Assembly (NCBI GenBank): GCA_013286575.1
Contig: JABDFL010000001.1
Span: forward strand, 9,905-73,904
Direction of reading: 5' to 3'
DNA: 64,000 nucleotides
Origin: Candidatus Omnitrophota bacterium
GTDB taxonomy: Bacteria; Omnitrophota; Gorgyraeia; Zapsychrales; Fredricksoniimonadaceae
The first letter of the stretch is position 1. Every line of letters starts with the position of its first letter. Under the pieces are notes generated by a model. The model was not told the origin of the DNA. It saw only the letters and a program-made list of their open reading frames with translations, and made no database searches. A program made the translations under genes and the position numbers. Shown here piece after piece: positions 1-64,000 of the stretch.

Positions 1-228
1 GACAAGGATTTTAATGTTGTTAAACAGGTGGATATAGCATCGTCAACTCCGCCGGCAGCAACCCCAGCAGCACCGGCAGATCCTGCGCCGGCAGCTGCTT
101 CAGCAGCCCCTGCAACACCTGCCACCCCTGCAACTCCTGCAACCCCATCCCAGGACCAATCCCCTTCAGATCCACCCACATTAAAGGCATTTTTAGGCTC
201 ATTCATTTCAGACCTGAAAAAATCATAA
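1..228 (+). CDS. Partial CDS: C-terminal fragment of an upstream gene with a Pro/Ala/Thr-rich low-complexity tail; the 5' end lies outside the window.
   Basis: Frame 1 is open from base 1 to the stop at 226-228 (ORF track 28..228 is the same frame). Product unknown. Confidence 0.4.
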   Translation, partial: DKDFNVVKQVDIASSTPPAATPAAPADPAPAAASAAPATPATPATPATPSQDQSPSDPPTLKAFLGSFISDLKKS

Positions 229-276
229 ATACTAATACATAGACCGCAGCGTGCTTTTGATGTATACTAGCTTATC

Positions 277-1284
277 TTGAAAATCAAAGAGCTGGCCCTT
301 CTTATAGAAGGCACTATCGAAGGTGACGACAATGTCGATATCACGGATTTAAGCGGCATTGAGTCGGCGCGGCAAGGTGACCTGACCTTTGCCATGGATG
401 AAGATAAGTTGGGGCAGGCAGAAGGCAGCCAAACCGTCTGTGTGTTGACGACGAGAAATTCGAGAAAATCCACCAAGACCCTCATCAGGGTCACCAATCC
501 CAAGCTCGCTTTTTTAATCGCTTATAACGCCTTTCATGAAAGTGTATCGGGTGAGTCTTTCATCCATCCGACGGCCGCCATCGCGGACTCCGTCATTTTG
601 GGAAAAAGCGTGCACATAGACGCGCATGTATCCATTGAAGCCAATGTGGTGATCGGCGACCATACAACGGTCGAAAGCGGTGCCGTGATCAGGAAGAATT
701 GCCAGTTAGGCGTGCATTGCCATATACACCCTAATGTGGTGCTCCATGAAAATACGATCTTAAAAAATAAAGTCGTTTTGCACAGCGGTGTGATCGTCGG
801 TTCAGACGGGTTTGGTTATATCAGGGACCGGGAGGAAATTTATAAATTCCCCCAATTAGGCACGGTGGTCATTGAAGACGCTGTGGAAATAGGGGCCAAC
901 ACCACCATTGACAGGGGTTCTTTAGGCTGCACGATGATCGGGGCGGGGACTAAAATAGATAATCTTTGCCATATCGCGCATAATGTGAAAATAGGTAAAA
1001 ATGTGATCATGGCCGCCCAATGCGGCATTGCCGGAAGCACGGTCATTGGGGACAACGTGACGATGAGCGGACAGGTTGCGGTCATTGATAATGTTACTAT
1101 CGGTCAAAATGTGCGCATCGGAGGCCAAAGCGGGATCATTGGCGATATTAAGGACAATGCCGCTATCTGGGGATCGCCTGCCAGAGAGGTCAAACAGACC
1201 AAAAAACAGATGGCTGTGCTTGCCTGGCTTTCCAAGAATTTTAATGCCCTTTCCCAAATAATAAAAGAAAAAGACCAGGGTTGA
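277..1284 (+). CDS. lpxD: UDP-3-O-acylglucosamine N-acyltransferase (left-handed beta-helix with hexapeptide repeats).
   Basis: 335 aa. The N-terminus resembles LpxD (MKIKELA...[23 protein letters not shown]), followed by many hexapeptide repeats ([29 protein letters not shown]). TTG start. Confidence 0.8.
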
Positions 1285-1304
1285 TTCCTGGATCAAGGAG
1301 CACT

Positions 1305-1589
1305 ATGAGCATTGAAACTGAAATAGACGGTTGCATCAATAAATGTGGAAAAGGTTACCGTGAGTGGTACGTGGGGGTTGCCGCTGACCCCGATGAACGG
1401 TTGTTTCAAGGGCATAATGTTTCTCAGGATGGCGGGGCATGGATATACCGCGATGCCGGATCAGAATCCATGGCCAAAATCATTGAAGCTATCTTTCATA
1501 AAAAAGGCTGTAAAGGCGGACAGGGCAGTGCTGACAGCCCGCATTATGTCTATGCCTACAGAATGACACGTACGACACGCGGCATATAA
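1305..1589 (+). CDS. Hypothetical small protein of about 94 aa.
   Basis: ORF 1281..1589. An internal ATG at 1305 is preceded by AGGAG with 8-nt spacing. No recognisable domain. Confidence 0.35.
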   Translation: MSIETEIDGCINKCGKGYREWYVGVAADPDERLFQGHNVSQDGGAWIYRDAGSESMAKIIEAIFHKKGCKGGQGSADSPHYVYAYRMTRTTRGI

Positions 1590-1617
1590 ATCCGGGATTT
1601 CCGCTAAACTGCCCGTC

Positions 1618-1646
1618 TTGACACCTGCCATAGTGGATGGTATACT
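1618..1646 (+). promoter_or_regulatory. Near-consensus sigma70 promoter: TTGACA, 17 bp, TATACT.
   Basis: TTGACA at 1618-1623, a 17-nt spacer, TATACT at 1641-1646, about 100 nt upstream of the 1744 CDS. Confidence 0.5.
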
Positions 1647-1743
1647 TTCCCCCAACATACTGAAATAGGAAAATTTAGACTTCTGTGGAAAAATTATTCT
1701 GACTTCCACTAAAGGCAGCCCTGCTTTTGGTGAACCATTAAGG

Positions 1744-4668
1744 ATGTATTTTATGATGAGAAATTTTGGTATTGGTTTTTTGGTGTTCTGTTTTGTTTTT
1801 TCCAGCGTTAATTTGGGCCTGGCGGCCCAGGTCGTAGAAGTCCCGCCCATCATTGTCGAGCCTTCCTATAATTTAAGTGAAATAAACGAGCAGATGCTTG
1901 AGCAGGACAGGATAAACCGGGACCAGGAATTAGCGATCAAAGGCCTTGCCGAGCAAAACCAGAGTCTCGCCCAGACAGCCCAACAGGACAGCACTCTTGA
2001 TCAAATCAACCAAACCATGCTTAATTACCGCAATGCGCTTTTAGAACGCGACCGCGCCCGTATCATGGCCAATGGCCTGAGGGCTTCCCGGTACGATGAT
2101 CTGATCGCCTTGACTGAAGATGTCGACGGCATGAAAGGCGTCGGCCCGACCTTACAGCTTAAAAGTGACCTGATCGAACAGAAATATAAAATCCTCATGG
2201 ACCTTAAAAATGAGATGGTCGTCCTGAATAAAAAGCTCGAAGAAGAAGCGCTGCATAAGCATTCTGAAAACATAAACCAGGAACAAGCACAAAAAATCCT
2301 GTTCCTCACCCAAAGATTGGCTGAATTGGACCAAAGGGTCTCCCGTTACGACGAGATCTTGGCCGAAAAAGACCAGCAGATCGCCCAATTGAAATTTAGT
2401 TTAGCCGGGGCCCGAAAAGAGGCCGCGGGTAAAGATATCCAGTTAGGCCAATTGAGGCTGCAGTTGTCCCAAACACAGACCCAGGTGGGTTTATTAAAAT
2501 CAGAACTTGAGAACAGGATCGCCCGAGAGAATAATCAGGACCAGGAGAGCTCTGCCCAAAAAGCCCAAGTGGACCAATTGAAAATGCAGTTGTCCCAAAA
2601 ACAGGCCCAGGTGGATTTATTAAAATCAGAACTTGAGAATAAGATCACCGAAGAGAATAATCAAGGCCAAGAGGCTTCCGCCAAAGATGAGATGGTCAAA
2701 CAGCAGCGCGATCAGATAACTGTTTTGAAGGCACAGGCGCAGGAATTATCTTCTAAAGAAGAGCTGATGCAATCACAGGCAGACCAAATGGCCAAGGAAT
2801 TAGGATTATACAAGGACCAGGGCACGGCGTATGCCAGCCTGCAGGCCGAGTTTATGGCTTTAAAAAATAAAATCAGCAGCCAGGCCGTTGATTTAAAAAT
2901 CAAGAATGAATCCATCCGCTGGTTAAACCAGGTCCTGGCCGTTACCAAAAACAAGGCGGAATATTATAGGTTGACTGCCCAGCAGGACCGCATGACGATG
3001 CGGCAAGTCCAGGATGCAGTGCTGAAGGTCAAGGATGATTTTACCCGGCATTTTAAGGATTACGATCAATTTGAAAATGCCATTATTTCCTTAAAGGAGC
3101 AGGTGGGCCGTATGGGCGGGTTATTATCCCAAAAGCAGGAGCAGGTGGAACTGTTAACACAGTCACAGCAGGAGCTAAAGGCCCAGCTTCGGGAAAAAGA
3201 AAATCAAATAGACGATCGCATCAGCTTGGCCAAACATTTGATCGCCCTGCAGCAGCAGGAAGCATCTTTATTGCAGGAGAAAGGCAGCCTCGAGGCAAGT
3301 CAAAACGACCTTTTTGACAGGCATTTCCTTGATCTTGAGAAGAAAATCAAGGGCTTGGCTGCCAATCACCAACTTCAGGCCATGGATCTGCAAAGCCGTA
3401 TGGAAGAATTGAGAGAAGAACTTGAGCTTAAAGAGCAGCAGGGGAAGTCGCTCAGGACAGAATTAGAAAATAAGATTGCCGACGAGAAAAACCAAAGCGT
3501 GCTGGCCTCCCAGATCCAGGATTTGGAAGCCCAGCTCCAGGATAAGGAAAACCAGATCAGCGCCATGAAAACGGAAATCCAGTCAGGCCGGGAGACACAA
3601 GACCAAACAGACACCCTGAGGCAGCAATTGGCGGACCAGCAGAATAAAGCGGATGTACTAAAGCAGGAGCTAGACAGTAAGAATGCCCAATCCGACAAAA
3701 TGACCCTGATGATCTCCGATTATCAGCAAAAACTGGAGTCCAAGGACAATGCCTATAATGAAGAATTGCAGCAGGTGCTGGATTCCAAAAATGCCCAGGC
3801 CCAGATGGAAGGGCAGATCGTTGATTTAAATGCCCGGCTGCAGCAAAAAGAGGCGCAGATCGTCGAGATTAAAAAGAACTTGTACGATTTACAGCAATCA
3901 ATGGGGGCCAGGGACAGGGAGTCCCAAACCCATGATCTAAGCCTTTCCATAATGCAGCAGAAAATGCTGGATGGGAAGATCAATGAATATCAGGACAAAA
4001 TAAATGGATTGCAGGCAACCAATGACAGGCAGGCAGGGCAGGTGGCAAAACTTAAAGCTGATTTGGCACTGGCCCGCCAGCAGCTGGTCGGCGGCATGCC
4101 CAGCAGCGACGAGATTGATTTCCTGAGGGCAGGGCTTAATAAGGCCGCCCTGCAGTTAAAGCAAAAAGATGCGATGCTTTTACAAATCAAGGCCAATGCC
4201 GATGAGTATGAAAAAGAATTCAAGGAGCAGACCCAGGAATTTTTAAGCTTAAAGGAGCAGTTGCAAAATGCCCTGGATAAAATCAGCCGCAAGGATGAAG
4301 ACCTGACATACAAAAACATGGAAATAATCCGCCTCAAAGAGCGTTCCCATAATTTGGGGAATGGTGATTTGCAAAACCAGGTGAGGGTATTGACCCGGAA
4401 GCTTGAGGCTGCCGAGAAAAGACTCCGCAGTAAAACCTATGGGGGCGGGAAAGCAGGGATACTGGAAGGCCAGTTAGAGGACGCCAACGAACAGATCAAA
4501 GAGCTCCATGCCCAGTTAAATGAGTTCATCCTACCTGCCAAAAGCGATGCCCTTAGGGAAAAATTAAAACAGGCTTTGGATAAAGTTGATCAACAGGGAC
4601 ATATGATCAATGTCTTGGTCCAGAAATTGCAGGACGCCGGGAAGAGTGTCAATCTCAGCCAACTGTAG
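1744..4668 (+). CDS. Very large secreted or membrane-anchored coiled-coil protein (974 aa).
   Basis: N-terminal hydrophobic signal or TM segment (FGIGFLVFCFVFSSVNLGLAAQ). The rest is rich in Q/E/K/L heptad-like sequence with repeated LKSELENKI and QLQ motifs. No enzymatic domain recognised. Confidence 0.7.
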   Translation: MYFMMRNFGIGFLVFCFVFSSVNLGLAAQVVEVPPIIVEPSYNLSEINEQMLEQDRINRDQELAIKGLAEQNQSLAQTAQQDSTLDQINQTMLNYRNALLERDRARIMANGLRASRYDDLIALTEDVDGMKGVGPTLQLKSDLIEQKYKILMDLKNEMVVLNKKLEEEALHKHSENINQEQAQKILFLTQRLAELDQRVSRYDEILAEKDQQIAQLKFSLAGARKEAAGKDIQLGQLRLQLSQTQTQVGLLKSELENRIARENNQDQESSAQKAQVDQLKMQLSQKQAQVDLLKSELENKITEENNQGQEASAKDEMVKQQRDQITVLKAQAQELSSKEELMQSQADQMAKELGLYKDQGTAYASLQAEFMALKNKISSQAVDLKIKNESIRWLNQVLAVTKNKAEYYRLTAQQDRMTMRQVQDAVLKVKDDFTRHFKDYDQFENAIISLKEQVGRMGGLLSQKQEQVELLTQSQQELKAQLREKENQIDDRISLAKHLIALQQQEASLLQEKGSLEASQNDLFDRHFLDLEKKIKGLAANHQLQAMDLQSRMEELREELELKEQQGKSLRTELENKIADEKNQSVLASQIQDLEAQLQDKENQISAMKTEIQSGRETQDQTDTLRQQLADQQNKADVLKQELDSKNAQSDKMTLMISDYQQKLESKDNAYNEELQQVLDSKNAQAQMEGQIVDLNARLQQKEAQIVEIKKNLYDLQQSMGARDRESQTHDLSLSIMQQKMLDGKINEYQDKINGLQATNDRQAGQVAKLKADLALARQQLVGGMPSSDEIDFLRAGLNKAALQLKQKDAMLLQIKANADEYEKEFKEQTQEFLSLKEQLQNALDKISRKDEDLTYKNMEIIRLKERSHNLGNGDLQNQVRVLTRKLEAAEKRLRSKTYGGGKAGILEGQLEDANEQIKELHAQLNEFILPAKSDALREKLKQALDKVDQQGHMINVLVQKLQDAGKSVNLSQL
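2461..2706 (+). repeat. Intragenic tandem duplication of about 2 x 123 bp (about 85% identity) inside the coiled-coil gene.
   Basis: cagttgtcccaaa.acag.cccaggtgg.tttattaaaatcagaacttgagaa... occurs at 2461 and again at 2587. The protein repeats are LSQTQTQVGLLKSELENRIARENNQDQESSAQK and LSQKQAQVDLLKSELENKITEENNQGQEASAK. Confidence 0.7.
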
Positions 4669-5014
4669 CGCGGACCTTTTCTAATAAGTCCGGGGTGTTG
4701 ACAGGTTTTAAGAGGTAGGCTTTGATCCTGTGCCGTTTAAACAATGGCTCTGTCTTGCTTTCGGCAGTCAGGACAATGACGGGGATTGCGGCAATGGCAG
4801 GGTCGCTGTTTTTCTTCATGATAAAGGTATAGCCATCCATCTTGGGCATGTGCACGTCCAACAAAATCAGGTCCGGTATTTTCTTCTTCAATACTTCCAA
4901 AGCTTGCTCGCCATCTTCAGCCGAAATGACATCATACCCATTGCTTTGGAGCGTGTGTTTAATAAGATCAACATTGACACGATCGTCATCCACCACAAAA
5001 ATACATTTAGGCAT
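4655..5014 (-). CDS. Stand-alone response-regulator receiver (CheY-like REC) domain protein.
   Basis: 119 aa: VVDDDRVNVDLIKHTLQSNGYDV...LILLDVHMPKMDGYTF...VIVLTA..K. Has the phospho-acceptor Asp and conserved Lys, and no output domain. Its 3' end overlaps the end of the convergent 1744..4668 gene by 14 nt. Confidence 0.8.
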   Translation of the reverse strand: MPKCIFVVDDDRVNVDLIKHTLQSNGYDVISAEDGEQALEVLKKKIPDLILLDVHMPKMDGYTFIMKKNSDPAIAAIPVIVLTAESKTEPLFKRHRIKAYLLKPVNTPDLLEKVRATVG

Positions 5015-5122
5015 CAGTTTTTAGTCCTTATTTTATTTCCGCGTTGGCTTTGTTCCCCGGATTCTATCTTTTACTAAATTACCGGGCTTGTCAACGTTTT
5101 TAAAAACAGTTTTTGACCGGCC

Positions 5123-5191
5123 TCATCGTTCATTTTTGTCCAAAGATCTGTAACCGACAGCCTCGGCGATATGCGGGGCTTCGATGGTTCC
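5123..5191 (-). pseudogene. Orphan duplicate of the comM 3' end. It encodes ...GTIEAPHIAEAVGYRSLDKNER*, whereas comM ends ...PEHIAEAVGYRSLDRASF*.
   Basis: Translation of the minus strand gives a 12/12 aa match to the ComM C-terminus with many synonymous DNA differences. It lies just beyond the RAYT gene, on the side away from comM. Confidence 0.5.
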
Positions 5192-5216
5192 ATTATACCT
5201 CCGGGAGGTGTAATGG
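5190..5216. repeat. 27-nt near-perfect palindrome (REP-like hairpin) CCATTATACCTCC-G-GGAGGTGTAATGG. It overlaps the 3' end of the RAYT gene.
   Basis: Self-complementary with one mismatch. A second copy lies at 5513-5539. Confidence 0.7.
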
Positions 5217-5714
5217 TGTGGAAGCAGAAGAATAGGGCCACTCTTCAGGCGTTTTTATAATATTTTCTTTAACAGGATTGTAATGCACGTATTGGATCCG
5301 GTTATTCAATCCCTTTATATCCAGAATGATTCGGTTGCCAAATCGATTTTGCCATAATGGTCCCCGCCGATTGTGTCTTAAGTTGAAATAATTGGAATAA
5401 GCATTTAATGTCCTTCGCATAAAGGTTTCAATTCCCTTATTTTCCAATTGTTGAAGTATGAAATGGACGTGGGTGGGCATTAGGCAGAAAGCAATGATGT
5501 TTACTAAAGGGACCATTACACCTCCGGGTGGTGTGATGGCGGTTCTTTTTATTACGTAACTAAAAGGCCTGATATGTCCGTCATATCTGTAGTATTCCAT
5601 TAGCCCCAGCATTCTTTGGTATTCTTCTTTACAACTGAAGATCGTATACCCGTAGATGCTTTTGTTATAAATGTGATGGAATGATTTATTTTCAAAAGGA
5701 CAAAGGCGTTTCAT
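5193..5714 (-). CDS. REP-associated tyrosine transposase (RAYT), of the IS200/IS605 TnpA-like HUH Y1 family.
   Basis: 173 aa. HuH motif MPTHVHFIL. C-terminal block YVHYNPVKENIIKTPEEWPYSS matches the RAYT signature (Y...NPV...WP.SS). Both palindrome copies are translated within the ORF (ITPPGGVMV internally, TPLHLPEV at the C-terminus). Confidence 0.75.
   Translation of the reverse strand: MKRLCPFENKSFHHIYNKSIYGYTIFSCKEEYQRMLGLMEYYRYDGHIRPFSYVIKRTAITPPGGVMVPLVNIIAFCLMPTHVHFILQQLENKGIETFMRRTLNAYSNYFNLRHNRRGPLWQNRFGNRIILDIKGLNNRIQYVHYNPVKENIIKTPEEWPYSSASTPLHLPEV
5513..5539. repeat. Second copy of the REP-like palindrome (CCATTACACCTCC-G-GGTGGTGTGATGG, 2 mismatches), inside the RAYT coding sequence.
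   Basis: Same orientation as the copy at 5190-5216. It encodes an in-frame extra segment upstream of the HuH motif. Confidence 0.7.
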
Positions 5715-5720
5715 ATATTT

Positions 5721-7247
5721 TTAAAAAGAAGCCCTATCCAACGACCGGTATCCAACGGCTTCAGCAATATGTTCGGGTAAGATAACATCACTTCCAGCCA
5801 AGTCACTGATGGTGCGGGCGATTTTAAGGATTTTATCGTGCGCCCTTGCTGAGAATTTCAGTTCCTCCATGGCTGAGACCAATATCCTTTTGGCTTCTTT
5901 TGTAAGAGCACAAAAATTGCGCAAGTGCGCGCTTTCCATGTGGGCGTTGCATAAGACGGGTTGGCCCTGGAATCTCTGCCATTGCAGCTGGCGCGCCCGG
6001 GTGGTGCGCGCTTTGATGGCCAGGGACGTCTCTTCCAGGGGGACATCGATGAGTTCACGGGTTTTTAAAGGCAGGGCGTGCAAATGGATGTCGATGCGGT
6101 CGAGCAGGGGGCCGGAAATTTTTTGCCGGTAACGCTCAACCTGCAGGGAAGAGCAGCGGCAAATTTTTCCTGCCACGTCCTTCCAGCCGCACGGGCACGG
6201 GTTCATCGCCGCAAGGAGCATAAAGCGGGTGGGAAATCGTAAACTCCCCCTGGAGCGCGCGATGGTGACATACCCGTCTTCTAAGGGCTGTCTCAAAACT
6301 TCCAGCACATGGCGGTTGAATTCCAGGAATTCATCCAGGAATAAAACGCCGTTATGCGCCAGGGTCACTTCACCCGGGCGGGGCCCGCTGCCGCCGCCGA
6401 TAATGGCCGTGTCCGAGGCCGTGTGATGAGGTGCCCTAAAGGGGCGCTGGGTGATAATACCGTCGGTGTTTCTAAGCAGGCCGGCCACCGAATGGATCTG
6501 GGTGGTTTGCAGCACTTCGGCCGGCGTCATGTCCGGTAAAATGGTGGGCAGGCGTTTGGCCAGCATGGTCTTGCCGCTGCCGGGAGCGCCGATGAGCAGG
6601 ACATTATGCCCGCCGGCAGCTGCTACCTCAAGGCCCCGTTTAAGGGATTGCTGGGCCTTGACTTCGCTAAAATCCAAACGGCTGGGACGGGAATTCTTAA
6701 GCAGGAAATCAAAATCTGTTTTTACAGGCGTCAGCGTTTGCGGGTCCATTAAAAAAGCCACCACTTCGTTTAAATGCCGCGCAGGGAAAACCGGACAGCC
6801 GGCCAGGGCCGCTTCTTTGGCATTTTCAAAAGGAACTATAAGGCCCCGGCAATTACTGGAGGCCGCAGCCAGCGCAACAGACAAAGCACCCTGCACAGGC
6901 TGTACGCGTCCGTCCAAAGAAAGTTCACCTAAAAAAGCATACGGGTCTAAAGCCTCCTGAGATATTAAGCCCTGTGCTGCCAAAACACCCAGGGCAATGG
7001 CCAGATCATAACAGGCCCCTTGCTTTTTGGTGTCCGCAGGCGATAAATTGATGGTGATCCTTTGGGTGGGAAATTCAAAGTCGCTGTTTTTGATGGCCGC
7101 GCGGATGCGCTCACGGCTTTCTTTAACAGCATTGTCCGGCAAGCCGACAACGATGGTGTTGGGTAATCCAGCGCTTATATCCGTTTCAATGGCAACAGGA
7201 TAGGCTTCCAGGCCGCAAAGGCCAAACGAAGAGATTCGGGCTAGCAT
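5721..7247 (-). CDS. comM: Mg-chelatase-like AAA+ ATPase of the YifB/ComM family.
   Basis: ORF track 5721..7307. The conserved N-terminus MLARISSFGL...GLPNTIVVGLPDNAVKESRERI begins at the Met at 7247. Walker A GAPGSGKT, sensor motifs and a C-terminal helix-turn-helix-like tail are present. Confidence 0.85.
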   Translation of the reverse strand: MLARISSFGLCGLEAYPVAIETDISAGLPNTIVVGLPDNAVKESRERIRAAIKNSDFEFPTQRITINLSPADTKKQGACYDLAIALGVLAAQGLISQEALDPYAFLGELSLDGRVQPVQGALSVALAAASSNCRGLIVPFENAKEAALAGCPVFPARHLNEVVAFLMDPQTLTPVKTDFDFLLKNSRPSRLDFSEVKAQQSLKRGLEVAAAGGHNVLLIGAPGSGKTMLAKRLPTILPDMTPAEVLQTTQIHSVAGLLRNTDGIITQRPFRAPHHTASDTAIIGGGSGPRPGEVTLAHNGVLFLDEFLEFNRHVLEVLRQPLEDGYVTIARSRGSLRFPTRFMLLAAMNPCPCGWKDVAGKICRCSSLQVERYRQKISGPLLDRIDIHLHALPLKTRELIDVPLEETSLAIKARTTRARQLQWQRFQGQPVLCNAHMESAHLRNFCALTKEAKRILVSAMEELKFSARAHDKILKIARTISDLAGSDVILPEHIAEAVGYRSLDRASF

Positions 7248-7381
7248 ATGAAGTCCACTATGGTAGGGGGAATTAACGGTCACACAACGCTTGCTTGGGG
7301 GAAGCAAGCATCACTTGCTTTTTTGAAGAGCAAGGATATAATGTAAGCCTAACATAAACAGGATTATCCGTCAAATTTTTC

Positions 7382-7843
7382 ATGCTAGGCCTATACCCAC
7401 ATTCGTTTTTTCCGGAGATATTTGATAACCGGATCCTTTTGATCACCTTGCTCGTTTGGGTCCTGGCCCAGATGATCAAGGTCCTTTTGGGGATTTTGAA
7501 GGAGAAACGGTTTAATTTCCGTTGGTTTATCGGCACCGGCGGCATGCCTTCCAGCCACGCGGCCGGAGCGTCGGCGTTGGCGACCTCGGTAGGGTTGGAA
7601 TACGGTTTTAACAGCCCTTTGTTTGCAGTAGCCGCTTCTTTTGCCATCGTAACGATGTTTGATGCCCAGGGGGTGCGCCGCGCCACAGGTTATCAGGCCA
7701 CCATCCTTAATAAAATGATGGATGATATTTATTCCAAAGGCCAGGTTGAAGAGCAAAGGCTTAAAGAATTAGTGGGGCATACGCCCAGGGAAGTGTTGGC
7801 AGGGTTTATTTTTGGCGTTATTTGCGCCATGATTTTATACTAG
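7382..7843 (+). CDS. Divergent PAP2 / acid phosphatase-vanadium haloperoxidase-related membrane protein (DUF212, YuiD-like).
   Basis: 153 aa, with motifs GGMPSSHAAGASALATSVG and TMFDAQGVRR. Confidence 0.7.
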   Translation: MLGLYPHSFFPEIFDNRILLITLLVWVLAQMIKVLLGILKEKRFNFRWFIGTGGMPSSHAAGASALATSVGLEYGFNSPLFAVAASFAIVTMFDAQGVRRATGYQATILNKMMDDIYSKGQVEEQRLKELVGHTPREVLAGFIFGVICAMILY

Positions 7844-7851
7844 GAGGACCC

Positions 7852-8676
7852 ATGAACCAGAAGATTTTAGTCGGTATTGTAGCAGCCATTGTATTAGTCG
7901 TTGGCACCGTCGTCGTGCTTCATCAACACAAAGCAGCAGCTGCTGCCCAGGATTCCGAGGAAACAAACGTCCCAGTTAACCAGCTCTTAGACCAGGCATC
8001 CAAGTACGAGGCCGATGGGGACAAACTTAAAGCCAAGGAAGCTTATGACCAAATCATCAGTAATTATCCGGATTATGAAAAGATCGAAGACGTGCAGGAC
8101 AAACTTGGCGCATTGAACATCGACCTTATTTTTTCTCCCGCCCAAATGCCCCAAACTATTTCTTATGAAATCGTCCCCGGGGATTCTTTAGGGAAATTGG
8201 CGCGGAAATTCGGCACCACGACCCAGCTTATCAAAAGGGCCAACGGGCTCAAGAGTGATGTGATCCGCACAGGCGAGACGCTGCGGATATGGACGGCACC
8301 CTTTAATATCCTGATCAACAAATCACAGAATGTCCTGTTCCTCAAGTCCGGCGAAGAGGTGCTTAAAATTTATCATGTGTCGACGGGAAAGGACAATATT
8401 ACGCCGGTGGGTTCCTTTAAGATCGCCAGCAAAATAGAAAATCCGGTATGGTATAGAAATGGAGGGGCGCCCATTCCCTCTGAAAGCCCTGAGAATGAAT
8501 TAGGCAGCCGTTGGATGGGTTTTGATAAAGACCCGCATTACGGCATCCACGGCACCCTTCATCCCGAATCCATCGGGCAGCAGGTGACGGCCGGCTGTGT
8601 CCGCCTGAAGAACGAGGATGTCGAGGAGCTTTTTGACATCGTACCCGTCGGGACTGAAGTGACCATCCAAAATTAA
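7852..8676 (+). CDS. L,D-transpeptidase (YkuD domain) with an N-terminal TM segment and a LysM domain.
   Basis: ATG at 7852 is preceded by AGGAGG. LysM: YEIVPGDSLGKLARKFGTTTQLIKRANGL. Catalytic region HGTLHPESIGQQVTAGCVRL contains Cys. Confidence 0.8.
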   Translation: MNQKILVGIVAAIVLVVGTVVVLHQHKAAAAAQDSEETNVPVNQLLDQASKYEADGDKLKAKEAYDQIISNYPDYEKIEDVQDKLGALNIDLIFSPAQMPQTISYEIVPGDSLGKLARKFGTTTQLIKRANGLKSDVIRTGETLRIWTAPFNILINKSQNVLFLKSGEEVLKIYHVSTGKDNITPVGSFKIASKIENPVWYRNGGAPIPSESPENELGSRWMGFDKDPHYGIHGTLHPESIGQQVTAGCVRLKNEDVEELFDIVPVGTEVTIQN

Positions 8677-8690
8677 TTTTAAGGACATTT

Positions 8691-9644
8691 ATGGCAACAC
8701 TGGATTTTGAAAAACCGATCCTTGAGCTGGAACATAAAATCAATGACTTGCGCCAAATGGGCTCCAAGCGGGTGACCCTTGAGCCTGAGATCAAGCGCCT
8801 GGAGTCTAAGCTCGAGAAGCTTAAAAACGACGTCTATAACAACATGACCTCCTGGCAGCGTGTGCAGATCGCGCGCCACCCCAAACGCCCCTATACGCTT
8901 GATTATATCCGTATGATGACCGATGAATTCCTGGAATTGCACGGCGACAGGCTTTTTGCCGACGATATGGCCATGATCGGCGGCTTTGCCAAGATCGACG
9001 GGCAGAAGGTGATGGTCATAGGCCACCAGAAGGGCCGTGACGTTAAAGAAAATGTTTTACGTAATTTCGGCTGCGCGCATCCGGAAGGTTACCGCAAGGC
9101 CATGCGATTGATGCGCCTGGCTGCCAAGTTCCAGGTGCCGGTCGTTTGCCTGATCGATACGCCGGGCGCCTACCCGGGCATCGGCGCGGAAGAGCGCGGG
9201 CAGGCCCAGGCCATTGCTGAAAATTTGCGCGACATGGCCGGCGTCAGGACGCCTATCGCCGCGGTCATCATCGGTGAGGGTGGCAGCGGCGGGGCCTTGG
9301 GGATAGGGGTGGCAGACCACATTTTTATTTTGCAGCACGCCTATTATTCTGTCATCTCTCCTGAAGGCTGCGCCTCCATCCTTTGGCGCAGTTCTTTAAA
9401 AGCCCCGCAGGCCGCGGAAGCCCTGAAGCTTCACGGGGAAGATTTGATCAAATTCAATATTGTGGATGAAATCATCCCTGAGCCCTTGGGCGGCGCCCAC
9501 CGTGAGCCGCAGGAAGTGGCCCTTTTGTTAAAGACGGCGCTCATTAAGTATTTTAAGAAAGCATCCTCTTTAAGTCCTCAAGAACTTCTCAACGCCCGTT
9601 ACAAAAAATACCGTAATATCGGTGAATTCATCGAGAAAAAATGA
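8691..9644 (+). CDS. accA: Acetyl-CoA carboxylase carboxyltransferase alpha subunit.
   Basis: 317 aa: RHPKRPYTLDYI...IDTPGAYPGIGAEERGQA...IIGEGGSGGALGIGV. Confidence 0.9.
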   Translation: MATLDFEKPILELEHKINDLRQMGSKRVTLEPEIKRLESKLEKLKNDVYNNMTSWQRVQIARHPKRPYTLDYIRMMTDEFLELHGDRLFADDMAMIGGFAKIDGQKVMVIGHQKGRDVKENVLRNFGCAHPEGYRKAMRLMRLAAKFQVPVVCLIDTPGAYPGIGAEERGQAQAIAENLRDMAGVRTPIAAVIIGEGGSGGALGIGVADHIFILQHAYYSVISPEGCASILWRSSLKAPQAAEALKLHGEDLIKFNIVDEIIPEPLGGAHREPQEVALLLKTALIKYFKKASSLSPQELLNARYKKYRNIGEFIEKK

Positions 9645-10681
9645 TTTCCCTGATTGATATCCGTGATTTATCCTTGGAAGAATTAGCGGCATATTTAAAA
9701 TCCGTCGCTGCGGAGCCTTTTCGTGCTGAGCAGATTTTTCAGTGGATTTACCAAAAAGGGGCCTGGGGTTTTGACGCGATGACCAATGTCCCTAAAGCGC
9801 TAAGGGACCGTCTGGAAAATGATTTTATCCTCAAGCCCAATGAGATCGCCCAAAAGGTCGTCTCTGAGGACGGCACCACTAAATTTCTTTTTGATTTGCA
9901 TGATCGTGAAAAAATTGAAAGCGTGTTGATCCCGACACCGACAAGGACAACGGCCTGTATTTCCACCCAGGCCGGTTGCAAGTTTGGCTGTAAATTTTGC
10001 GCCAGCGGTATCGGCGGCTGGAAGAGAAATTTAAGCTGTGCCGAGATCATTGCCCAGGTTTTGCATATTAAGGAAGAGGCTTTGAAACATAAAAGGCCTT
10101 TGACGAATATCGTGTTTATGGGGACCGGCGAGCCGCTTGACAATTTTGTCAATTTGATGAAAGCGGTCCGGACCATTAATTCAGCTAAAGGCATCAATAT
10201 CGGCGCCAGGCATATCACGATTTCCACCGTCGGGGTTGTTCCGAAGATCAAAGAACTGGCCCAAGAGGGCTTACAGGTGGAGTTGGCTATTTCCCTGCAT
10301 GGGTATGATAATCCCTCCCGCAATGTGCTCATGCCGGTCAATAAGAAATACCCTTTTGATGAATTGATCGCGGCCTGCCGTGAATATGTCCGGTTAACAA
10401 AGCGCCAGATTACCTTCGAATACATCCTTATCAAAGATGTCACTTGCACGCCTCATGCCGTGGCGAGCTTGAAAAAAGCTTTTAAAGGGATCATTTGCAA
10501 AATGAATCTCATTCCCTATAATCCCGTCTCAGAATTTGGCCATCAAACACCTTCGCCTGACGAAATGCTTAAATTCAGGGACAGCCTTGAAGACAGCGGT
10601 GTTCATGCCACTATCCGAAGACCGCGCGGCAAAGATGTAAATGCCGCCTGCGGGCAGTTGAGGCATTTGGCAAAATTATAG
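9641..10681 (+). CDS. rlmN: 23S rRNA / tRNA adenine-C2 methyltransferase (radical SAM).
   Basis: 346 aa. CxxxCxxC radical-SAM motif (ISTQAGCKFGCKFCASG) and an RlmN-like N-terminus (LEELAAYLKSVAAEPFRAEQIFQWIY). Confidence 0.85.
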   Translation: MISLIDIRDLSLEELAAYLKSVAAEPFRAEQIFQWIYQKGAWGFDAMTNVPKALRDRLENDFILKPNEIAQKVVSEDGTTKFLFDLHDREKIESVLIPTPTRTTACISTQAGCKFGCKFCASGIGGWKRNLSCAEIIAQVLHIKEEALKHKRPLTNIVFMGTGEPLDNFVNLMKAVRTINSAKGINIGARHITISTVGVVPKIKELAQEGLQVELAISLHGYDNPSRNVLMPVNKKYPFDELIAACREYVRLTKRQITFEYILIKDVTCTPHAVASLKKAFKGIICKMNLIPYNPVSEFGHQTPSPDEMLKFRDSLEDSGVHATIRRPRGKDVNAACGQLRHLAKL

Positions 10682-10686
10682 GTGCG

Positions 10687-11226
10687 TTATTGTGAAGAGG
10701 AATTTTGCTGCTGTTCGGCTGCTATTTTTTGTAGAAACGCCTGCATGCGGGGGTTGCTCATTAAGGCCTGGACTTGGGGATTACTTTGTACGGCCTGGTA
10801 ATTGTGTGAAGTGACAGCCTGTACCAAGGCAGGATCTTGGAGTGCCTGCATAATTTCCGGGTCTTGGGCCATTTCCTGCAGCTCAGCCATGGCTTGAGGA
10901 TTAGACATCAGTTTTTGTTGACTGGCCGCGATTTGCGCATCCATATTGTTGGATGGAGCGCCTGAGGCCTGTGCAGGCATAGCAGCAACAGGGGCGGCAG
11001 TACCATCAGCGGCACCGTTGGTGATGCTGGCTACATCGCTGGCAGCCACATGCACATCGCCAATGATAGGTGTTTTAACGGTGTAAACGCCGTTATTGAT
11101 ACCAGCGAGTTGGCCTTTGATTTGCGAGCCGTCCTTGAGGGTGATCACCTGTTCGGCATCATCGGCAAAAGCAGTAATGTTTGCGGACAGAAATAAAAGG
11201 GTAAGGGTAAAAATAAATTTGTACAT
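10687..11226 (-). CDS. Secreted protein with a Q/M/A-rich C-terminal region of STI1-like repeats.
   Basis: Has a signal peptide (MYKFIFTLTLLFLSANITAFA). Repeated P.(A/V)MQALQDP motifs. Its N-terminal module (ITLKDGSQIKGQL...) is shared with the 26820..27479 protein. Confidence 0.5.
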   Translation of the reverse strand: MYKFIFTLTLLFLSANITAFADDAEQVITLKDGSQIKGQLAGINNGVYTVKTPIIGDVHVAASDVASITNGAADGTAAPVAAMPAQASGAPSNNMDAQIAASQQKLMSNPQAMAELQEMAQDPEIMQALQDPALVQAVTSHNYQAVQSNPQVQALMSNPRMQAFLQKIAAEQQQNSSSQ

Positions 11227-11416
11227 AAGGCAAGTCTAACATCTAATCGTGCTCTTGGCAAGTTTGACAAAAAGGTTTGTCGATGTTATATTGGCTACTT
11301 CTTATTAGACGAAGCACGGGGGTTGGCCGTTTCTCTAAATAAAGACATTGAGGAAACGGCACATTCACCCCAAATTCTTTCTGGACATATTTGCATAGTA
11401 ATTTTTGGGTAAATTT

Positions 11417-11490
11417 GGGGTTGTAGCTCAGTTTGGGAGAGCGCCTGCATGGCATGCAGGAGGTCAGGGGTTCAATCCCCCTCAACTCCA
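11417..11490 (+). tRNA. tRNA-Ala (anticodon GGC).
   Basis: Cloverleaf by eye: acceptor GGGGTTG/CAACTCC with the G3:U70 Ala identity pair, anticodon loop ATGGCAT, T-loop TTCAATC. CCA is not encoded. Confidence 0.85.
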
Positions 11491-11499
11491 CTTATTTTT

Positions 11500-11586
11500 G
11501 CCAAGGTGGCGGAACTGGTATACGCGCTGGTCTCAAAAACCAGTGGTCTCACGGCCGTGAGGGTTCAACTCCCTCCCTTGGCACCA
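11500..11586 (+). tRNA. tRNA-Leu (anticodon CAA), class II with a long variable arm.
   Basis: Acceptor GCCAAGG/CCTTGGC, anticodon loop CTCAAAA, long variable arm, T-loop TTCAACT, 3' CCA encoded. Confidence 0.85.
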
Positions 11587-11597
11587 TAAAATAAAAA

Positions 11598-11625
11598 GGG
11601 GACACTTTTGAGTGTCCCCTTTTTA
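11598..11625 (+). terminator. Rho-independent terminator after the tRNA pair.
   Basis: GGGGACAC-ttttga-GTGTCCCC followed by TTTTTAT. Confidence 0.6.
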
Positions 11626-11635
11626 TGCCTTTCAC

Positions 11636-11669
11636 ATTGTAAACTAGGATTACCATCATAGTTGACAAT
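11636..11669. promoter_or_regulatory. Candidate BirA operator (bioO-like inverted repeat): ATTGTAAACTA, 12 bp, TAGTTGACAAT.
   Basis: 11-bp half-sites with one mismatch that resemble E. coli bioO half-sites (TTGTAAACC). The right half overlaps the -35 of the iscS-birA-bio promoter. BirA here carries an N-terminal HTH. Confidence 0.45.
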
Positions 11670-11690
11670 CCTCCCGGCGTTGGCTATCAT
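11662..11690 (+). promoter_or_regulatory. Sigma70-like promoter: TTGACA, 17 bp, TATCAT, directly upstream of iscS.
   Basis: The -10 ends 9 nt before the iscS ATG at 11700, implying a leaderless or near-leaderless transcript. Confidence 0.5.
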
Positions 11691-11699
11691 AATCCTCTT

Positions 11700-12845
11700 A
11701 TGCGCTCCATTTATCTAGATCATGCGGCAACTACAGCTTGTGACCCTCGTGTGCTTGAGGCCATGCGGCCTTTCTTTTTCGAGCAAAGCGGAAATGCTTC
11801 AAGCCCACACAGGCAAGGCCGCCAGGCCCGCCGCGCCGTTGAGGAGGCCCGTGAAATATTAGCCGCTTTTATAGGTACCGCACCGGTGGAAATTATTTTT
11901 ACCAGCGGTGCCAGTGAGTCCAATAATCACGCTATTTTTTCGACAGCCAGGGCTTTAAAGACCAAGGGCAAGCATATTATTGCCTCTGCGATCGAGCATC
12001 ATTCAGTATTGGAACCCCTGCATCAACTGGAGCAGGATGGTTTTCAGGTAAGCTATGTTAAGCCCAAGGCGGACGGTATCGTTGCCTTTGAAGATATAAA
12101 GTCTCTGCGGCGGCCAGACACCATCCTTGTCTGCCTTCAGCATGCCAACAATGAAATCGGAACTTTGCAGCCCGTTGAAGAAGCGGGACGCCTATGCCGC
12201 GAGCAAGGCATTTACTTTTTAGTGGATGCTACCCAGACCATCGGGCATATACCTGTGAATGTTAAAGATATCCCCTGTGATTTCCTTTCCCTCTCCGCAC
12301 ATAAATTTTATGGACCCCAGGGAGTAGGTGCTTTATATGTCCGTCAAGGCATTAAATGTCCTGCCTTTATATTAGGCGGCGACCAGGAACGCGGACGCAG
12401 GGCAGGCACACATAATACCACGGGGATCGTCGGTTTGGGAGAGGCCATCAAACTTTGCCGCGCCCAAATGCCGGAAGAAACACAGCAAGAAGTTAAGTTC
12501 CGGGATGAGATCATCGATTTTGTTTTAAAAGAAATTCCCGGCGGCGTTCTTAATGGCCATCCTCAAAAGCGCCTGCCTAACAATGCCCATTTTTCTTTTC
12601 CCGGTATTAATGGTGAGGAACTCGTGAGTGCTTTGGATTTAGCGGGTGTGGCAGTGTCCATGGGTTCCGCCTGCACATGGGGGAAGCTGGAGCCCTCCCA
12701 TGTACTTAAAGCTATGGGGCTGGCAGATCAAATGGCCTTAGGTTCTTTGCGCGTCACCGTCGGCCGTTGGACTGCAAGTCAGGACGTTACATATTTTCTG
12801 GAGCAGTTGAAAATAAAATGCAAGAACGCATCATCCAATTCTTAA
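11700..12845 (+). CDS. iscS: Cysteine desulfurase (class V aminotransferase, IscS/NifS family).
   Basis: 381 aa: IYLDHAATTACDPRVLEAM, SAHKFYGPQGVGALYV (PLP lysine), GSAC active-site Cys. First gene of an operon with birA and bio genes. Confidence 0.8.
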   Translation: MRSIYLDHAATTACDPRVLEAMRPFFFEQSGNASSPHRQGRQARRAVEEAREILAAFIGTAPVEIIFTSGASESNNHAIFSTARALKTKGKHIIASAIEHHSVLEPLHQLEQDGFQVSYVKPKADGIVAFEDIKSLRRPDTILVCLQHANNEIGTLQPVEEAGRLCREQGIYFLVDATQTIGHIPVNVKDIPCDFLSLSAHKFYGPQGVGALYVRQGIKCPAFILGGDQERGRRAGTHNTTGIVGLGEAIKLCRAQMPEETQQEVKFRDEIIDFVLKEIPGGVLNGHPQKRLPNNAHFSFPGINGEELVSALDLAGVAVSMGSACTWGKLEPSHVLKAMGLADQMALGSLRVTVGRWTASQDVTYFLEQLKIKCKNASSNS

Positions 12846-13774
12846 AAGAAAGCGACGGATATATTTCCGGTGAGGAGATCAGTCACCGGCTGAAGATGTC
12901 GCGGGCGGCCATCTGGAAGCACATGCAGGAATTACGCGCCCAGGGCTATGAGATTGCCGCTGTCCCGCATTTAGGTTACCAATTGGTGGCCTCTCCCGAC
13001 AAACTTTTGGGTTTTGAAATTCAATCCGATCTCAACACTAAGATCATAGGCAAAAAGATAATCGTCCTGGAGACAGTCACATCCACCATGGATGAAGCTT
13101 TTCGTTTGGGGATGGAAAACTGCCCCGAGGGCACGGTGGTCTGCGCGGAGGCCCAGTCCAAAGGCCGCGGCCGTCTTGGGAGGGTGTGGAGTTCGCCTAA
13201 ATCCAGAGGATTATATTTTTCTTTTGTGTTACGCCCAAGCCTGCCGCTCAATCAGTTGGCACAATTGACATTAATGTCGGCAGTGGCTTTGGCGGAAGCT
13301 ATTGAAAATATCAGTGATCTTAAGCCTCTGATTAAATGGCCTAACGATATTCTTTTGGGAAATCACAAGCTGGCAGGTATTTTGACGGAATTACGCGCGG
13401 AATCCGACCAGGTTAAATTCGTCGTTGTTGGCATCGGCCTTAATGTTAATGCATCGGCGCATCAATTGCCTTCGGGGTCAAGTTCTTTAAAAATTGGCGC
13501 AGGGCATAGCTTTGATCGCGCGAAAGTTTTTCAGGCTATTTTGCGTTCCCTCGAGAAATGGTACGTAAAGCTTTTACACGATGAGTTTGATTTAGTCATG
13601 GACGAATGGAAAAGGCGCAGCGCAACACTTAAAAAACGGGTGAGGATAACAGACCCTGCCGGTATCATCGAGGGAGAAGCTATTGACCTGGATGAAGATG
13701 GCGCCCTGCTGATCCGTAAAGACAATGGCATCGTCATCAAGAAAACCGCGGGAGATGTTTTTTTATTGCGATGA
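12818..13774 (+). CDS. birA: Bifunctional biotin--[acetyl-CoA-carboxylase] ligase and bio operon repressor (class II BirA with N-terminal HTH).
   Basis: ATG at 12818 (MQERIIQFLKESDGYISGEEISHRLKMSRAAIWKHMQELRAQGYEI is the HTH). Ligase core GRGRLGRVW...KWPNDILLGNHKLAGIL. Overlaps the iscS end. Confidence 0.85.
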   Translation: MQERIIQFLKESDGYISGEEISHRLKMSRAAIWKHMQELRAQGYEIAAVPHLGYQLVASPDKLLGFEIQSDLNTKIIGKKIIVLETVTSTMDEAFRLGMENCPEGTVVCAEAQSKGRGRLGRVWSSPKSRGLYFSFVLRPSLPLNQLAQLTLMSAVALAEAIENISDLKPLIKWPNDILLGNHKLAGILTELRAESDQVKFVVVGIGLNVNASAHQLPSGSSSLKIGAGHSFDRAKVFQAILRSLEKWYVKLLHDEFDLVMDEWKRRSATLKKRVRITDPAGIIEGEAIDLDEDGALLIRKDNGIVIKKTAGDVFLLR

Positions 13775-14922
13775 ACACCGATATTTTACAAAAAGATTTG
13801 CAGGATTTGGAAAATTCGGGAATATACCGTTCCCTCAAGGCCCTTGATTCACCTCAAGGCAGGGAAATCATCCTGGAAGGCAAACGCGTATTAAATTTTT
13901 GTTCCAATGATTATCTGGGGCTGGCCAATGATGCCCGTATCAAGAAAGCAGCGATCGAAGGGATAAAAGAATATGGATTGGGTTCCGGGGCATCAAGATT
14001 GGTTTGCGGCAATATGGGGCCGCACGAAAAACTGGAAGCAGATTTGGCGTTGTTTAAACATACCGAAAGCGCTCTAGTTTATTCCAGCGGGTATATGGCC
14101 AATACAGGCATTATCCCGGCGCTGATGGACCGTCACGGCGTTGTGCTCAGTGATAAATTAAATCATGCTTCTATTATTGACGGGATTGTTTTAAGCCGTG
14201 CCAGGCTTCTGCGCTACCCTCACGCGGACATGCAGGCTTTGCAGGACATTTTAAAAGACATCCCTGCCGCGCAACCTAAACTGATTGTGACGGACACTGT
14301 TTTTAGTATGGATGGAGACAGGGCACCGCTTAAAGAGATTATAGATTTGGCCCGTTGCTATGATGCCATCGTCATGGTGGATGAGGCGCATGCCTTTGGC
14401 GTGCTGGGCGCTCACGGCAGCGGATTGGTCGAAGAGCTCTCCCTTGAGGGGCAGGTGGCGATCCAAATGGGGACCCTGTCCAAGGCCGCAGGATCTTTTG
14501 GGGCCTATGCCTGCGGGACGAAGGTTTTGCGCGAGTATTTGATCAATAAAAGCCGCAGTTTTATTTACACGACGGCAATGCCGCCGGCATTGGCCCAAGC
14601 TTCAAGGGCTGCTTTAAAGATCATTATTGAGGGCGGCCCGTTGCGCCGTAAGTTACAGGAGAACGCGGATTATCTGCGCGCGGGCCTTAAAGGCATGGGA
14701 TTTGATACGATGAATTCAAGCACGGCCATCATTCCTATTTTAGTCAAAGGTTCCCTGCAGGCGAAAGCCATGTCCCGGCGATTATTGGAGCGCGGTATTT
14801 TTGTACAAGCCATACGACCTCCGACGGTGCCGATAGGCACGGCAAGGCTCAGGCTTACAGTGACAGCCACGCACGCTCAGGAAGATTTGGACAATTTATT
14901 AAATGCTTTAAGGACACTGTAA
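13771..14922 (+). CDS. bioF: 8-amino-7-oxononanoate synthase.
   Basis: 383 aa PLP-dependent acyltransferase: SNDYLGLA, GSGASRLVCGN, TLSKAAGSFGA (PLP Lys). Confidence 0.85.
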   Translation: MNTDILQKDLQDLENSGIYRSLKALDSPQGREIILEGKRVLNFCSNDYLGLANDARIKKAAIEGIKEYGLGSGASRLVCGNMGPHEKLEADLALFKHTESALVYSSGYMANTGIIPALMDRHGVVLSDKLNHASIIDGIVLSRARLLRYPHADMQALQDILKDIPAAQPKLIVTDTVFSMDGDRAPLKEIIDLARCYDAIVMVDEAHAFGVLGAHGSGLVEELSLEGQVAIQMGTLSKAAGSFGAYACGTKVLREYLINKSRSFIYTTAMPPALAQASRAALKIIIEGGPLRRKLQENADYLRAGLKGMGFDTMNSSTAIIPILVKGSLQAKAMSRRLLERGIFVQAIRPPTVPIGTARLRLTVTATHAQEDLDNLLNALRTL

Positions 14923-14924
14923 AC

Positions 14925-15725
14925 ATGCCTTTTTTTAAAACACACCGAGGCCTTAGTTGGCATTATGAAGCTTCCGGCACAGGCGATGCCGTTGTTATGA
15001 TCCATGGACTGGGAGCTTCAGGCCATATTTGGCAGGCGCAAAAAGATTTTTTACAGACGGATTTTCAGGTGATTACTGTAGATTTGCCGGGCCATGGCAA
15101 AAGTGCCTGGATGCCCGTGACCCTGATCGATATGGCCATGGATATCCGTCAAATTCTAAGCAGCCTCGGGATTGCGCAGTTTTCTTTGGTTGCTTCATCC
15201 ATGGGCGGTCTGGTCGCGCTGGAGCTTTACCGCATGATCCCTCAAGACGTCATGCGCATGTCAATGGTCGGATCTATCCCCAAATTTGCAAAAGGCCCCC
15301 ATTATCCTGCGGGATTGGACATTGCAAAAATCCGTATACTCAGCGGGCAGTTAAACGGGGATTATGGCTTGATCATGGATATTTTTTTCCGTTCTTTATT
15401 TACGATGAAAGAGCGTGCAAGCGAGCGGTTCAAATGGGTCAAAGAATTTCGCCAAAACGAACCATTGCCGAGCAGGGAAGCGTTGAAACATTTTTTGGAT
15501 ATTTTAGAAAAGGCAGATCTGCGCGACCGCATCGCCTCGGTGATTTGTCCCTTACAATTCATCACCGGGACAGAGGATTATATTTGCCCGCGCGCGATCA
15601 TGGATTGGGTGGCAAGCCACACCTATAACGCCAGGTTTGATTTTATCGAGGGATGCGGGCATTTGCCGTTTTTAGTTGAAGTCAAAGAATACAACCGTCT
15701 GTTGGAAGATTTTTTGCTTAATTGA
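14925..15725 (+). CDS. Alpha/beta-hydrolase, a probable pimeloyl-ACP methyl ester esterase (BioH-like).
   Basis: 266 aa: MIHGLGASGHIWQ, nucleophile elbow ASSMGG, C-terminal GCGHLPF. Positioned between bioF and bioC. Confidence 0.6.
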   Translation: MPFFKTHRGLSWHYEASGTGDAVVMIHGLGASGHIWQAQKDFLQTDFQVITVDLPGHGKSAWMPVTLIDMAMDIRQILSSLGIAQFSLVASSMGGLVALELYRMIPQDVMRMSMVGSIPKFAKGPHYPAGLDIAKIRILSGQLNGDYGLIMDIFFRSLFTMKERASERFKWVKEFRQNEPLPSREALKHFLDILEKADLRDRIASVICPLQFITGTEDYICPRAIMDWVASHTYNARFDFIEGCGHLPFLVEVKEYNRLLEDFLLN

Positions 15726-15728
15726 CCT

Positions 15729-16493
15729 ATGAATGCCACCAAAATACAACAAGGATTTAGCAAGTCAGCCAATACCTATGACCGCTTTACCGGTTTGCAC
15801 CGGGAAATAGCGGATAAGTTATTTGCTCAAGTGATCAATGAAAACACGCCTTCTGCGCTATTGGATGTAGGCTGCGGTACAGGGTATTTGACGGTCAGGT
15901 TTAAAGAGCATTGGCCCCAAGGTAGGATCGTCGGCCTTGATTTTTCTCCGGGGATGCTTGAGGTGGCGCGTTGCAAGCATGGCGGTATTGACTGGGTCTT
16001 AGGGGACAGTAATAATCTGCCTTTTTCCGATGGGTGTTTCGATGCTTTGATTTCCAATTTAGCTTATCAATGGGCAGGGGATTTATCATGCGCCTTTACT
16101 GAAGCAAGGCGTGTGCTGGCCCCCGACGGGATTTTGGCTTGCACCCTTTTTGGTTACCATACCTGCCGGGAGCTATTTCAATCACTGGATGAAGCTAAGA
16201 CAAAAGCATTACAGTTCACCCGCCTGCCTGATGAGGCCCAAGTCCGCCAGGCGCTGGCGGCAAGCGGATTCGAGGGTCCTATAGTTGATGTTGAGAAGAA
16301 TAAAATTGGGTTTAACAGCATGCGTGAATTGCTTACATGGCTTAAAAGTATTGGCGCTAATAACCTTTCTCAGGAAGGTTTCCTGGGGCCTGAGGCCATG
16401 TCCCGTGCCGCTTCCATTTATCACAGGAAATTTCCTTATCTCCAGGGCGTTGGGGCCACATTTGAGGTGATCCGGGTTTATGTCAGAAAGTAA
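15729..16493 (+). CDS. bioC: Malonyl-ACP O-methyltransferase (SAM-dependent).
   Basis: 254 aa with SAM-binding motif LLDVGCGTGYLT. Located in the bio operon. Confidence 0.7.
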   Translation: MNATKIQQGFSKSANTYDRFTGLHREIADKLFAQVINENTPSALLDVGCGTGYLTVRFKEHWPQGRIVGLDFSPGMLEVARCKHGGIDWVLGDSNNLPFSDGCFDALISNLAYQWAGDLSCAFTEARRVLAPDGILACTLFGYHTCRELFQSLDEAKTKALQFTRLPDEAQVRQALAASGFEGPIVDVEKNKIGFNSMRELLTWLKSIGANNLSQEGFLGPEAMSRAASIYHRKFPYLQGVGATFEVIRVYVRK

Positions 16494-17136
16494 AGCCATC
16501 TTTATTACAGGGACGGACACGGCCGTGGGCAAGACAGTCGCGGTTTTTTGTTTAGGCGTCCTGCTTAAAGCCCAAGGGTTTAATCTCGGCGTGATGAAGC
16601 CTGTTCAATGCGCCGGGGAAGATGCGCAATTTTTAAAGAAAGCCTTGGCGCTTCAGGATGAATTAAAAGAGATCAATCCATTTTATGCGCCGGAGCCGTT
16701 ATCGCCTCATCTGGCTTTTCGCCGGGCGAAAATCAAATTTAATAAGAAGCGGGTGCAGGACGGATTGAAAAAGTTGCGGGCGCGTTATGATATTGTTTTA
16801 GTGGAAGGCGCCGGTGGCCTTATGGTGCCGTTAACGGACGGTTATTATAACGCGGACTTGATCGCTGATCTAAAGGCGGAAGTGATCATCATCGCCCGTC
16901 CGGGTTTAGGGACCATCAATCATACCTTATTGACGATCAATGAGGCCCAACGGCGGGGATTGACGGTCAAGGGGATTATCTTTTGCCAGGCTAAACCTGG
17001 GCGCAAAAGCCTGCCGGAACGTACCAACCCCCAGGAAATTAAAAAGTTATCAGGTGTTAAAGTGTTGGGAGTCATCCCTTATTTAAAACCATTAAACCAA
17101 AAGAATATTTTACGCCAATGCAGGCTCGACGTTTAA
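16480..17136 (+). CDS. bioD: Dethiobiotin synthetase.
   Basis: 218 aa: IFITGTDTAVGKT P-loop, VLVEGAGGLMVPL. Confidence 0.85.
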   Translation: MSESKAIFITGTDTAVGKTVAVFCLGVLLKAQGFNLGVMKPVQCAGEDAQFLKKALALQDELKEINPFYAPEPLSPHLAFRRAKIKFNKKRVQDGLKKLRARYDIVLVEGAGGLMVPLTDGYYNADLIADLKAEVIIIARPGLGTINHTLLTINEAQRRGLTVKGIIFCQAKPGRKSLPERTNPQEIKKLSGVKVLGVIPYLKPLNQKNILRQCRLDV

Positions 17137-18410
17137 AACAATGGGACCGTGAATATATCTGGCATCCTTTTACCCAGATGAAGGATTGGGATCAGGTTGA
17201 GCCGTTGATCATTGATTCCGCCGATGGTATTTATCTCAAAGATATCGATGGAAAAATCTACATGGACGGGGTTTCATCCCTGTGGGTCAATGTCCACGGC
17301 CACGCCCAGGCGCATATCGATGCGGCGCTCAAGAAACAAATCGATAAGCTAAGCCATTCAACATTGCTGGGTTTGGCCAATACTCCGGCGATAGAATTGG
17401 CCAAACGTTTGATCGGGATTGCGCCTAAAGGATTGAAAAAAGTATTTTATTCGGACAATGGTTCGACTGCCGTTGAGATCGCCATCAAGATGGCGTATCA
17501 ATATTGGCAAAATATCGGGCAGAAAAAGAAAATCCGTCTTGTTCATTTAAGCCATTCGTATCATGGGGACACCTTGGGCTCGGTAAGTGTGGGCGGCATT
17601 GATTTATTCCATAAAGTTTATCGCAAATTAATTTTCAAAACAATCACTCTCAAAGGGCACGGATGGCAAGCCGTGGAAGAGCTGGAAGCATTGCTTAAAG
17701 CCAAAGGCGAGAGCATCGCTGCCCTGGTTGTTGAGCCATTGGTCCAGGGTGCGGCCGGCATGCGGGTATGGCCTGAAGGTGTTTTGAAGAAAATGCGTGC
17801 TTTGACCCAAAAATACAATGTCTTTCTCATCGCGGATGAAGTGGCAACAGGTTTTGGCCGTACGGGCAAGATGTTTGCCTGTGAGCATGAAGGAGTGACC
17901 CCTGATTTTTTGTGCCTGGCCAAAGGGATTACCGGCGGGTATCTGCCTTTGGCGGCGACCTTGACCACTCAAAAAGTTTTCGATGGTTTTCTTTTTGATT
18001 ACAAAGAGCAGAAAACATTTTTTCACGGGCACACCTATACCGGCAATCCATTAGCCTGTGCCGCGGCCCTGGCCAATCTTGATGTTTTTCAAAAAGAGCG
18101 TACTTTGGCCAAACTTAGCCCCAAGATAAAATTCTTGGCGAAATCGCTTAAAATGTTTTATAATCTCCCTTCTGTCGCCGAGACGCGCCAGAGGGGATTT
18201 ATGGCAGGCATAGAGCTCAAAGGCCGCCCGGAAGACCGTATAGGAGCAAAGGTCTGTCAGCAAGTACGCCGATACGGCGTCATCCTAAGGCCCTTGGGGA
18301 ATGTCATCGTCCTCATGCCGCCGCTAAGTATATCTATCGAAGAATTAGATTACTTGCTGATGGCGACGTATAGATCAATAGAAGACTGCGTGAACAAGAC
18401 GCAAGAATAA
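17118..18410 (+). CDS. bioA: Adenosylmethionine--8-amino-7-oxononanoate aminotransferase.
   Basis: 430 aa class-III aminotransferase: IWHPFTQM, DEVATGFGRTGKMFACEH, CLAKGITGGYLPL (PLP Lys). Confidence 0.85.
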   Translation: MQARRLKQWDREYIWHPFTQMKDWDQVEPLIIDSADGIYLKDIDGKIYMDGVSSLWVNVHGHAQAHIDAALKKQIDKLSHSTLLGLANTPAIELAKRLIGIAPKGLKKVFYSDNGSTAVEIAIKMAYQYWQNIGQKKKIRLVHLSHSYHGDTLGSVSVGGIDLFHKVYRKLIFKTITLKGHGWQAVEELEALLKAKGESIAALVVEPLVQGAAGMRVWPEGVLKKMRALTQKYNVFLIADEVATGFGRTGKMFACEHEGVTPDFLCLAKGITGGYLPLAATLTTQKVFDGFLFDYKEQKTFFHGHTYTGNPLACAAALANLDVFQKERTLAKLSPKIKFLAKSLKMFYNLPSVAETRQRGFMAGIELKGRPEDRIGAKVCQQVRRYGVILRPLGNVIVLMPPLSISIEELDYLLMATYRSIEDCVNKTQE

Positions 18411-18491
18411 TTTCTTCCACCCAAATGCGTGTTTTTGCTCCTAACTTATCCAGGAATCAGTAAGTAGCAATTAGCATTTGGGTGGAAGAAA
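18411..18491. repeat. 18-bp perfect inverted repeat (TTTCTTCCACCCAAATGC ... GCATTTGGGTGGAAGAAA) separated by 45 nt, between bioA and mnmA.
   Basis: Arms at 18411-18428 and 18474-18491. There is no clear T-tract. Either a long-stem terminator/attenuator or a small inverted-repeat element. Confidence 0.5.
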
Positions 18492-18521
18492 ATATTCTTG
18501 TGGCTTGTTCCGGACTATCAT

Positions 18522-19649
18522 ATGAGAAATAACAAGGACATCACAGTGTACGTCGCCATGAGCGGCGGGGTGGACTCCTCGGTGGTGGCCGGGCTTATCA
18601 AAGAGGCCGGCTATAATACTATCGGGGTGACCATGTGCTTTAACATCACGCACAATGACGGCAAGGCCTCCTGCTGCGGCATTGACGGCATTGCCGATGC
18701 CAAGCGCGCGGCAGACATCCTTGACATCCCTCATTATGTGTTTAATTTCGCCCACGATATCAACGCCTACATCATTGATAATTTTACCGACGAGTATTTA
18801 AACGGCCGGACGCCCAATCCCTGTGTGCGCTGCAACCAGCATTTGAAATTCGGCACCCTTTATCAAAAAGTCAAGGCTTTGGGTGCCGGGTATTTAGCCA
18901 CAGGCCATTACGGTAAAATAGAATTTAACGTTGAAAGAAATTGCCATGAATTAAAGAAAGCCATTGATCCCAGGAAAGACCAGTCTTATTTTTTATACAG
19001 CATGAATAAGGAAACATTGCCGTCGGTGATGTTCCCGCTGGGCGGCCTGACCAAGCCGGAGGTGCGCGCGCTTGCCCGTAAATTCGCCCTTAACACCGCC
19101 GAGAAACCCGAAAGCCAGGACATTTGTTTTGTCCCTGCCAGCGGGTATAAGAAATTTATCGAAAACCGGGTAGGGGCTGAGGCGATGACCCCGGGGCCTT
19201 TCATCGATGAAAACGGGAAGGTCATAGGTCAACATAAGGGTTTGGCAAATTACACCATCGGCCAGCGCGATAAATTGGGTTTGGCGCTGGGTTATCCGGT
19301 TTATGTTTACAAGATGGACCGCGCGGCGAATTCCGTCCATATCGGGAACCTGAGACGGCTGTATTCCGGCGGTTTGAAGGCCAGTGGCATGAATTGGGTG
19401 AGCATTGAAATTCCTCAAGAAACCATAGAAGTTAGCGCCAGAATCCGTTATAATTCTCCTGAAGTCAAAGCGTATTTAACATCGACAGATAAGGGCTCGG
19501 TCCGTGTTGAGTTTGCAGAGCCGCAGAAGTCTGTCACTCCCGGCCAATCGGTGGTTTTTTACGATGGTGAGGTGGTCCTGGGAGGCGCTGTTATCGACGA
19601 GGCCATTGCCTGTGCCGATGAAGAGTTAGCTTTGGCTGATATAAAATAA
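18522..19649 (+). CDS. mnmA: tRNA-specific 2-thiouridylase.
   Basis: ATG at 18522 (ORF track starts at the TTG at 18498). PP-loop VAMSGGVDSSV. Catalytic cysteines CVRCN and DICF. Confidence 0.85.
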   Translation: MRNNKDITVYVAMSGGVDSSVVAGLIKEAGYNTIGVTMCFNITHNDGKASCCGIDGIADAKRAADILDIPHYVFNFAHDINAYIIDNFTDEYLNGRTPNPCVRCNQHLKFGTLYQKVKALGAGYLATGHYGKIEFNVERNCHELKKAIDPRKDQSYFLYSMNKETLPSVMFPLGGLTKPEVRALARKFALNTAEKPESQDICFVPASGYKKFIENRVGAEAMTPGPFIDENGKVIGQHKGLANYTIGQRDKLGLALGYPVYVYKMDRAANSVHIGNLRRLYSGGLKASGMNWVSIEIPQETIEVSARIRYNSPEVKAYLTSTDKGSVRVEFAEPQKSVTPGQSVVFYDGEVVLGGAVIDEAIACADEELALADIK

Positions 19650-19663
19650 CAGGAGAACCATAC

Positions 19664-20335
19664 ATGAAAATTTTCTTCGGCCTGCTGGCATTATTGTTTA
19701 TTACAGCACCTTTTTCTTCCGCCCAAAATGTCAATCCCGCCCGTATCTATGAAGAGTCAAGAGGCACAGAGCCTCCGGTTGAAGGGGTGTGGCATGTCTA
19801 TGACCGCAACGGGAACTTACTGAGAGAAGAAAATTACCATAACTACAGGCTCGATGGCGAGATGAGGATTTTTTATCCTTCCGGCGCCCTAAAGGAGTTG
19901 TTATATTATTCAGATGGCTTGCGCGAGGGGGATGACAAGGCTTATTATGAGAGCGGCGGCCTGGACCACGAAGATGCTTATGAGAACAATGATCTCGAGG
20001 GGCCGAGCGTGCATTATTATGATACCGGTGAAGTTAAAAGCCGCGAGCATTATACCAATGGCAAGTTAGACGGAGAAAGAACAGTCCTTTTCAAGAGCGG
20101 GATTTTGAAACAAAGCATGTATTACGTCAATGGCTTGCTTGACGGCGTTGTTGCGACCTATACGGAAGACGGGCAGATAGTCATGGATGAACATTATATC
20201 CACGGGGTTTTAATCAGCCATAATGAATATGGCGATAAATCGGTTTATGAGTCCAAGAATGATTCTTCCAGCGGTACCGGTGCGCCTACCCCCAATAATG
20301 CGCCGGCGCCTGCAGATATGCCCACCAAATTATGA
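19664..20335 (+). CDS. Secreted MORN-repeat-variant protein (YwqK-like).
   Basis: 223 aa with a signal peptide. Repeated Y.NG.L.G......G motifs (YYDTGEVKSREHYTNGKLDGER, MYYVNGLLDGVVATYTEDG). Confidence 0.6.
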   Translation: MKIFFGLLALLFITAPFSSAQNVNPARIYEESRGTEPPVEGVWHVYDRNGNLLREENYHNYRLDGEMRIFYPSGALKELLYYSDGLREGDDKAYYESGGLDHEDAYENNDLEGPSVHYYDTGEVKSREHYTNGKLDGERTVLFKSGILKQSMYYVNGLLDGVVATYTEDGQIVMDEHYIHGVLISHNEYGDKSVYESKNDSSSGTGAPTPNNAPAPADMPTKL

Positions 20336-20370
20336 AGACCCCCTATTACTTGCTAGGCAAAGGTTGAGGA

Positions 20371-21642
20371 ATGATTACCCTTAATTCAGATTATCTTAAG
20401 GGCTTTGTATCAGCCCATGAACTTGCGGGCATTTTCCCCTCGGTGCGCCTCGCCCATGACAATTTGCATGATCATAAGGGTGCCGGATCAGAATTTACCG
20501 GCTGGCTTGATTTACCTTCCCGCATTCCGGACACATTGATCAAAGAAATTTCATCTTTAGCCGGCGAAGTGCACAAAAATTCCGACTGCATTGTCTCCAT
20601 CGGTATCGGCGGATCTTATCTGGGCATCCGAGCCACCGTTGATTTTCTGGGCGGGGGGAAATTACCGGTTTATTACGCGGGACATACCATCAGCAGTGAT
20701 TATCTGCACCAGCTTTTAGCCACCCTAAAAGACAAACGCATCACGGTGGTTGTTATTTCCAAATCCGGCACCACCACCGAGCCTGCCATTGCCTTCCGGG
20801 TGATCAAAAAGCTTTTGGAAAGCAAATACCAGGGCGAAGAATTAAAAAAGCGCATCATCTGCGTTACCGACGAGAAAAAAGGGGCCCTACGCAAGATCGC
20901 GGACAAGGAAGGATACCGCTCTTATATTATTCCCGATGATGTGGGCGGGCGTTATTCAATATTGACGCCGGTGGGCTTGGTCCCTTTGGCATTGGCGGGG
21001 ATAGATATTCAAAGTTTGGTGGACGGCGCCAGAAAAGCCCAGGCGGAATATGCCGTTTGTGATCTGGATAAAAATACCTGTTACCGTTACGCGGCCTTGC
21101 GCAATATCCTTTATGCCAAGGGCAAGAAAATTGAAGTCCTTTCTTCTTTTTATCCTAATGTTTTTTATGTGGCGGAGTGGTTCAAGCAGCTTTTTGGTGA
21201 AAGCGAAGGCAAGCAGGGCAAAGGCATTTTTCCGGCTTCCCTTATCATGTCAACAGACCTTCATTCGATGGGGCAATGGATGCAGGAGGCGGAGCGTACG
21301 GTGTTTGAGACTTTTCTTCAGATCGAAAAGCCCCATCACGATGTCATCATCCCTAAGACTGAGGAAGATTTAGACGGTTTCAATTATGTCGCGGGAAAAG
21401 GTTTTGATTTTGTGAATAAAAAAGCGTATGAGGGCACTTCTGCGGCGCATTTTGAGGGTGGAGTGCCGAACATGACCATCACTTTATGCAAAGCTGATAC
21501 CATGCATCTGGGGCATCTGTATTATTTTCTTGAAAAAGCCTGCGGCATTTCCGGGTATATCTTAGGCGTGAATCCTTTTGACCAGCCCGGGGTGGAAGCG
21601 TATAAGAAGAAGATGTTCGCGTTGCTGGGTAAAAACCAGTAG
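20371..21642 (+). CDS. pgi: Glucose-6-phosphate isomerase (short bacterial/archaeal type).
   Basis: 423 aa: VSIGIGGSYLG, VISKSGTTTE, GGRYS, GESEGK active-site block. Confidence 0.8.
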   Translation: MITLNSDYLKGFVSAHELAGIFPSVRLAHDNLHDHKGAGSEFTGWLDLPSRIPDTLIKEISSLAGEVHKNSDCIVSIGIGGSYLGIRATVDFLGGGKLPVYYAGHTISSDYLHQLLATLKDKRITVVVISKSGTTTEPAIAFRVIKKLLESKYQGEELKKRIICVTDEKKGALRKIADKEGYRSYIIPDDVGGRYSILTPVGLVPLALAGIDIQSLVDGARKAQAEYAVCDLDKNTCYRYAALRNILYAKGKKIEVLSSFYPNVFYVAEWFKQLFGESEGKQGKGIFPASLIMSTDLHSMGQWMQEAERTVFETFLQIEKPHHDVIIPKTEEDLDGFNYVAGKGFDFVNKKAYEGTSAAHFEGGVPNMTITLCKADTMHLGHLYYFLEKACGISGYILGVNPFDQPGVEAYKKKMFALLGKNQ

Positions 21643-21836
21643 CAAAATATATCGGGGCTTAAGGGCCCATAAAACGCAAAACCCACGGTCAACGCCGTAG
21701 GTTTTGTAAGGGGATAGGCCTTAGACTTGCTTTCGCTATCCGCGGGATCCTCCGTTACTTCACTTTCAGTATACTACTAATTATTTTAAAATGCAAATTT
21801 GTAAAAGTGATGCAGGTATTTATTCCACAATAGTTT

Positions 21837-23465
21837 ATGAATGAGACAAAAAATAGTTTTGAAATAGTTCTTGCCGCGCGCGGGCTTTGCAAGACCTATC
21901 CTGATTCGCAAAGCAAGGGGGTTGTCAAAGCCCTGGATCAGTTGGATTTGACTGTCCGTGAAGGAGAGATTTTAGGCATTTTAGGCCCCAATGGCGCAGG
22001 TAAGACCACATGTTTAAATACGCTGGCAACCTTATTATTGCCTGATACGGGTGAAATTGAGATTTTTGGACTGAAATCTGTCCCCAAGAATTTCAATGCC
22101 GTACGTTCCTGGATCAATATGTCTTCAGGCTATCCTAATTATGCCTTTAGCCTGACCGTTGAAGAGAATCTTAAATTTTACGGCCGGCTTTATGGATTAC
22201 GGGGAGATCCTTTACAGCGTAAGGTTGATGAGGTCACAAGCCTTTTTGAACTGCAGTCCTATGCCAAACGCCGCTTTGATGAGTTATCGTCGGGCACCAA
22301 GCAGCGTTTGTCCCTGGCTAAATCGCTCATCAATGATCCGAAGATTTTGTTTTTAGACGAGCCCACCATCGGCCTTGACCCTGATGTGTCTTTGAAAACC
22401 CGTGAAATAATCCTGGATATTTTGCGCCGGCGCCGGATGACCGTGCTTTTGACCAGCCATAACATGGCGGAAGTCGAGGCCATGTGCGAGCGGGTCGCCT
22501 TTATCCAAAAAGGACGGATCATCAAATTAGCCGCCGTGGATGAACTCAAACGCCTGCACCATACCGATGATCTGGAAAAAATATTCATCCAATTGGCACA
22601 TCAAACTAATGCGGTATCAGTGCCGGAAGAAAAATTGAGGAGGGGAACGACCAAAATCTTGCCGGTCCCCCCCAGCGGCGGTTTGCAGGCATGGCTCAAC
22701 CGCGCCCTTGCCTTTACAACCCGCAGCGGCATTTTTGCCCGGCGTAATTTATTTGTGATGACGGATGTCTTTTTCTGGCCGATGATTTCTTTGCTTTCCA
22801 TCGGGTTTATGGCCAAATTCGTCAAATTAGGCCCTCAAACGTTAGGCTTTGTGATGTCAGGGACCCTGGCCGCGGGTGTTTTGCAGATCGCCCAGCTGGA
22901 TGTCGGCTATACCGTGCTTTATGAATTATGGTCGAAAAGCTTAAAACACACCTTATTAACACCCGTCGGTGTTTCCGAAGGGGTGGCAGGGACATGGATG
23001 ATCGGCATGGTCAGGGGTTTTATCGCCTTTGTACTTTTGACATCTGCCGCCGCATGGGGTTTTGGTTTTTACCTGCCGGGGCTTTTGACCACCGCATTAT
23101 TTTTATTCGGCCTTTTTGCCTGTGCTTTTATTTTAGGCATCCTGGTTAATATCCTTATTTTGTCCTTCGGCCAAAAAGTAGAGATCACCGCCTGGATGTT
23201 TGCCCAGTTATTCATGATCCTCTGCGGCATTTATTATCCGGTGGATATGCTGCCCAAATTCTTTCAATACCTGGCATTAGGGGTCCCTATCACACATTTC
23301 CTGGAATTTTTCCGCCAGTCCTACGGCTTTAAAGCCCACACACCGTATCCGCTGCTCACCGGCTTGGCCCTGACCCTTCTCTATATAATACTTTCCCTGC
23401 GCCTTTTGGGCCACGCCTACACAAGGGCCCGTAAAAAAGGCATCATCATCCGGTTATCGGAATAG
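21837..23465 (+). CDS. ABC transporter with a fused N-terminal ATPase and C-terminal ABC-2-type permease.
   Basis: 542 aa. Walker A GPNGAGKTT, signature LSSGTKQRLSLA, Walker B ILFLDEPTIGLD. The C-terminal half has about 6 hydrophobic TM segments. Confidence 0.7.
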   Translation: MNETKNSFEIVLAARGLCKTYPDSQSKGVVKALDQLDLTVREGEILGILGPNGAGKTTCLNTLATLLLPDTGEIEIFGLKSVPKNFNAVRSWINMSSGYPNYAFSLTVEENLKFYGRLYGLRGDPLQRKVDEVTSLFELQSYAKRRFDELSSGTKQRLSLAKSLINDPKILFLDEPTIGLDPDVSLKTREIILDILRRRRMTVLLTSHNMAEVEAMCERVAFIQKGRIIKLAAVDELKRLHHTDDLEKIFIQLAHQTNAVSVPEEKLRRGTTKILPVPPSGGLQAWLNRALAFTTRSGIFARRNLFVMTDVFFWPMISLLSIGFMAKFVKLGPQTLGFVMSGTLAAGVLQIAQLDVGYTVLYELWSKSLKHTLLTPVGVSEGVAGTWMIGMVRGFIAFVLLTSAAAWGFGFYLPGLLTTALFLFGLFACAFILGILVNILILSFGQKVEITAWMFAQLFMILCGIYYPVDMLPKFFQYLALGVPITHFLEFFRQSYGFKAHTPYPLLTGLALTLLYIILSLRLLGHAYTRARKKGIIIRLSE

Positions 23466-23540
23466 ATTTCCCTTGTCGCTTTCCCTCATCCCTTATACAA
23501 TAAAGGTAATTGTTAACCCTGAATTTTTAAGGAGTCCTTT

Positions 23541-23720
23541 ATGGGTCGTTTGCCCGAAATGATTTTAATTGTATCCGTGTTCATATTGCTTTTTGGCGCG
23601 CAGAAATTGCCTGAGGTTGGTGCTGCCCTGGGGCGCGCTATCCGTGAATTCAAGAAGAACATGCGCGAGACTGAAGAAGAAATCAAAAAGCCCATCGAAT
23701 CTGAAGCAAGCCCCAAGTGA
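23541..23720 (+). CDS. tatA: Twin-arginine translocase subunit TatA/E.
   Basis: 59-aa ORF not in the track (below the 60-aa cutoff): MGRLPEMILIVSVFILLFGAQKLPEVGAALGRAIREFKK.... AGGAG RBS 6 nt upstream. Its stop overlaps the tatC GTG start. Confidence 0.75.
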   Translation: MGRLPEMILIVSVFILLFGAQKLPEVGAALGRAIREFKKNMRETEEEIKKPIESEASPK

Positions 23721-24427
23721 TCCTGGAATCTTTTTTTAAATCTTTTTTCAAGCACATCGAAGAATTGCGCTCGCGGATCATCAAATCCGCGGGCGCTTTT
23801 GTTCTGGCTTTCTGCCTTTGTTATGGTTTCATAGGCAAACTCATCCCGTATCTCATCGCCCCTGCCGGCCATTTGGTTTTTACGGCACCTGCTGATGCAT
23901 TTTCAGCCTACATGATGGTCGGGGCACTCATGGCGTTGATCATTGCCTCACCCTACATTTTTTATCAGATATGGGCTTTTATCGGCGGCGCGCTCAAACC
24001 ATCAGAGAAGAAATTCGTTCTTATTTTTGCCCCACTGTCGTTATTATTTTTTTTATCGGGAGGGGCCTTCGCGTATTTCCTGGCCGTGCCCAGGGCTTAT
24101 AAATTCCTGATGAGTTTTTCTTCGGATTATTTAGTGCCGATGGTCACGGTCAAAAATTATTTGGGATTTTTAGGCCACATGATCGTGGCTTTTGGCGTGG
24201 CTTTCGAACTTCCGCTGGTCCTGGCTTTTTTGGCAAAGATCGGCATTGCCTCACCGGAGTATTTGCGCCAAATGAGGCGCCATGCCTATATGATTATTTT
24301 GATCATCGCGGCATTATTGGCGCCGCCGGACATCATGTCCATGCTTCTCTTGGCTGTTCCGTTGATTGTGTTGTATGAGGTGGGGATTGTTTTTGTGAAG
24401 TTCTTCTACAAACATAAAACCCTCTGA
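23717..24427 (+). CDS. tatC: Twin-arginine translocase subunit TatC.
   Basis: 236 aa with 6 TM segments. N-terminal conserved FFKHIEELRSRIIKS. Confidence 0.85.
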   Translation: MILESFFKSFFKHIEELRSRIIKSAGAFVLAFCLCYGFIGKLIPYLIAPAGHLVFTAPADAFSAYMMVGALMALIIASPYIFYQIWAFIGGALKPSEKKFVLIFAPLSLLFFLSGGAFAYFLAVPRAYKFLMSFSSDYLVPMVTVKNYLGFLGHMIVAFGVAFELPLVLAFLAKIGIASPEYLRQMRRHAYMIILIIAALLAPPDIMSMLLLAVPLIVLYEVGIVFVKFFYKHKTL

Positions 24428-24473
24428 GAACATCAATCAAAGGGTTTTATGAAAATGCATGAACAAACAGCAG

Positions 24474-24521
24474 TTATTTCTTCTTAGCTGTTTTCTTTTT
24501 TGCTTTTTTCTTGGTAGCCAT
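24474..24521 (-). CDS. Candidate tiny ORF encoding the 15-aa lysine-rich peptide MATKKKAKKKTAKKK.
   Basis: ATG preceded by AAGGAG at 6-nt spacing on the minus strand, in the tatC-hemW intergenic region. Could be coincidental in an A/T-rich spacer. Confidence 0.2.
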   Translation of the reverse strand: MATKKKAKKKTAKKK

Positions 24522-24608
24522 GTGTAGCTCCTTTCTTAAAGATTGATTTGTTAATAAGATATTACCATTAAATTCTTTATATGCAAAAATTTTTTTTATA
24601 AATTTTTT

Positions 24609-25694
24609 ATGGGACCTTCATCATTATATATCCATATTCCATTCTGCATCCGCAAATGCCTGTTCTGTTCATTCGTCATTGCCGTGGGGCAGGAACACCG
24701 ACGGGAAGAATATGTAAATGCCCTCGTTAATGAAATGAAGGGCCATGAGGGCAAGCGCATCAAAACAATTTATTTTGGCGGCGGCACGCCCAGCATGTTG
24801 GATGAAAGCCACCTTGATGTTTTAATGAAGGCCATCAGGAATAATTTTACATTTCCAAACGGCATTGAGATCACCCTTGAAGCAAATCCTGAAAGCATCA
24901 ACCGCGCGAAAGCGGAATTTTTGAAGGCCCGGGGATTCAATCGCATCAGCCTTGGCGTGCAATCCCTTAATGACCGGTATTTAAAATTTTTAGGAAGAGG
25001 ACACAGCGCCTCCATGGCCCGGGATGCTTATCGCATTTTGCGCGAAGCGGGTTTTACCAACATCAACCTGGATCTGATGTACGCATTTGCGGGCCAGACA
25101 AAAGAGGAATTGGAACAAGACGTGCGCGCCATTTCGGCTATGGGCAGTGAGCATTTGTCTTTGTACACCCTGACCATTGAGCCCAACAGCCGTTTTCATG
25201 CCGTACAGATGAAATTGGATGATGATGAAAAACTGGCAGGGCAGTACCTGTTGACCGCGCGTATTTTAAACGGGGCAGGTTTTAAGCAATATGAGGTCAG
25301 TAATTTTGCCAAGCCGGGATTTGAATCTGTACACAACAGGAATTACTGGCAGGGAAACCCCTACATCGGTTTGGGGGTGGGCGCTCACGGGTTTAGCGGC
25401 CAGCGGCGTTACTGGAACACTTCCAATTTACAGGACTATATAAAAAGGGCTGGCCGCGGGGATTTGGTCATGGAGGGCCTGGAAGAGCTCACAAATTCTC
25501 AGCTGACGATGGAAAAAATATTGTTTGGTTTAAGGATGAACGAAGGTGTCCCCTGGAATATAGTGCCTTCGTTCAAGCATGCGAAGATCCGGGCCTGGAT
25601 CAGGGATGGTTTTTTATTGCTTGAGGATGGGTATTTAAAAACCACTGATCGCGGCCGCCTGGTCCTGGATGAATTATCCAGCCGTTTGATATGA
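24609..25694 (+). CDS. hemW: Radical SAM heme chaperone HemW (coproporphyrinogen-III-oxidase-like).
   Basis: 361 aa: CxxxCxFC cluster (PFCIRKCLFCSFV), IYFGGGTPS. Confidence 0.8.
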   Translation: MGPSSLYIHIPFCIRKCLFCSFVIAVGQEHRREEYVNALVNEMKGHEGKRIKTIYFGGGTPSMLDESHLDVLMKAIRNNFTFPNGIEITLEANPESINRAKAEFLKARGFNRISLGVQSLNDRYLKFLGRGHSASMARDAYRILREAGFTNINLDLMYAFAGQTKEELEQDVRAISAMGSEHLSLYTLTIEPNSRFHAVQMKLDDDEKLAGQYLLTARILNGAGFKQYEVSNFAKPGFESVHNRNYWQGNPYIGLGVGAHGFSGQRRYWNTSNLQDYIKRAGRGDLVMEGLEELTNSQLTMEKILFGLRMNEGVPWNIVPSFKHAKIRAWIRDGFLLLEDGYLKTTDRGRLVLDELSSRLI

Positions 25695-26756
25695 TGCGGA
25701 TATACGTTCTGAATGGCTGAAGAGTTTTAACAGGGAAGCTTCCAGCAGGCCGCGGTATTCATCATTCATGTCCAAAACATTCAGGATTTTTTGTGCTTCC
25801 TTGAGGCGTGTATGGATGGCGGCAAGCGCATAGTCCAGGCTTTTGGTTTTTACAAAAATCTTTTTAACGGTTTCCAGGTCTTTGAGGGTCTTGGTTTTTT
25901 TAGTGAAGATGTTCAGGAACTCTTTCTTAGCTTCCCCCCTCAGCACGCTGAAGGCGTGGGTCACCAGAAGCGTTTTTTTACCTTCCGCTAAATCACTAAG
26001 GATGGATTTTCCGATATTCGCTTCCGTTTCAAATATCCCTATAATATCATCCTGCACCTGAAACGCCTGGCCGATGAGAATGCCGAAGCGTGAGATCCTT
26101 TTGATTTCTTTATTTCCGGCACCGGCCAGGATGGCCCCCGTGACCATGGGGCAGTCAAAGGTGTAGCGCGCGGTTTTAAGCGTGTAATTAAGGAAGACTT
26201 CTTTTTCATCAACGTCTTCAACGGTCTTGACCCCGCTGACAGTGTCGATGAATTCCCCCATGGCGGTAAAGGCCGCGGTTTGGATAAAGTATTTCAGGGC
26301 CCGTTCTTTACGCTCGGAAGGTTCATCGATGGATAAAAACGCGTCGATGGCCAGTGCATAAACAATGTCACCGGCGATAATGCCTAAGTCAATGCCTAAT
26401 TTGCCGGGGTCCTTGGTCTTGACCGTGTGTTCCAGGATCTTGTGCATGGTAGGCTTGCCGCGGCGCAGGTCTGAACGGTCGATGATATCATCATGGATGA
26501 GCATGAAGTTATGCAAGAATTCCATGCAGGTGGACGCATTGTACAATTTGCGGGAAATTTTTTTAGAAGCGGGCGCATAGCCTTTATAGGTCAGGATTAA
26601 AAGCAGCGGCCGCAGGCGCTTGCCTTCCCGCAGGGTGAATTCGCGGATGCTTTCAAACAATAAAGGAGAGACCAGGTGCAGCTTGTAGTCTTTCTTGACA
26701 GTGTCGAGAAATTCGCCAAGGCTTCTATCGATATTTTTTCGTATTTGCTCAATCAC
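25674..26756 (-). CDS. trans-Polyprenyl diphosphate synthase (hepta/octaprenyl type).
   Basis: 360 aa: FARM LIHDDIIDRSDLRRGKPT, SARM FQVQDDIIG. Convergent with hemW; the two 3' ends overlap by about 21 nt. Confidence 0.8.
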   Translation of the reverse strand: MIEQIRKNIDRSLGEFLDTVKKDYKLHLVSPLLFESIREFTLREGKRLRPLLLILTYKGYAPASKKISRKLYNASTCMEFLHNFMLIHDDIIDRSDLRRGKPTMHKILEHTVKTKDPGKLGIDLGIIAGDIVYALAIDAFLSIDEPSERKERALKYFIQTAAFTAMGEFIDTVSGVKTVEDVDEKEVFLNYTLKTARYTFDCPMVTGAILAGAGNKEIKRISRFGILIGQAFQVQDDIIGIFETEANIGKSILSDLAEGKKTLLVTHAFSVLRGEAKKEFLNIFTKKTKTLKDLETVKKIFVKTKSLDYALAAIHTRLKEAQKILNVLDMNDEYRGLLEASLLKLFSHSERISASYQTAG

Positions 26757-26819
26757 GGCCGATAGTGTATCATATCAACGGATTTATCTCAAATATTCCT
26801 TTATAAGAAAGAGGGGCTT

Positions 26820-27479
26820 ATGCGCGTTTTGGGAATGATGGTGGCGGCAACGTTTTTGTCCTTAGCGGCGGCTTCTGCGGCAACGATCGACCTTTCCGAC
26901 GGGAGTTCAGTGCAGGGCGATATCATCAAGCAGGACAAGAAGAGCGTTCAAATTAACGTGGACGGCGTGACCATGACCTATTACTCTGATGAAATTAAGG
27001 ACATCGACGGACAGCCATTCGCGTCATCAGCACAGGCCGCACCTGCAGCTGTTGCCCAGCCGGAGATGGCCCCCCAACCTGAGCCTGCCGCCCCCGTTGC
27101 CCAATCTGAAACTCCCGATGAGCAAGGAACGGGGGATACGGATAAAAGGGCCCTGATTTTAAAATTCATTGATGTCTTTGGGACCCGTCAGGCCTTGACC
27201 AATAATTTCAATTTAATGATCCAGCAAATCGAAAAAGAAAAACCGGATGAAGCCCAAAAAATCCGCCAGCGTGTCAAGGTTGATGAGATCATTGATCGCC
27301 TTCTCCCCATATATGATCGTAATTTCACGTCTGATGATTTGAGGGCGTTCATTGCTTTTTATGGTTCACCTGAAGGCCGGAAATTAATAAACACCATCCC
27401 CGAGCTGATGAAAGAAAGCGTCCAGGAGAGTGTAAAATATATGGAAGAAAAATTTCCTGAGGTCAAGCAAGGGAACTAA
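26820..27479 (+). CDS. Secreted protein with a DUF2059-like C-terminal domain and a P/A/E-rich linker.
   Basis: 219 aa with a signal peptide. Its N-terminal module (IDLSDGSSVQGDIIKQD...) is paralogous to that of the 10687..11226 protein. Confidence 0.5.
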   Translation: MRVLGMMVAATFLSLAAASAATIDLSDGSSVQGDIIKQDKKSVQINVDGVTMTYYSDEIKDIDGQPFASSAQAAPAAVAQPEMAPQPEPAAPVAQSETPDEQGTGDTDKRALILKFIDVFGTRQALTNNFNLMIQQIEKEKPDEAQKIRQRVKVDEIIDRLLPIYDRNFTSDDLRAFIAFYGSPEGRKLINTIPELMKESVQESVKYMEEKFPEVKQGN

Positions 27480-27536
27480 TAAATATTTATAAGTATATAT
27501 ATTGCAATATGTTGCACTCTTAATGGCTTTTTTAAG

Positions 27537-27565
27537 TTGACCGCATAATTTTTCTCTGCTAAGAT
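27537..27565 (+). promoter_or_regulatory. Candidate sigma70 promoter for the pur operon: TTGACC, 17 bp, TAAGAT.
   Basis: Found by motif spacing only. It lies about 85 nt upstream of purB. Confidence 0.3.
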
Positions 27566-27648
27566 TCCCTATTGCTTCGCTTGGCGGACCCGGGTTTAGG
27601 GCCAAATAATAAGCAAAACACTACTAATATCAAGTTTAAGGAGAGTCC

Positions 27649-28944
27649 ATGATTGACCGTTATTCCCTTTCAAAGATGAGCCGTATTTGGTCTGATGAGC
27701 ATAAGATGGAAATTATGCTTAAAATCGAAGTGTTATCCTGTGAATCCATGACCAAGTTAGGTGTTATCCCCAAAGCTGCTATGGATAAGATCCGCAAGAA
27801 TGCCAAATTTGATTTGGAAGAAGTGCGCCGCCTTGAAGAACGCACCAAACATGATGTGGTGGCATTTATCCAAAGCGTTGGGCAAAGTTTAGGGCCGGAA
27901 GCCCAGTATTTGCATATGGGAATGACCTCATCGGACCTGTTAGATACGTCGCTGTCTTTGCAATGTGTGGAAGCGGGTGAAATTTTAGTCGCTGATTGTA
28001 AGAAACTTTTGGCCGCGCTTAAAGATAAGGCCAAAAAATATAAGGACGCGGTGTGCATCGCCCGCACCCACGGCGTGCATGCGGAGCCTACGACCTTTGG
28101 CCTGAAGATGGCCATCTGGTTTGACGAGATGAACCGTAATTTAGAGCGCCTGCAAGGGGCTGTTGAAGGCATGCGTTATGGTAAATTGTCCGGCGCGGTC
28201 GGCACCTATGCGAATATTGACCCGTCGGTGGAAGAGTATGTTTGCCAGCAATTGAATTTAAAGCCGGCGAATGTGGCCACCCAGGTCATTTCCCGCGACC
28301 CGCATGCCCATTTTATCATGGTCCTGGCCATCGTCGGTTCTTCCCTGGAAAAGTTTGCGACGGAGATCAGGGCCCTGCAGAAAACCGAGCTTTTGGAAGT
28401 GGAAGAGCCTTTTTTCAAAGGCCAGATCGGTTCATCGGCCATGCCGCATAAACGCAATCCCGTGACCTGCGAGCGTATCTGCGGGTTGTCGCGCATTTTG
28501 CGCGCCAATTCCATCGTTGCCATGGAAAATATCAATCTTTGGCACGAGCGTGATATCAGCCATTCCTCGGCGGAGCGCGTTATCCTCCCTGATTCAACCA
28601 TCGCGCTTAATTACATGCTTAATAAATTCATCCCCATCATCGAGGGGCTTTTGGTCTATCCTAAAAACATGATCGCGAACCTTTCCAAGACCCGCGGGCT
28701 GATCTATTCCCAGCGCATCCTTTTGGAATTGATGAAAAAAGGCCTCACGCGCGACGCCGCTTATGAGATCATCCAGGCAGCTGCCATGCAGGTCTGGCAG
28801 GAGAGCACGGAATTCAAAGATGTGCTCTTTAGAGATCGCCGTGTACGCAAGTACCTGTCTCAAAACGAGATTAACGCCTGCTTTGACATCAAATATTACA
28901 TCCGTCATCGTGACAAGATCTTTAAACAGGCGGGGATCAAATAA
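27649..28944 (+). CDS. purB: Adenylosuccinate lyase.
   Basis: 431 aa: GMTSSDLLDT, SSAMPHKRNP fumarate-lyase signature. Confidence 0.9.
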   Translation: MIDRYSLSKMSRIWSDEHKMEIMLKIEVLSCESMTKLGVIPKAAMDKIRKNAKFDLEEVRRLEERTKHDVVAFIQSVGQSLGPEAQYLHMGMTSSDLLDTSLSLQCVEAGEILVADCKKLLAALKDKAKKYKDAVCIARTHGVHAEPTTFGLKMAIWFDEMNRNLERLQGAVEGMRYGKLSGAVGTYANIDPSVEEYVCQQLNLKPANVATQVISRDPHAHFIMVLAIVGSSLEKFATEIRALQKTELLEVEEPFFKGQIGSSAMPHKRNPVTCERICGLSRILRANSIVAMENINLWHERDISHSSAERVILPDSTIALNYMLNKFIPIIEGLLVYPKNMIANLSKTRGLIYSQRILLELMKKGLTRDAAYEIIQAAAMQVWQESTEFKDVLFRDRRVRKYLSQNEINACFDIKYYIRHRDKIFKQAGIK

Positions 28945-28950
28945 GGTTCC

Positions 28951-29655
28951 ATGCAGAAATTAGAGAAAATATACGAAGGCAAGGCGAAGATCCTTTATAC
29001 GACCGGGGACCCTGACTTGCTCATCCAGTATTTCAAGGATGATGCAACGGCCTTCAATGCCCAGAAGCGAGGTACCATTGTTGAAAAGGGCATCATGAAC
29101 AATGGCATCGCCTCCAAGATCTTTGAGCACCTCAAAGCCAAAGGCATTGAGACCCATTTCGTTGAAAGGTTAAACGACCGCGAGATGTTGGTCAAGCGTG
29201 TCCAAATCGTCCCGCTTGAGATCATTGTCCGCAATCGCGCGGCAGGTTCTTTATGCCGCCTGCTGGGACTGGCTGAAGGGGCCAATTTAGCCTGCCCGAC
29301 GCTGGAATTTTGCTATAAGAATGACGCCTTGGGCGATCCGCAGGTCAATGAATACCATATCCGGGCGTTGAATTTTGCCACTGATGATGAGGTGAAGAAG
29401 ATCACCGCCTTGGCCTTCAAGATCAATGAGGTATTAAAGAAATTCTTTCTGGGTTTAAAGATTGAATTGATCGATTTCAAAATAGAATTCGGCCGCATCA
29501 ACAATCATATTATCCTGGCTGATGAAATCTCTCCTGACACCTGCCGTTTATGGGAAGTCGGTACGGGCAATAAGCTGGACAAAGACCGTTTCCGTCGGGA
29601 TCTGGGTAATATCGAAGAGGCCTATCAGGAAGTATTACGCAGAGTTTCCGCATGA
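28951..29655 (+). CDS. purC: Phosphoribosylaminoimidazole-succinocarboxamide (SAICAR) synthase.
   Basis: 234 aa: YEGKAKILY, LIDFKIEFG. Confidence 0.9.
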   Translation: MQKLEKIYEGKAKILYTTGDPDLLIQYFKDDATAFNAQKRGTIVEKGIMNNGIASKIFEHLKAKGIETHFVERLNDREMLVKRVQIVPLEIIVRNRAAGSLCRLLGLAEGANLACPTLEFCYKNDALGDPQVNEYHIRALNFATDDEVKKITALAFKINEVLKKFFLGLKIELIDFKIEFGRINNHIILADEISPDTCRLWEVGTGNKLDKDRFRRDLGNIEEAYQEVLRRVSA

Positions 29656-32561
29656 TCTGGCGCGTTGAAGTTAAACAAAAAGATGGGATGCTGGATCCCA
29701 TTGGACAATCCATTGCCCGAGACATCATTGATATGGGCTTTGGCATCTCCCAGGTGCGTGTCGTCTCGGTTTTTCTGCTGGAAGGCACCATCAGCCGCGA
29801 GGAAGTCAAGCGCATCGGCGATGAACTCCTGGTTGATCCTATCGTTGAGCAATACAGTTTTGATTTAAAACTCCCCCTGCAGTCAGTTGACCATCATGTC
29901 GTTGAAATAGCTTATAATCCCGGTGTCATGGACCCTGTGGAAGCCTCCACGATCAAGGGCATCCGCGATTTGGGTGTCGCAGGCATCAGTGCTGTGCGCA
30001 CCGCCCGGCAATACCATATTTACGGCAGACTGACAGCCAAAGAATTGGAATCCATCACTGCCCGCGTCTTGATGAATAAACTCATCCAGCACGTGGTAGC
30101 TGACCCTTCCCATGTCCCGACCACACTCAGTATCACGGGTGCATCCGCGTCCAAATTTGATGTGATGATCGTGGATTTGATCGGTGCCAATGATAAAAAA
30201 CTTCTCGAAATTTCCAAGAGCGGCCAGCTCTATTTAAATATTGATGAGATGAAGGCCATCCAGGCCCATTTTAAAAAAGAAAAACGTGATCCGACGGACG
30301 TTGAATTAGAAACCATTGCCCAGACCTGGAGCGAGCATTGCCGCCATAAGACTTTCAGGGGTGTTATCCGTTACCGGGAAGGCAAAAGCGGACGGCCCCA
30401 AATTATCCGCAGCCTTTTTAAAACCACCATTGCTGCCGTTACGTTGAAATTAAAGAAAAAATGGTGCATTTCAGTTTTTCATGACAATGCCGGGGTCATC
30501 GCTTTTGATAAAGATTATCATGTGTGTTTTAAAGTGGAGACCCATAATCATCCCTCAGCCCTGGAGCCTTTTGGCGGGGCCAACACGGGAGTGGGTGGCG
30601 TTATCCGTGATACTTTGGGGACCGGGCTTGCTGCCAAGCCTTTGTGCAATACCGACATATTTTGTTTTGCGCCGCCGGACACACCGGCAGCAGACTTGCC
30701 GCCCGGCACCCTGCATCCCAAGCGGGTCATGAAAGGCGTTGTTTCAGGGGTGCGTGATTACGGCAACAAGATGGGCATCCCGACGGTCAATGGGGCCATT
30801 GTTTTTGATAAACATTTTGCAGGCAATCCGCTGGTTTTTTGCGGCAATATCGGGCTCATCCCCAAAGGTAAAGAAATTAAACGTGTCAGCAGGGGGGATT
30901 TGATCGTGGCTGTGGGCGGACGCACCGGGCGCGACGGCATTCACGGCGCCACGTTTTCTTCGGGAGAGCTGACCAGTGAATCGGAAACAGTTTCTTCAGG
31001 CGCCGTGCAGATCGGCAATCCCATTGAAGAGAAAAAAGTACAGGATGCCCTGCTTAAAGCGCGCGAGGCCAATTTGTATTCTGCCATCACTGATTGCGGC
31101 GCCGGCGGGTTTTCTTCTGCCGTCGGAGAAATGGGCGAAAAGACAGGGGCACGGGTTGATTTGGATAAGGCCCCTCTTAAATATCAGGGCCTTAAATACC
31201 ACGAGATTTGGATTTCAGAATCACAGGAGCGGATGGTGATGTCTGTCCCTCCTCAAAACATCGAAGCCCTTCTTAAGATTTTTGAGGCAGAGAATGTGGA
31301 GGCGAGTGTTTTAGGTGAATTCGACGGCTCCGGCCGCCTGCAACTGTTTTTCCACGGCCAGCAAGTTGCTGACATGGACATGTCCTTTCTCCATGATGGC
31401 CTGCCTCAAATAACCAAGGAAGCTGTTTATCAAAAGCCCAAACTCCGTGTCATTCCCGCGAAAGCAGGAATCCATACAAGATACCGCCCTGGACAGGATT
31501 TAACCGAAAGCTTATGCATGGCCTTAAGCCATTTTAATGTGGCTTCCAAGGAAAGTATTATTCGCATTTATGATCACGAGGTGCAGGGAACAAGCGTTGT
31601 CAAGCCACTGGTAGGGGTTGCCACCGACGGACCATCAGATGCGGCGGTGATCCGCGGGCGTTTGGATTCCAAGCGCGGCATCGCGGTTTCCAACGGCATT
31701 AATGTGCGCTACGGCATGATCGATCCTTTTGGGATGGCTGCTTCCTGCATTGATGAAGCGATCCGTCAAATCATCGCGGTGGGAGGTTCGCTGGATCGCA
31801 TCGCCCTTCTTGATAATTTTTGCTGGGGAAACCCTGATAAGCCCGATCGTCTGGGGTCTTTGGTGCGCTGTGCCCAAGGCTGTTATAAAGCGGCCGTGGC
31901 TTTCGGCACTCCGTTTATTTCGGGGAAAGATAGTTTATATAATGAGTATACCCAAAAAGGTAAAAGCCTCGCGATACCGGGGACCATATTGATCTCCGCC
32001 ATCGGCATCATCGATGATGTGGGAAAAAGCGTCACCATGGATTTTAAAAAGGCGGGGAACAGTATTTATGCGATCGGCACAACCTTTGACGAACTGGGCG
32101 GGTCTGTCTATTTGGAAAATTTAGGGCAGTTGGGGCTTCATGCACCGCAGGTCAATTTTAAGATGGCAGTTAAAACATATAAGGCTGTAGAACGCGCAAC
32201 CAAGGCGGGTTTGATCGCCTCGTTACACGATTGCTCGGAAGGCGGTGCCGCGGTCGCTCTGGCGGAAATGGCCTTTGCCGGCGGATTGGGCGCCACGGTT
32301 TTATCAAAGAAATTGCCCTATAAGGGAAAGCAGGGACGGGAAGATATTTTGCTTTTTTCGGAAAGCAATTCACGCTTCATTGCTGAAGTCTCAGCTGGTC
32401 ATGAAAAAGCGCTGGCAAAGATTTTCAAAGGCGTTCCCATGGCCCGGATCGGCACGGTTGAGGCAAGCCCGGAATTTGTCGTCTACGGTCTTCATGACCA
32501 GCCGGTCATCAATGCCCGTATCGATGAATTAAAAGAAATCTGGAAGGCACCGTTGAGATAA
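29652..32561 (+). CDS. purL: Phosphoribosylformylglycinamidine synthase subunit PurL with an N-terminal PurS-like extension (probable PurS-PurL fusion).
   Basis: 969 aa, against about 740 for a small PurL. The first ~80 aa resemble PurS (VEVKQKDGMLDPIGQSIARDI...). The PurL core starts near WSEHCRHKTF. No separate purS gene is seen between purC and purQ. Confidence 0.8.
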   Translation: MIWRVEVKQKDGMLDPIGQSIARDIIDMGFGISQVRVVSVFLLEGTISREEVKRIGDELLVDPIVEQYSFDLKLPLQSVDHHVVEIAYNPGVMDPVEASTIKGIRDLGVAGISAVRTARQYHIYGRLTAKELESITARVLMNKLIQHVVADPSHVPTTLSITGASASKFDVMIVDLIGANDKKLLEISKSGQLYLNIDEMKAIQAHFKKEKRDPTDVELETIAQTWSEHCRHKTFRGVIRYREGKSGRPQIIRSLFKTTIAAVTLKLKKKWCISVFHDNAGVIAFDKDYHVCFKVETHNHPSALEPFGGANTGVGGVIRDTLGTGLAAKPLCNTDIFCFAPPDTPAADLPPGTLHPKRVMKGVVSGVRDYGNKMGIPTVNGAIVFDKHFAGNPLVFCGNIGLIPKGKEIKRVSRGDLIVAVGGRTGRDGIHGATFSSGELTSESETVSSGAVQIGNPIEEKKVQDALLKAREANLYSAITDCGAGGFSSAVGEMGEKTGARVDLDKAPLKYQGLKYHEIWISESQERMVMSVPPQNIEALLKIFEAENVEASVLGEFDGSGRLQLFFHGQQVADMDMSFLHDGLPQITKEAVYQKPKLRVIPAKAGIHTRYRPGQDLTESLCMALSHFNVASKESIIRIYDHEVQGTSVVKPLVGVATDGPSDAAVIRGRLDSKRGIAVSNGINVRYGMIDPFGMAASCIDEAIRQIIAVGGSLDRIALLDNFCWGNPDKPDRLGSLVRCAQGCYKAAVAFGTPFISGKDSLYNEYTQKGKSLAIPGTILISAIGIIDDVGKSVTMDFKKAGNSIYAIGTTFDELGGSVYLENLGQLGLHAPQVNFKMAVKTYKAVERATKAGLIASLHDCSEGGAAVALAEMAFAGGLGATVLSKKLPYKGKQGREDILLFSESNSRFIAEVSAGHEKALAKIFKGVPMARIGTVEASPEFVVYGLHDQPVINARIDELKEIWKAPLR

Positions 32562-32570
32562 AAATAGAAT

Positions 32571-32600
32571 GTCATCCCCGAATGTTTCTGTCGGGGATCT
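32571..32600. repeat. Hairpin repeat family B (GTCATCCCCGAATGTTTCTGTCGGGGATCT).
   Basis: 8-bp stem TCCCCGA/TCGGGGA. A second copy is at 34147-34177. Confidence 0.6.
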
Positions 32601-32614
32601 AATAAGAGGAGCAT

Positions 32615-33289
32615 ATGACAAAAATAAAAAAACTCGTCACAGTCCCTGATTTGGAAATGATGGAAGACCCCTGGCGCATTTTCCGCATCATGGCGGAATT
32701 TGTCGACGGATTTGAAGAGCTCAAAGACATTGGGCCCGCCGTGAGTATTTTCGGGTCTTCCCGCATCCATACCCTGCATTCCTATTATGACGCGGCAGAG
32801 AAGACCGCGGAATTATTAGTTAAGGCAGGTTATGCGGTGATCACCGGCGGCGGCCCCAGCATCATGGAAGCAGGCAATAAAGGGGCATCCAAGGCAGGCG
32901 GCAAATCCATCGGGCTTAACATTGACCTGCCTTTCGAACAAAAACCAAATGATTATATTAATCATCTGATCAATTTTCATTATTTTTTCTGCCGCAAGGT
33001 CTGTTTTGTCAAATACGCCAAGGCCTTTGTGATTTTTCCCGGCGGCTACGGGACCCTGGATGAATTATCAGAAAGCATCACGCTTATACAGACCCAGCGC
33101 ATGCAGCAATTCCCGGTCATCCTTTACGGAAGCAAGTACTGGAAAGGGCTTTTGGATTGGTTTAAAGGGCCTGTACTCCATGAAGGCTGCATTGATGTCA
33201 AGGATTTGGACATTGTGCAGACAGCGGATAAGCCCGAAGATGTTGTTAAGATCATCAAAAAGTTTTACAGCAAGAAAAAGAAAAAATGA
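32615..33289 (+). CDS. LOG-family protein (TIGR00730; cytokinin riboside 5'-monophosphate phosphoribohydrolase / nucleotide N-glycosidase-like).
   Basis: 224 aa: GGGPSIMEAGNKGA, PGGYGTLDEL. It sits inside the purine operon between purL and purQ. Confidence 0.8.
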   Translation: MTKIKKLVTVPDLEMMEDPWRIFRIMAEFVDGFEELKDIGPAVSIFGSSRIHTLHSYYDAAEKTAELLVKAGYAVITGGGPSIMEAGNKGASKAGGKSIGLNIDLPFEQKPNDYINHLINFHYFFCRKVCFVKYAKAFVIFPGGYGTLDELSESITLIQTQRMQQFPVILYGSKYWKGLLDWFKGPVLHEGCIDVKDLDIVQTADKPEDVVKIIKKFYSKKKKK

Positions 33290-34074
33290 CCCCCAATGTC
33301 AAAGTCATAGTCATTCGCACCGCAGGCACCAATTGCAACGAGGAGACAGCGTTTGCCTTCAGCCGTTTGGGTGCGCATGTGGATCAGGTGCATATCAATG
33401 CTCTGATCGCCGGCACTTTTAAATTAAGCGATTATCATATCCTGGCTTTGCCCGGCGGGTTTAGCTATGGTGATGATATTGCTTCGGGGCGTATTTTGGC
33501 CAATGAATTACGTTTGAAATTGGCAGAGGAGATCAAACAATTTATCCGTGACGGCAAATTAATTATCGGTATATGCAATGGATTCCAGATCCTGGCTAAA
33601 GCCGGTATTTTGCCCGGCCTCGGATGGAAGATTGGACAAGAAACAACGTTGTTCTATAATGATTCTGCCAAATTCGAGGCCCGTTGGGTGCATTTGAAGG
33701 TGGAAAGCCGTTGCGTGTGGACAAAAGGCATGCCCGGCCAGATTTATCTGCCCGTGGCCCACGGCGAGGGAAAATTCATCCCGCGCGAGAAGAAAGTCCT
33801 GGACGCGCTGACAAGTAACGGCCAAATCGTCCTGCGTTATTGCGCTCCTGATGGAAGCAAGCCTGCGTATCCGGAGAATCCCAACGGATCAACCGATGAT
33901 ATCGCCGGCATCTGCGACACCACCGGACGCGTCTTTGGCCTAATGCCGCATCCGGAACGTCATTTTTTATTCGAGCAACACCCATACTGGACACGCTTAA
34001 AGAAAACAAGCGATTTCGGCGACGGAGCCAAGATATTCGAAAACGGCATTAATTACGTGAAGGAAAATTTGTAG
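33286..34074 (+). CDS. purQ: Phosphoribosylformylglycinamidine synthase glutaminase subunit.
   Basis: 262 aa class-I glutamine amidotransferase. GICNGFQ nucleophile Cys and HPE catalytic His/Glu. Confidence 0.85.
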   Translation: MTPNVKVIVIRTAGTNCNEETAFAFSRLGAHVDQVHINALIAGTFKLSDYHILALPGGFSYGDDIASGRILANELRLKLAEEIKQFIRDGKLIIGICNGFQILAKAGILPGLGWKIGQETTLFYNDSAKFEARWVHLKVESRCVWTKGMPGQIYLPVAHGEGKFIPREKKVLDALTSNGQIVLRYCAPDGSKPAYPENPNGSTDDIAGICDTTGRVFGLMPHPERHFLFEQHPYWTRLKKTSDFGDGAKIFENGINYVKENL

Positions 34075-34079
34075 CGCCC

Positions 34080-34120
34080 GTGTCATTGCGAGGAGCCGGA
34101 GGCGACGAAGCAATCTTTTA
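34080..34120. repeat. Hairpin repeat family A (GTGTCATTGCGAGGAGC..GGCGACGAAGCAATCTTTT), copy 1.
   Basis: Begins 6 nt after the purQ stop. There are 5 copies in the window (34080, 34188, 43783, 61928, 63181). Confidence 0.7.
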
Positions 34121-34146
34121 ACACTGTCATTCCTTGGATTTTACAT

Positions 34147-34177
34147 TGTCATTCCCGAATGTTTTTGTCGGGAATCT
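34147..34177. repeat. Hairpin repeat family B copy (GTCATTCCCGAATGTTTTTGTCGGGAATCT).
   Basis: Stem ATTCCCGA/TCGGGAAT. Confidence 0.6.
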
Positions 34178-34187
34178 AGAACAAGTT

Positions 34188-34228
34188 GTGTCATTGCGAG
34201 GAGCTGAAGGCGACGAAGCAATCTTTTT
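34188..34228. repeat. Hairpin repeat family A, copy 2.
   Basis: GTGTCATTGCGAGGAGCTGAAGGCGACGAAGCAATCTTTTT. Confidence 0.7.
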
Positions 34229-34233
34229 AGAAT

Positions 34234-34261
34234 CGTCATCCTGAGCGTAGCGAAGGATCTC
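34234..34261. repeat. Hairpin repeat family C (CGTCATCCTGAGCGTAGCGAAGGATCTC).
   Basis: Only one copy in the window. It shares the GTCAT head with families A and B. Confidence 0.5.
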
Positions 34262-34285
34262 TAAAAGAATGACCTTGTAGCATGA

Positions 34286-34457
34286 ATATGGTTAAACGGT
34301 GTTGTTCCCGAAACGGGATATTTTTGCCGTCTGCTTCGGTTTACATCAAAAATGTTCTAAAGATTCTCTTCATTTGGAACATTTTTGACGTAAATCCTCG
34401 CAGACATTTGGCAAAAAATCCCTGAATGTTTCGTCCACAACACCATTTAACCATATA
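34286..34457. mobile_element. 172-bp imperfect palindrome, a MITE-like element or structured RNA, with 20-bp terminal inverted repeats (ATATGGTTAAACGGTGTTGT / ACAACACCATTTAACCATAT).
   Basis: Terminal arms match 19/20. The internal halves are also mutually complementary (e.g. TTTACATCAAAAATGTTC vs GAACATTTTTGACGTAAA). It lies immediately upstream of the AT-rich defence gene. Confidence 0.5.
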
Positions 34458-34515
34458 CGAGTGATTGCAAGTTAGAAAAGGTCGTTACTTTTAATATCGA
34501 ATTAAGAGGTGCTGT

Positions 34516-36222
34516 ATGAGGGTCACAACTTTTGATAAGGAAGTAAAGGATATTTTTAGCGGTAGTTTTTATCTAATCCCTAGGTTTCAAAGACCATATT
34601 CTTGGGATAGGGAAAATATTGAGGAATTTTGGTGCGATACAATTGCTGAAAGTGAAGGAGATTATTTTATTGGTTCAATCGTCGTTTTTAAAGATTCAAA
34701 AACAGATACATATGGCATTGTCGATGGACAGCAACGCCTAACGACAATAACTATGATTCTATGTGCATTGCGTAATGCTTTTAATGATCAGAATATGCAA
34801 TCTTTAGGGGATGGATTACATAATTTTGTAGAACGTCCTGATATAAATAATAAAAAAAGGTATGTTTTGAAACCAGAAACATCCTACCCATATTTTCAAG
34901 AATATATTCAAAAGAAAACAAAGCCCGACATTGTTCTTACTCCAGGAGTAGAAGAAGAGCTTCTTGAGAAAGCTTTTATGGCTATTTCTAGAAATATTCA
35001 ATCTACTGTCACATCAATTGTAAGTAACCGTTCTTTAAGCGAGAAAAATAAAAAAATTGAAATTGAGAAGAGTTTAATTGGCATTAGAGATAAAATCCTC
35101 AAGCTAAAGTTGATCTTTATCGAGTTGGACAGTGAAGATGATGCGTATATTATTTTTGAAACACTCAACACTCGAGGGAAAGATCTAAAAGTTTCAGATC
35201 TAGTGAAAAATCATATTACTAAACTCTTCAAACCCAAGAATGCGGATGTGGATTTACCAAAAGAACGTTGGAATAAAATAGTGGAATTGATTGACGAATC
35301 TGGGGCACAGCTAGAAGTTGACAACTTTATTCATTATTACTGGTTGTCACGCTATGAATTTGTTACTTTAAAGAAAATATTTAAACAAATAAGAAGGAAA
35401 ATAGATCAAAAAAATGCTGAAGGTTTTTTGAGATCTCTTGAGGAAGATGTCAAGACGTATCGTGAAATAAACGAAACGGTTTATAGGCCTTGGCAGAAAC
35501 AAGATTTAAGAATAAAAGAGTCATTAGATGCTATCAATTTATTTAAAGTAAAACAAGCTATGCCAATGTTGCTATCTGTAATGAGAGAATACAAAAGCGG
35601 AGGAATTCGACTTCCTAACGCAATTGAAACATTTACAAGTATTGAGAACTTTCATTTTGTGTTTACTGCTGTTACATCTCAAAGATCATCTGGAGGCATT
35701 TCATTTATGTATGCAAAAGCTGCTCGTGATCTTTGCGATGCGCCCAACATGAATGAAAAAATTAAGACCCTTAAAGAGTTACAAAGAAAACTTAAAAAAG
35801 GAAGACCGAGCAAAGATGAATTTGTTGCCAGTTTTCAGAATATTTTATATTCTAAGGAATTGTCGAAACAAAAAAAGCTCGTCCAATATATTTTGGCAAG
35901 AATAGCAGAGAAGCAATTTGGCGTGCCTATAGATTATGAAAAGATGACCATTGAACATCTAGCTTCAGAGAATCCTATAGAAGGCACTACAAAAATTCCA
36001 CCACAGTTCATTGCCCAGGTGGGTAATTTAATACTTGTCAATGACGAAACAAATGGAAAATTAAAGAATAAACTTTTTGATCAAAAAAAGAAAATACTTA
36101 TAGATTCGAAGTTGCCTTTGGATAAATGGATAAGTGGAAGTCGCGAATGGAATGTTAAAGAGATTATAAATCGTACTCGTGGCCTGGCTGAATTCGCTTA
36201 TACCAAAGTTTGGGATCTCTAA
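34516..36222 (+). CDS. GmrSD-like type IV (modification-dependent) restriction endonuclease: N-terminal DUF262 (ParB-like NTPase) plus C-terminal DUF1524 (His-Me finger).
   Basis: 568 aa. DUF262 motifs FQRPYSW and DGQQRLTT. DUF1524 motifs IEHLASENP and GNLILVNDETNGKLKNKLFDQKK. The gene is visibly AT-rich compared with the flanking pur genes. Confidence 0.75.
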   Translation: MRVTTFDKEVKDIFSGSFYLIPRFQRPYSWDRENIEEFWCDTIAESEGDYFIGSIVVFKDSKTDTYGIVDGQQRLTTITMILCALRNAFNDQNMQSLGDGLHNFVERPDINNKKRYVLKPETSYPYFQEYIQKKTKPDIVLTPGVEEELLEKAFMAISRNIQSTVTSIVSNRSLSEKNKKIEIEKSLIGIRDKILKLKLIFIELDSEDDAYIIFETLNTRGKDLKVSDLVKNHITKLFKPKNADVDLPKERWNKIVELIDESGAQLEVDNFIHYYWLSRYEFVTLKKIFKQIRRKIDQKNAEGFLRSLEEDVKTYREINETVYRPWQKQDLRIKESLDAINLFKVKQAMPMLLSVMREYKSGGIRLPNAIETFTSIENFHFVFTAVTSQRSSGGISFMYAKAARDLCDAPNMNEKIKTLKELQRKLKKGRPSKDEFVASFQNILYSKELSKQKKLVQYILARIAEKQFGVPIDYEKMTIEHLASENPIEGTTKIPPQFIAQVGNLILVNDETNGKLKNKLFDQKKKILIDSKLPLDKWISGSREWNVKEIINRTRGLAEFAYTKVWDL

Positions 36223-36352
36223 TGTCTATAATTGAGAATTGGGTTCTCATTGAAATTTGTAAAAATAGAGAAATAGCGTCTCATTAGTTTCGACGGGTGG
36301 ATCGGGATTGCGGTAAGGGGTAAATTCATCACTTACAATAGGTGAAACAATT

Positions 36353-37357
36353 ATGACACAAAAGTTGACATATAAAAAAGCAGGCGTGGATATTGCTAAG
36401 GCCAACCGGTTTGTGGATGCGATTAAGCAGATGTCTTCTATTACGATGAATAAAGGTGTGGTTGATCGGCCGGGGTCGTTTGGGGCTTTGTTTGATTTTG
36501 GTTTTTTGAAATATAAGAATCCTGTATTGGTTTCTTCGACTGATGGTGTCGGCACAAAGTTGTTGGTGGCCAATCTGGCGGGGAAGCACGATACGGTGGG
36601 TATTGATCTGGTGGCGATGAATGTTAACGATGTACTGTGCACCGGTGCCAGGCCTTTGTTCTTTTTGGATTACATAGCCACCGGCAAACTTAACCCCCGG
36701 ATCATGAAGGATGTGATGAAAGGCATTGTGGCCGGATGCAAGATGGCCGGATGCGCCCTGATCGGCGGGGAAACCGCGGAAATGCCTGATATGTACAAGG
36801 GCGAGGACTATGATTTAGCGGGCTTTACAGTCGGGGTGGTGGAGAAAGACGGCATTATTGACGGGTCAGGGATTAGATGCGATGATGTGCTCATCGGCCT
36901 GCCGTCTTCGGGGCTGCATTCCAACGGCTATTCGCTGGCCCGTAAGGCTTTAAGTACAAAGGAACAAAAACTTTACGCGCAAATTTTGCTCAAGCCCACC
37001 TGCATTTATGTTAAGCCGGTCTTGGGCCTGCTTGAGAAATTTAAAATCAAAGGCATGGCGCATATGACAGGCGGCGCCTGGTACGAAAAATTGACCAAGG
37101 TCCTGCCTAAAGGATTGTGCTTTTCTGTCAACAAGGGAAGCTGGCCTGTTCCCCGAATATTTGAATTGATCCGGGACAAAGGACACATTCCGGAACATGA
37201 GATGTACCGCACCTTTAATATGGGCATTGGCTTTTGCCTGGTGGTAGAGCCCAAGGATGTTGTCGGGGTCCATGCTTTTTTACGTTCGCAAAAAATAGAG
37301 TCATTTGTCATCGGTGAGGTGACGCAGGATTCGAAGCATAAGGTGATATTTAGATAA
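36353..37357 (+). CDS. purM: Phosphoribosylformylglycinamidine cyclo-ligase (AIR synthase).
   Basis: 334 aa: STDGVGTKL, DLVAMNVNDV. Confidence 0.9.
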   Translation: MTQKLTYKKAGVDIAKANRFVDAIKQMSSITMNKGVVDRPGSFGALFDFGFLKYKNPVLVSSTDGVGTKLLVANLAGKHDTVGIDLVAMNVNDVLCTGARPLFFLDYIATGKLNPRIMKDVMKGIVAGCKMAGCALIGGETAEMPDMYKGEDYDLAGFTVGVVEKDGIIDGSGIRCDDVLIGLPSSGLHSNGYSLARKALSTKEQKLYAQILLKPTCIYVKPVLGLLEKFKIKGMAHMTGGAWYEKLTKVLPKGLCFSVNKGSWPVPRIFELIRDKGHIPEHEMYRTFNMGIGFCLVVEPKDVVGVHAFLRSQKIESFVIGEVTQDSKHKVIFR

Positions 37358-37408
37358 TGATGTGCGTCTAAACAGGCGTTGGAATGATTTTAGTGGCTAG
37401 GAGCAGTA

Positions 37409-38698
37409 ATGAATATTTTAGTGATAGGCTCCGGCGGGCGGGAACATGCGCTGTGCTGGAAAATCAAACAGTCTCCTCAGGTCAAGCGGCTTTATTGCGC
37501 GCCGGGAAACGGCGGCATTGCCCAAATTGCCGAATGCGTGGATATTAAGGTTGATGATGTCCCATTGCTTTTGCAATTTGCCTTGCGCAAACAAATTGAC
37601 CTGACCATTGTCGGCCCTGAAGCCTCTCTGGTTGCCGGTGTGGTGGATGCCTTTGCAGCCAAAGGGTTAAAAATTTTCGGTCCTTCTAAAGCCGCATCCG
37701 CACTTGAAGGCAGCAAGGTTTTCGCCAAAGAATTTATGCACCGCCGCAATATCCCGACAGCTGTATATAAGGTTTTTGATGATGCGCCCAAAGCTCTGGT
37801 TTTTTTAGAAAAAGCCCAGTTTCCTTTGGTCATTAAGGCCGACGGCATTGCTGCCGGCAAAGGCGTTTATGTTTGCGCGGACCTAAAAGAGGCAAAATTG
37901 GCCATCGATGAGATCATGGTCCAAAAAATATTCGGCGCGGCAGGGGACAGGATAGTCATTGAAGAATGCCTGCAAGGCCCGGAAGTATCGGTCCTGGCTG
38001 TCTGCGACGGCAGGCATTTTCTGGTTTTGCCTACAGCGCAGGACTATAAACGTATTTTTGATGATGATCTGGGCCCCAACACCGGCGGCATGGGAACGTT
38101 TTCTCCGAGCCCTTTGGTCACTGCTGAAGTTTTAGACCAGATCATCACCCGGGTCATTGAACCAACCATCCGCGGCATGTATCAGGAAGGGAACCCTTTT
38201 AAGGGCGTTCTTTTTGCGGGATTGATGTTGACTTCCGACGGCCCCAAAGCCCTGGAATTCAATGTGCGCTTCGGCGACCCTGAAACCCAATGCATCCTGC
38301 CGCGCTTGAATGGTGATATTGTGGACATATTCCAGGCGGCCTGCGATGGAGAGCTTAATGCCATAGAAGTCAAATGGGATGAATATTCCTGCGTATGCGT
38401 TGTGATCGCCTCAGGCGGTTACCCGGGAAAATATCAAAATGGATTTCCCATCAACGGCCTGGATAAGATCAAGGATGAAGAAACGGTTGTTTTTCATGCA
38501 GGCACTAAGAACGACGGCGGGGTCTTGGTCACCAATGGCGGCCGTGTCATGGGGATTGCCGCCCTGGGGGAAGGCCTTGAAGCCGCCCGTACAAAAGCGT
38601 ATAATGGCGTCAGTAAATTATCGTTTGACCACATGTTCTTTCGCCGGGACATCGCCAGCAAGATCCTGAAAGAAAAACCTGCTTATGGGCACAACTAA
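37409..38698 (+). CDS. purD: Phosphoribosylamine--glycine ligase.
   Basis: 429 aa ATP-grasp: MNILVIGSGGREHAL, VIKADGIAAGKGV. Confidence 0.9.
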   Translation: MNILVIGSGGREHALCWKIKQSPQVKRLYCAPGNGGIAQIAECVDIKVDDVPLLLQFALRKQIDLTIVGPEASLVAGVVDAFAAKGLKIFGPSKAASALEGSKVFAKEFMHRRNIPTAVYKVFDDAPKALVFLEKAQFPLVIKADGIAAGKGVYVCADLKEAKLAIDEIMVQKIFGAAGDRIVIEECLQGPEVSVLAVCDGRHFLVLPTAQDYKRIFDDDLGPNTGGMGTFSPSPLVTAEVLDQIITRVIEPTIRGMYQEGNPFKGVLFAGLMLTSDGPKALEFNVRFGDPETQCILPRLNGDIVDIFQAACDGELNAIEVKWDEYSCVCVVIASGGYPGKYQNGFPINGLDKIKDEETVVFHAGTKNDGGVLVTNGGRVMGIAALGEGLEAARTKAYNGVSKLSFDHMFFRRDIASKILKEKPAYGHN

Positions 38699-39752
38699 GG
38701 TCCTCAAAGTCAACTCAGCTTTGCCTGAACCGGAAAAAATCGCCGAGGCGGCCCGCATCGTGCGCCAGGGTGGTTTGGTTGTTTTTCCGACGGAGACCGT
38801 CTATGGCATTGCCGCGGATTCCAATAATCCCAAGGCCATGGACCGCCTGCGCGCGGTCAAGAAACGCACGGACGGCAAGCTTTTTTCCATTTTGGTGGCC
38901 CAGCGGGGGATCATTGAGAATTATTCGACCTACACGCACCCGAATTTATACAAGGTGATCGATAAATATTGGCCCGGGCCTTTGACGGTGATCGTGCCGG
39001 CCCGGCACGAAGGGGAAACGATCGGCATACGCATGCCGGACCATACCGTGGCCCTGCGCCTGGTGGAAGAAAGCGGCTGCACCATTGCCGCCCCGTCGGC
39101 AAATTTGGAGGGCAAAAAGCCCCCGAACAATTGCCATGAGGCCCTGGAAGACCTGGATGGCTTGGTCGATTTGGCTTTGGACGGCGGCCCGGTGGATTTC
39201 GGGATTTCTTCAACGATCCTTGATTTCACCCAGACGCACCCGACGGTCACCCGTGACGGCGTCATCACCCAGCCGGACGTGGACCGCACCATCAACAAGA
39301 AATGTGTCTTGTTTGTGTGTACGGGAAACAGCTGCCGCTCGGTCATGGCGGAGTATTTGCTTAAAGCCAAGCTGATCGCCCGTGAAGATGTGGAAGTCCA
39401 CTCGGCGGGCACATCCGTCTATTTTAAGTCGGCAGCAAGCCAGGAGACCATCGCGGTCCTAAGGGAGCGCGGGATCAATGCCGCGGCGCATATTTCCAGG
39501 CCATTGGGCAGCATCATGCTTAAAAAATCAGACCTGATTTTTGCCATGACCCGCGCGCACCGCGCCCAGATCCTGGAGCGTGTTCCGTCGGTGGAAAAAA
39601 GGGTCTATCTCTTAAAGGAATTCGGCAATACCCAGCGGGGCTACGAGGCGGATTTGGATGTGCCAGACCCCATCGGCCAGCCGCATGCGGCCTACCAGGA
39701 ATGCCTGTTGACGATTGATGAAGCCATTGAAAAGATTGAAAGATTGCTTTGA
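38685..39752 (+). CDS. Fusion protein: YrdC/TsaC L-threonylcarbamoyladenylate synthase domain plus a low-molecular-weight protein phosphatase (LMW-PTP / YwlE-like) domain.
   Basis: N-terminal part: VVFPTETVYGIAAD...SANLEG (YrdC fold). C-terminal part: VLFVCTGNSCRSVMAEY (CX5R P-loop) ... DPIG. The neighbourhood mirrors B. subtilis ywlC-ywlE-ywlF(rpiB)-glyA. Confidence 0.75.
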   Translation: MGTTKVLKVNSALPEPEKIAEAARIVRQGGLVVFPTETVYGIAADSNNPKAMDRLRAVKKRTDGKLFSILVAQRGIIENYSTYTHPNLYKVIDKYWPGPLTVIVPARHEGETIGIRMPDHTVALRLVEESGCTIAAPSANLEGKKPPNNCHEALEDLDGLVDLALDGGPVDFGISSTILDFTQTHPTVTRDGVITQPDVDRTINKKCVLFVCTGNSCRSVMAEYLLKAKLIAREDVEVHSAGTSVYFKSAASQETIAVLRERGINAAAHISRPLGSIMLKKSDLIFAMTRAHRAQILERVPSVEKRVYLLKEFGNTQRGYEADLDVPDPIGQPHAAYQECLLTIDEAIEKIERLL

Positions 39753-40228
39753 TGAAAATATTTATCGGTTCAGACCACCGCGGTTTTCAATTAAAGAAAA
39801 AAGTGCATGATGCGCTAAAGGGCCTGGGGCATGAGGTCAAGGACATGGGCACGCATACGGAAAGCACTTCCTGTGATTATCCCGAGATAGCTTTACAGGT
39901 GGCCCGGGAAGTGGTGCGCCATCCCGGCAGCCGCGGGATCCTTTTGTGCATGACCGGCATCGGGCATTCCATCGCCGCGAACAAGGTGCCGGGCGTGTAC
40001 GCGGCCCTTGTTTATAATAAGGAAGCCGCGGCGCTTTCCCGTCAGCACAATGACAGCAATGTTTTGGTCTTGGGGTCCAAATTTGTGGATGAAACCGGGA
40101 TGTTGGAGATCATTAAGATCTGGCTATCAACTGAATTCGAAGGCGGAAGGCATTTGCGCCGCAAAGAACAAATTCAAAATATAGAAAAGGAATTTTCAAA
40201 AAAAGGCCCAATTGCTTCGGAATCGTAA
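39749..40228 (+). CDS. rpiB: Ribose-5-phosphate isomerase B.
   Basis: 159 aa: MKIFIGSDHRGF, CMTGIGHSIAANK. Confidence 0.85.
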   Translation: MMKIFIGSDHRGFQLKKKVHDALKGLGHEVKDMGTHTESTSCDYPEIALQVAREVVRHPGSRGILLCMTGIGHSIAANKVPGVYAALVYNKEAAALSRQHNDSNVLVLGSKFVDETGMLEIIKIWLSTEFEGGRHLRRKEQIQNIEKEFSKKGPIASES

Positions 40229-40240
40229 AGTGGAGATAAT

Positions 40241-41482
40241 ATGAAAGCTTATTTGCAGACAGTTGATCCTCAAATTTATCAGTCCATCCAGCATGAGCTT
40301 AAGCGTCAGAAAAACAATCTTGAATTGATTGCCTCAGAGAACATTGTTTCCCCTGCGGTCCTGGAAGCGGCCGGCAGTGTGCTGACCAATAAGTACGCCG
40401 AAGGTTATCCGGCGGCCCGCTGGTATAATGGCTGTGAATTTGTCGACGAGGTTGAAAGCCTGGCTATTGCCCGCGCCAAAGAGCTTTTCGGCGGGGACCA
40501 TGTCAATGTGCAGGCCCATTCCGGTTCACAGGCGAACACGGCCGTGTACCTTTCTGTGTTGACGCCGGGGGATGTGGTCATGGGTCTGGATTTGGCCTGC
40601 GGCGGGCATTTGACCCACGGCCTGAAGATCAATATTTCCGGACGCCTGTATCGTTTTGTTTCATATAAGGTCGACCCAAAAACAGAGCTTATCGATATGA
40701 ACGAGGTCGAGCGCCTAGCTTTGGAACATAAGCCCAAAATGATCGTGGCCGGTTATTCGGCGTATTCACGGTTTTTGGATTTCAAGCGTTTCCGTGAGAT
40801 CGCGGACAAGGTAGGCGCCTATTTATTTGTGGACATGGCCCATTTCGCAGGATTAGTCGCGGCAGAGTTGTATCCCAATCCCGTGCCGCATGCCCATTTT
40901 GTGACCACGACGACACATAAGACCCTGCGCGGTCCCCGTGGAGGGATGATCATATGCAAGGCGGAGTTTGCCAAGAAAATTGACAGTGCTATTTTTCCCG
41001 GCATCCAGGGCGGCCCTTTGATGCACATTATCGCGGCCAAGGCCGTGGCGTTTAAAGAAGCCTTGACCCCGCAGTTTAAACAATATCAAGCCCAAGTGAT
41101 CGCCAATTCTAAAACCCTGGCTAACGCCTTGGCCTCAAAAGGTTTTCGCATTGTGGCCGGAGGGACTGATAATCATTTGTTTATGGTGGATTTACGGCCT
41201 AAAAAGATCACCGGCAAAGACGCAGCCGCCGTACTCGACCGCGTGCAGATAACCGTCAATAAGAATCTGGTCCCCTTTGATACAGAATCTCCGGTGGTCA
41301 CCAGCGGCATCCGTATCGGAACACCGGCCGTCACCACCCGCGGCATGAAGGAAGCCCAGATGCTTAAAATCGCTGATCTGATCGACCGCTGTGTCATTAA
41401 CCGTGACATAGGAACAGAATTAGAAAAAGTCCGTCAAGAAGTAGAGCATTTAGCTCACGAATTCCCGATCTATACGGATTAA
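40241..41482 (+). CDS. glyA: Serine hydroxymethyltransferase.
   Basis: 413 aa: [24 protein letters not shown] (PLP Lys). Confidence 0.9.
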
Positions 41483-41485
41483 AAT

Positions 41486-41980
41486 ATGCGTTGCCCGTCC
41501 TGCGGCTATAAAGGTACCAATGTGATGGATTCGCGCCTCAACAGCGACGGGACATCCATCCGCCGCCGGCGCCAGTGCTCCAAGTGTGAAGAGCGCTTCA
41601 CCACCTACGAGCATATTGAAGAAGTGCCCTTGATGGTCGTCAAGCGCGACGGCCGCCGCCAGCCTTTTGACCGCACGCGCGTGCTCAATGGCCTGATCAA
41701 GGCCTGCGAGAAGCGGCCCATCAGCGTTGAGCAGATTGAAAGCATGGTGGATGATATTGAACATACCATCCGCAAGAAATACGACCGGGAAATTTATTCC
41801 AAAGACATCGGGGAGATGATCATGACCCGTTTGTCCGTTTTAGACGAAGTGGCGTATGTGCGTTTTGCCTCTGTCTACCGCCAGTTCCGCGACGTTAACC
41901 AGTTCATGAGTGAATTACAGACGATCCTGACAAAAAATAAGATCAAAAAGCTTAAAAAGCAGAAAGTTAAAATCAGATGA
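41486..41980 (+). CDS. nrdR: Transcriptional repressor NrdR (zinc ribbon plus ATP-cone).
   Basis: 164 aa: MRCPSCGYKGTNVMDSR...CSKCEERFTTYE. Confidence 0.85.
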   Translation: MRCPSCGYKGTNVMDSRLNSDGTSIRRRRQCSKCEERFTTYEHIEEVPLMVVKRDGRRQPFDRTRVLNGLIKACEKRPISVEQIESMVDDIEHTIRKKYDREIYSKDIGEMIMTRLSVLDEVAYVRFASVYRQFRDVNQFMSELQTILTKNKIKKLKKQKVKIR

Positions 41981-42381
41981 TCCAAGTCGAATTATCCAGA
42001 ATTATCATTGATGAAAAGCGCCAGGACCAGGTGATCGTGCTTAAGGAAAAAGACGGTGAGCGCCAGATCCCCATCGTCATCGGTTTTATGGAAGCCTCCA
42101 GCATCAAGATCAAGATCTCCGGCGTCGACGTTCCGCGTCCCATGACCCATGACCTTTTGGTCGCGGTGATGCAGGTCTTGGGGGCGGGCCTTGAGCGGGT
42201 GATTATTGATAAGCTCGTCAACAACACCTTCCATGCCAAATTGGAAATTAAATCCAAAGACGGCCAGATCAAAACGATCGATTCCCGTCCTTCGGACAGC
42301 ATCGCCCTGGCCGTGCGTTTCAAGGCGCCGATTTTCGTTGCCGATGAAGTCCTGCAAAAATCATCATTGCCCCAATCATGA
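41977..42381 (+). CDS. Bifunctional nuclease family protein (DUF151).
   Basis: 134 aa: PIVIGFMEASSIKI...RPMTHDLL...IDSRPSDSIALAVRFKAPIFV. Confidence 0.7.
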   Translation: MIQVELSRIIIDEKRQDQVIVLKEKDGERQIPIVIGFMEASSIKIKISGVDVPRPMTHDLLVAVMQVLGAGLERVIIDKLVNNTFHAKLEIKSKDGQIKTIDSRPSDSIALAVRFKAPIFVADEVLQKSSLPQS

Positions 42382-43805
42382 TACCGTTGTTTATTTATTA
42401 TCCTCAACTCTCCCTGGTCCGCGACGCGCTTAAGGGCAGCAAGCGCCGTGTGTTCCTGGTCGGAGGCGCCTTGCGCGATTATTATTTAAACCGCCGCGGG
42501 ACTGATTTTGATTTCGCTGTTGACCAGGGGGCCGTTGCCTTGTCCCGCCGATTAGCCCATCAGCTTAAAGCTGCTTTTGTCCTGCTTGACCGCGAGCATG
42601 GCAGTGCCCGTGTCGTCAAAAAGATAGATGGGGTGGTCTGTACTTTTGATTTCACCGATTGGCGGGGCAGGAGCATTCAAAAAGATTTAAATTTGCGCGA
42701 TTTTACCATTAACGCGTTGGCCGTGGATATTTTTGATAAAGACGCTGGCATCCTGGAGGTCAAAGGGTCCCGGCGGGACCTAAAAGCAGGTGTGGTGCGC
42801 ATGGTTTCCCCCCAGGTCTTTAGAGACGATCCTTTAAGGCTTTTACGCGCCTTTACCCTGCAGGCCACCCTTGGTTTTAAGATGGATGCCGGGACAGGCG
42901 TGCAAATCAAAAAAGACGCGCATTTAATTTCCCTGTCAGCTGCGGAAAGGATACGCGAAGAGATTTTTAAGGTATTGGCTTCACCCCGTGCGGCCGCAAC
43001 ATTATCCGCTATGGATAAGATCGGGCTTTTGCCTCAGGTTATCCCGCAGATCACTGTCATGTACGGTGTCCATCAGGGCGGTTATCATCATTTGGATGTT
43101 TGGCGGCATACGCTTGAAGTGCTTGCAAAGGTTGAAAAATTCATCGAAGAGCCGGGCGCTGATGAGCGCATGAAGGCGTATTGGCACCAGCCTATCGGCG
43201 GAGGGCACACGCGCTATGCGCTTTTGAAAATGGCCGCGCTTTTGCATGACGTAGGAAAACCGGAAACCCGGAAGCTTGAGGCGAAGCGCATGACTTTTCA
43301 CGGCCATGAGCATGCGGGCGAAAGGATAACCCGTCAGGTCGCCAAGCATTTGAAATTATCCGTTAAGGAACGTTTTTTTCTGGAAGATGCGGTAAGGATG
43401 CACCTGAGGCCGGGCTATCTGTCAAATTTCAAACGCCCCAGTGAAAAAGCGATATTCCGGTATCTGCGCGACACGAAAGATGAAGCCGTCAGTTTGGCAG
43501 TTCTGGGTCTGGCAGACCAGGCCGCGACATGCGGCCCCTTGACCACCAAAGCCAAGCATAGGCATCATGCTAAAATCTGCCACATGCTCATCGAACGTTA
43601 TTTTGAACTCAAAGACCGGAAGCCCCGGCAACGCCTGCTCACAGGCCATGATTTGATCAAGGTCCTGAAATTAAAACCTTCAGAGCTGTTTGGAAAAATC
43701 CTCTCCGGCATCGAAGAAGCCGCAGCTTTGGGTAAAATAAAAACAAAAGCCGAGGCACTGAATTTGGCTCGACAAATGAATGTGTCATTGCGAGGAACGA
43801 AGTGA
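42378..43805 (+). CDS. cca: tRNA nucleotidyltransferase (CCA-adding enzyme / poly(A) polymerase family) with an HD domain.
   Basis: 475 aa: FLVGGALRDYYLNRRGTDFDFAV. HD motif HDVGK. Its last 8 codons and stop lie inside a family-A repeat. Confidence 0.8.
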   Translation: MIPLFIYYPQLSLVRDALKGSKRRVFLVGGALRDYYLNRRGTDFDFAVDQGAVALSRRLAHQLKAAFVLLDREHGSARVVKKIDGVVCTFDFTDWRGRSIQKDLNLRDFTINALAVDIFDKDAGILEVKGSRRDLKAGVVRMVSPQVFRDDPLRLLRAFTLQATLGFKMDAGTGVQIKKDAHLISLSAAERIREEIFKVLASPRAAATLSAMDKIGLLPQVIPQITVMYGVHQGGYHHLDVWRHTLEVLAKVEKFIEEPGADERMKAYWHQPIGGGHTRYALLKMAALLHDVGKPETRKLEAKRMTFHGHEHAGERITRQVAKHLKLSVKERFFLEDAVRMHLRPGYLSNFKRPSEKAIFRYLRDTKDEAVSLAVLGLADQAATCGPLTTKAKHRHHAKICHMLIERYFELKDRKPRQRLLTGHDLIKVLKLKPSELFGKILSGIEEAAALGKIKTKAEALNLARQMNVSLRGTK

Positions 43806-43821
43806 CGAAGCAATCTTTTTA
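43783..43821. repeat. Hairpin repeat family A, copy 3, spanning the cca stop and the ygfZ-like start.
   Basis: GTGTCATTGCGAGGAACGAAGTGACGAAGCAATCTTTTT supplies the cca C-terminus ...SLRGTK* and the GTG start plus MTKQSF of the next gene. Confidence 0.7.
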
Positions 43822-44443
43822 CAGGCTCCCCGACACCGTTTTTAGCATTAAAGGCAATGCTTCTCAATTCTTAAATGGGATCACTTCCAATACATTGGAC
43901 GCATTGCTCAATGCCTTTTTAAACCAGCATGGCCGCATCATCGCCACCTTTCGCCAGCAAAAAATCAGCGACGATGAATTCCTGATCAGTGTGCCTGTCA
44001 TCGCCGTGGATAATCTATTAAAACACCTGGATCGTTATGCCCGGCTGAGCCACACCCGGATAGAGCAGTCCACTCAGGGTTCTTATATGGATTTGGACAC
44101 CGCCAAAACCGTATGGTCATCACAGCCCCAGACTAACAGTATCAGCGATGAGGAGTTTACACTTTTTCGTCTTGACCATAATATCCCGTTGATGGGTGTT
44201 GATTATCAGGCCGATGAATTTATACTCAACGTGCATGAGTTTGATTATGTTTCTTATACCAAAGGCTGTTTTTTAGGCCAGGAGCCTGTGGCCAAGGTGC
44301 ATAACCGCGCCCAACCCGTTCGCCGTCTGATCACCCAATTTGCCGATCAATGCTCCCCGGAAGATGCCGCCAAAATGACTTCCAAGATCCAGGACCCCGC
44401 AACCGGCCGTCTAAAAGGCTTTGTATTTGTAAGCAATAAATGA
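43802..44443 (+). CDS. Folate-binding YgfZ/GcvT-like protein.
   Basis: 213 aa. KGCFLGQE matches the YgfZ K-G-C-(Y/F)-x-G-Q-E signature. The GTG start is provided by the repeat. Confidence 0.65.
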   Translation: MTKQSFYRLPDTVFSIKGNASQFLNGITSNTLDALLNAFLNQHGRIIATFRQQKISDDEFLISVPVIAVDNLLKHLDRYARLSHTRIEQSTQGSYMDLDTAKTVWSSQPQTNSISDEEFTLFRLDHNIPLMGVDYQADEFILNVHEFDYVSYTKGCFLGQEPVAKVHNRAQPVRRLITQFADQCSPEDAAKMTSKIQDPATGRLKGFVFVSNK

Positions 44444-44502
44444 CCGTAAAATTTATTTCCTCACCCTTGCCCCCTATGGGATAACCAGGTATAATTTAAA
44501 AT

Positions 44503-45603
44503 ATGAGGGAAATAACATCTCCGAGGCCGAAGCAATTGGGCCTTTTAATTAATGCCATGCGGCTGTGCTTATCTATCTTTATATTATCTTTTTTATGCTG
44601 GAGTTTTGATGCCGGGGCCCAGGACCAGGTCCCTGGGCAGCAATTTTCATCATCCGTTCCCTCGCAATGGCAAATGACCCTGGATGAGATCAAATCTAAA
44701 GCACAGAACCTGGTCATTCAAAACAACGGGTTACAGGATGAATACCAGGAGTTAATGGAGTTGGCGCAGAAATTACAGCAGGCGATCGCGGACCAGCAAA
44801 GCAAAAATGAACAGATGGCCCGTTTTATACAAGAGCGGCACGGCCAGACAGACCAGCAGCTGCGTATCGGGGAATTGACCAAGAATATCCGGACAAAAAG
44901 CCAGCGAGTCAGCGTTTATGTTCAGCAATTGGAAAATTTAAACAGGAAACAGGCGGGCCTGGAACATAATATCCAGATGATGAAAGACACGATTTCAAAT
45001 ATAGAATTTCATCAGCAGGCAGAAAAGCATGAAGTCCAACCCTCTCAAAATACAGCGCAGCCCCGGGTTGATGATCAGCTGGTCCCATTGCGCAAGCAGC
45101 TTGAAGATAATATTAAGCAGGAAGTCCTTTTGGGGAATGAACTGGGGGCTTTAAAAGCCGGTGATAAAACAAAGAATTTGAATGCAGGCACCGTCGATTC
45201 GGAAAATAAACAGCTTCAGGCCCGTCTGGATGTTTTGCAGTCACAAATGGTACAGCACGAAAAAGAATCTTCGGACGCGCAAATAGCACAGGCCACGGCC
45301 CGTATGTATGATCACCTTAAAAAACGCAAGGATGAGCTTGAGGCCGACATTTATTCTTATGAGTTGCGCATGGACCAGTTAAGGCAATCTTCCTTGCTGG
45401 CAATATCCTGGCAGTTCAAGAAAAAGAAAATCGTCCACGAAATGGTACAGGCAGATGCCCGCAATAATCAGTTACGCTACAAGATCAAAGTATTGCGTGA
45501 GGACATTGGTGTTTTAAAAGACCAGGTGGCCCAATTAGAGCGCCAGGTGAATGCTGCCGGCCAAAGTAAAGATAACTTCGTCACTTTCAAGACTTCTGAG
45601 TAA
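44503..45603 (+). CDS. Secreted coiled-coil protein (Q-rich).
   Basis: 366 aa with a hydrophobic N-terminal segment (MRLCLSIFILSFLCWSF) and long heptad-like Q/E/L repeats. No catalytic domain. Confidence 0.5.
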   Translation: MREITSPRPKQLGLLINAMRLCLSIFILSFLCWSFDAGAQDQVPGQQFSSSVPSQWQMTLDEIKSKAQNLVIQNNGLQDEYQELMELAQKLQQAIADQQSKNEQMARFIQERHGQTDQQLRIGELTKNIRTKSQRVSVYVQQLENLNRKQAGLEHNIQMMKDTISNIEFHQQAEKHEVQPSQNTAQPRVDDQLVPLRKQLEDNIKQEVLLGNELGALKAGDKTKNLNAGTVDSENKQLQARLDVLQSQMVQHEKESSDAQIAQATARMYDHLKKRKDELEADIYSYELRMDQLRQSSLLAISWQFKKKKIVHEMVQADARNNQLRYKIKVLREDIGVLKDQVAQLERQVNAAGQSKDNFVTFKTSE

Positions 45604-45616
45604 TAGGAGGGTTGTT

Positions 45617-45952
45617 ATGTCCAAAGTCCGTCCAAGCCCGTCGACAACAGTGCGCGCCCTGATCGAAGTGTCGATCACGCCCCAAAAAGATGTCGGTTTT
45701 GACAGCATCGCCGAGCGGATCTACAGTTATCCCGAGGTCAAAAGCTGTTATTTGCTCTCCGGCGGTTATGATTTACTGGTGATCGTCGAGGGGGAAAACA
45801 TTCATACCGTGGCGGATTTTGTGGCCGCGAAACTTTCATCCATGGCCAATGTGCGCCAGACAGCCACGCATTTCTTGCTGCGTAAGTACAAAGAAGAAGG
45901 CCAGGTTTTTAAACATCCTAAAAATGAGCGCAGGCAGAACATATCGTATTAA
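45617..45952 (+). CDS. Stand-alone Lrp/AsnC-type ligand-binding (RAM) domain protein.
   Basis: ATG at 45617 follows AGGAGG. ...EVKSCYLLSGGYDLLVIVEGENIHTVADFVAAKLSSMANVRQTAT is a RAM-domain pattern. No HTH. Confidence 0.55.
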   Translation: MSKVRPSPSTTVRALIEVSITPQKDVGFDSIAERIYSYPEVKSCYLLSGGYDLLVIVEGENIHTVADFVAAKLSSMANVRQTATHFLLRKYKEEGQVFKHPKNERRQNISY

Positions 45953-45964
45953 GGGATTTATATA

Positions 45965-47116
45965 ATGAGAATTTCCAAACGTGTTGATCAATTGGCCCCC
46001 TCAGGCATCAGGGCTTTTTTTGATTTAGTACTGGGCATGAAGGACGTCATCTCCTTAGGTGTCGGAGAGCCGGACTTTGTTACCCCCTGGCATGTGCGGG
46101 CGCGTGCCATCGAATCCCTCGAACAAGGCTACACCTCGTATACTTCCAACAAAGGCATGATTGAGCTGCGGCGGGACATTGCGGCATTCCTGAAAAAACG
46201 CCACCAGATTGACTATGACCCTGAAGAGGAAATTTTAATTACTGTCGGCGTCAGTGAGGCCCTGGATTTGGCGATGCGGGCCATCCTTAATCCCGGCGAA
46301 AAAATATTGGTTCCCGAGCCCTGCTATGTGGCATATGGCCCGGTGGTGGAATTGGCCGGCGGGGTACCGGTATTCTTAAAGACTTCCGTTGAAACCGGTT
46401 TTAAAGTCACCCCGCAACAGATCGATGAAGCCGCGGGCCGCGGGGTGCGCGGTATCCTGCTTGGTTATCCGTCTAACCCGACAGGCACTTCGTATAACAA
46501 AAAAGAACTGGAAGCGATCAGCCGCGTCGTTAAGAAACACGATATGCTGGTCATTAGCGACGAGCTTTATGATGAGTTAACGTATGATTTTGAACACACC
46601 CCGATGGCCACACTGCCCCAGATGCGGGACCGTGTCATCTATCTTAACGGTTTTTCCAAGAGTTACGCCATGACAGGGTTTAGGATCGGCTATGTTTGCG
46701 GGCCCGCGGACCTGGTAGGCGCCATGACCAAGATCCATCAGTACACCATGTTATGCGCGTCGATCACCGGCCAGATGGCGGCCATTGAGGCTTTAAAGAA
46801 TTCCGCCGCGGACGTGCAGGCCATGAAAAAGGAATATGACCGCCGCCGCCGTTTTATCGTCGGTGCTTTAAATGACATCGGGATGGCCTGCCATATGCCG
46901 CAGGGTGCTTTCTATGCATTCCCGTCGGTAAAAGTGTCAGGGGAGAGCTCGATGGATTTTGCCAAGAATTTATTATTGAAGCAAAAAGTGGCCCTGGTGC
47001 CGGGGGTTGCCTTTGGCCGGTGCTGTGAGCAGTTTGTGCGGATCTCGTATGCGTCAAGCTATGACAATTTGAAAGAAGCTGTCGCCCGCATTGAAAAATA
47101 TTTGAAAAAGAAATAA
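45965..47116 (+). CDS. PLP-dependent class I/II aminotransferase (aspartate-aminotransferase-like).
   Basis: 383 aa: SLGVGEPDF, YPSNPTG, NGFSKSYAMTGFRIGY (PLP Lys). Confidence 0.8.
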   Translation: MRISKRVDQLAPSGIRAFFDLVLGMKDVISLGVGEPDFVTPWHVRARAIESLEQGYTSYTSNKGMIELRRDIAAFLKKRHQIDYDPEEEILITVGVSEALDLAMRAILNPGEKILVPEPCYVAYGPVVELAGGVPVFLKTSVETGFKVTPQQIDEAAGRGVRGILLGYPSNPTGTSYNKKELEAISRVVKKHDMLVISDELYDELTYDFEHTPMATLPQMRDRVIYLNGFSKSYAMTGFRIGYVCGPADLVGAMTKIHQYTMLCASITGQMAAIEALKNSAADVQAMKKEYDRRRRFIVGALNDIGMACHMPQGAFYAFPSVKVSGESSMDFAKNLLLKQKVALVPGVAFGRCCEQFVRISYASSYDNLKEAVARIEKYLKKK

Positions 47117-47145
47117 TACATTTGTAACCTAAGAAAGGACCATCC

Positions 47146-47559
47146 ATGCGCAAAGATCACGCGCCCAAGATTTCGCGTAAAAAGGAAGACATCGATTTTG
47201 AAATCGCTTTTTATGAAAACATCCTGAAAGACACCCCCCAATTTATAGAGGCCTTGAGCGCCATCGGGGACCTGTATACCAGGGCAGGCCTTTGGCAAAA
47301 GGGCCTGGAAGTGGACATCAGGCTTTCACACCTTCGCCCGGAGGATGCGATCGTTTTTTATAATTTAGCCTGTTCTTATGCCTTGCTCAACCAGACCCGC
47401 GCGGCCCTGGGGGCCTTGACTAAGGCCATTGATTTCGGTTACGATGATTTTGAGCACTTAAAGGGCGATACGGACCTGGATAATCTTCTCAAAGATGAGC
47501 ATTTCCAGCAATACATCAAACAGCTGGAAAAAAAGAAAAAGCCAACCAAGCACCACTGA
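47146..47559 (+). CDS. Small TPR-repeat protein.
   Basis: 137 aa: [20 protein letters not shown]...[24 protein letters not shown]. Confidence 0.55.
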
Positions 47560-47560
47560 G

Positions 47561-47980
47561 ATGAAACATTATCGTCAAGAGCTGTGGTTCCATACTAAAA
47601 CCCGTCGGGAGTATATCAATATCACAGGCCAGGTCCAGGCGGCCATTGATAAGAGCGGCATCCGGGAAGGCCTCTGCCTGGTCAATGCCATGCATATTTC
47701 CGCCAGTGTTTATATCAACGACGATGAGGGCGGGCTTTTGCAGGATTATGACGCGTGGCTCGAAAAATTGGCACCCCATGCGCCGGTCACCCAGTACAGG
47801 CATAACGATACCGGCGAGGACAACGCGGACGCGCATTTAAAACGCCAGGTGATGGGCCGTGAGGTGGTGGTTGCCGTGACCCGCGGTAAACTGGATTTTG
47901 GCCCCTGGGAGCAGATTTTTTACGGCGAATTCGACGGCCGGCGGAATAAAAGGGTATTGGTCAAGATCATCGGAGAATAA
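47561..47980 (+). CDS. YjbQ family (UPF0047) secondary thiamine-phosphate synthase-like protein.
   Basis: ATG at 47561, 1 nt after the TPR gene stop. Conserved YjbQ segments [22 protein letters not shown] and DFGPWEQIF. Confidence 0.75.
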
Positions 47981-47982
47981 AT

Positions 47983-48888
47983 ATGAGTTTAGTTGTCTTG
48001 GGTACCGTCGCGCTGGACCATGTTAAAACACCTTCAGGGGTCAAAAAGGACATGCTGGGCGGGTCTGCCGCGCATTTTGCCATGTCCGCCCGGCATTTTA
48101 CCGACGTGCACCTGGTGGCGGTGGTCGGCCGTGATTTTCCCTCCAAGCACCTGGATTTTTTAAAACGCAAAGGCATCGATCTTTCGTCGCTCAAGATCGA
48201 CAGCGGGAAAACTTTCCGGTGGCGGGGGGAGTATAAAAAAGGGGATTTGAACACGGCCCTGACCCTGGCCACGGAATTGGGTGTCCTGCAGAGTTATGTT
48301 CCTGAATTAAAGGACCACCAAAAAAACCTTCCTAATATTTTCCTGGCCAATTTTGATCCGGATTTACAGATACAGCTTTTAAAACATTTGAAATCCCCCC
48401 GGTTGATCGGTTTAGACAGCATGAATTTATGGATCACCCACAAACAAAAATCGTTGCGCCGTTTGATGAAGATGGTGCATTTGTTCGTCGCTAATGACGG
48501 TGAGGCCAGGGCCTTGTCAGGAGAAAATAACCTGATCATGGCTGCCCGGCGCCTGAGGGCCATGGGGCCCCGCATGATCGTCATTAAAAAAGGCGAGCAC
48601 GGCGTGCTTTTCTATAGCGATCAGGTGATGTTTTCCTTCCCGGCCTATCCCGTCGATCATGTCGTTGACCCCACCGGCGCCGGAGACACCTTTGCCGGCG
48701 GCCTCATGGGCTATTTAAGCCGTGCCAACAAGCTCGACGATAAAACTTTGCGCCGTGCCTTGCTGTATGCCACGACCGTGGCTTCTTTTAATGTGCAGGG
48801 CTTTGGCATGGCCCGTACAGCGTCCCTGACGATGCGTGAGATCGATGAACGCATGAAGGTATTGGTCAAATTCTTTGCCCTGGCATAA
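47983..48888 (+). CDS. PfkB-family carbohydrate/nucleoside kinase (ribokinase-like).
   Basis: 301 aa: VDPTGAGDTFAGGLMGYL (DTxGAGD anion-hole motif), VANDGEA. Confidence 0.75.
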   Translation: MSLVVLGTVALDHVKTPSGVKKDMLGGSAAHFAMSARHFTDVHLVAVVGRDFPSKHLDFLKRKGIDLSSLKIDSGKTFRWRGEYKKGDLNTALTLATELGVLQSYVPELKDHQKNLPNIFLANFDPDLQIQLLKHLKSPRLIGLDSMNLWITHKQKSLRRLMKMVHLFVANDGEARALSGENNLIMAARRLRAMGPRMIVIKKGEHGVLFYSDQVMFSFPAYPVDHVVDPTGAGDTFAGGLMGYLSRANKLDDKTLRRALLYATTVASFNVQGFGMARTASLTMREIDERMKVLVKFFALA

Positions 48889-48900
48889 CTGGAGAGGTTT

Positions 48901-49149
48901 GTGAAAATAATCGGCCTTGCGGCGGCAATCATCCTGCCTTTTTTTAATATTCCTTTGATCGTCAAGATCGTCAAGCTGCGCTCGTCGCATGAGATCTCAT
49001 TGATCTGGTTATGGGGGGTATGGATATGCACGCTTTTGATGGCCCCTTTGGGATTTACCTCCACGGACATGGTCTGGCGCTGTTATAATATCGTTAATTT
49101 GATTTCATTTACCGGAGTGGTCATCGCTGTTTGGAGGTATCGAAAATGA
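48901..49149 (+). CDS. Small hydrophobic membrane protein (82 aa).
   Basis: GTG start after GGAGAGG. Two to three TM helices. No homology recognised. Confidence 0.35.
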   Translation: MKIIGLAAAIILPFFNIPLIVKIVKLRSSHEISLIWLWGVWICTLLMAPLGFTSTDMVWRCYNIVNLISFTGVVIAVWRYRK

Positions 49150-50063
49150 CTTTAAAAAGCGGCATGGTGGCCATTGTGGGCCGTCCCAATGTAGGCAAAT
49201 CCACCTTGCTTAATGCCATCTTGGGCGAAAAAGTCTCCATTGTTTCCGACGTGCCGCAAACCACGCGCCATCAGATCAGGGGCATCCACACCGATGAGCG
49301 CGGGCAGATCGTTTTTATCGACACGCCGGGGATACATGCGGGCAAGGATAAGCTCGATAAATACATGAACCGCGCTTCTTTAGGCAGCATTGATTCTGTT
49401 GATGCCGTCATTCACATGGTTGATGCCAGTGAAAAAACAGGCCTGGAAGAAAAACATGTGATCAGCCGCCTCAATAAATGCGGCAAACCCATCATCGTGG
49501 GCTTAAACAAGATAGACATCACCAAGGGGAAATTTGTCCCGGAGTATATCAAGCTTTGGGAAGAGATCCGCGGCGTGCCCATGACCGAGATGAAAGATTT
49601 GATCCTTTTCCCGCTTTCGGCGCTGAAAGGCACCAATGTCAAAAAACTGGTCGACCTTTTATTTGAACAGATGCCTGAAGGCCCGCTATTATACGACAAG
49701 GACACGATTACAGATTTCCCCAAGCGCATGGCCATGGCAGATTTGATCCGGGAAAAATTATTCCTCCTGATGCGGGAAGAAATACCTCATTCCATTGCCG
49801 TGATCATCGAGGGCGTCCAGCCCAAGAAGGGGAAGGTCCTGCATATCCGGGCCGCCATTTTAGTGGAGCGTGAATCCCAGAAAGAGATCGTCATCGGCAA
49901 AGCAGGGGCTATTTTAAAGCAGGTGGGTAGCGAAGCCCGCAAGGATTTGGAAGAATTAGTCGACAGCAAGGTTTTCCTCGAGCTTTTTGTAAAAGCCACG
50001 TCCAACTGGCGCGAAGACTATTCCACCCTGGAAGAAATGGGATTCATTTTCAGCGATTTATAA
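49146..50063 (+). CDS. era: GTPase Era.
   Basis: ATG at 49146 after GGAGG. G1 GRPNVGKST, DTPG, NKID, and a C-terminal KH domain (VIGKAGAILK). Confidence 0.9.
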   Translation: MTLKSGMVAIVGRPNVGKSTLLNAILGEKVSIVSDVPQTTRHQIRGIHTDERGQIVFIDTPGIHAGKDKLDKYMNRASLGSIDSVDAVIHMVDASEKTGLEEKHVISRLNKCGKPIIVGLNKIDITKGKFVPEYIKLWEEIRGVPMTEMKDLILFPLSALKGTNVKKLVDLLFEQMPEGPLLYDKDTITDFPKRMAMADLIREKLFLLMREEIPHSIAVIIEGVQPKKGKVLHIRAAILVERESQKEIVIGKAGAILKQVGSEARKDLEELVDSKVFLELFVKATSNWREDYSTLEEMGFIFSDL

Positions 50064-50065
50064 AA

Positions 50066-50740
50066 ATGGCCGATAGAAAACTTTTAGATAATGGGCAGAT
50101 CGCGCAGGTGATTAAACGGCTGAAGGTCGCGATGCGGGATTTACCGGACCCTTCGGTGACCCTGGTCGGCAAGAAATTCAAAAGCCCGTTTTTGGTGCTG
50201 ATTTCCTGTTTGTTGAGCCTGCGCACCCGTGATGAGACGACCTTGCCGGCCAGCGAACGCCTGTTTGCCCGCGCGGCTACGATGCAGGGGATGCTGGATA
50301 TTCCCGTTGCTGATATTCAAAAATTGATTTATCCGGTAGGTTTCTATAAAACCAAGGCCTTGCGTATCCATGATATTTGTACGGATTTGATCCATCGTTT
50401 CGGGGGAAAGGTCCCGGACGATTTGGAACAGCTTTTAACGCTCAAAGGGGTAGGGCGCAAAACCGCGAACCTGGTATTGACCGAAGGTTTCGGCAAGCCG
50501 GGCATCTGTGTCGATACCCATGTGCACCGGATTTCCAATCGCCTGGGGTATGTCAAAACCAGGACACCTGATGAGACGGAATTCGCTTTAAGGGAAAAAT
50601 TGCCCCGCAGGTATTGGATTGAATACAATGCCCTGCTGGTGACCTGGGGCCAGAATGTTTGTAAACCCATTTCACCGGTCTGTTCCGCTTGCCCGGTGGA
50701 AAGAATTTGCCGACGCGTCAAGGTCGGCATCAGCCGCTAA
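50066..50740 (+). CDS. nth: Endonuclease III-like HhH-GPD DNA glycosylase with a 4Fe-4S cluster.
   Basis: 224 aa: LKGVGRKTANLVL, C-terminal CKPISPVCSACPVERIC. Confidence 0.8.
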   Translation: MADRKLLDNGQIAQVIKRLKVAMRDLPDPSVTLVGKKFKSPFLVLISCLLSLRTRDETTLPASERLFARAATMQGMLDIPVADIQKLIYPVGFYKTKALRIHDICTDLIHRFGGKVPDDLEQLLTLKGVGRKTANLVLTEGFGKPGICVDTHVHRISNRLGYVKTRTPDETEFALREKLPRRYWIEYNALLVTWGQNVCKPISPVCSACPVERICRRVKVGISR

Positions 50741-50742
50741 AT

Positions 50743-52032
50743 ATGAAACTATTTCTTTATTTTTCACAAGTCATCGGTTTGGACATCATGGATGCCCAAG
50801 GGCAGTGGATCGGCCGTTTGCACGATATCGCCATGAACCCTTACGCGGACATTTATCCCAAAGCCAGCGACTTGATCATTCGACGGGGATCATCCTCCAA
50901 GGAATATGCCCGGGTCAATTGGGAAGATATTGTCTATATTGAAAATAATATCCGCCTTAAGATCATGGGTGACCGGCTTAAATTTTCCAAAGAAATACCT
51001 AGATCTGATTTTACCCTGCGCCGCGACATCTTTGACCAGCAGGTGGTGGATATCGATGACCAGCGTGTGGTGCGGGTCAATGATATCCATTTGCTGCGGG
51101 TGGAAAACCAGCTTTATGCCGCGCATGTGGATGTGGGTTTAAGGGGCATTTTCCGGCGTTTGGGATGGACGGGGATGGTTGACCTTATCGTGTTTCTTAT
51201 CAATTCCAAATCACCCTATTTGACCAATGAAGAATTGATCCCCTGGAAAGCCACCCAGGTCCTGCCGAAACTGGGGCGCATGAAAAGCGTCTTAAAGCTG
51301 GAAGTTGCCAAAAATAAATTGGGCAGCATCCCGCCGGCTGCCTTGGCGGACATCATCCAGGGCCTGGACATTTTTGTCCGGGTGTCCATGTTTAAATCAA
51401 TGGAAAGCGCATTGCAAAATAAAGTTTTTACGGACATGACCCTGACCTGTAAAGCAGAGCTGGTGGAACAGCTGAGCGAGGCAGAGTCAGCCAACTTGAT
51501 CACCAATATCCCGGCGGATGAGGCCACCGACCTGCTGATGAAATTGCCGCGTGAAAAAGCCCATCATCTGATGGGGCTGCTGGGCTCGGAAACCAATAAA
51601 AAATTACGCAAACTTTTGGGCTACGCCAAAGATTCCGCCGGTGGGCTGATGACCACGGAGTACCTTTATTTAAAGGCCGATGCGACGGTGGCTGACGCGT
51701 TTAATAAAATAAGGGAAAATATCAATTTCCCCGGCACCATTTTCTTTTTTTATATCGTTGATGACGATCACAAATACCTGGGCACGACGTCCCTGCGGCG
51801 TTTTTTCAATGAAAATCCCCAGACTCTTTTGATCGACATCTGTTATCCGGAAAATATCCATGTGTATACGGATGACAGCGTTGAGCAGGTCGCCCTGCTT
51901 TTGGAGCGTTACAAATCTTCTTCCATCCCCGTTCTCAACCACCAGGACATTTTGCAGGGCATTATCACCATCGACGACGTTATGGAAGAATTGATTTCTT
52001 TGGTATGGCATAAATATAAAGAGAAATTATGA
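50743..52032 (+). CDS. Soluble MgtE-N plus tandem-CBS domain protein with N-terminal PRC-barrel-like repeats and no transmembrane domain.
   Basis: ATG at 50743. MgtE_N-like region ADEATDLLMKLPREKAHHLMGLLGSETNKKL. The CBS pair ends IITIDDVMEEL. There are no hydrophobic helices. Its stop overlaps the NRAMP start. Confidence 0.7.
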   Translation: MKLFLYFSQVIGLDIMDAQGQWIGRLHDIAMNPYADIYPKASDLIIRRGSSSKEYARVNWEDIVYIENNIRLKIMGDRLKFSKEIPRSDFTLRRDIFDQQVVDIDDQRVVRVNDIHLLRVENQLYAAHVDVGLRGIFRRLGWTGMVDLIVFLINSKSPYLTNEELIPWKATQVLPKLGRMKSVLKLEVAKNKLGSIPPAALADIIQGLDIFVRVSMFKSMESALQNKVFTDMTLTCKAELVEQLSEAESANLITNIPADEATDLLMKLPREKAHHLMGLLGSETNKKLRKLLGYAKDSAGGLMTTEYLYLKADATVADAFNKIRENINFPGTIFFFYIVDDDHKYLGTTSLRRFFNENPQTLLIDICYPENIHVYTDDSVEQVALLLERYKSSSIPVLNHQDILQGIITIDDVMEELISLVWHKYKEKL

Positions 52033-53297
52033 GTTTCTGGGAAAAAGCAAAAAAAAATAAGGTTTTGAAAAACACCCTGTTCTTTTTGGCCATGCTTGGG
52101 CCGGGCGTTATTACCGGCAGCGTGGATAATGACGCCGGCGGCATCACCACGTATTCGGTGGCCGCAGCCACCTACGGCTATCCTATTCTCTGGACACTTT
52201 TGCCCTCATTCATTGTTTTGCTGGTGGTGCAGGAAATGAACATGAGGATGGGGGCCTGCACCGGCAAGGGCCTGGCAGACCTGATCCGGGAGAACTTTGG
52301 CGTTAAAGTCACTTTTTGGATATTTTTAGGCTTGCTTGTAGCAGACATCGGCAATACAGCCACGGAATTTGCCGGGGTGGCGGGCAGTATGAATATTTTC
52401 GGCATCAGCAAATATATTTCCGTGCCCGTGACAGCAGGGGCTGTTTGGATTTTGGTGACCAAGGGCAATTATAAGATTTCCGAGCGCATTTTCTTAATGT
52501 TTAGCGTGGCCCTTTTGTCCTATATCGTTTCCGCCCTGGCGGCCAAGCCGGACTGGCACCAGGTGGGCCTCGCCTTTATCCATCCGCAGATACAATACGA
52601 TAAAGACTATCTGATCATGGTGCTGGGCATCGTCGGTACGACCATTGCCCCCTGGATGCAGTTTTATATGCAGTCCGCGGTCATTGAAAAAGGGACGACC
52701 ATGGAAGATTATAAACTGGCCCTGGCGGATGTCGTCATCGGATGTGTGGCGACGGTGGCCGTGGCTATTTTTATCATGGTCGCCTGTGCTGCCACCCTGC
52801 ATGTGAATAATATTACGATCAATGAAGCCAAGGACGCGGCCTTGGCACTCAAGCCTTTTGCCGGGGCTTTGGCCTCCGCGGTTTTTGCTTTCGGACTTTT
52901 TGTTGCCTCCATATTTTCCGCGACCATCCTGCCTTTGGCCACGGCCTTTTATATTTGCGAAGCCTTTGGCTTTAATGCCGGCATTGATAAACGTGTCGAG
53001 GAGGCCCCGCAATTTTACACGCTTTTTGCCGCCATCCTCATCATCGCCTGCGTCATTATTTTGATCCCTAATGCGCCTTTGATCGCCATCACCTTATGGA
53101 CCCAGGACATCAATGCCATGCTTCTGCCGGTGGTCCTGATTTCCATGCAGTTGATGGTCAATAATCCGGAAATTATGGGGGAACATGTTAACAATAAATT
53201 CCAAAATGCCGTCGGCTGGTCCACGACGGTCATTTTAATCACCCTCACCCTTTTACTGATGGTTTTACCTGCCTTTGATCTTTTCAAAGCCCACTAA
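52029..53297 (+). CDS. mntH: NRAMP-family divalent metal (Mn2+/Fe2+) transporter.
   Basis: 422 aa, about 11 TM segments. NRAMP signature LGPGVITGSVDNDAGGITTYS and MNM motif. Confidence 0.85.
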   Translation: MSFWEKAKKNKVLKNTLFFLAMLGPGVITGSVDNDAGGITTYSVAAATYGYPILWTLLPSFIVLLVVQEMNMRMGACTGKGLADLIRENFGVKVTFWIFLGLLVADIGNTATEFAGVAGSMNIFGISKYISVPVTAGAVWILVTKGNYKISERIFLMFSVALLSYIVSALAAKPDWHQVGLAFIHPQIQYDKDYLIMVLGIVGTTIAPWMQFYMQSAVIEKGTTMEDYKLALADVVIGCVATVAVAIFIMVACAATLHVNNITINEAKDAALALKPFAGALASAVFAFGLFVASIFSATILPLATAFYICEAFGFNAGIDKRVEEAPQFYTLFAAILIIACVIILIPNAPLIAITLWTQDINAMLLPVVLISMQLMVNNPEIMGEHVNNKFQNAVGWSTTVILITLTLLLMVLPAFDLFKAH

Positions 53298-53411
53298 AAA
53301 TTTTTATGGCATTTTGGCGGATTTTTGGTAAATTGTAGGCTTAATTCTTTATATAGATACTTTGGGAAGCTATGTAATTATTTTGAAACTAATGTTTATT
53401 AAACCTGAAAT

Positions 53412-54428
53412 ATGAGTAAAATAATAGGGATTACATATGATTTAAAGGGCGATTGGCAGGGGGCTTCGGATGACCCTGTTGACGCGGCGGCTGAGCTCGA
53501 CGGGCATAAGACGATCGAATGCCTTAAAGCTGCCCTGGAATCGGCCGGGCATAAGGTGGTTTTAATCGGCGGTGCGCGCCAATTGATCAGCCGCGTGACG
53601 GGCGGAGATTTAAAGGTCGATATTGTCTTTAATATTTCCGAAGGCTTTAAAGGCCGCAACCGCGAATCCCAGGTGCCTGCTATTTTGGATTTATACAATA
53701 TTCCTTTTGTCGGTGCTGATGCGTTGACCTTAGGCGTTACTTTAGATAAGGTAGTGGCTAAAAAATGTTTCATCGCTGAAGGGATACCGACAGCACGTTA
53801 TTTTAAGGCCACGCTTGAAGATAATTTGTTTGCATTGAACACGATCGGTTTTCCTTTGTTCGTCAAGACCCTGCACGAGGGCACGTCCAAAGGGATCACC
53901 CAGGCATCAAGGGTCGCGGATTTTGAACAGCTTAAGGCCCAGGTTGAGCATATCAACCGTAATTATAAGCAGCCGGCGCTGGTCGAGGAGTTTATTAAGG
54001 GCACTGAGTTTACCGTCGGCGTTATCGGTAATAATCCGCCGGTCGCCATGCCGGTGGTGCAGTATGCGATTGCGGGCAAGACGGCTTTAGGCAATGAATT
54101 TTATTCGTACCGCCACGTGGCTGAAAAGCTGGTGGAGCATATTTGCCCGGCGCCTATTGATGAGAAATTAGCGAAGAACCTTCAAGAATTAGCGGTGCGC
54201 GCATACAAATCTGTTGATTGCCGTGATTTCGGGCGTGTGGATTTTCGCGTGGATGAAGCGGGCAAGCCTTATGTCCTGGAAATCAACCCGTTGCCGAATT
54301 TAAGTCCGGACGATGTGTTCGTTCTCTTTGGTAAAGTTTTAAAGATGTCGTACAATCAGATCATTAATAAAATCATGGATGAAGCCCTCTTGCGTTTGGG
54401 GCTTATGGAAGGAAGTTTGCAAAAATGA
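53412..54428 (+). CDS. ATP-grasp ligase of the D-alanine--D-alanine ligase family.
   Basis: 338 aa: HKVVLIGGA, ILDLYNIPFVGADALTLGVTLDKVVAKK, FVKTLHEGTSKGI, RVDFRVDEAGKPYVLEINPLP. Confidence 0.7.
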   Translation: MSKIIGITYDLKGDWQGASDDPVDAAAELDGHKTIECLKAALESAGHKVVLIGGARQLISRVTGGDLKVDIVFNISEGFKGRNRESQVPAILDLYNIPFVGADALTLGVTLDKVVAKKCFIAEGIPTARYFKATLEDNLFALNTIGFPLFVKTLHEGTSKGITQASRVADFEQLKAQVEHINRNYKQPALVEEFIKGTEFTVGVIGNNPPVAMPVVQYAIAGKTALGNEFYSYRHVAEKLVEHICPAPIDEKLAKNLQELAVRAYKSVDCRDFGRVDFRVDEAGKPYVLEINPLPNLSPDDVFVLFGKVLKMSYNQIINKIMDEALLRLGLMEGSLQK

Positions 54429-55612
54429 GCCCTGTGACCACAGTGATCAAAGAAGAGACAGCCTCATCTTCCGGCGGGCCCAACATTCCGTTGTCACCTG
54501 CGGAACAACGCGTCATCAAACTTTTTCCGGGCGCGACATTAGCGGATTGGGAAGATTGGCGCTGGCAGATCAGAAACCGTATCCGCACGCTTGACCAGAT
54601 CACCAAGCTGATGAAACTGACCCCGCACGAAGAGCGCGGGGTCAAAGGGGCAGGGGACAAACTGACCATGTCCATCCCGCCGTATTTTGCCGCCTTGATC
54701 GATGAGAATGATCCCGGATGCCCTATCCGTTTGCAATCAGTCCCGTTGGATTATGAATTTGAGACGACCCCTGAAGAAATGCTCGACCCTTGCGGTGAAG
54801 ACAAGAATTCCGCCGTGCATGGCCTGGTGCACCGCTATCCTGACCGCGTGCTTTTTTTAGTCAATGAGATGTGTGCCATGTACTGCCGTTATTGCACGCG
54901 CTCACGCATGGTGGGTGACGGCAACCACACGCTTAATACCTCCACCTATGACGCGGCGCTCAATTATATCCGTGAGCATAAAGAGATCCGCGATGTGCTG
55001 ATTTCCGGCGGGGACCCTTTGACCCTGGGCGACCGTATGCTGGAATATTTGATTTCTTCCGTCAAAGCCATCCCGCATGTGGAATTTGTGCGTATCGGCA
55101 CACGCATCCCCGTGACCCTGCCCCAGCGGATCACGCCGGAGCTGATCGCCATGTTTAAGAAATATTCGCCCCTTTGGATGAGCGTTCATTTTAACCATGC
55201 CAGGGAAGTGACCCCGCGCGTCAAGCATGCCTGCAACATGCTCGCTGATGCCGGCATTCCCATGGGCAGCCAGACGGTGCTCTTGCGCGGCGTTAATGAT
55301 TCGCCGGAAGTCATGAAAAAACTTTTCCATGAACTTTTGAAGATCAGGGTCAGGCCTTATTACATTTATCAATGTGACCCCATCGTCGGCTCCAGGCATT
55401 TTCGCACCAGTGTTGAGACGGGTATTAATATCATCCAGAACCTGCGGGGGCATACCACCGGCTACGCGGTGCCGACCTATGTGATCGACGGGCCCGGCGG
55501 CGGCGGTAAAATCCCCGTTAATCCGGATTATTTGGTTTCCAAAGAAAATGGCCGTTATACGTTGCGTAATTACGCGGGAGAATTATATACCTACGTCGAC
55601 CCAACCTATTAA
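54425..55612 (+). CDS. Lysine 2,3-aminomutase family radical SAM enzyme (KamA/EpmB-like).
   Basis: 395 aa: CAMYCRYCTRS cluster motif, ISGGDPL, and a KamA-like C-terminal region. Its start overlaps the ATP-grasp stop by 4 nt. Confidence 0.8.
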   Translation: MSPVTTVIKEETASSSGGPNIPLSPAEQRVIKLFPGATLADWEDWRWQIRNRIRTLDQITKLMKLTPHEERGVKGAGDKLTMSIPPYFAALIDENDPGCPIRLQSVPLDYEFETTPEEMLDPCGEDKNSAVHGLVHRYPDRVLFLVNEMCAMYCRYCTRSRMVGDGNHTLNTSTYDAALNYIREHKEIRDVLISGGDPLTLGDRMLEYLISSVKAIPHVEFVRIGTRIPVTLPQRITPELIAMFKKYSPLWMSVHFNHAREVTPRVKHACNMLADAGIPMGSQTVLLRGVNDSPEVMKKLFHELLKIRVRPYYIYQCDPIVGSRHFRTSVETGINIIQNLRGHTTGYAVPTYVIDGPGGGGKIPVNPDYLVSKENGRYTLRNYAGELYTYVDPTY

Positions 55613-55675
55613 AATGCACGATCGGATGACGTCTGTCCCTAAAAATGGCCAGGAATCCCTTTTGGGAATTAATCA

Positions 55676-58561
55676 TTGGGGAGAAATATCGTGAACGGAC
55701 ATCCGTTTAAAGCCTCTATTTTTGTTTTTTTTATGTGTCTGGCAATTCTCACGGGTGGTATTAAGTCCTTTGCCCAAGACGATAATTCTGATGAGAATAC
55801 CCAGGAGACATTAAACCAGATCCATGATTTGGAAGTAAAGTTACAGCAAGCCAATAAGTCGCTGGATGCAGCCCAACAGTCTGGGAATCAATCGGATACA
55901 GAAACAGCAGTTACACAGGCCCCTGTAGCACAAGCATCCCCTCAACAAGCAGCTCCTGAGCAGGCAGACGACTCTGCGCCGTCTTCTTCAGACCAGACTA
56001 CTTCGACTTCTCCGGCCCAAACAGCGCCGGATAGGACCGTATCCATTAACACAACTTTAAATTCGCTCGAGGTAAACTCAGCTCAAACTGCGTCCACTAC
56101 TTCGGTTCCAACTACTACGCCCACCCCGACACAGACTGTTCCGTCTGCTCCAGTACAAACTGTTCCGCCTGCTCCGGCTTCTTCAAACCAAACTGCCTCA
56201 TCTACCGGCAATACTCTAAAAATCAGCGGGGAAGTGCGTGCTTCCATGGGAGTTTACTCTAGCGGAAATGCGGTGTTTACCCGGGCCAACGCGGACCTTA
56301 ATGAAAAGAATTACCGGTTGGTATCGGATAATGCTTTAAACAATGACATCAATACCTATGACCCTGCTCTCTATTCCCGTTTGAAGGTCGTGATGGATGC
56401 ATCTGTCGCATCTGCGGTGGTATCTGTGCACTTGAATGTGAGCGTGGACCCATGGAGTTTTACGGGAAAAACCAAGACCCAGCTAGTCACCACCCCATAC
56501 GGAGATACCGTTAAGGTCCAATATTTGACTTGGGGAAATACGGGGTATACTGTTAACTCTACTTTTAATACCATGAGGTTTGCTAATGGGATTGAAGTGC
56601 CTGAAATAAAAACAAACGGTAATATGGTGCCGGCGACAACAGTACCTAATGTTGACACGTATTATCAAGACGGCGACACATTCAATCTCCCTGCCGCGAA
56701 AATAGACTATTCTTTTTTTCCTTTTAGGGAAGCGTGGGTCGATGTCAAACCTACCGATGAATTAAAGTTACGCATTTTTCCGATGGGCTTTGAAGACCAG
56801 GCTTTAAGTACGGACGACCCTTTAAAACTTTCCAATAGCACAGAGTGGTGGGCGGAAAGCCCATGGCTTGATGGCTGGCAGCAGGGTAATCTTAACACCG
56901 GGCTCACACCGGTGAGTTTTACAAAAGGTCAATGGGACAAGAGTTTGTCGTTCTTTACTAAGGACAGCGACGGGGTGCGTTTGACCGCCTTGCGCGGTGT
57001 TTCCCTGGATTGGAAGCCGGGGGATGAGACATCTTGGGATACCACCATCGCCAGCCCCAAAACCCTTTGGCAGGATTACGGGGACATTACGGCCCTGGCC
57101 GGGAGCTCGCGGTTAAAGCAGGATATCGGCGATTCTTTTTATATAGGCGCCTTGGGGAACATGCACCAGGGTTTTGACTTAGACAATCAGATAGATGCTG
57201 AAAATTATACCGGCGGTGTTGATTCCGGGGCCATGCTCCTTAAAAACCTGAAACTCAATGCTGAATACGCTGAATCCAAAAGCATCTATGATGAAACTTC
57301 CCCTGAGTATTCCACTCAATATGGCGGCAATGCCTACTTTGTATCGCTCACCACCGCTTCCAACCCTGAGGATGAGGACATCCTCAAGAAAGATTATTTC
57401 GGCTTGCTGCCTGTCGAGAAAACAGAGGATTTTTATAAGAGTACGATTTATTTTGCCAGGATGGATGAAGGCTTCGAGTCGAGCCTGTCTGATTATCACG
57501 AAACCCGCAGCGATAGTTTCTGGGCGGATAACCTGACTTTTTATCCTTCGGATTACCGTTATATGCCGGGCATCGGCCCCACCCTGTCCGAAAATGATCT
57601 GGATCCTTTTGCCATCGGTAACGGCATTGATTACGGGCGTTCGGTCATCAACTGGCGGGGAGATGTGAATTTGATGGACGGGAAACTTCAAGGGCTTGCG
57701 GCCATACGGCATGTCACGGACCATAATGGCAATAATGTGGAAACCGCCTCCCGCCTTGGAATGACATATCAGGTCACGGATAAACTTACCACCAAGGCCC
57801 TATTATTATGGGACGCCTTGCCTAATACAACGGCAGGGATAGATCCTTTTCAGGTGTATGATCCGACTGGCGTAAACTATAATAATGACGCGGTCCCGGG
57901 CGGAAAAGACCCCAGCTTGAAAACCGGCTCTTTGGGCGCCCGTTATCAGTTGACTGATTGGGCCGCCATTAATGGTGTCTGGAAATATACCAATGATTTT
58001 GTCGAAGGCACCAATGAATTCCCGCAAACGGTCATGGATAGTATTAGTACCGCGCCGAGTTTTCAAAATGGCCAGAATTACCGCCAGTATTTCCCCTTTA
58101 TATATGATCAGAGCTACTTTGAGCAGGCACCCTATCCCTATTATAATATTTTTAAAACAGGCTTGGAGTTGACCCCCAGCGAAAAATGGCATCTTTATCT
58201 GGACTATACCCGTAACCCCAACAGGTTCGCCGGGAATTTCGACGACAATATGAACCACGAAGGCATTGAAGCCAGTTATGTGCCGACCCCCAAGATAGGT
58301 TTTTTCGCGAGCACTGTATTTTCCCAGGGTTATGATGTCAACCGTTTAGTCAATGATAATGAGCTGGATTATCGGGACTATATTAATTTCTTTTTTGAAA
58401 TGCGCATGATCCTGCCCAAAGACCTGATGATGTCAATCCAGTACGGTGTGGGCCCATCCTACGATATCCAAACTTCCACCACCACTCCTAACCTGACATA
58501 TTCTTCCACTGTCCTTGAAACCCAGCACCTTGTCCGCATCGTCTTTGATAAGAAGTTCTAG
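55676..58561 (+). CDS. Large outer-membrane-type protein (961 aa) with a signal peptide, a long T/S/P/Q/A-rich linker and a probable C-terminal beta-barrel.
   Basis: ORF track start is the TTG at 55676. A GTG at 55691 preceded by GGGGAGA is the more likely start. The low-complexity region spans residues ~60-190. It ends with an aromatic-rich ...VFDKKF typical of OMP barrels. Confidence 0.55.
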   Translation: MGRNIVNGHPFKASIFVFFMCLAILTGGIKSFAQDDNSDENTQETLNQIHDLEVKLQQANKSLDAAQQSGNQSDTETAVTQAPVAQASPQQAAPEQADDSAPSSSDQTTSTSPAQTAPDRTVSINTTLNSLEVNSAQTASTTSVPTTTPTPTQTVPSAPVQTVPPAPASSNQTASSTGNTLKISGEVRASMGVYSSGNAVFTRANADLNEKNYRLVSDNALNNDINTYDPALYSRLKVVMDASVASAVVSVHLNVSVDPWSFTGKTKTQLVTTPYGDTVKVQYLTWGNTGYTVNSTFNTMRFANGIEVPEIKTNGNMVPATTVPNVDTYYQDGDTFNLPAAKIDYSFFPFREAWVDVKPTDELKLRIFPMGFEDQALSTDDPLKLSNSTEWWAESPWLDGWQQGNLNTGLTPVSFTKGQWDKSLSFFTKDSDGVRLTALRGVSLDWKPGDETSWDTTIASPKTLWQDYGDITALAGSSRLKQDIGDSFYIGALGNMHQGFDLDNQIDAENYTGGVDSGAMLLKNLKLNAEYAESKSIYDETSPEYSTQYGGNAYFVSLTTASNPEDEDILKKDYFGLLPVEKTEDFYKSTIYFARMDEGFESSLSDYHETRSDSFWADNLTFYPSDYRYMPGIGPTLSENDLDPFAIGNGIDYGRSVINWRGDVNLMDGKLQGLAAIRHVTDHNGNNVETASRLGMTYQVTDKLTTKALLLWDALPNTTAGIDPFQVYDPTGVNYNNDAVPGGKDPSLKTGSLGARYQLTDWAAINGVWKYTNDFVEGTNEFPQTVMDSISTAPSFQNGQNYRQYFPFIYDQSYFEQAPYPYYNIFKTGLELTPSEKWHLYLDYTRNPNRFAGNFDDNMNHEGIEASYVPTPKIGFFASTVFSQGYDVNRLVNDNELDYRDYINFFFEMRMILPKDLMMSIQYGVGPSYDIQTSTTTPNLTYSSTVLETQHLVRIVFDKKF

Positions 58562-58562
58562 T

Positions 58563-58590
58563 TTGACAATAACCAAACATATACTATAAT
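58563..58590 (+). promoter_or_regulatory. Sigma70-like promoter: TTGACA, 16 bp, TATAAT, upstream of rpsU.
   Basis: Immediately after the OMP gene stop, about 50 nt upstream of the rpsU ATG. Confidence 0.45.
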
Positions 58591-58638
58591 ACAACCCTTC
58601 AAACCAATATAACCAGTACTAAGGAGCAGTGATCCATA

Positions 58639-58800
58639 ATGTTAGAAGTTAAAGTCAATGACAAGAACAGTTTCGAGAAAGCAATGCGCTTATTCAAGAA
58701 GCAGTGCCAAAAAGACGGTTTTTTAGTCGAACTTAAAGAACGCCGTTTTTACTGCAAGCCTTCCGAACGCAAACGTAAAAAAGGCACCGGCAAGAGATAA
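58639..58800 (+). CDS. rpsU: 30S ribosomal protein S21.
   Basis: 53-aa ORF absent from the track: MLEVKVNDKNSFEKAMRLFKKQCQKDGFLVELKERRFYCKPSERKRKKG, which matches the S21 pattern. AAGGAG lies 12 nt upstream. Confidence 0.8.
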   Translation: MLEVKVNDKNSFEKAMRLFKKQCQKDGFLVELKERRFYCKPSERKRKKGTGKR

Positions 58801-58873
58801 ATTGTTTTTAGTTTCTCCTTTAGGATGACAGGGGTACTTAAAGACACCGCCAAGGGTGTCTTCTTTAATTATT

Positions 58874-60433
58874 ATGATTAAAGTCAAACGCGCATTAATT
58901 TCCGTTTCCGACAAGACCGGTTTGGTGGATTTTGCCAAAGGCTTGGCCAAGCTGGGTGTTGAGATCATCTCCACCGGCGGCACGGCGGCGCTTCTGCGGT
59001 CCGCTGATCTTAAGATCCGGGAAGTTTCTGAATATACCGGTTTCCCTGAAATGCTTGACGGCCGCGTCAAGACCCTGCACCCCAAGATCCACGGCGGCCT
59101 TCTGGCAGTACGCGATAATCCCGAGCACATGAAGCAAATCAAAGCCCACGATATCGGCCTTATTGATATGGTGGTGGTGAATCTTTATCCCTTCGAAAAA
59201 ACGATCCAGAAAAAGAATATATCCCTGGAAGATGCCATCGAGAACATCGATATCGGCGGGCCTTCCATGCTGCGTTCAGCTGCCAAGAATTATAAAAGTG
59301 TGGCGGTGATATGCAATGCTGACCGTTATGCGGAAGTTTTGCAGGAACTCAACAATAACGGCGGCATTTTATCAGATAAGGTGCTGACCAACCTGGCCAT
59401 TGAAGTTTTCGAGCGCACCTGCCGCTATGATGCGGCCATTTACGGGTTTCTCAATAATCGCTTTAAGGCAGACAATTCTTTTTCTTCTTTCCCTAAAGAT
59501 TTTACTTTTTCTTTCAGTAAATTGCAGGACCTGCGTTATGGTGAAAATCCGCACCAGGCCGCGGCTTTTTATAAGGACAGCGCCCAGCTTGATGGTTTGA
59601 GCAAACTTCAGCAATTGCAGGGTAAGGAGCTGTCTTTTAACAATATCCTTGATTTGAACGCGGCAGTGGATATCGTCCGCGAATTCGACGCTCCGGCCGC
59701 GGTCATTATCAAACATAATAATCCCTGCGGCGTCGCCCAGGACAAGACGCTTGATAAAGCATACCTCAAAGCCTACAAATGTGATTCACTTTCTGCTTTC
59801 GGGGGCATCATCGGTTTTAACCGCCCTGTTGACGCAAAAACCGCTGCGGCCGTCATCAAAAGCGGTTTTATGGAATGCATCATTGCCCCTGAATTTGGCG
59901 AGGAGGCCAAGAAGCTTTTTTCAGCCAAAAAGAATTTGCGTTTGCTGGTCTTGGATGTCTACGGCATCAATCAGGAGCGCTATGATTTCAAGAAAGTCTC
60001 CGGCGGGCTTTTGCTGCAGGAGAAGGACAACCGCGTTCTTAAAGCGGAAGAATTAAAAATAGTCAGCAAAGTCAAACCTACCAAATCACAGATGGATGCC
60101 ATGATCTTTGGCTGGAAATTGATCAAGCATGTCAAAAGCAATGCCATTGTCCTGATCAAGGGCACACAGACCATTGGTATCGGCGGCGGCCAAACCAGCC
60201 GCGTGGATTCCGCGATCCATGCCATCCATCGGGCAGGAAAGGCAGCCAAGGGGAGTGTTCTAATATCCGACGCGTTTTTGCCTAAGCCTGATACTGTCAC
60301 TATTGCCGCCAAGGCCGGGGTCAAGGCCATTATCCAGACCGGTGGTTCCATCATGGATGAGGCCGTGATCAAAGAAGCTGATAAAAAAAAGATAGCCATG
60401 GTTTTTACCGCCATCCGCCACTTTAAACATTGA
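58874..60433 (+). CDS. purH: Bifunctional AICAR transformylase / IMP cyclohydrolase.
   Basis: ATG at 58874 (MIKVKRALISVSDKTGLVDF matches the PurH N-terminus). GGGQTSRVDS and the AICARFT domain are present. Confidence 0.9.
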   Translation: MIKVKRALISVSDKTGLVDFAKGLAKLGVEIISTGGTAALLRSADLKIREVSEYTGFPEMLDGRVKTLHPKIHGGLLAVRDNPEHMKQIKAHDIGLIDMVVVNLYPFEKTIQKKNISLEDAIENIDIGGPSMLRSAAKNYKSVAVICNADRYAEVLQELNNNGGILSDKVLTNLAIEVFERTCRYDAAIYGFLNNRFKADNSFSSFPKDFTFSFSKLQDLRYGENPHQAAAFYKDSAQLDGLSKLQQLQGKELSFNNILDLNAAVDIVREFDAPAAVIIKHNNPCGVAQDKTLDKAYLKAYKCDSLSAFGGIIGFNRPVDAKTAAAVIKSGFMECIIAPEFGEEAKKLFSAKKNLRLLVLDVYGINQERYDFKKVSGGLLLQEKDNRVLKAEELKIVSKVKPTKSQMDAMIFGWKLIKHVKSNAIVLIKGTQTIGIGGGQTSRVDSAIHAIHRAGKAAKGSVLISDAFLPKPDTVTIAAKAGVKAIIQTGGSIMDEAVIKEADKKKIAMVFTAIRHFKH

Positions 60434-61713
60434 ATGCCCTCACTTATCTAAACTCCTTTGTTAATTTTGAATCCCAGCTCCATAAACTGGGCCCTGAAGA
60501 TTTTAGCCTCAACCGCATTGAAAAGTTTTTGGATTTGGCCGGAAACCCGGCCAAGAATTTAAAGATCATCCATGTCGCAGGCACTAAGGGCAAGGGATCA
60601 ACCTGTGCGTTTTTAGCCGGTATTTTGCAGGAGGCCGGCTACAAGGTAGGGTTATATACCTCGCCGCACTTGCACAAGGTCAATGAACGTATCCGTATTT
60701 TAAATGCGGAGAATATCCGCTCCAAAGATGATTTTTGCGGCTCAATCAGCGACGATGAATTAGCTTCGGTGCTGGCCCAAATACGCCCTTTTGCCGCTGC
60801 CATCCAGAATGAGGGTAATATCCTTACCTATTTCGAAGTCCTGACAGTGGCGGCCTTGTGTTATTTTGCCAGGGCATGCGTGGACGTGGTCATTTTAGAA
60901 ACCGGTTTGGGCGGCCGTCTGGATGCGACCAATGCGGTTGATTCCTTAATTGCTGTGATCACACCGGTCAGTCTGGACCATGTCCGTATACTAGGCAATA
61001 CTTTAGGTAAAATAGCGGCAGAGAAGGCGGGCATTATAAAAGATTCCCGCCAGCAGGCCGTGATTGCTCCTCAAGAAAAAGAAGCCATGGATATTTTACT
61101 TCAACGTTGCCGGGAGTTTGGTGTCCATCCGGTCCTGGTCAATTTGGAAAAGTATAAAAATTTGAAAATCGGCCTTAAGGGCACGCATCAAAAGATCAAT
61201 GCCGCGACCGGCCTGGAAACGGTGGGGATTTTAAAGAAAATGGGGTTTCACATCAGTGATAAAGCGATCAGTGACGGATTAATTAATGTCCGTTGGCCCG
61301 GCCGTTTTGAATTATTGCATCAGGCGCCGGATGTGATCGTTGATTGCGCGCATAATGAAGCTTCTGCCCGGGCCTTGGCCCAGACCTTGAAGGGGGAATA
61401 TCATCAGCGACGGGTGATTTTAGTGCTGGGAGTCTCCCAAGACAAAGACGTGAAGGCCATTTGTTATTCTTTAAAGAATAGTGTAGCGCATATTATCCTG
61501 ACCAGGGCCGGCCATCCCCGGGCCCACTCTTTTAAGGAAGCAGAAGGTAAGGACTATTTTGGGGGGAAATCTTTTGAGATCATGGAAAGCCTGCCTCAAG
61601 CGCTGGAAAAGGCCCTGCAGCAGGCAGGCCCGCAAGATGTGATTTTAGTAACAGGTTCTGTTTTCGTAGTGGCAGAAGCAACGGAGTTCTTATGTACCAA
61701 TATAAAGGCCTAG
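60430..61713 (+). CDS. folC: Folylpolyglutamate synthase / dihydrofolate synthase.
   Basis: 427 aa: HVAGTKGKGST, ILETGLGGRLDATN. Confidence 0.8.
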   Translation: MNALTYLNSFVNFESQLHKLGPEDFSLNRIEKFLDLAGNPAKNLKIIHVAGTKGKGSTCAFLAGILQEAGYKVGLYTSPHLHKVNERIRILNAENIRSKDDFCGSISDDELASVLAQIRPFAAAIQNEGNILTYFEVLTVAALCYFARACVDVVILETGLGGRLDATNAVDSLIAVITPVSLDHVRILGNTLGKIAAEKAGIIKDSRQQAVIAPQEKEAMDILLQRCREFGVHPVLVNLEKYKNLKIGLKGTHQKINAATGLETVGILKKMGFHISDKAISDGLINVRWPGRFELLHQAPDVIVDCAHNEASARALAQTLKGEYHQRRVILVLGVSQDKDVKAICYSLKNSVAHIILTRAGHPRAHSFKEAEGKDYFGGKSFEIMESLPQALEKALQQAGPQDVILVTGSVFVVAEATEFLCTNIKA

Positions 61714-63176
61714 AAGACACGATTGCCGCCATTGCGACTCCTGCCGGACAAGGCGGGATCGGCATTGTGCGTATCAGCGGTAAGGATGCGATTACGGTCG
61801 CGGATGCGGTGCTTCGTCTTCAAGGGGACAAATCATTAGCGCAGTGCAAGAGCCATACGGTCCATTATGCCCGTGTCATTAGTCCCAATAGTGTCAAAAG
61901 GCCCAATAGCATCGACGTCGCAGAGTTGTGTCATTGCGAGGAGCGTTTTCCAGCGACGAAGCAATCTTTTTTGAAAAATGAAAATATCATTGATGAAGTT
62001 TTAGTAACATTGATGAAAGCACCAAAAAGTTACACCGCCGAAGACGTGGTCGAAATCAATTGCCACGGCGGCATGACTGTCCTGCGTGCGGTGCTTGAAG
62101 AAGTCTTGTCCGCAGGAGCGCGCCCGGCAACTCCGGGAGAATTCACCAAACGGGCCTTTCTTCATGGCCGTATGGATTTGGCCCAGGCCGAGGCAGTGAT
62201 TGATATCATCCAGGCACGGACTTCAAACTTTTTACGCCAGAGCCAGCATCAATTAAAAGGGGAATTATCGATCCAGCTTAATGCCATACGCGCAGAGTTG
62301 ATCAAGCTTTATACGATGGTAGAGGCATTGATTAATTTTCCCGAGGATGGCATTGACGCCCAAGGCCGTCAGCAAATTTTAGACCGCATCAGTATTCAAG
62401 AGAAGGGTATCGCTAAACTGTTGAAATCCTCCGAGAGCGGCCGTATCCTTAAAGAAGGCATACGCATCGTCTTATGCGGCAAGCCCAATGTAGGCAAATC
62501 TTCTTTACTGAACGCTCTTCTCAAAGAACAGCGCGCCATTGTCACCAATATCGCCGGCACCACCCGCGATGTCCTGGAAGAATCAGCGCAAATCAAAGGC
62601 ATTCCCATTTCATTAGTCGACACCGCCGGTATTTTGGAACCAAGGGATCTCATTGAAAAGGAAGCCATATCACGCAGCCATCTTTACATCAAAGGCGCTG
62701 ATCTGGTATTTTTGGTGCTGGACCATAGTCACCCGTTAGAAGAGCAGGACAGGCTGCTGATGCAGCAATTAAAAACCGCCAGGGTTTTGGTCGTAGTTAA
62801 TAAAATAGATTTAGAGGGCAAGATAGACCTGTCAGTGCCCAAAGGAATATTCGGCCCGGAGCATGTGATAGAAGTTTCAGCGCTTGAACCTCAATCCATG
62901 CAGGGCCTGGAAGCAAAGATCGTTGATTTGATCCTCAAGGACAAAGATCTCGATACCCACGGCATTCTGGTCAGCAATGTCCGTCATGTTAAGGCATTGG
63001 AAGAAGCGCAAAGAAACCTGCAAGACGCCGTCCGCCTGATGGACCAAAACACTTCCCTGGAATTTATCTCCGAAGAACTAAAAAGCGCCGTCAACCAGTT
63101 GGACGCCATCACCGGCCGCAACATCGACGAAGACCTCCTGGACCGCATCTTTTCCGAATTCTGTATTGGAAAATAA
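61692..63176 (+). CDS. mnmE: tRNA modification GTPase MnmE (TrmE), with a repeat-derived in-frame insertion in its N-terminal domain.
   Basis: 494 aa: IAAIATPAGQGGIGIVRISG, G-domain GKPNVGKSSLLN, DTAG, NKID, C-terminal CIGK. The N-terminal domain carries an extra segment (...ELCHCEERFPATKQSFL...) encoded by a family-A repeat. Confidence 0.85.
   Translation: MYQYKGLEDTIAAIATPAGQGGIGIVRISGKDAITVADAVLRLQGDKSLAQCKSHTVHYARVISPNSVKRPNSIDVAELCHCEERFPATKQSFLKNENIIDEVLVTLMKAPKSYTAEDVVEINCHGGMTVLRAVLEEVLSAGARPATPGEFTKRAFLHGRMDLAQAEAVIDIIQARTSNFLRQSQHQLKGELSIQLNAIRAELIKLYTMVEALINFPEDGIDAQGRQQILDRISIQEKGIAKLLKSSESGRILKEGIRIVLCGKPNVGKSSLLNALLKEQRAIVTNIAGTTRDVLEESAQIKGIPISLVDTAGILEPRDLIEKEAISRSHLYIKGADLVFLVLDHSHPLEEQDRLLMQQLKTARVLVVVNKIDLEGKIDLSVPKGIFGPEHVIEVSALEPQSMQGLEAKIVDLILKDKDLDTHGILVSNVRHVKALEEAQRNLQDAVRLMDQNTSLEFISEELKSAVNQLDAITGRNIDEDLLDRIFSEFCIGK
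61928..61972. repeat. Hairpin repeat family A, copy 4, in-frame inside mnmE.
   Basis: GTGTCATTGCGAGGAGCGTTTTCCAGCGACGAAGCAATCTTTTTT translates as (E)LCHCEERFPATKQSFL. Confidence 0.7.
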
Positions 63177-63180
63177 GTGT

Positions 63181-63223
63181 GTGTCATTGCGAGGAGGCGT
63201 AGCCGACGAAGCAATCTTTTTAC
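63181..63223. repeat. Hairpin repeat family A, copy 5 (GTGTCATTGCGAGGAGGCGTAGCCGACGAAGCAATCTTTTTAC), just after the mnmE stop.
   Basis: Same head and tail as the other copies; the central segment is variable. Confidence 0.7.
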
Positions 63224-63257
63224 GCTCCACGCCATCTAGGGCTGACGCTGATATATT

Positions 63258-63286
63258 TTGACAACCTCACTCAATGCGAGTAGACT
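63258..63286 (+). promoter_or_regulatory. Candidate sigma70 promoter: TTGACA, 17 bp, TAGACT. It would give a ~160-nt structured leader ahead of the radical SAM gene.
   Basis: The predicted leader contains the hairpins CCCCGAAC-gttta-GTTCGGGG (63332-63352) and GCCGCACC-gcag-GGTGCGGC (63376-63396). Confidence 0.35.
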
Positions 63287-63453
63287 TGCGTTTATTCGGG
63301 TGTTGTGTTTTCTTCGAAGGTAGTAGAAGGCGGTCCCCGAACGTTTAGTTCGGGGAAAAGCAGCCTGGTGACTAGCGATGCCGCACCGCAGGGTGCGGCG
63401 AGCGTGCCTGAGAAGAAAATACAATGCCTGAATATATGCGTGAGTAGGTGAGT

Positions 63454-64000
63454 ATGTCTGACAAGATTTTACACAACCGCGGGGCCTTGGTCAATCCGGC
63501 CAACCGGTTTGAGAAGATATCATTCCAGCGGGACGAGGAGATTTCTGATGAGGAATACCCTTCACCCCAAACGGTATTCTATAAAGATACTTCCAAATCC
63601 ATTATCAGTTACAACGACAGCCCGGACATTGGTTATGAAACGAGTTTAAATCCCTACCGCGGCTGTGAGCATGGCTGTGTTTATTGCTATGCCAGGCCAA
63701 CGCATGAATATTTCGGCCTTTCTTCAGGCAGTGATTTTGAAGCCATTATTTTTGTCAAAACACAAGCGTCTCTGTTATTGCGCAAAGAATTGGCCCATCC
63801 TAAATGGAAGCCGCAGGTCGTTGTGATGAGCGGCGTGACGGATTGCTACCAGCCTTTTGAACGCAAATTCCAAATCACCCGCCAATGCCTGCAAGTGCTT
63901 CTGGATTTTAAGAATCCCGTCGGTATCATCACCAAGAATAAACTGGTCACGCGCGACATTGATATTTTTAAATCAATGGCCGCGTATCACGGCATTGGTG
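63454..64000 (+). CDS. Partial CDS (3' end outside the window): PA0069/SplB-like radical SAM protein.
   Basis: Open frame from the ATG at 63454 to the window end: ...NPYRGCEHGCVYCYARPTHEYFG... (radical-SAM CxxxCxxC). Absent from the track because no stop lies in the window. Confidence 0.6.
   Translation, partial: MSDKILHNRGALVNPANRFEKISFQRDEEISDEEYPSPQTVFYKDTSKSIISYNDSPDIGYETSLNPYRGCEHGCVYCYARPTHEYFGLSSGSDFEAIIFVKTQASLLLRKELAHPKWKPQVVVMSGVTDCYQPFERKFQITRQCLQVLLDFKNPVGIITKNKLVTRDIDIFKSMAAYHGIG

Follow-up and report, generated by a model that had tools for sequence, protein, structure and literature searches.

In a bacterium of the candidate phylum Omnitrophota, a 45-nt hairpin repeat has become part of the coding sequence of mnmE, a gene for a tRNA modification GTPase, without breaking its reading frame. 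The repeat lies in the window, as we call the whole analysed stretch of 64,000 nt, to which all coordinates below refer. Very probably, a solo orphan hairpin of the class known as Ssn-related motifs (SRMs) inserted into mnmE after this lineage had split from its nearest sequenced relatives, and survived there in a tolerant loop. In-frame capture of selfish DNA as protein sequence is real in this case, and it is not unprecedented.

Results

A hairpin repeat within an intact mnmE gene

The host gene (61692..63176, + strand), identified from the ORF list, Pfam and PDB, is an intact ORF for MnmE/TrmE of 494 aa. Its product has the three-domain architecture of MnmE, consisting of TrmE_N (PF10396, 6.5e-41), the helical domain (MnmE_helical, PF12631, 2.7e-52) and the inserted Ras-like G domain (MMR_HSR1, PF01926, 1.2e-26), all of them well over the Pfam cut-off. 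Among PDB entries, the top matches are the MnmE/TrmE chains 1xzp, 3gee, 3geh and 9hip, aligned over full length with E values down to 9e-98. The protein ends in ...SEFCIGK and contains GKPNVGKSS, DTAG and NKID; the FC(V/I/L)GK signature and the G1, G3 and G4 motifs by which MnmE is defined (PMC12397908) are accordingly all there, in columns that are invariant in an alignment of 56 sequences. The full ORF is intact, every conserved motif is retained and the reading frame is indeed maintained, as the first-pass annotation had stated. MnmE carrying the insert is presumably fully active.

The repeat itself, GTGTCATTGCGAGGAGCGTTTTCCAGCGACGAAGCAATCTTTTTT, occupies 61928..61972 on the + strand and was recognized by its sequence, its family membership and its absence in relatives. 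In the MnmE frame it translates to LCHCEERFPATKQSF (longer context ...VAELCHCEERFPATKQSFLKNEN...). Its core, GTCATTGCGAGGAGC-GTTTTCCA-GCGACGAAGCAATC, spans 61930-61966 and is followed by a T6 tail. The copy runs from the third base of codon 79 to the second base of codon 94 and encodes the peptide (L)CHCEERFPATKQSF(L). Both arms are identical to the consensus and undecayed, with 17 + 20 of the 45 nt matched, and the loop GTTTTCCA occurs in no other family-A copy. The first-pass annotation had placed a translated 45-nt repeat inside MnmE's N-terminal domain; coordinates, ORF and translation all proved right. Its view that a conserved housekeeping gene took up an intergenic repeat in-frame is supported as well, by a base-for-base family match across both arms.

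The repeat family in the window

In the 64-kb window, the 16-mer GTCATTGCGAGGAGCG was found five times with at most two mismatches, where chance would give 0.02. For the 3' half CGACGAAGCAATC, the corresponding figures are five and 0.08. All five copies of this family, designated A, lie on the + strand. One of them (63181..63225), recognized by sequence, begins 5 nt past the mnmE stop codon in the orientation of the in-gene copy. The two same-strand copies, 1.25 kb apart, enclose 1.2 kb at the 3' end of mnmE; in one relative (L003), the post-mnmE position carries a different, NTS-like repeat. Another copy (43782..43823, +; sequence and ORF list) sits at a gene junction, where the ORF of a CCA-adding/PolyA_pol+HD enzyme (42378-43805) owes to it its final ~8 codons (VSLRGTK) as well as its TGA stop. 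The copy also overlaps a GCV_T-like ORF (43802-44443) at the start given in the ORF list. The remaining two are intergenic: 34080..34121 (+), 6 nt past the stop codon of a purQ-like (GATase_5) gene, and 34188..34229 (+), which has the 5' flank AGTT in common with the mnmE copy. This last likeness extends to 21 nt of 100% identity between 61924-61944 and 34184-34204 (match family D6). Inspection of the flanks revealed no target-site duplication or other transposition footprint at any of the five copies.

Hairpins of other families are found in the same window. Family B is represented by GTCATCCCCGAATGTTTCTGTCGGGGATC (32571..32599, +; match D7), 10 nt past the PurSL stop codon, and by GTCATTCCCGAATGTTTTTGTCGGGAATC (34148..34176, +) in an intergenic repeat cluster, which also includes the family-C hairpin GTCATCCTGAGCGTAGCGAAGGATC (34235..34259, +).

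Family-A copies have 5-bp outer arms, ATTGC/GCAAT, around a GA-rich, two-tier interior (GA/GAA, G-C, GA/GA, inner stem). The inner stem varies on both sides among copies (GC/GC, GT/AC, AT/AT, GCC/GGC, GGC/GCC, GCGC/GCGC). Nearest-neighbour folding yielded -1.9 kcal/mol for DNA and -12 kcal/mol for RNA, no better than shuffled sequences, so the case for a hairpin rests on arm symmetry and inner-stem variation, not on energy. An end-in stem test on repeat interiors gave a weak signal, the test being ill-suited to a GA-interrupted structure.

Other identities were tried for the repeat. An intrinsic terminator, consisting of the hairpin and its T-run, was rejected since a consensus terminator scan did not flag it. 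Rfam returned nothing at gathering threshold in the window besides two tRNAs elsewhere, and near the repeat merely a chance-level RAGATH-27 match (E=7). Literature searches with the strings GTCATTGCGAG, FASLAMT and IPAFAGMT retrieved unrelated primer matches only, and a search for Omnitrophota together with palindromic repeats found nothing relevant.

Size and age of the extra segment

Residues 64-95 (~32-35) of the protein are unaligned to solved MnmE structures. The first-pass annotation had counted ~35 extra amino acids as the insertion. The unaligned segment is real, but only ~15-17 aa of it (codons 79-94) derive from the repeat, the remainder being an older extension. This extension, S64-E78 (SPNSVKRPNSIDVAE, 61881..61925, +), comprises ~15 aa that are not repeat-derived and is lineage-specific: it is common to the relatives P0003 (protein) and L001 (locus), whereas most other relatives are without it. 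At the protein level it reads KSKEIKRPYSFDSV in P0003, and it can be followed at the DNA level too (AAAAGGCCC.AT..C.TCGAC). P0003 represents the closest relative lineage and has 479 aa; the length gap of 494 - 479 = 15 aa equals 45 nt.

More than 110 MnmE relatives from Omnitrophota, up to 80% identical, are without the repeat-derived segment. It was found in none of the other 119 best MnmE homologues, including relatives that are 76-80% identical; most of these 119 proteins have 463-470 aa, as against 494 aa here. Alignment of DNA with L001 and L003 leaves a clean gap facing the repeat. Relatives therefore do possess mnmE alleles without the insert, and no orthologue carries the segment; its presence in orthologues from unrelated phyla is what the first-pass annotation had named as the sign of an ancestral origin. 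On these alignments, the repeat insertion in mnmE is a derived state. Since the nearest empty-site allele is merely ~80% identical in protein, the event is undatable, and the exact limits of the insertion may be off by a few bases.

Placement in a variable loop

The AlphaFold model is confident for strands 56-63 and 99-108 (pLDDT ~90), with pLDDT below 50 for residues 67-95; the insert is thus placed by the model in a predicted-disordered beta-hairpin turn of the N-terminal domain. Across relatives, the same loop varies by 0-35 residues, and several of them carry unrelated extra residues there. By structure-sequence alignment, the insertion falls immediately ahead of residue 57 of the E. coli protein. 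This is outside the elements through which MnmE contacts MnmG, namely M1-D5, R107-N119 and Q125-R142 (PMC12397908). Alignment to orthologues and structures, proposed beforehand as a check for a surface loop, led to a variable turn that is predicted to be disordered.

In-frame repeats in PurL and in other Omnitrophota

The mnmE copy is not the only in-frame repeat in the window. The PurSL (FGAM synthase) ORF (29652-32561) contains a near-canonical NTS/dRS3-like hairpin, GTCATTCCCGCGAAAGCAGGAATC (31449..31472, +), which is read as VIPAKAGIH in an interdomain linker. This repeat is absent from the closest PurL homologues, P0121 (90% identical) and P0122 (86%). A further homologue, P0225, has a different repeat in the same PurL linker, read in another frame. 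Likewise, one relative (L002) has a different repeat in the same MnmE loop, and a third MnmE (P0090) has a repeat-like loop peptide. Among the 120 loci with core matches described below, naive ORF spanning gave in-ORF copies that are credible only at the low-GC Omnitrophica locus L042; the naive count is uninformative because high-GC genomes yield long spurious ORFs.

Kinship with Ssn-related motifs and GIY-YIG genes

SRMs were described by Chenal et al. (2025, Nat Commun, PMC11893778), who also reported the NTS-ssnA-NTS architecture; the Neisseria NTS/dRS3 repeat is their founding example. Elements of the class are semi-palindromes of 20-50 nt with the capacity for a hairpin in single-stranded DNA. 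In these elements, GTC upstream of the palindrome and C after it matter, and binding of single-stranded DNA together with cleavage of one strand by the cognate Ssn was assayed for Neisseria and Wolbachia pairs (PMC11893778). Family A has the oriented ends that characterize SRMs (5' HGTCWY and, with C right after the palindrome, RNCYNB): all five copies read TGTCAT...GCAATCTTT. Both are oriented semi-palindromes of 25-45 nt which start with (C/T)GTCAT, end with ATC(C/T), cross phylum borders and exist by the hundred as orphans close to the ends of genes. They differ in their arms, which are ATTCCCGC/GCGGGAAT in NTS and ATTGC/GCAAT in family A. The degenerate sequence published for SRM searches, HGTCWYN(0-2)YYVSBRHN(0-5)WNVSBRGN(0-2)RNCYNB (PMC11893778), had no match on either strand of the window, NTS-like copies included, and none in L124, the locus treated next. 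This pattern models ATTCCCGCG-type arms and loops of up to 5 nt; family A has a greater length and a GA-rich interior.

At least 134 exact copies of the core GTCATTGCGAGGAGC-loop-GCGACGAAGCAATC were counted, spread over 120 loci of many phyla. A GIY-YIG gene lies within 8 kb of a core match in just one of the 120 loci (L124), where a 96-aa GIY-YIG gene (PF01541, E=4e-17) has such repeats on both sides. Metagenomic loci encoding relatives of this protein (~96 aa) contained ATTGC-type hairpins in 77 of 80 cases, and in 62 of the 80 a GTCAT-type hairpin with any arm type was present within 500 nt on both sides of the gene. Orientation is strongly biased, with 70 hairpins on the + and 16 on the - strand within 150 nt upstream of GIY-YIG, and 67 on the - and 27 on the + strand within 150 nt downstream. 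Hairpin density reaches ~7.5 per kb beside the gene and 0.16 per kb more than 500 nt away, a ~47-fold enrichment. The repeat type thus displays the spatial association that is typical of SRMs, with an ssn gene (cd10448) that usually has them on both sides, the GIY-YIG genes of the 80 loci being assigned by Pfam GIY-YIG only. In agreement with the published NTS-ssnA-NTS architecture (PMC11893778), ATTGC-type repeats stand as inverted copies at both ends of a single-domain GIY-YIG gene of ~95 aa.

Judged by this distribution of sequences, the hairpin motif of family A is pan-bacterial, tied to GIY-YIG (Ssn-type) genes and not private to this genome, and the repeat is best read as an orphan SRM. 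The 64-kb window contains no GIY-YIG/ssn gene; a cognate Ssn would presumably be encoded elsewhere in this genome, and Ssn or an Ssn cassette may have mobilized the repeat.

Discussion

Origin of the insertion

The history that we consider very probable would run as follows. Repeats of the general form GTCAT-arm-loop-arm-ATC, here of the 'ATTGC' type, form inverted terminal hairpins in other genomes around genes for small single-domain GIY-YIG nucleases specific for single-stranded DNA (ssn), and also pile up as orphans. One such orphan would have entered mnmE. It would have survived in an essential gene because its length, 45 nt, is a multiple of three, because the GTCAT strand is free of stops in all three frames and because it landed in a beta-hairpin turn of naturally variable length. 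The consensus TTTTTA followed by G would give TAG in the MnmE frame; the mnmE copy has T at the one base responsible. Most likely, the 15 extra residues make up a surface loop that is disordered and contributes nothing to the enzyme. A broader reading, which we regard as possible though doubtful, is that SRM hairpins are mobile and repeatedly colonize Omnitrophota coding sequence, being kept as peptide in tolerant loops, with different families arriving independently at the same MnmE and PurL sites.

Could the segment be something else? That it is an ordinary ancestral or convergent loop sequence, merely resembling the repeat, is next to inconceivable. The site is hypervariable, it is true, and unrelated extra residues are found at it in several relatives, but both arms match over their length (17 + 20 nt), non-coding-style flanks (AGTT..., ...CTTTTT) come with them, 0.02 such matches are expected by chance per window and no homologue has the segment; the match of two arms and the absence from homologues effectively refute this reading. 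An artefact of assembly or binning, by which a mis-join at a repeated k-mer would have introduced the 45 nt, is highly improbable too. Such suspicion, raised already in the first-pass annotation, is natural for a metagenome-assembled genome, since de Bruijn assemblies break at short repeats. Unlike a chimera, however, the gene keeps its frame on both flanks and is collinear with orthologues, and the loop GTTTTCCA is unique to the mnmE copy. An independent assembly, a Logan contig from run SRR8422330, is moreover 100% identical over 11,696 nt, reproducing the insert base for base and continuing through the downstream copy.

Two further explanations accept the repeat and dispute how it arrived or why it stays. 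It is rather unlikely that local recombination, gene conversion or template-switching copied it from a neighbour and that the repeat itself is not mobile. A same-strand copy 1.25 kb away, the lack of target-site duplications and of a transposase or ssn gene nearby, and the fact that Chenal et al. merely hypothesized SRM mobility (PMC11893778) would fit this explanation. Yet the in-gene flanks are most like those of the distant copy at 34184-34232, not of the adjacent one, no homology by which such an event might be primed is evident between mnmE loop and repeat flanks, and a family spread over many unrelated sites and phyla needs some dispersal mechanism anyway. Slightly less likely still is exaptation, in which the hairpin, as DNA or RNA, or the CHCEE...TKQSF loop would have become functional, e.g. 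as an Ssn cleavage site, a transcriptional attenuator or a new interaction loop. The equally oriented copies that bracket the 3' part of mnmE recall the NTS-flanked genes of Neisseria, in which the NTS-gene-NTS arrangement limits gene replacement by incoming single-stranded DNA (PMC11893778); the undecayed arms point the same way, as does the filling of the same loop by different repeats in another lineage. Against it, the peptide is predicted to be disordered and is confined to one lineage, the terminator scan left the repeat unflagged, no Ssn gene was found in the 64-kb window, and tolerance by itself would equally lead one to expect repeats to recur at one loop.

Significance

By itself, the case of a solo SRM-class hairpin inserted in mnmE reveals no new mechanism. 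It does join two so-far unconnected literatures, one of which concerns the recently defined Ssn/SRM system; in-frame copies within housekeeping genes are not discussed in PMC11893778. For annotation, it means that peptides such as CHCEERSDEAI, SLRGAKRRSNL, VIARSEATKQS and VIPAKAGIH in otherwise conserved Omnitrophota proteins are translated hairpin repeats and not lineage-specific functional motifs. The same probably holds for such peptides in proteins of other uncultured phyla, and they will confuse alignments, structure prediction and length statistics of orthologues. Essential genes in which the site is filled or empty give a handle on whether SRMs move, and on their orientation and target preference, and the recurrently struck MnmE and PurL loops are natural maps of insertion tolerance. 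Should SRMs be mobile and repeatedly colonize coding sequence, pairs of filled and empty sites, where the gene is conserved, would for the first time provide comparative evidence for transposition of Ssn-associated repeats, and SRM peptides would constitute a general, unrecognized source of loop insertions in uncultured phyla.

Comparison with known repetitive elements

REP/BIME elements resemble the repeats of the window in that they are short hairpins of fixed orientation whose 5' tag is conserved, cluster past stop codons and form multi-family mosaics (34080-34260 in our case). As with the ATTGC-type repeat, a small gene for a nuclease specific for single-stranded DNA hairpins is found between inverted copies. 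The REP/RAYT system, however, has a GTAG tag and an HUH/Y1 (IS200/IS605-like) enzyme and is classically extragenic, whereas the tag of family A is GTCAT and its associated gene elsewhere is GIY-YIG; family A consequently falls outside REP/RAYT. Intragenic MITEs (ERIC, BOX, Anabaena MITEs, Correia) are, like the mnmE copy, small non-autonomous repeats within an ORF whose frame remains unbroken. In contrast to them, the mnmE copy is much shorter and its inverted symmetry is that of the hairpin arms only; comparison of five flanks revealed neither the terminal inverted repeats nor the target-site duplication by which MITEs are defined.

A parallel to the mnmE and purL copies is provided by the Rickettsia palindromic elements (RPEs), selfish palindromes that lie in-frame in ORFs (Ogata et al. 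2000 in Science, and 2002, after the summary in the MITE review PMC10969869). RPEs and our copies alike are found in-frame in unrelated housekeeping genes, at sites compatible with the fold, where they add an extra peptide, and they recur within one genome. RPEs are ~100-150 bp long, encode a conserved peptide of ~30-50 aa and are known from Rickettsia only, while family A has 45 nt (core 32-37 nt), encodes 15 aa and has a pan-bacterial core; in hosts, an obligate intracellular alphaproteobacterium contrasts with a free-living or epibiotic Omnitrophota lineage. With its 45 nt the element is treated here as an analogue of RPEs and not as a member, and by this analogy the mnmE insertion works as they do.

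Repeat-derived segment in MnmE

The uninterrupted ORF at 61692..63176 encodes a 494-aa protein which is MnmE: it carries the Pfam domains TrmE_N, MnmE_helical and MMR_HSR1, among solved structures it is closest to the MnmE/TrmE chains 1xzp, 3gee, 3geh and 9hip, and an alignment to homologues shows every invariant MnmE column retained, the G motifs and the C-terminal FCIGK among them. Within this ORF lies a 45-nt copy of the family-A hairpin repeat, GTGTCATTGCGAGGAGCGTTTTCCAGCGACGAAGCAATCTTTTTT (61928-61972, + strand), translated in frame so that the protein reads ...HYARVISPNSVKRPNSIDVAELCHCEERFPATKQSFLKNENIIDEVLVTLM... there. The first-pass annotation, which had proposed that a repeat was absorbed into mnmE, interpreted the sequence correctly; the segment is real, repeat-derived and without counterpart in the relatives compared.

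Misassembly, against which the same annotation had cautioned, is very unlikely, because window positions 51692-63387, insert included, are matched at 100% identity by the independent Logan assembly from SRR8422330 (no mismatches and no gaps over 11,696 nt), because the flanks on either side of the insert continue mnmE in one frame, and because the 8-nt loop GTTTTCCA is peculiar to the mnmE copy.

Comparison with relatives shows what has been added. Searching 5.8 billion proteins yielded, besides the query, the best 119 MnmE relatives, several of them named Candidatus Omnitrophica/Omnitrophota by their sources; the nearest share 76-80% identity and are 463-470 aa long. The CHCEE...TKQSF segment is present in none of these 119, which argues against an ancestral origin. 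One relative, P0003 (479 aa, 80% identity), has a loop extension, KSKEIKRPYSFDSVKDED, clearly homologous to SPNSVKRPNSIDVAE...KNEN of the query. When the window is aligned at nucleotide level to the P0003 locus (L001) and to that of another relative, P0002 (L003), a common extension stretch appears, and directly after it a clean gap faces the repeat. The query is longer than P0003 by exactly 15 aa (45 nt), and therefore the extra segment, originally estimated at ~35 aa, is composite. Extra residues are indeed present; about 15 aa belong to an older lineage-specific extension, which P0003 also has, and about 15 aa to the translated repeat.

Solved MnmE sequences align to residues 7-65 and 96-494 of the query and not to 64-95. 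In an AlphaFold2 model built on 56 homologues, strands 56-63 and 99-108 are confident (pLDDT about 90) and are joined by residues 67-95 with pLDDT below 50; the insert thus makes up the turn of an N-terminal-domain beta-hairpin and is predicted to be disordered. Among MnmE relatives the length of this turn differs by 0 to about 35 residues, and tolerance is therefore demonstrated by nature. The insertion site maps immediately before E. coli residue 57, outside the contact elements named for the MnmE-MnmG cryo-EM structure (M1-D5, R107-N119 and Q125-R142; PMC12397908). An otherwise intact MnmE thus carries a derived, in-frame, repeat-derived addition of 15 aa in a tolerant loop.

Family-A repeats in the window

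Both halves of the repeat are present in five copies each, all on the + strand of the window, versus 0.02 and 0.08 occurrences expected from shuffles, and family A is evidently a real repeat. Its copies (34080, 34188, 43782, 61928 and 63181, all +), found by repeat comparison within the window, have the consensus GTGTCATTGCGAGGAGC, 3 to 8 variable bases, GCGACGAAGCAATCTTTTTA. The copy at 43782-43823 (+) occupies the junction of ORFs 42378-43805 and 43802-44443, where it forms the 3´ end of the coding sequence of a CCA-adding/PolyA_pol+HD enzyme (~8 codons, VSLRGTK, and the TGA stop) and overlaps the GTG start listed for a GCV_T-like (YgfZ-type) ORF. An Rfam search of the repeat gave no family, and no target-site duplication or other insertion footprint was found at the copies.

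Other repeat families of the window share the family-A ends (GTCATTCCCGAATGTTTTTGTCGGGAATC, GTCATCCTGAGCGTAGCGAAGGATC, GTCATTCCCGCGAAAGCAGGAATC), and GTCATTCCCGCGAAAGCAGGAATC almost equals the Neisseria NTS, CGTCATTCCCGCGMAVGCGGGAATCYRG, which contains dRS3. Nine copies convincingly resemble Ssn-related motifs (SRMs), of which NTS is an example: 31449, 32571, 34082, 34148, 34190, 34235, 43784, 61930 and 63183. In 9/9 the GTCAT strand is +, which is G-rich, has positive GC skew all along and is the coding strand of almost all genes. A bias to one replication or transcription strand would fit, the two being inseparable in this sample.

Between the copy at 63181 and the next gene (radical-SAM-like, start ~63455), the intergenic stretch 63290-63420 shows more inverted symmetry: one hairpin, GGTCCCCGAACGTTTAGTTCGGGGAA, is degenerate and family-B-like, and another, GCCGCACCGCAGGGTGCGGC, is GC-rich. 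A 121-nt tandem direct repeat (2439-2685, +; 81% identity, 126-nt spacing) lies in a 974-aa ORF (1744-4668).

How the reading frame survives can be read directly from the consensus. Its GTCAT strand is open in all three frames (VSLRGAKRRSNLF, CHCEERSDEAIFL, VIARSEATKQSF); on the reverse strand, one frame is closed by TAA and a second by TGA. The lengths of the 5-nt-loop version (42 nt) and of the mnmE copy (45 nt) can both be divided by three. Placed in the frame of mnmE, the consensus tail plus G (TTTTTA, then G, found in the copy at 34188) would read TCT TTT TAG; the tail of the mnmE copy, TTTTTT plus G, reads TCT TTT TTG. We infer that selection filtered for open frames and for lengths divisible by three.

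Family-A hairpins flank GIY-YIG genes

An exact-pattern scan (GTCATTGCGAGGAGC N3-9 GACGAAGCAATC) over one genome per bacterial species gave at least 120 loci with at least 134 copies. Hosts among the matches listed are Bradyrhizobium and many other Alphaproteobacteria, Anaerolineae, Chloroflexus, Desulfobacteraceae, Patescibacteria, Armatimonadota, Bacteroidota, Verrucomicrobiota, Fibrobacterota, Nitrospirota, Spirochaetota and Omnitrophica. Boundaries are sharp (GTCAT ... AATC, then C or T), variation being confined to the centre. The exact core of 27 specified bases recurs in very distant phyla (L005-L124). In Alphaproteobacteria it often forms inverted pairs, from which well-known spurious peptides arise, such as RHCEERSDEAIQ, GLLRFARNDG and DCFASLAMT.

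SRMs, including NTS, are oriented ssDNA hairpins that small single-domain GIY-YIG nucleases (Ssn) bind and cut; the bases immediately 5´ of the palindrome are critical, as is the C directly 3´ of it (Chenal et al. 2025, PMC11893778). The ssn genes are typically SRM-flanked in an IS-like NTS-ssnA-NTS layout, and Ssn/SRM pairs occur across phyla (PMC11893778).

One of the 120 loci listed, L124, comes from a Campylobacteraceae MAG. It codes for a protein of 96 aa consisting of a single GIY-YIG domain (PF01541, E=4e-17), with family-A-type hairpins on either side of the gene. With this protein as query we collected 80 metagenomic loci encoding relatives (58-73% identity), 77 of which contain GTCATTGC...GCAATC hairpins; the ATTGC type makes up 249 of their 269 GTCAT-type hairpins, and 77 copies have the long form seen in mnmE. 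Of the hairpins up to 150 nt upstream of the GIY-YIG gene, 70 share its strand and 16 do not; of those up to 150 nt downstream, 67 are in the opposite orientation and 27 share the strand of the gene. The gap to the gene has a median of 29 nt on the upstream side and 13 nt on the downstream side, and density is about 7.5 hairpins per kb adjoining the gene versus 0.16 per kb beyond 500 nt.

The repeat type is thus associated with GIY-YIG cassettes in other genomes. Because of its frequency in these loci, its strand bias and its gene-adjacent density, family A appears to be the terminal inverted hairpin of such a cassette, and the mnmE copy is best classed as an orphan SRM of an "ATTGC" subtype. 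This assignment has caveats: family A falls outside the published degenerate SRM pattern, Rfam has no family for it, and the 64-kb window contains no GIY-YIG gene. Predicted folding energies, too, are modest; the putative hairpin rests on the ATTGC/GCAAT arms, the conserved GA-rich interior and an inner stem changing on both sides between copies.

Recurrent insertions

The mnmE insertion is not an isolated case. An NTS-like hairpin, GTCATTCCCGCGAAAGCAGGAATC (31449-31472, +), is read in frame as VIPAKAGIH in the interdomain linker of PurSL (FGAM synthase, ORF 29652-32561); the nearest PurL homologues (90% and 86% identity) are without it. In the same linker, another PurL homologue (P0225, JGI; residues ~50-80) reads ...MSFPSLPMSFPRKRESS... 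(also ...PSLPMSFPSLPMSFPRKRESSLNQALCQALSHY...), an NTS-like repeat translated in a different frame, which suggests independent insertions.

The MnmE turn itself holds a different repeat in another genome. In P0084, from another member of Omnitrophota (60% identity; L002, GCA_015233165.1, JADFYF010000088.1), an inverted pair of family-B hairpins of ATTCCCGA/TCGGGAAT type (~76 nt, 737-812) lies in frame in this turn, its DNA GTCACCCCCGAATGTTTTAATCGGGGGTC ... GATTCCCGACAAAAGCACTCGGGAATGAC giving SPPNVLIGGPG...DSGFPTKALGNDK. Extra residues are also found there in P0090 (483 aa), P0083 and P0086 (475 aa each). In Candidatus Omnitrophica CG22_combo (PCTH01000009.1), a family-A copy (947-978) encodes SLRGAKRRSNL directly before the GAGD motif of a PfkB/fructokinase-like gene (690-1664, -); this region is only ~4 residues longer than in solved fructokinases and may therefore be a replacement, not a pure insertion.

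Right 3´ of the mnmE stop codon, L003 has an NTS-like hairpin (4423-4446), the window a family-A copy (63183-63216) and L001 no repeat, which indicates that hairpins turn over repeatedly at this gene end. Behind the repeat cluster 3´ of purQ lies a 187-nt near-perfect long hairpin (34276-34462, +; RNA MFE -84 kcal/mol, z = -12). Its ~130-nt core is 87% identical to L003 4481-4611, downstream of mnmE, and the outer arms differ; Rfam gave no family and only chance-level miRNA matches. It looks like another mobile structured element.

Discussion

The translated peptide is likely a neutral passenger of a working enzyme. The mnmE copy may plausibly have arrived by whatever process disperses SRMs, a process that Chenal et al. 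left open as well (PMC11893778), and may remain a potential Ssn site on the coding strand. Intragenic or in-frame copies are not mentioned in the Ssn paper (PMC11893778), and our literature search found no paper on such repeats in Omnitrophota.

Membership in the RPE, MITE and REP/RAYT families is ruled out by their defining features. The phenomenon as such is already known from Rickettsia palindromic elements (RPE), selfish palindromes translated within housekeeping genes (PMC10969869), and the mnmE repeat is alike in this respect. Unlike RPE, it occurs in a different phylum, is much shorter and belongs to a different class (SRM). The new specifics are the SRM subtype, its origin in Ssn cassettes, and repeated hits on the same MnmE and PurL loops.
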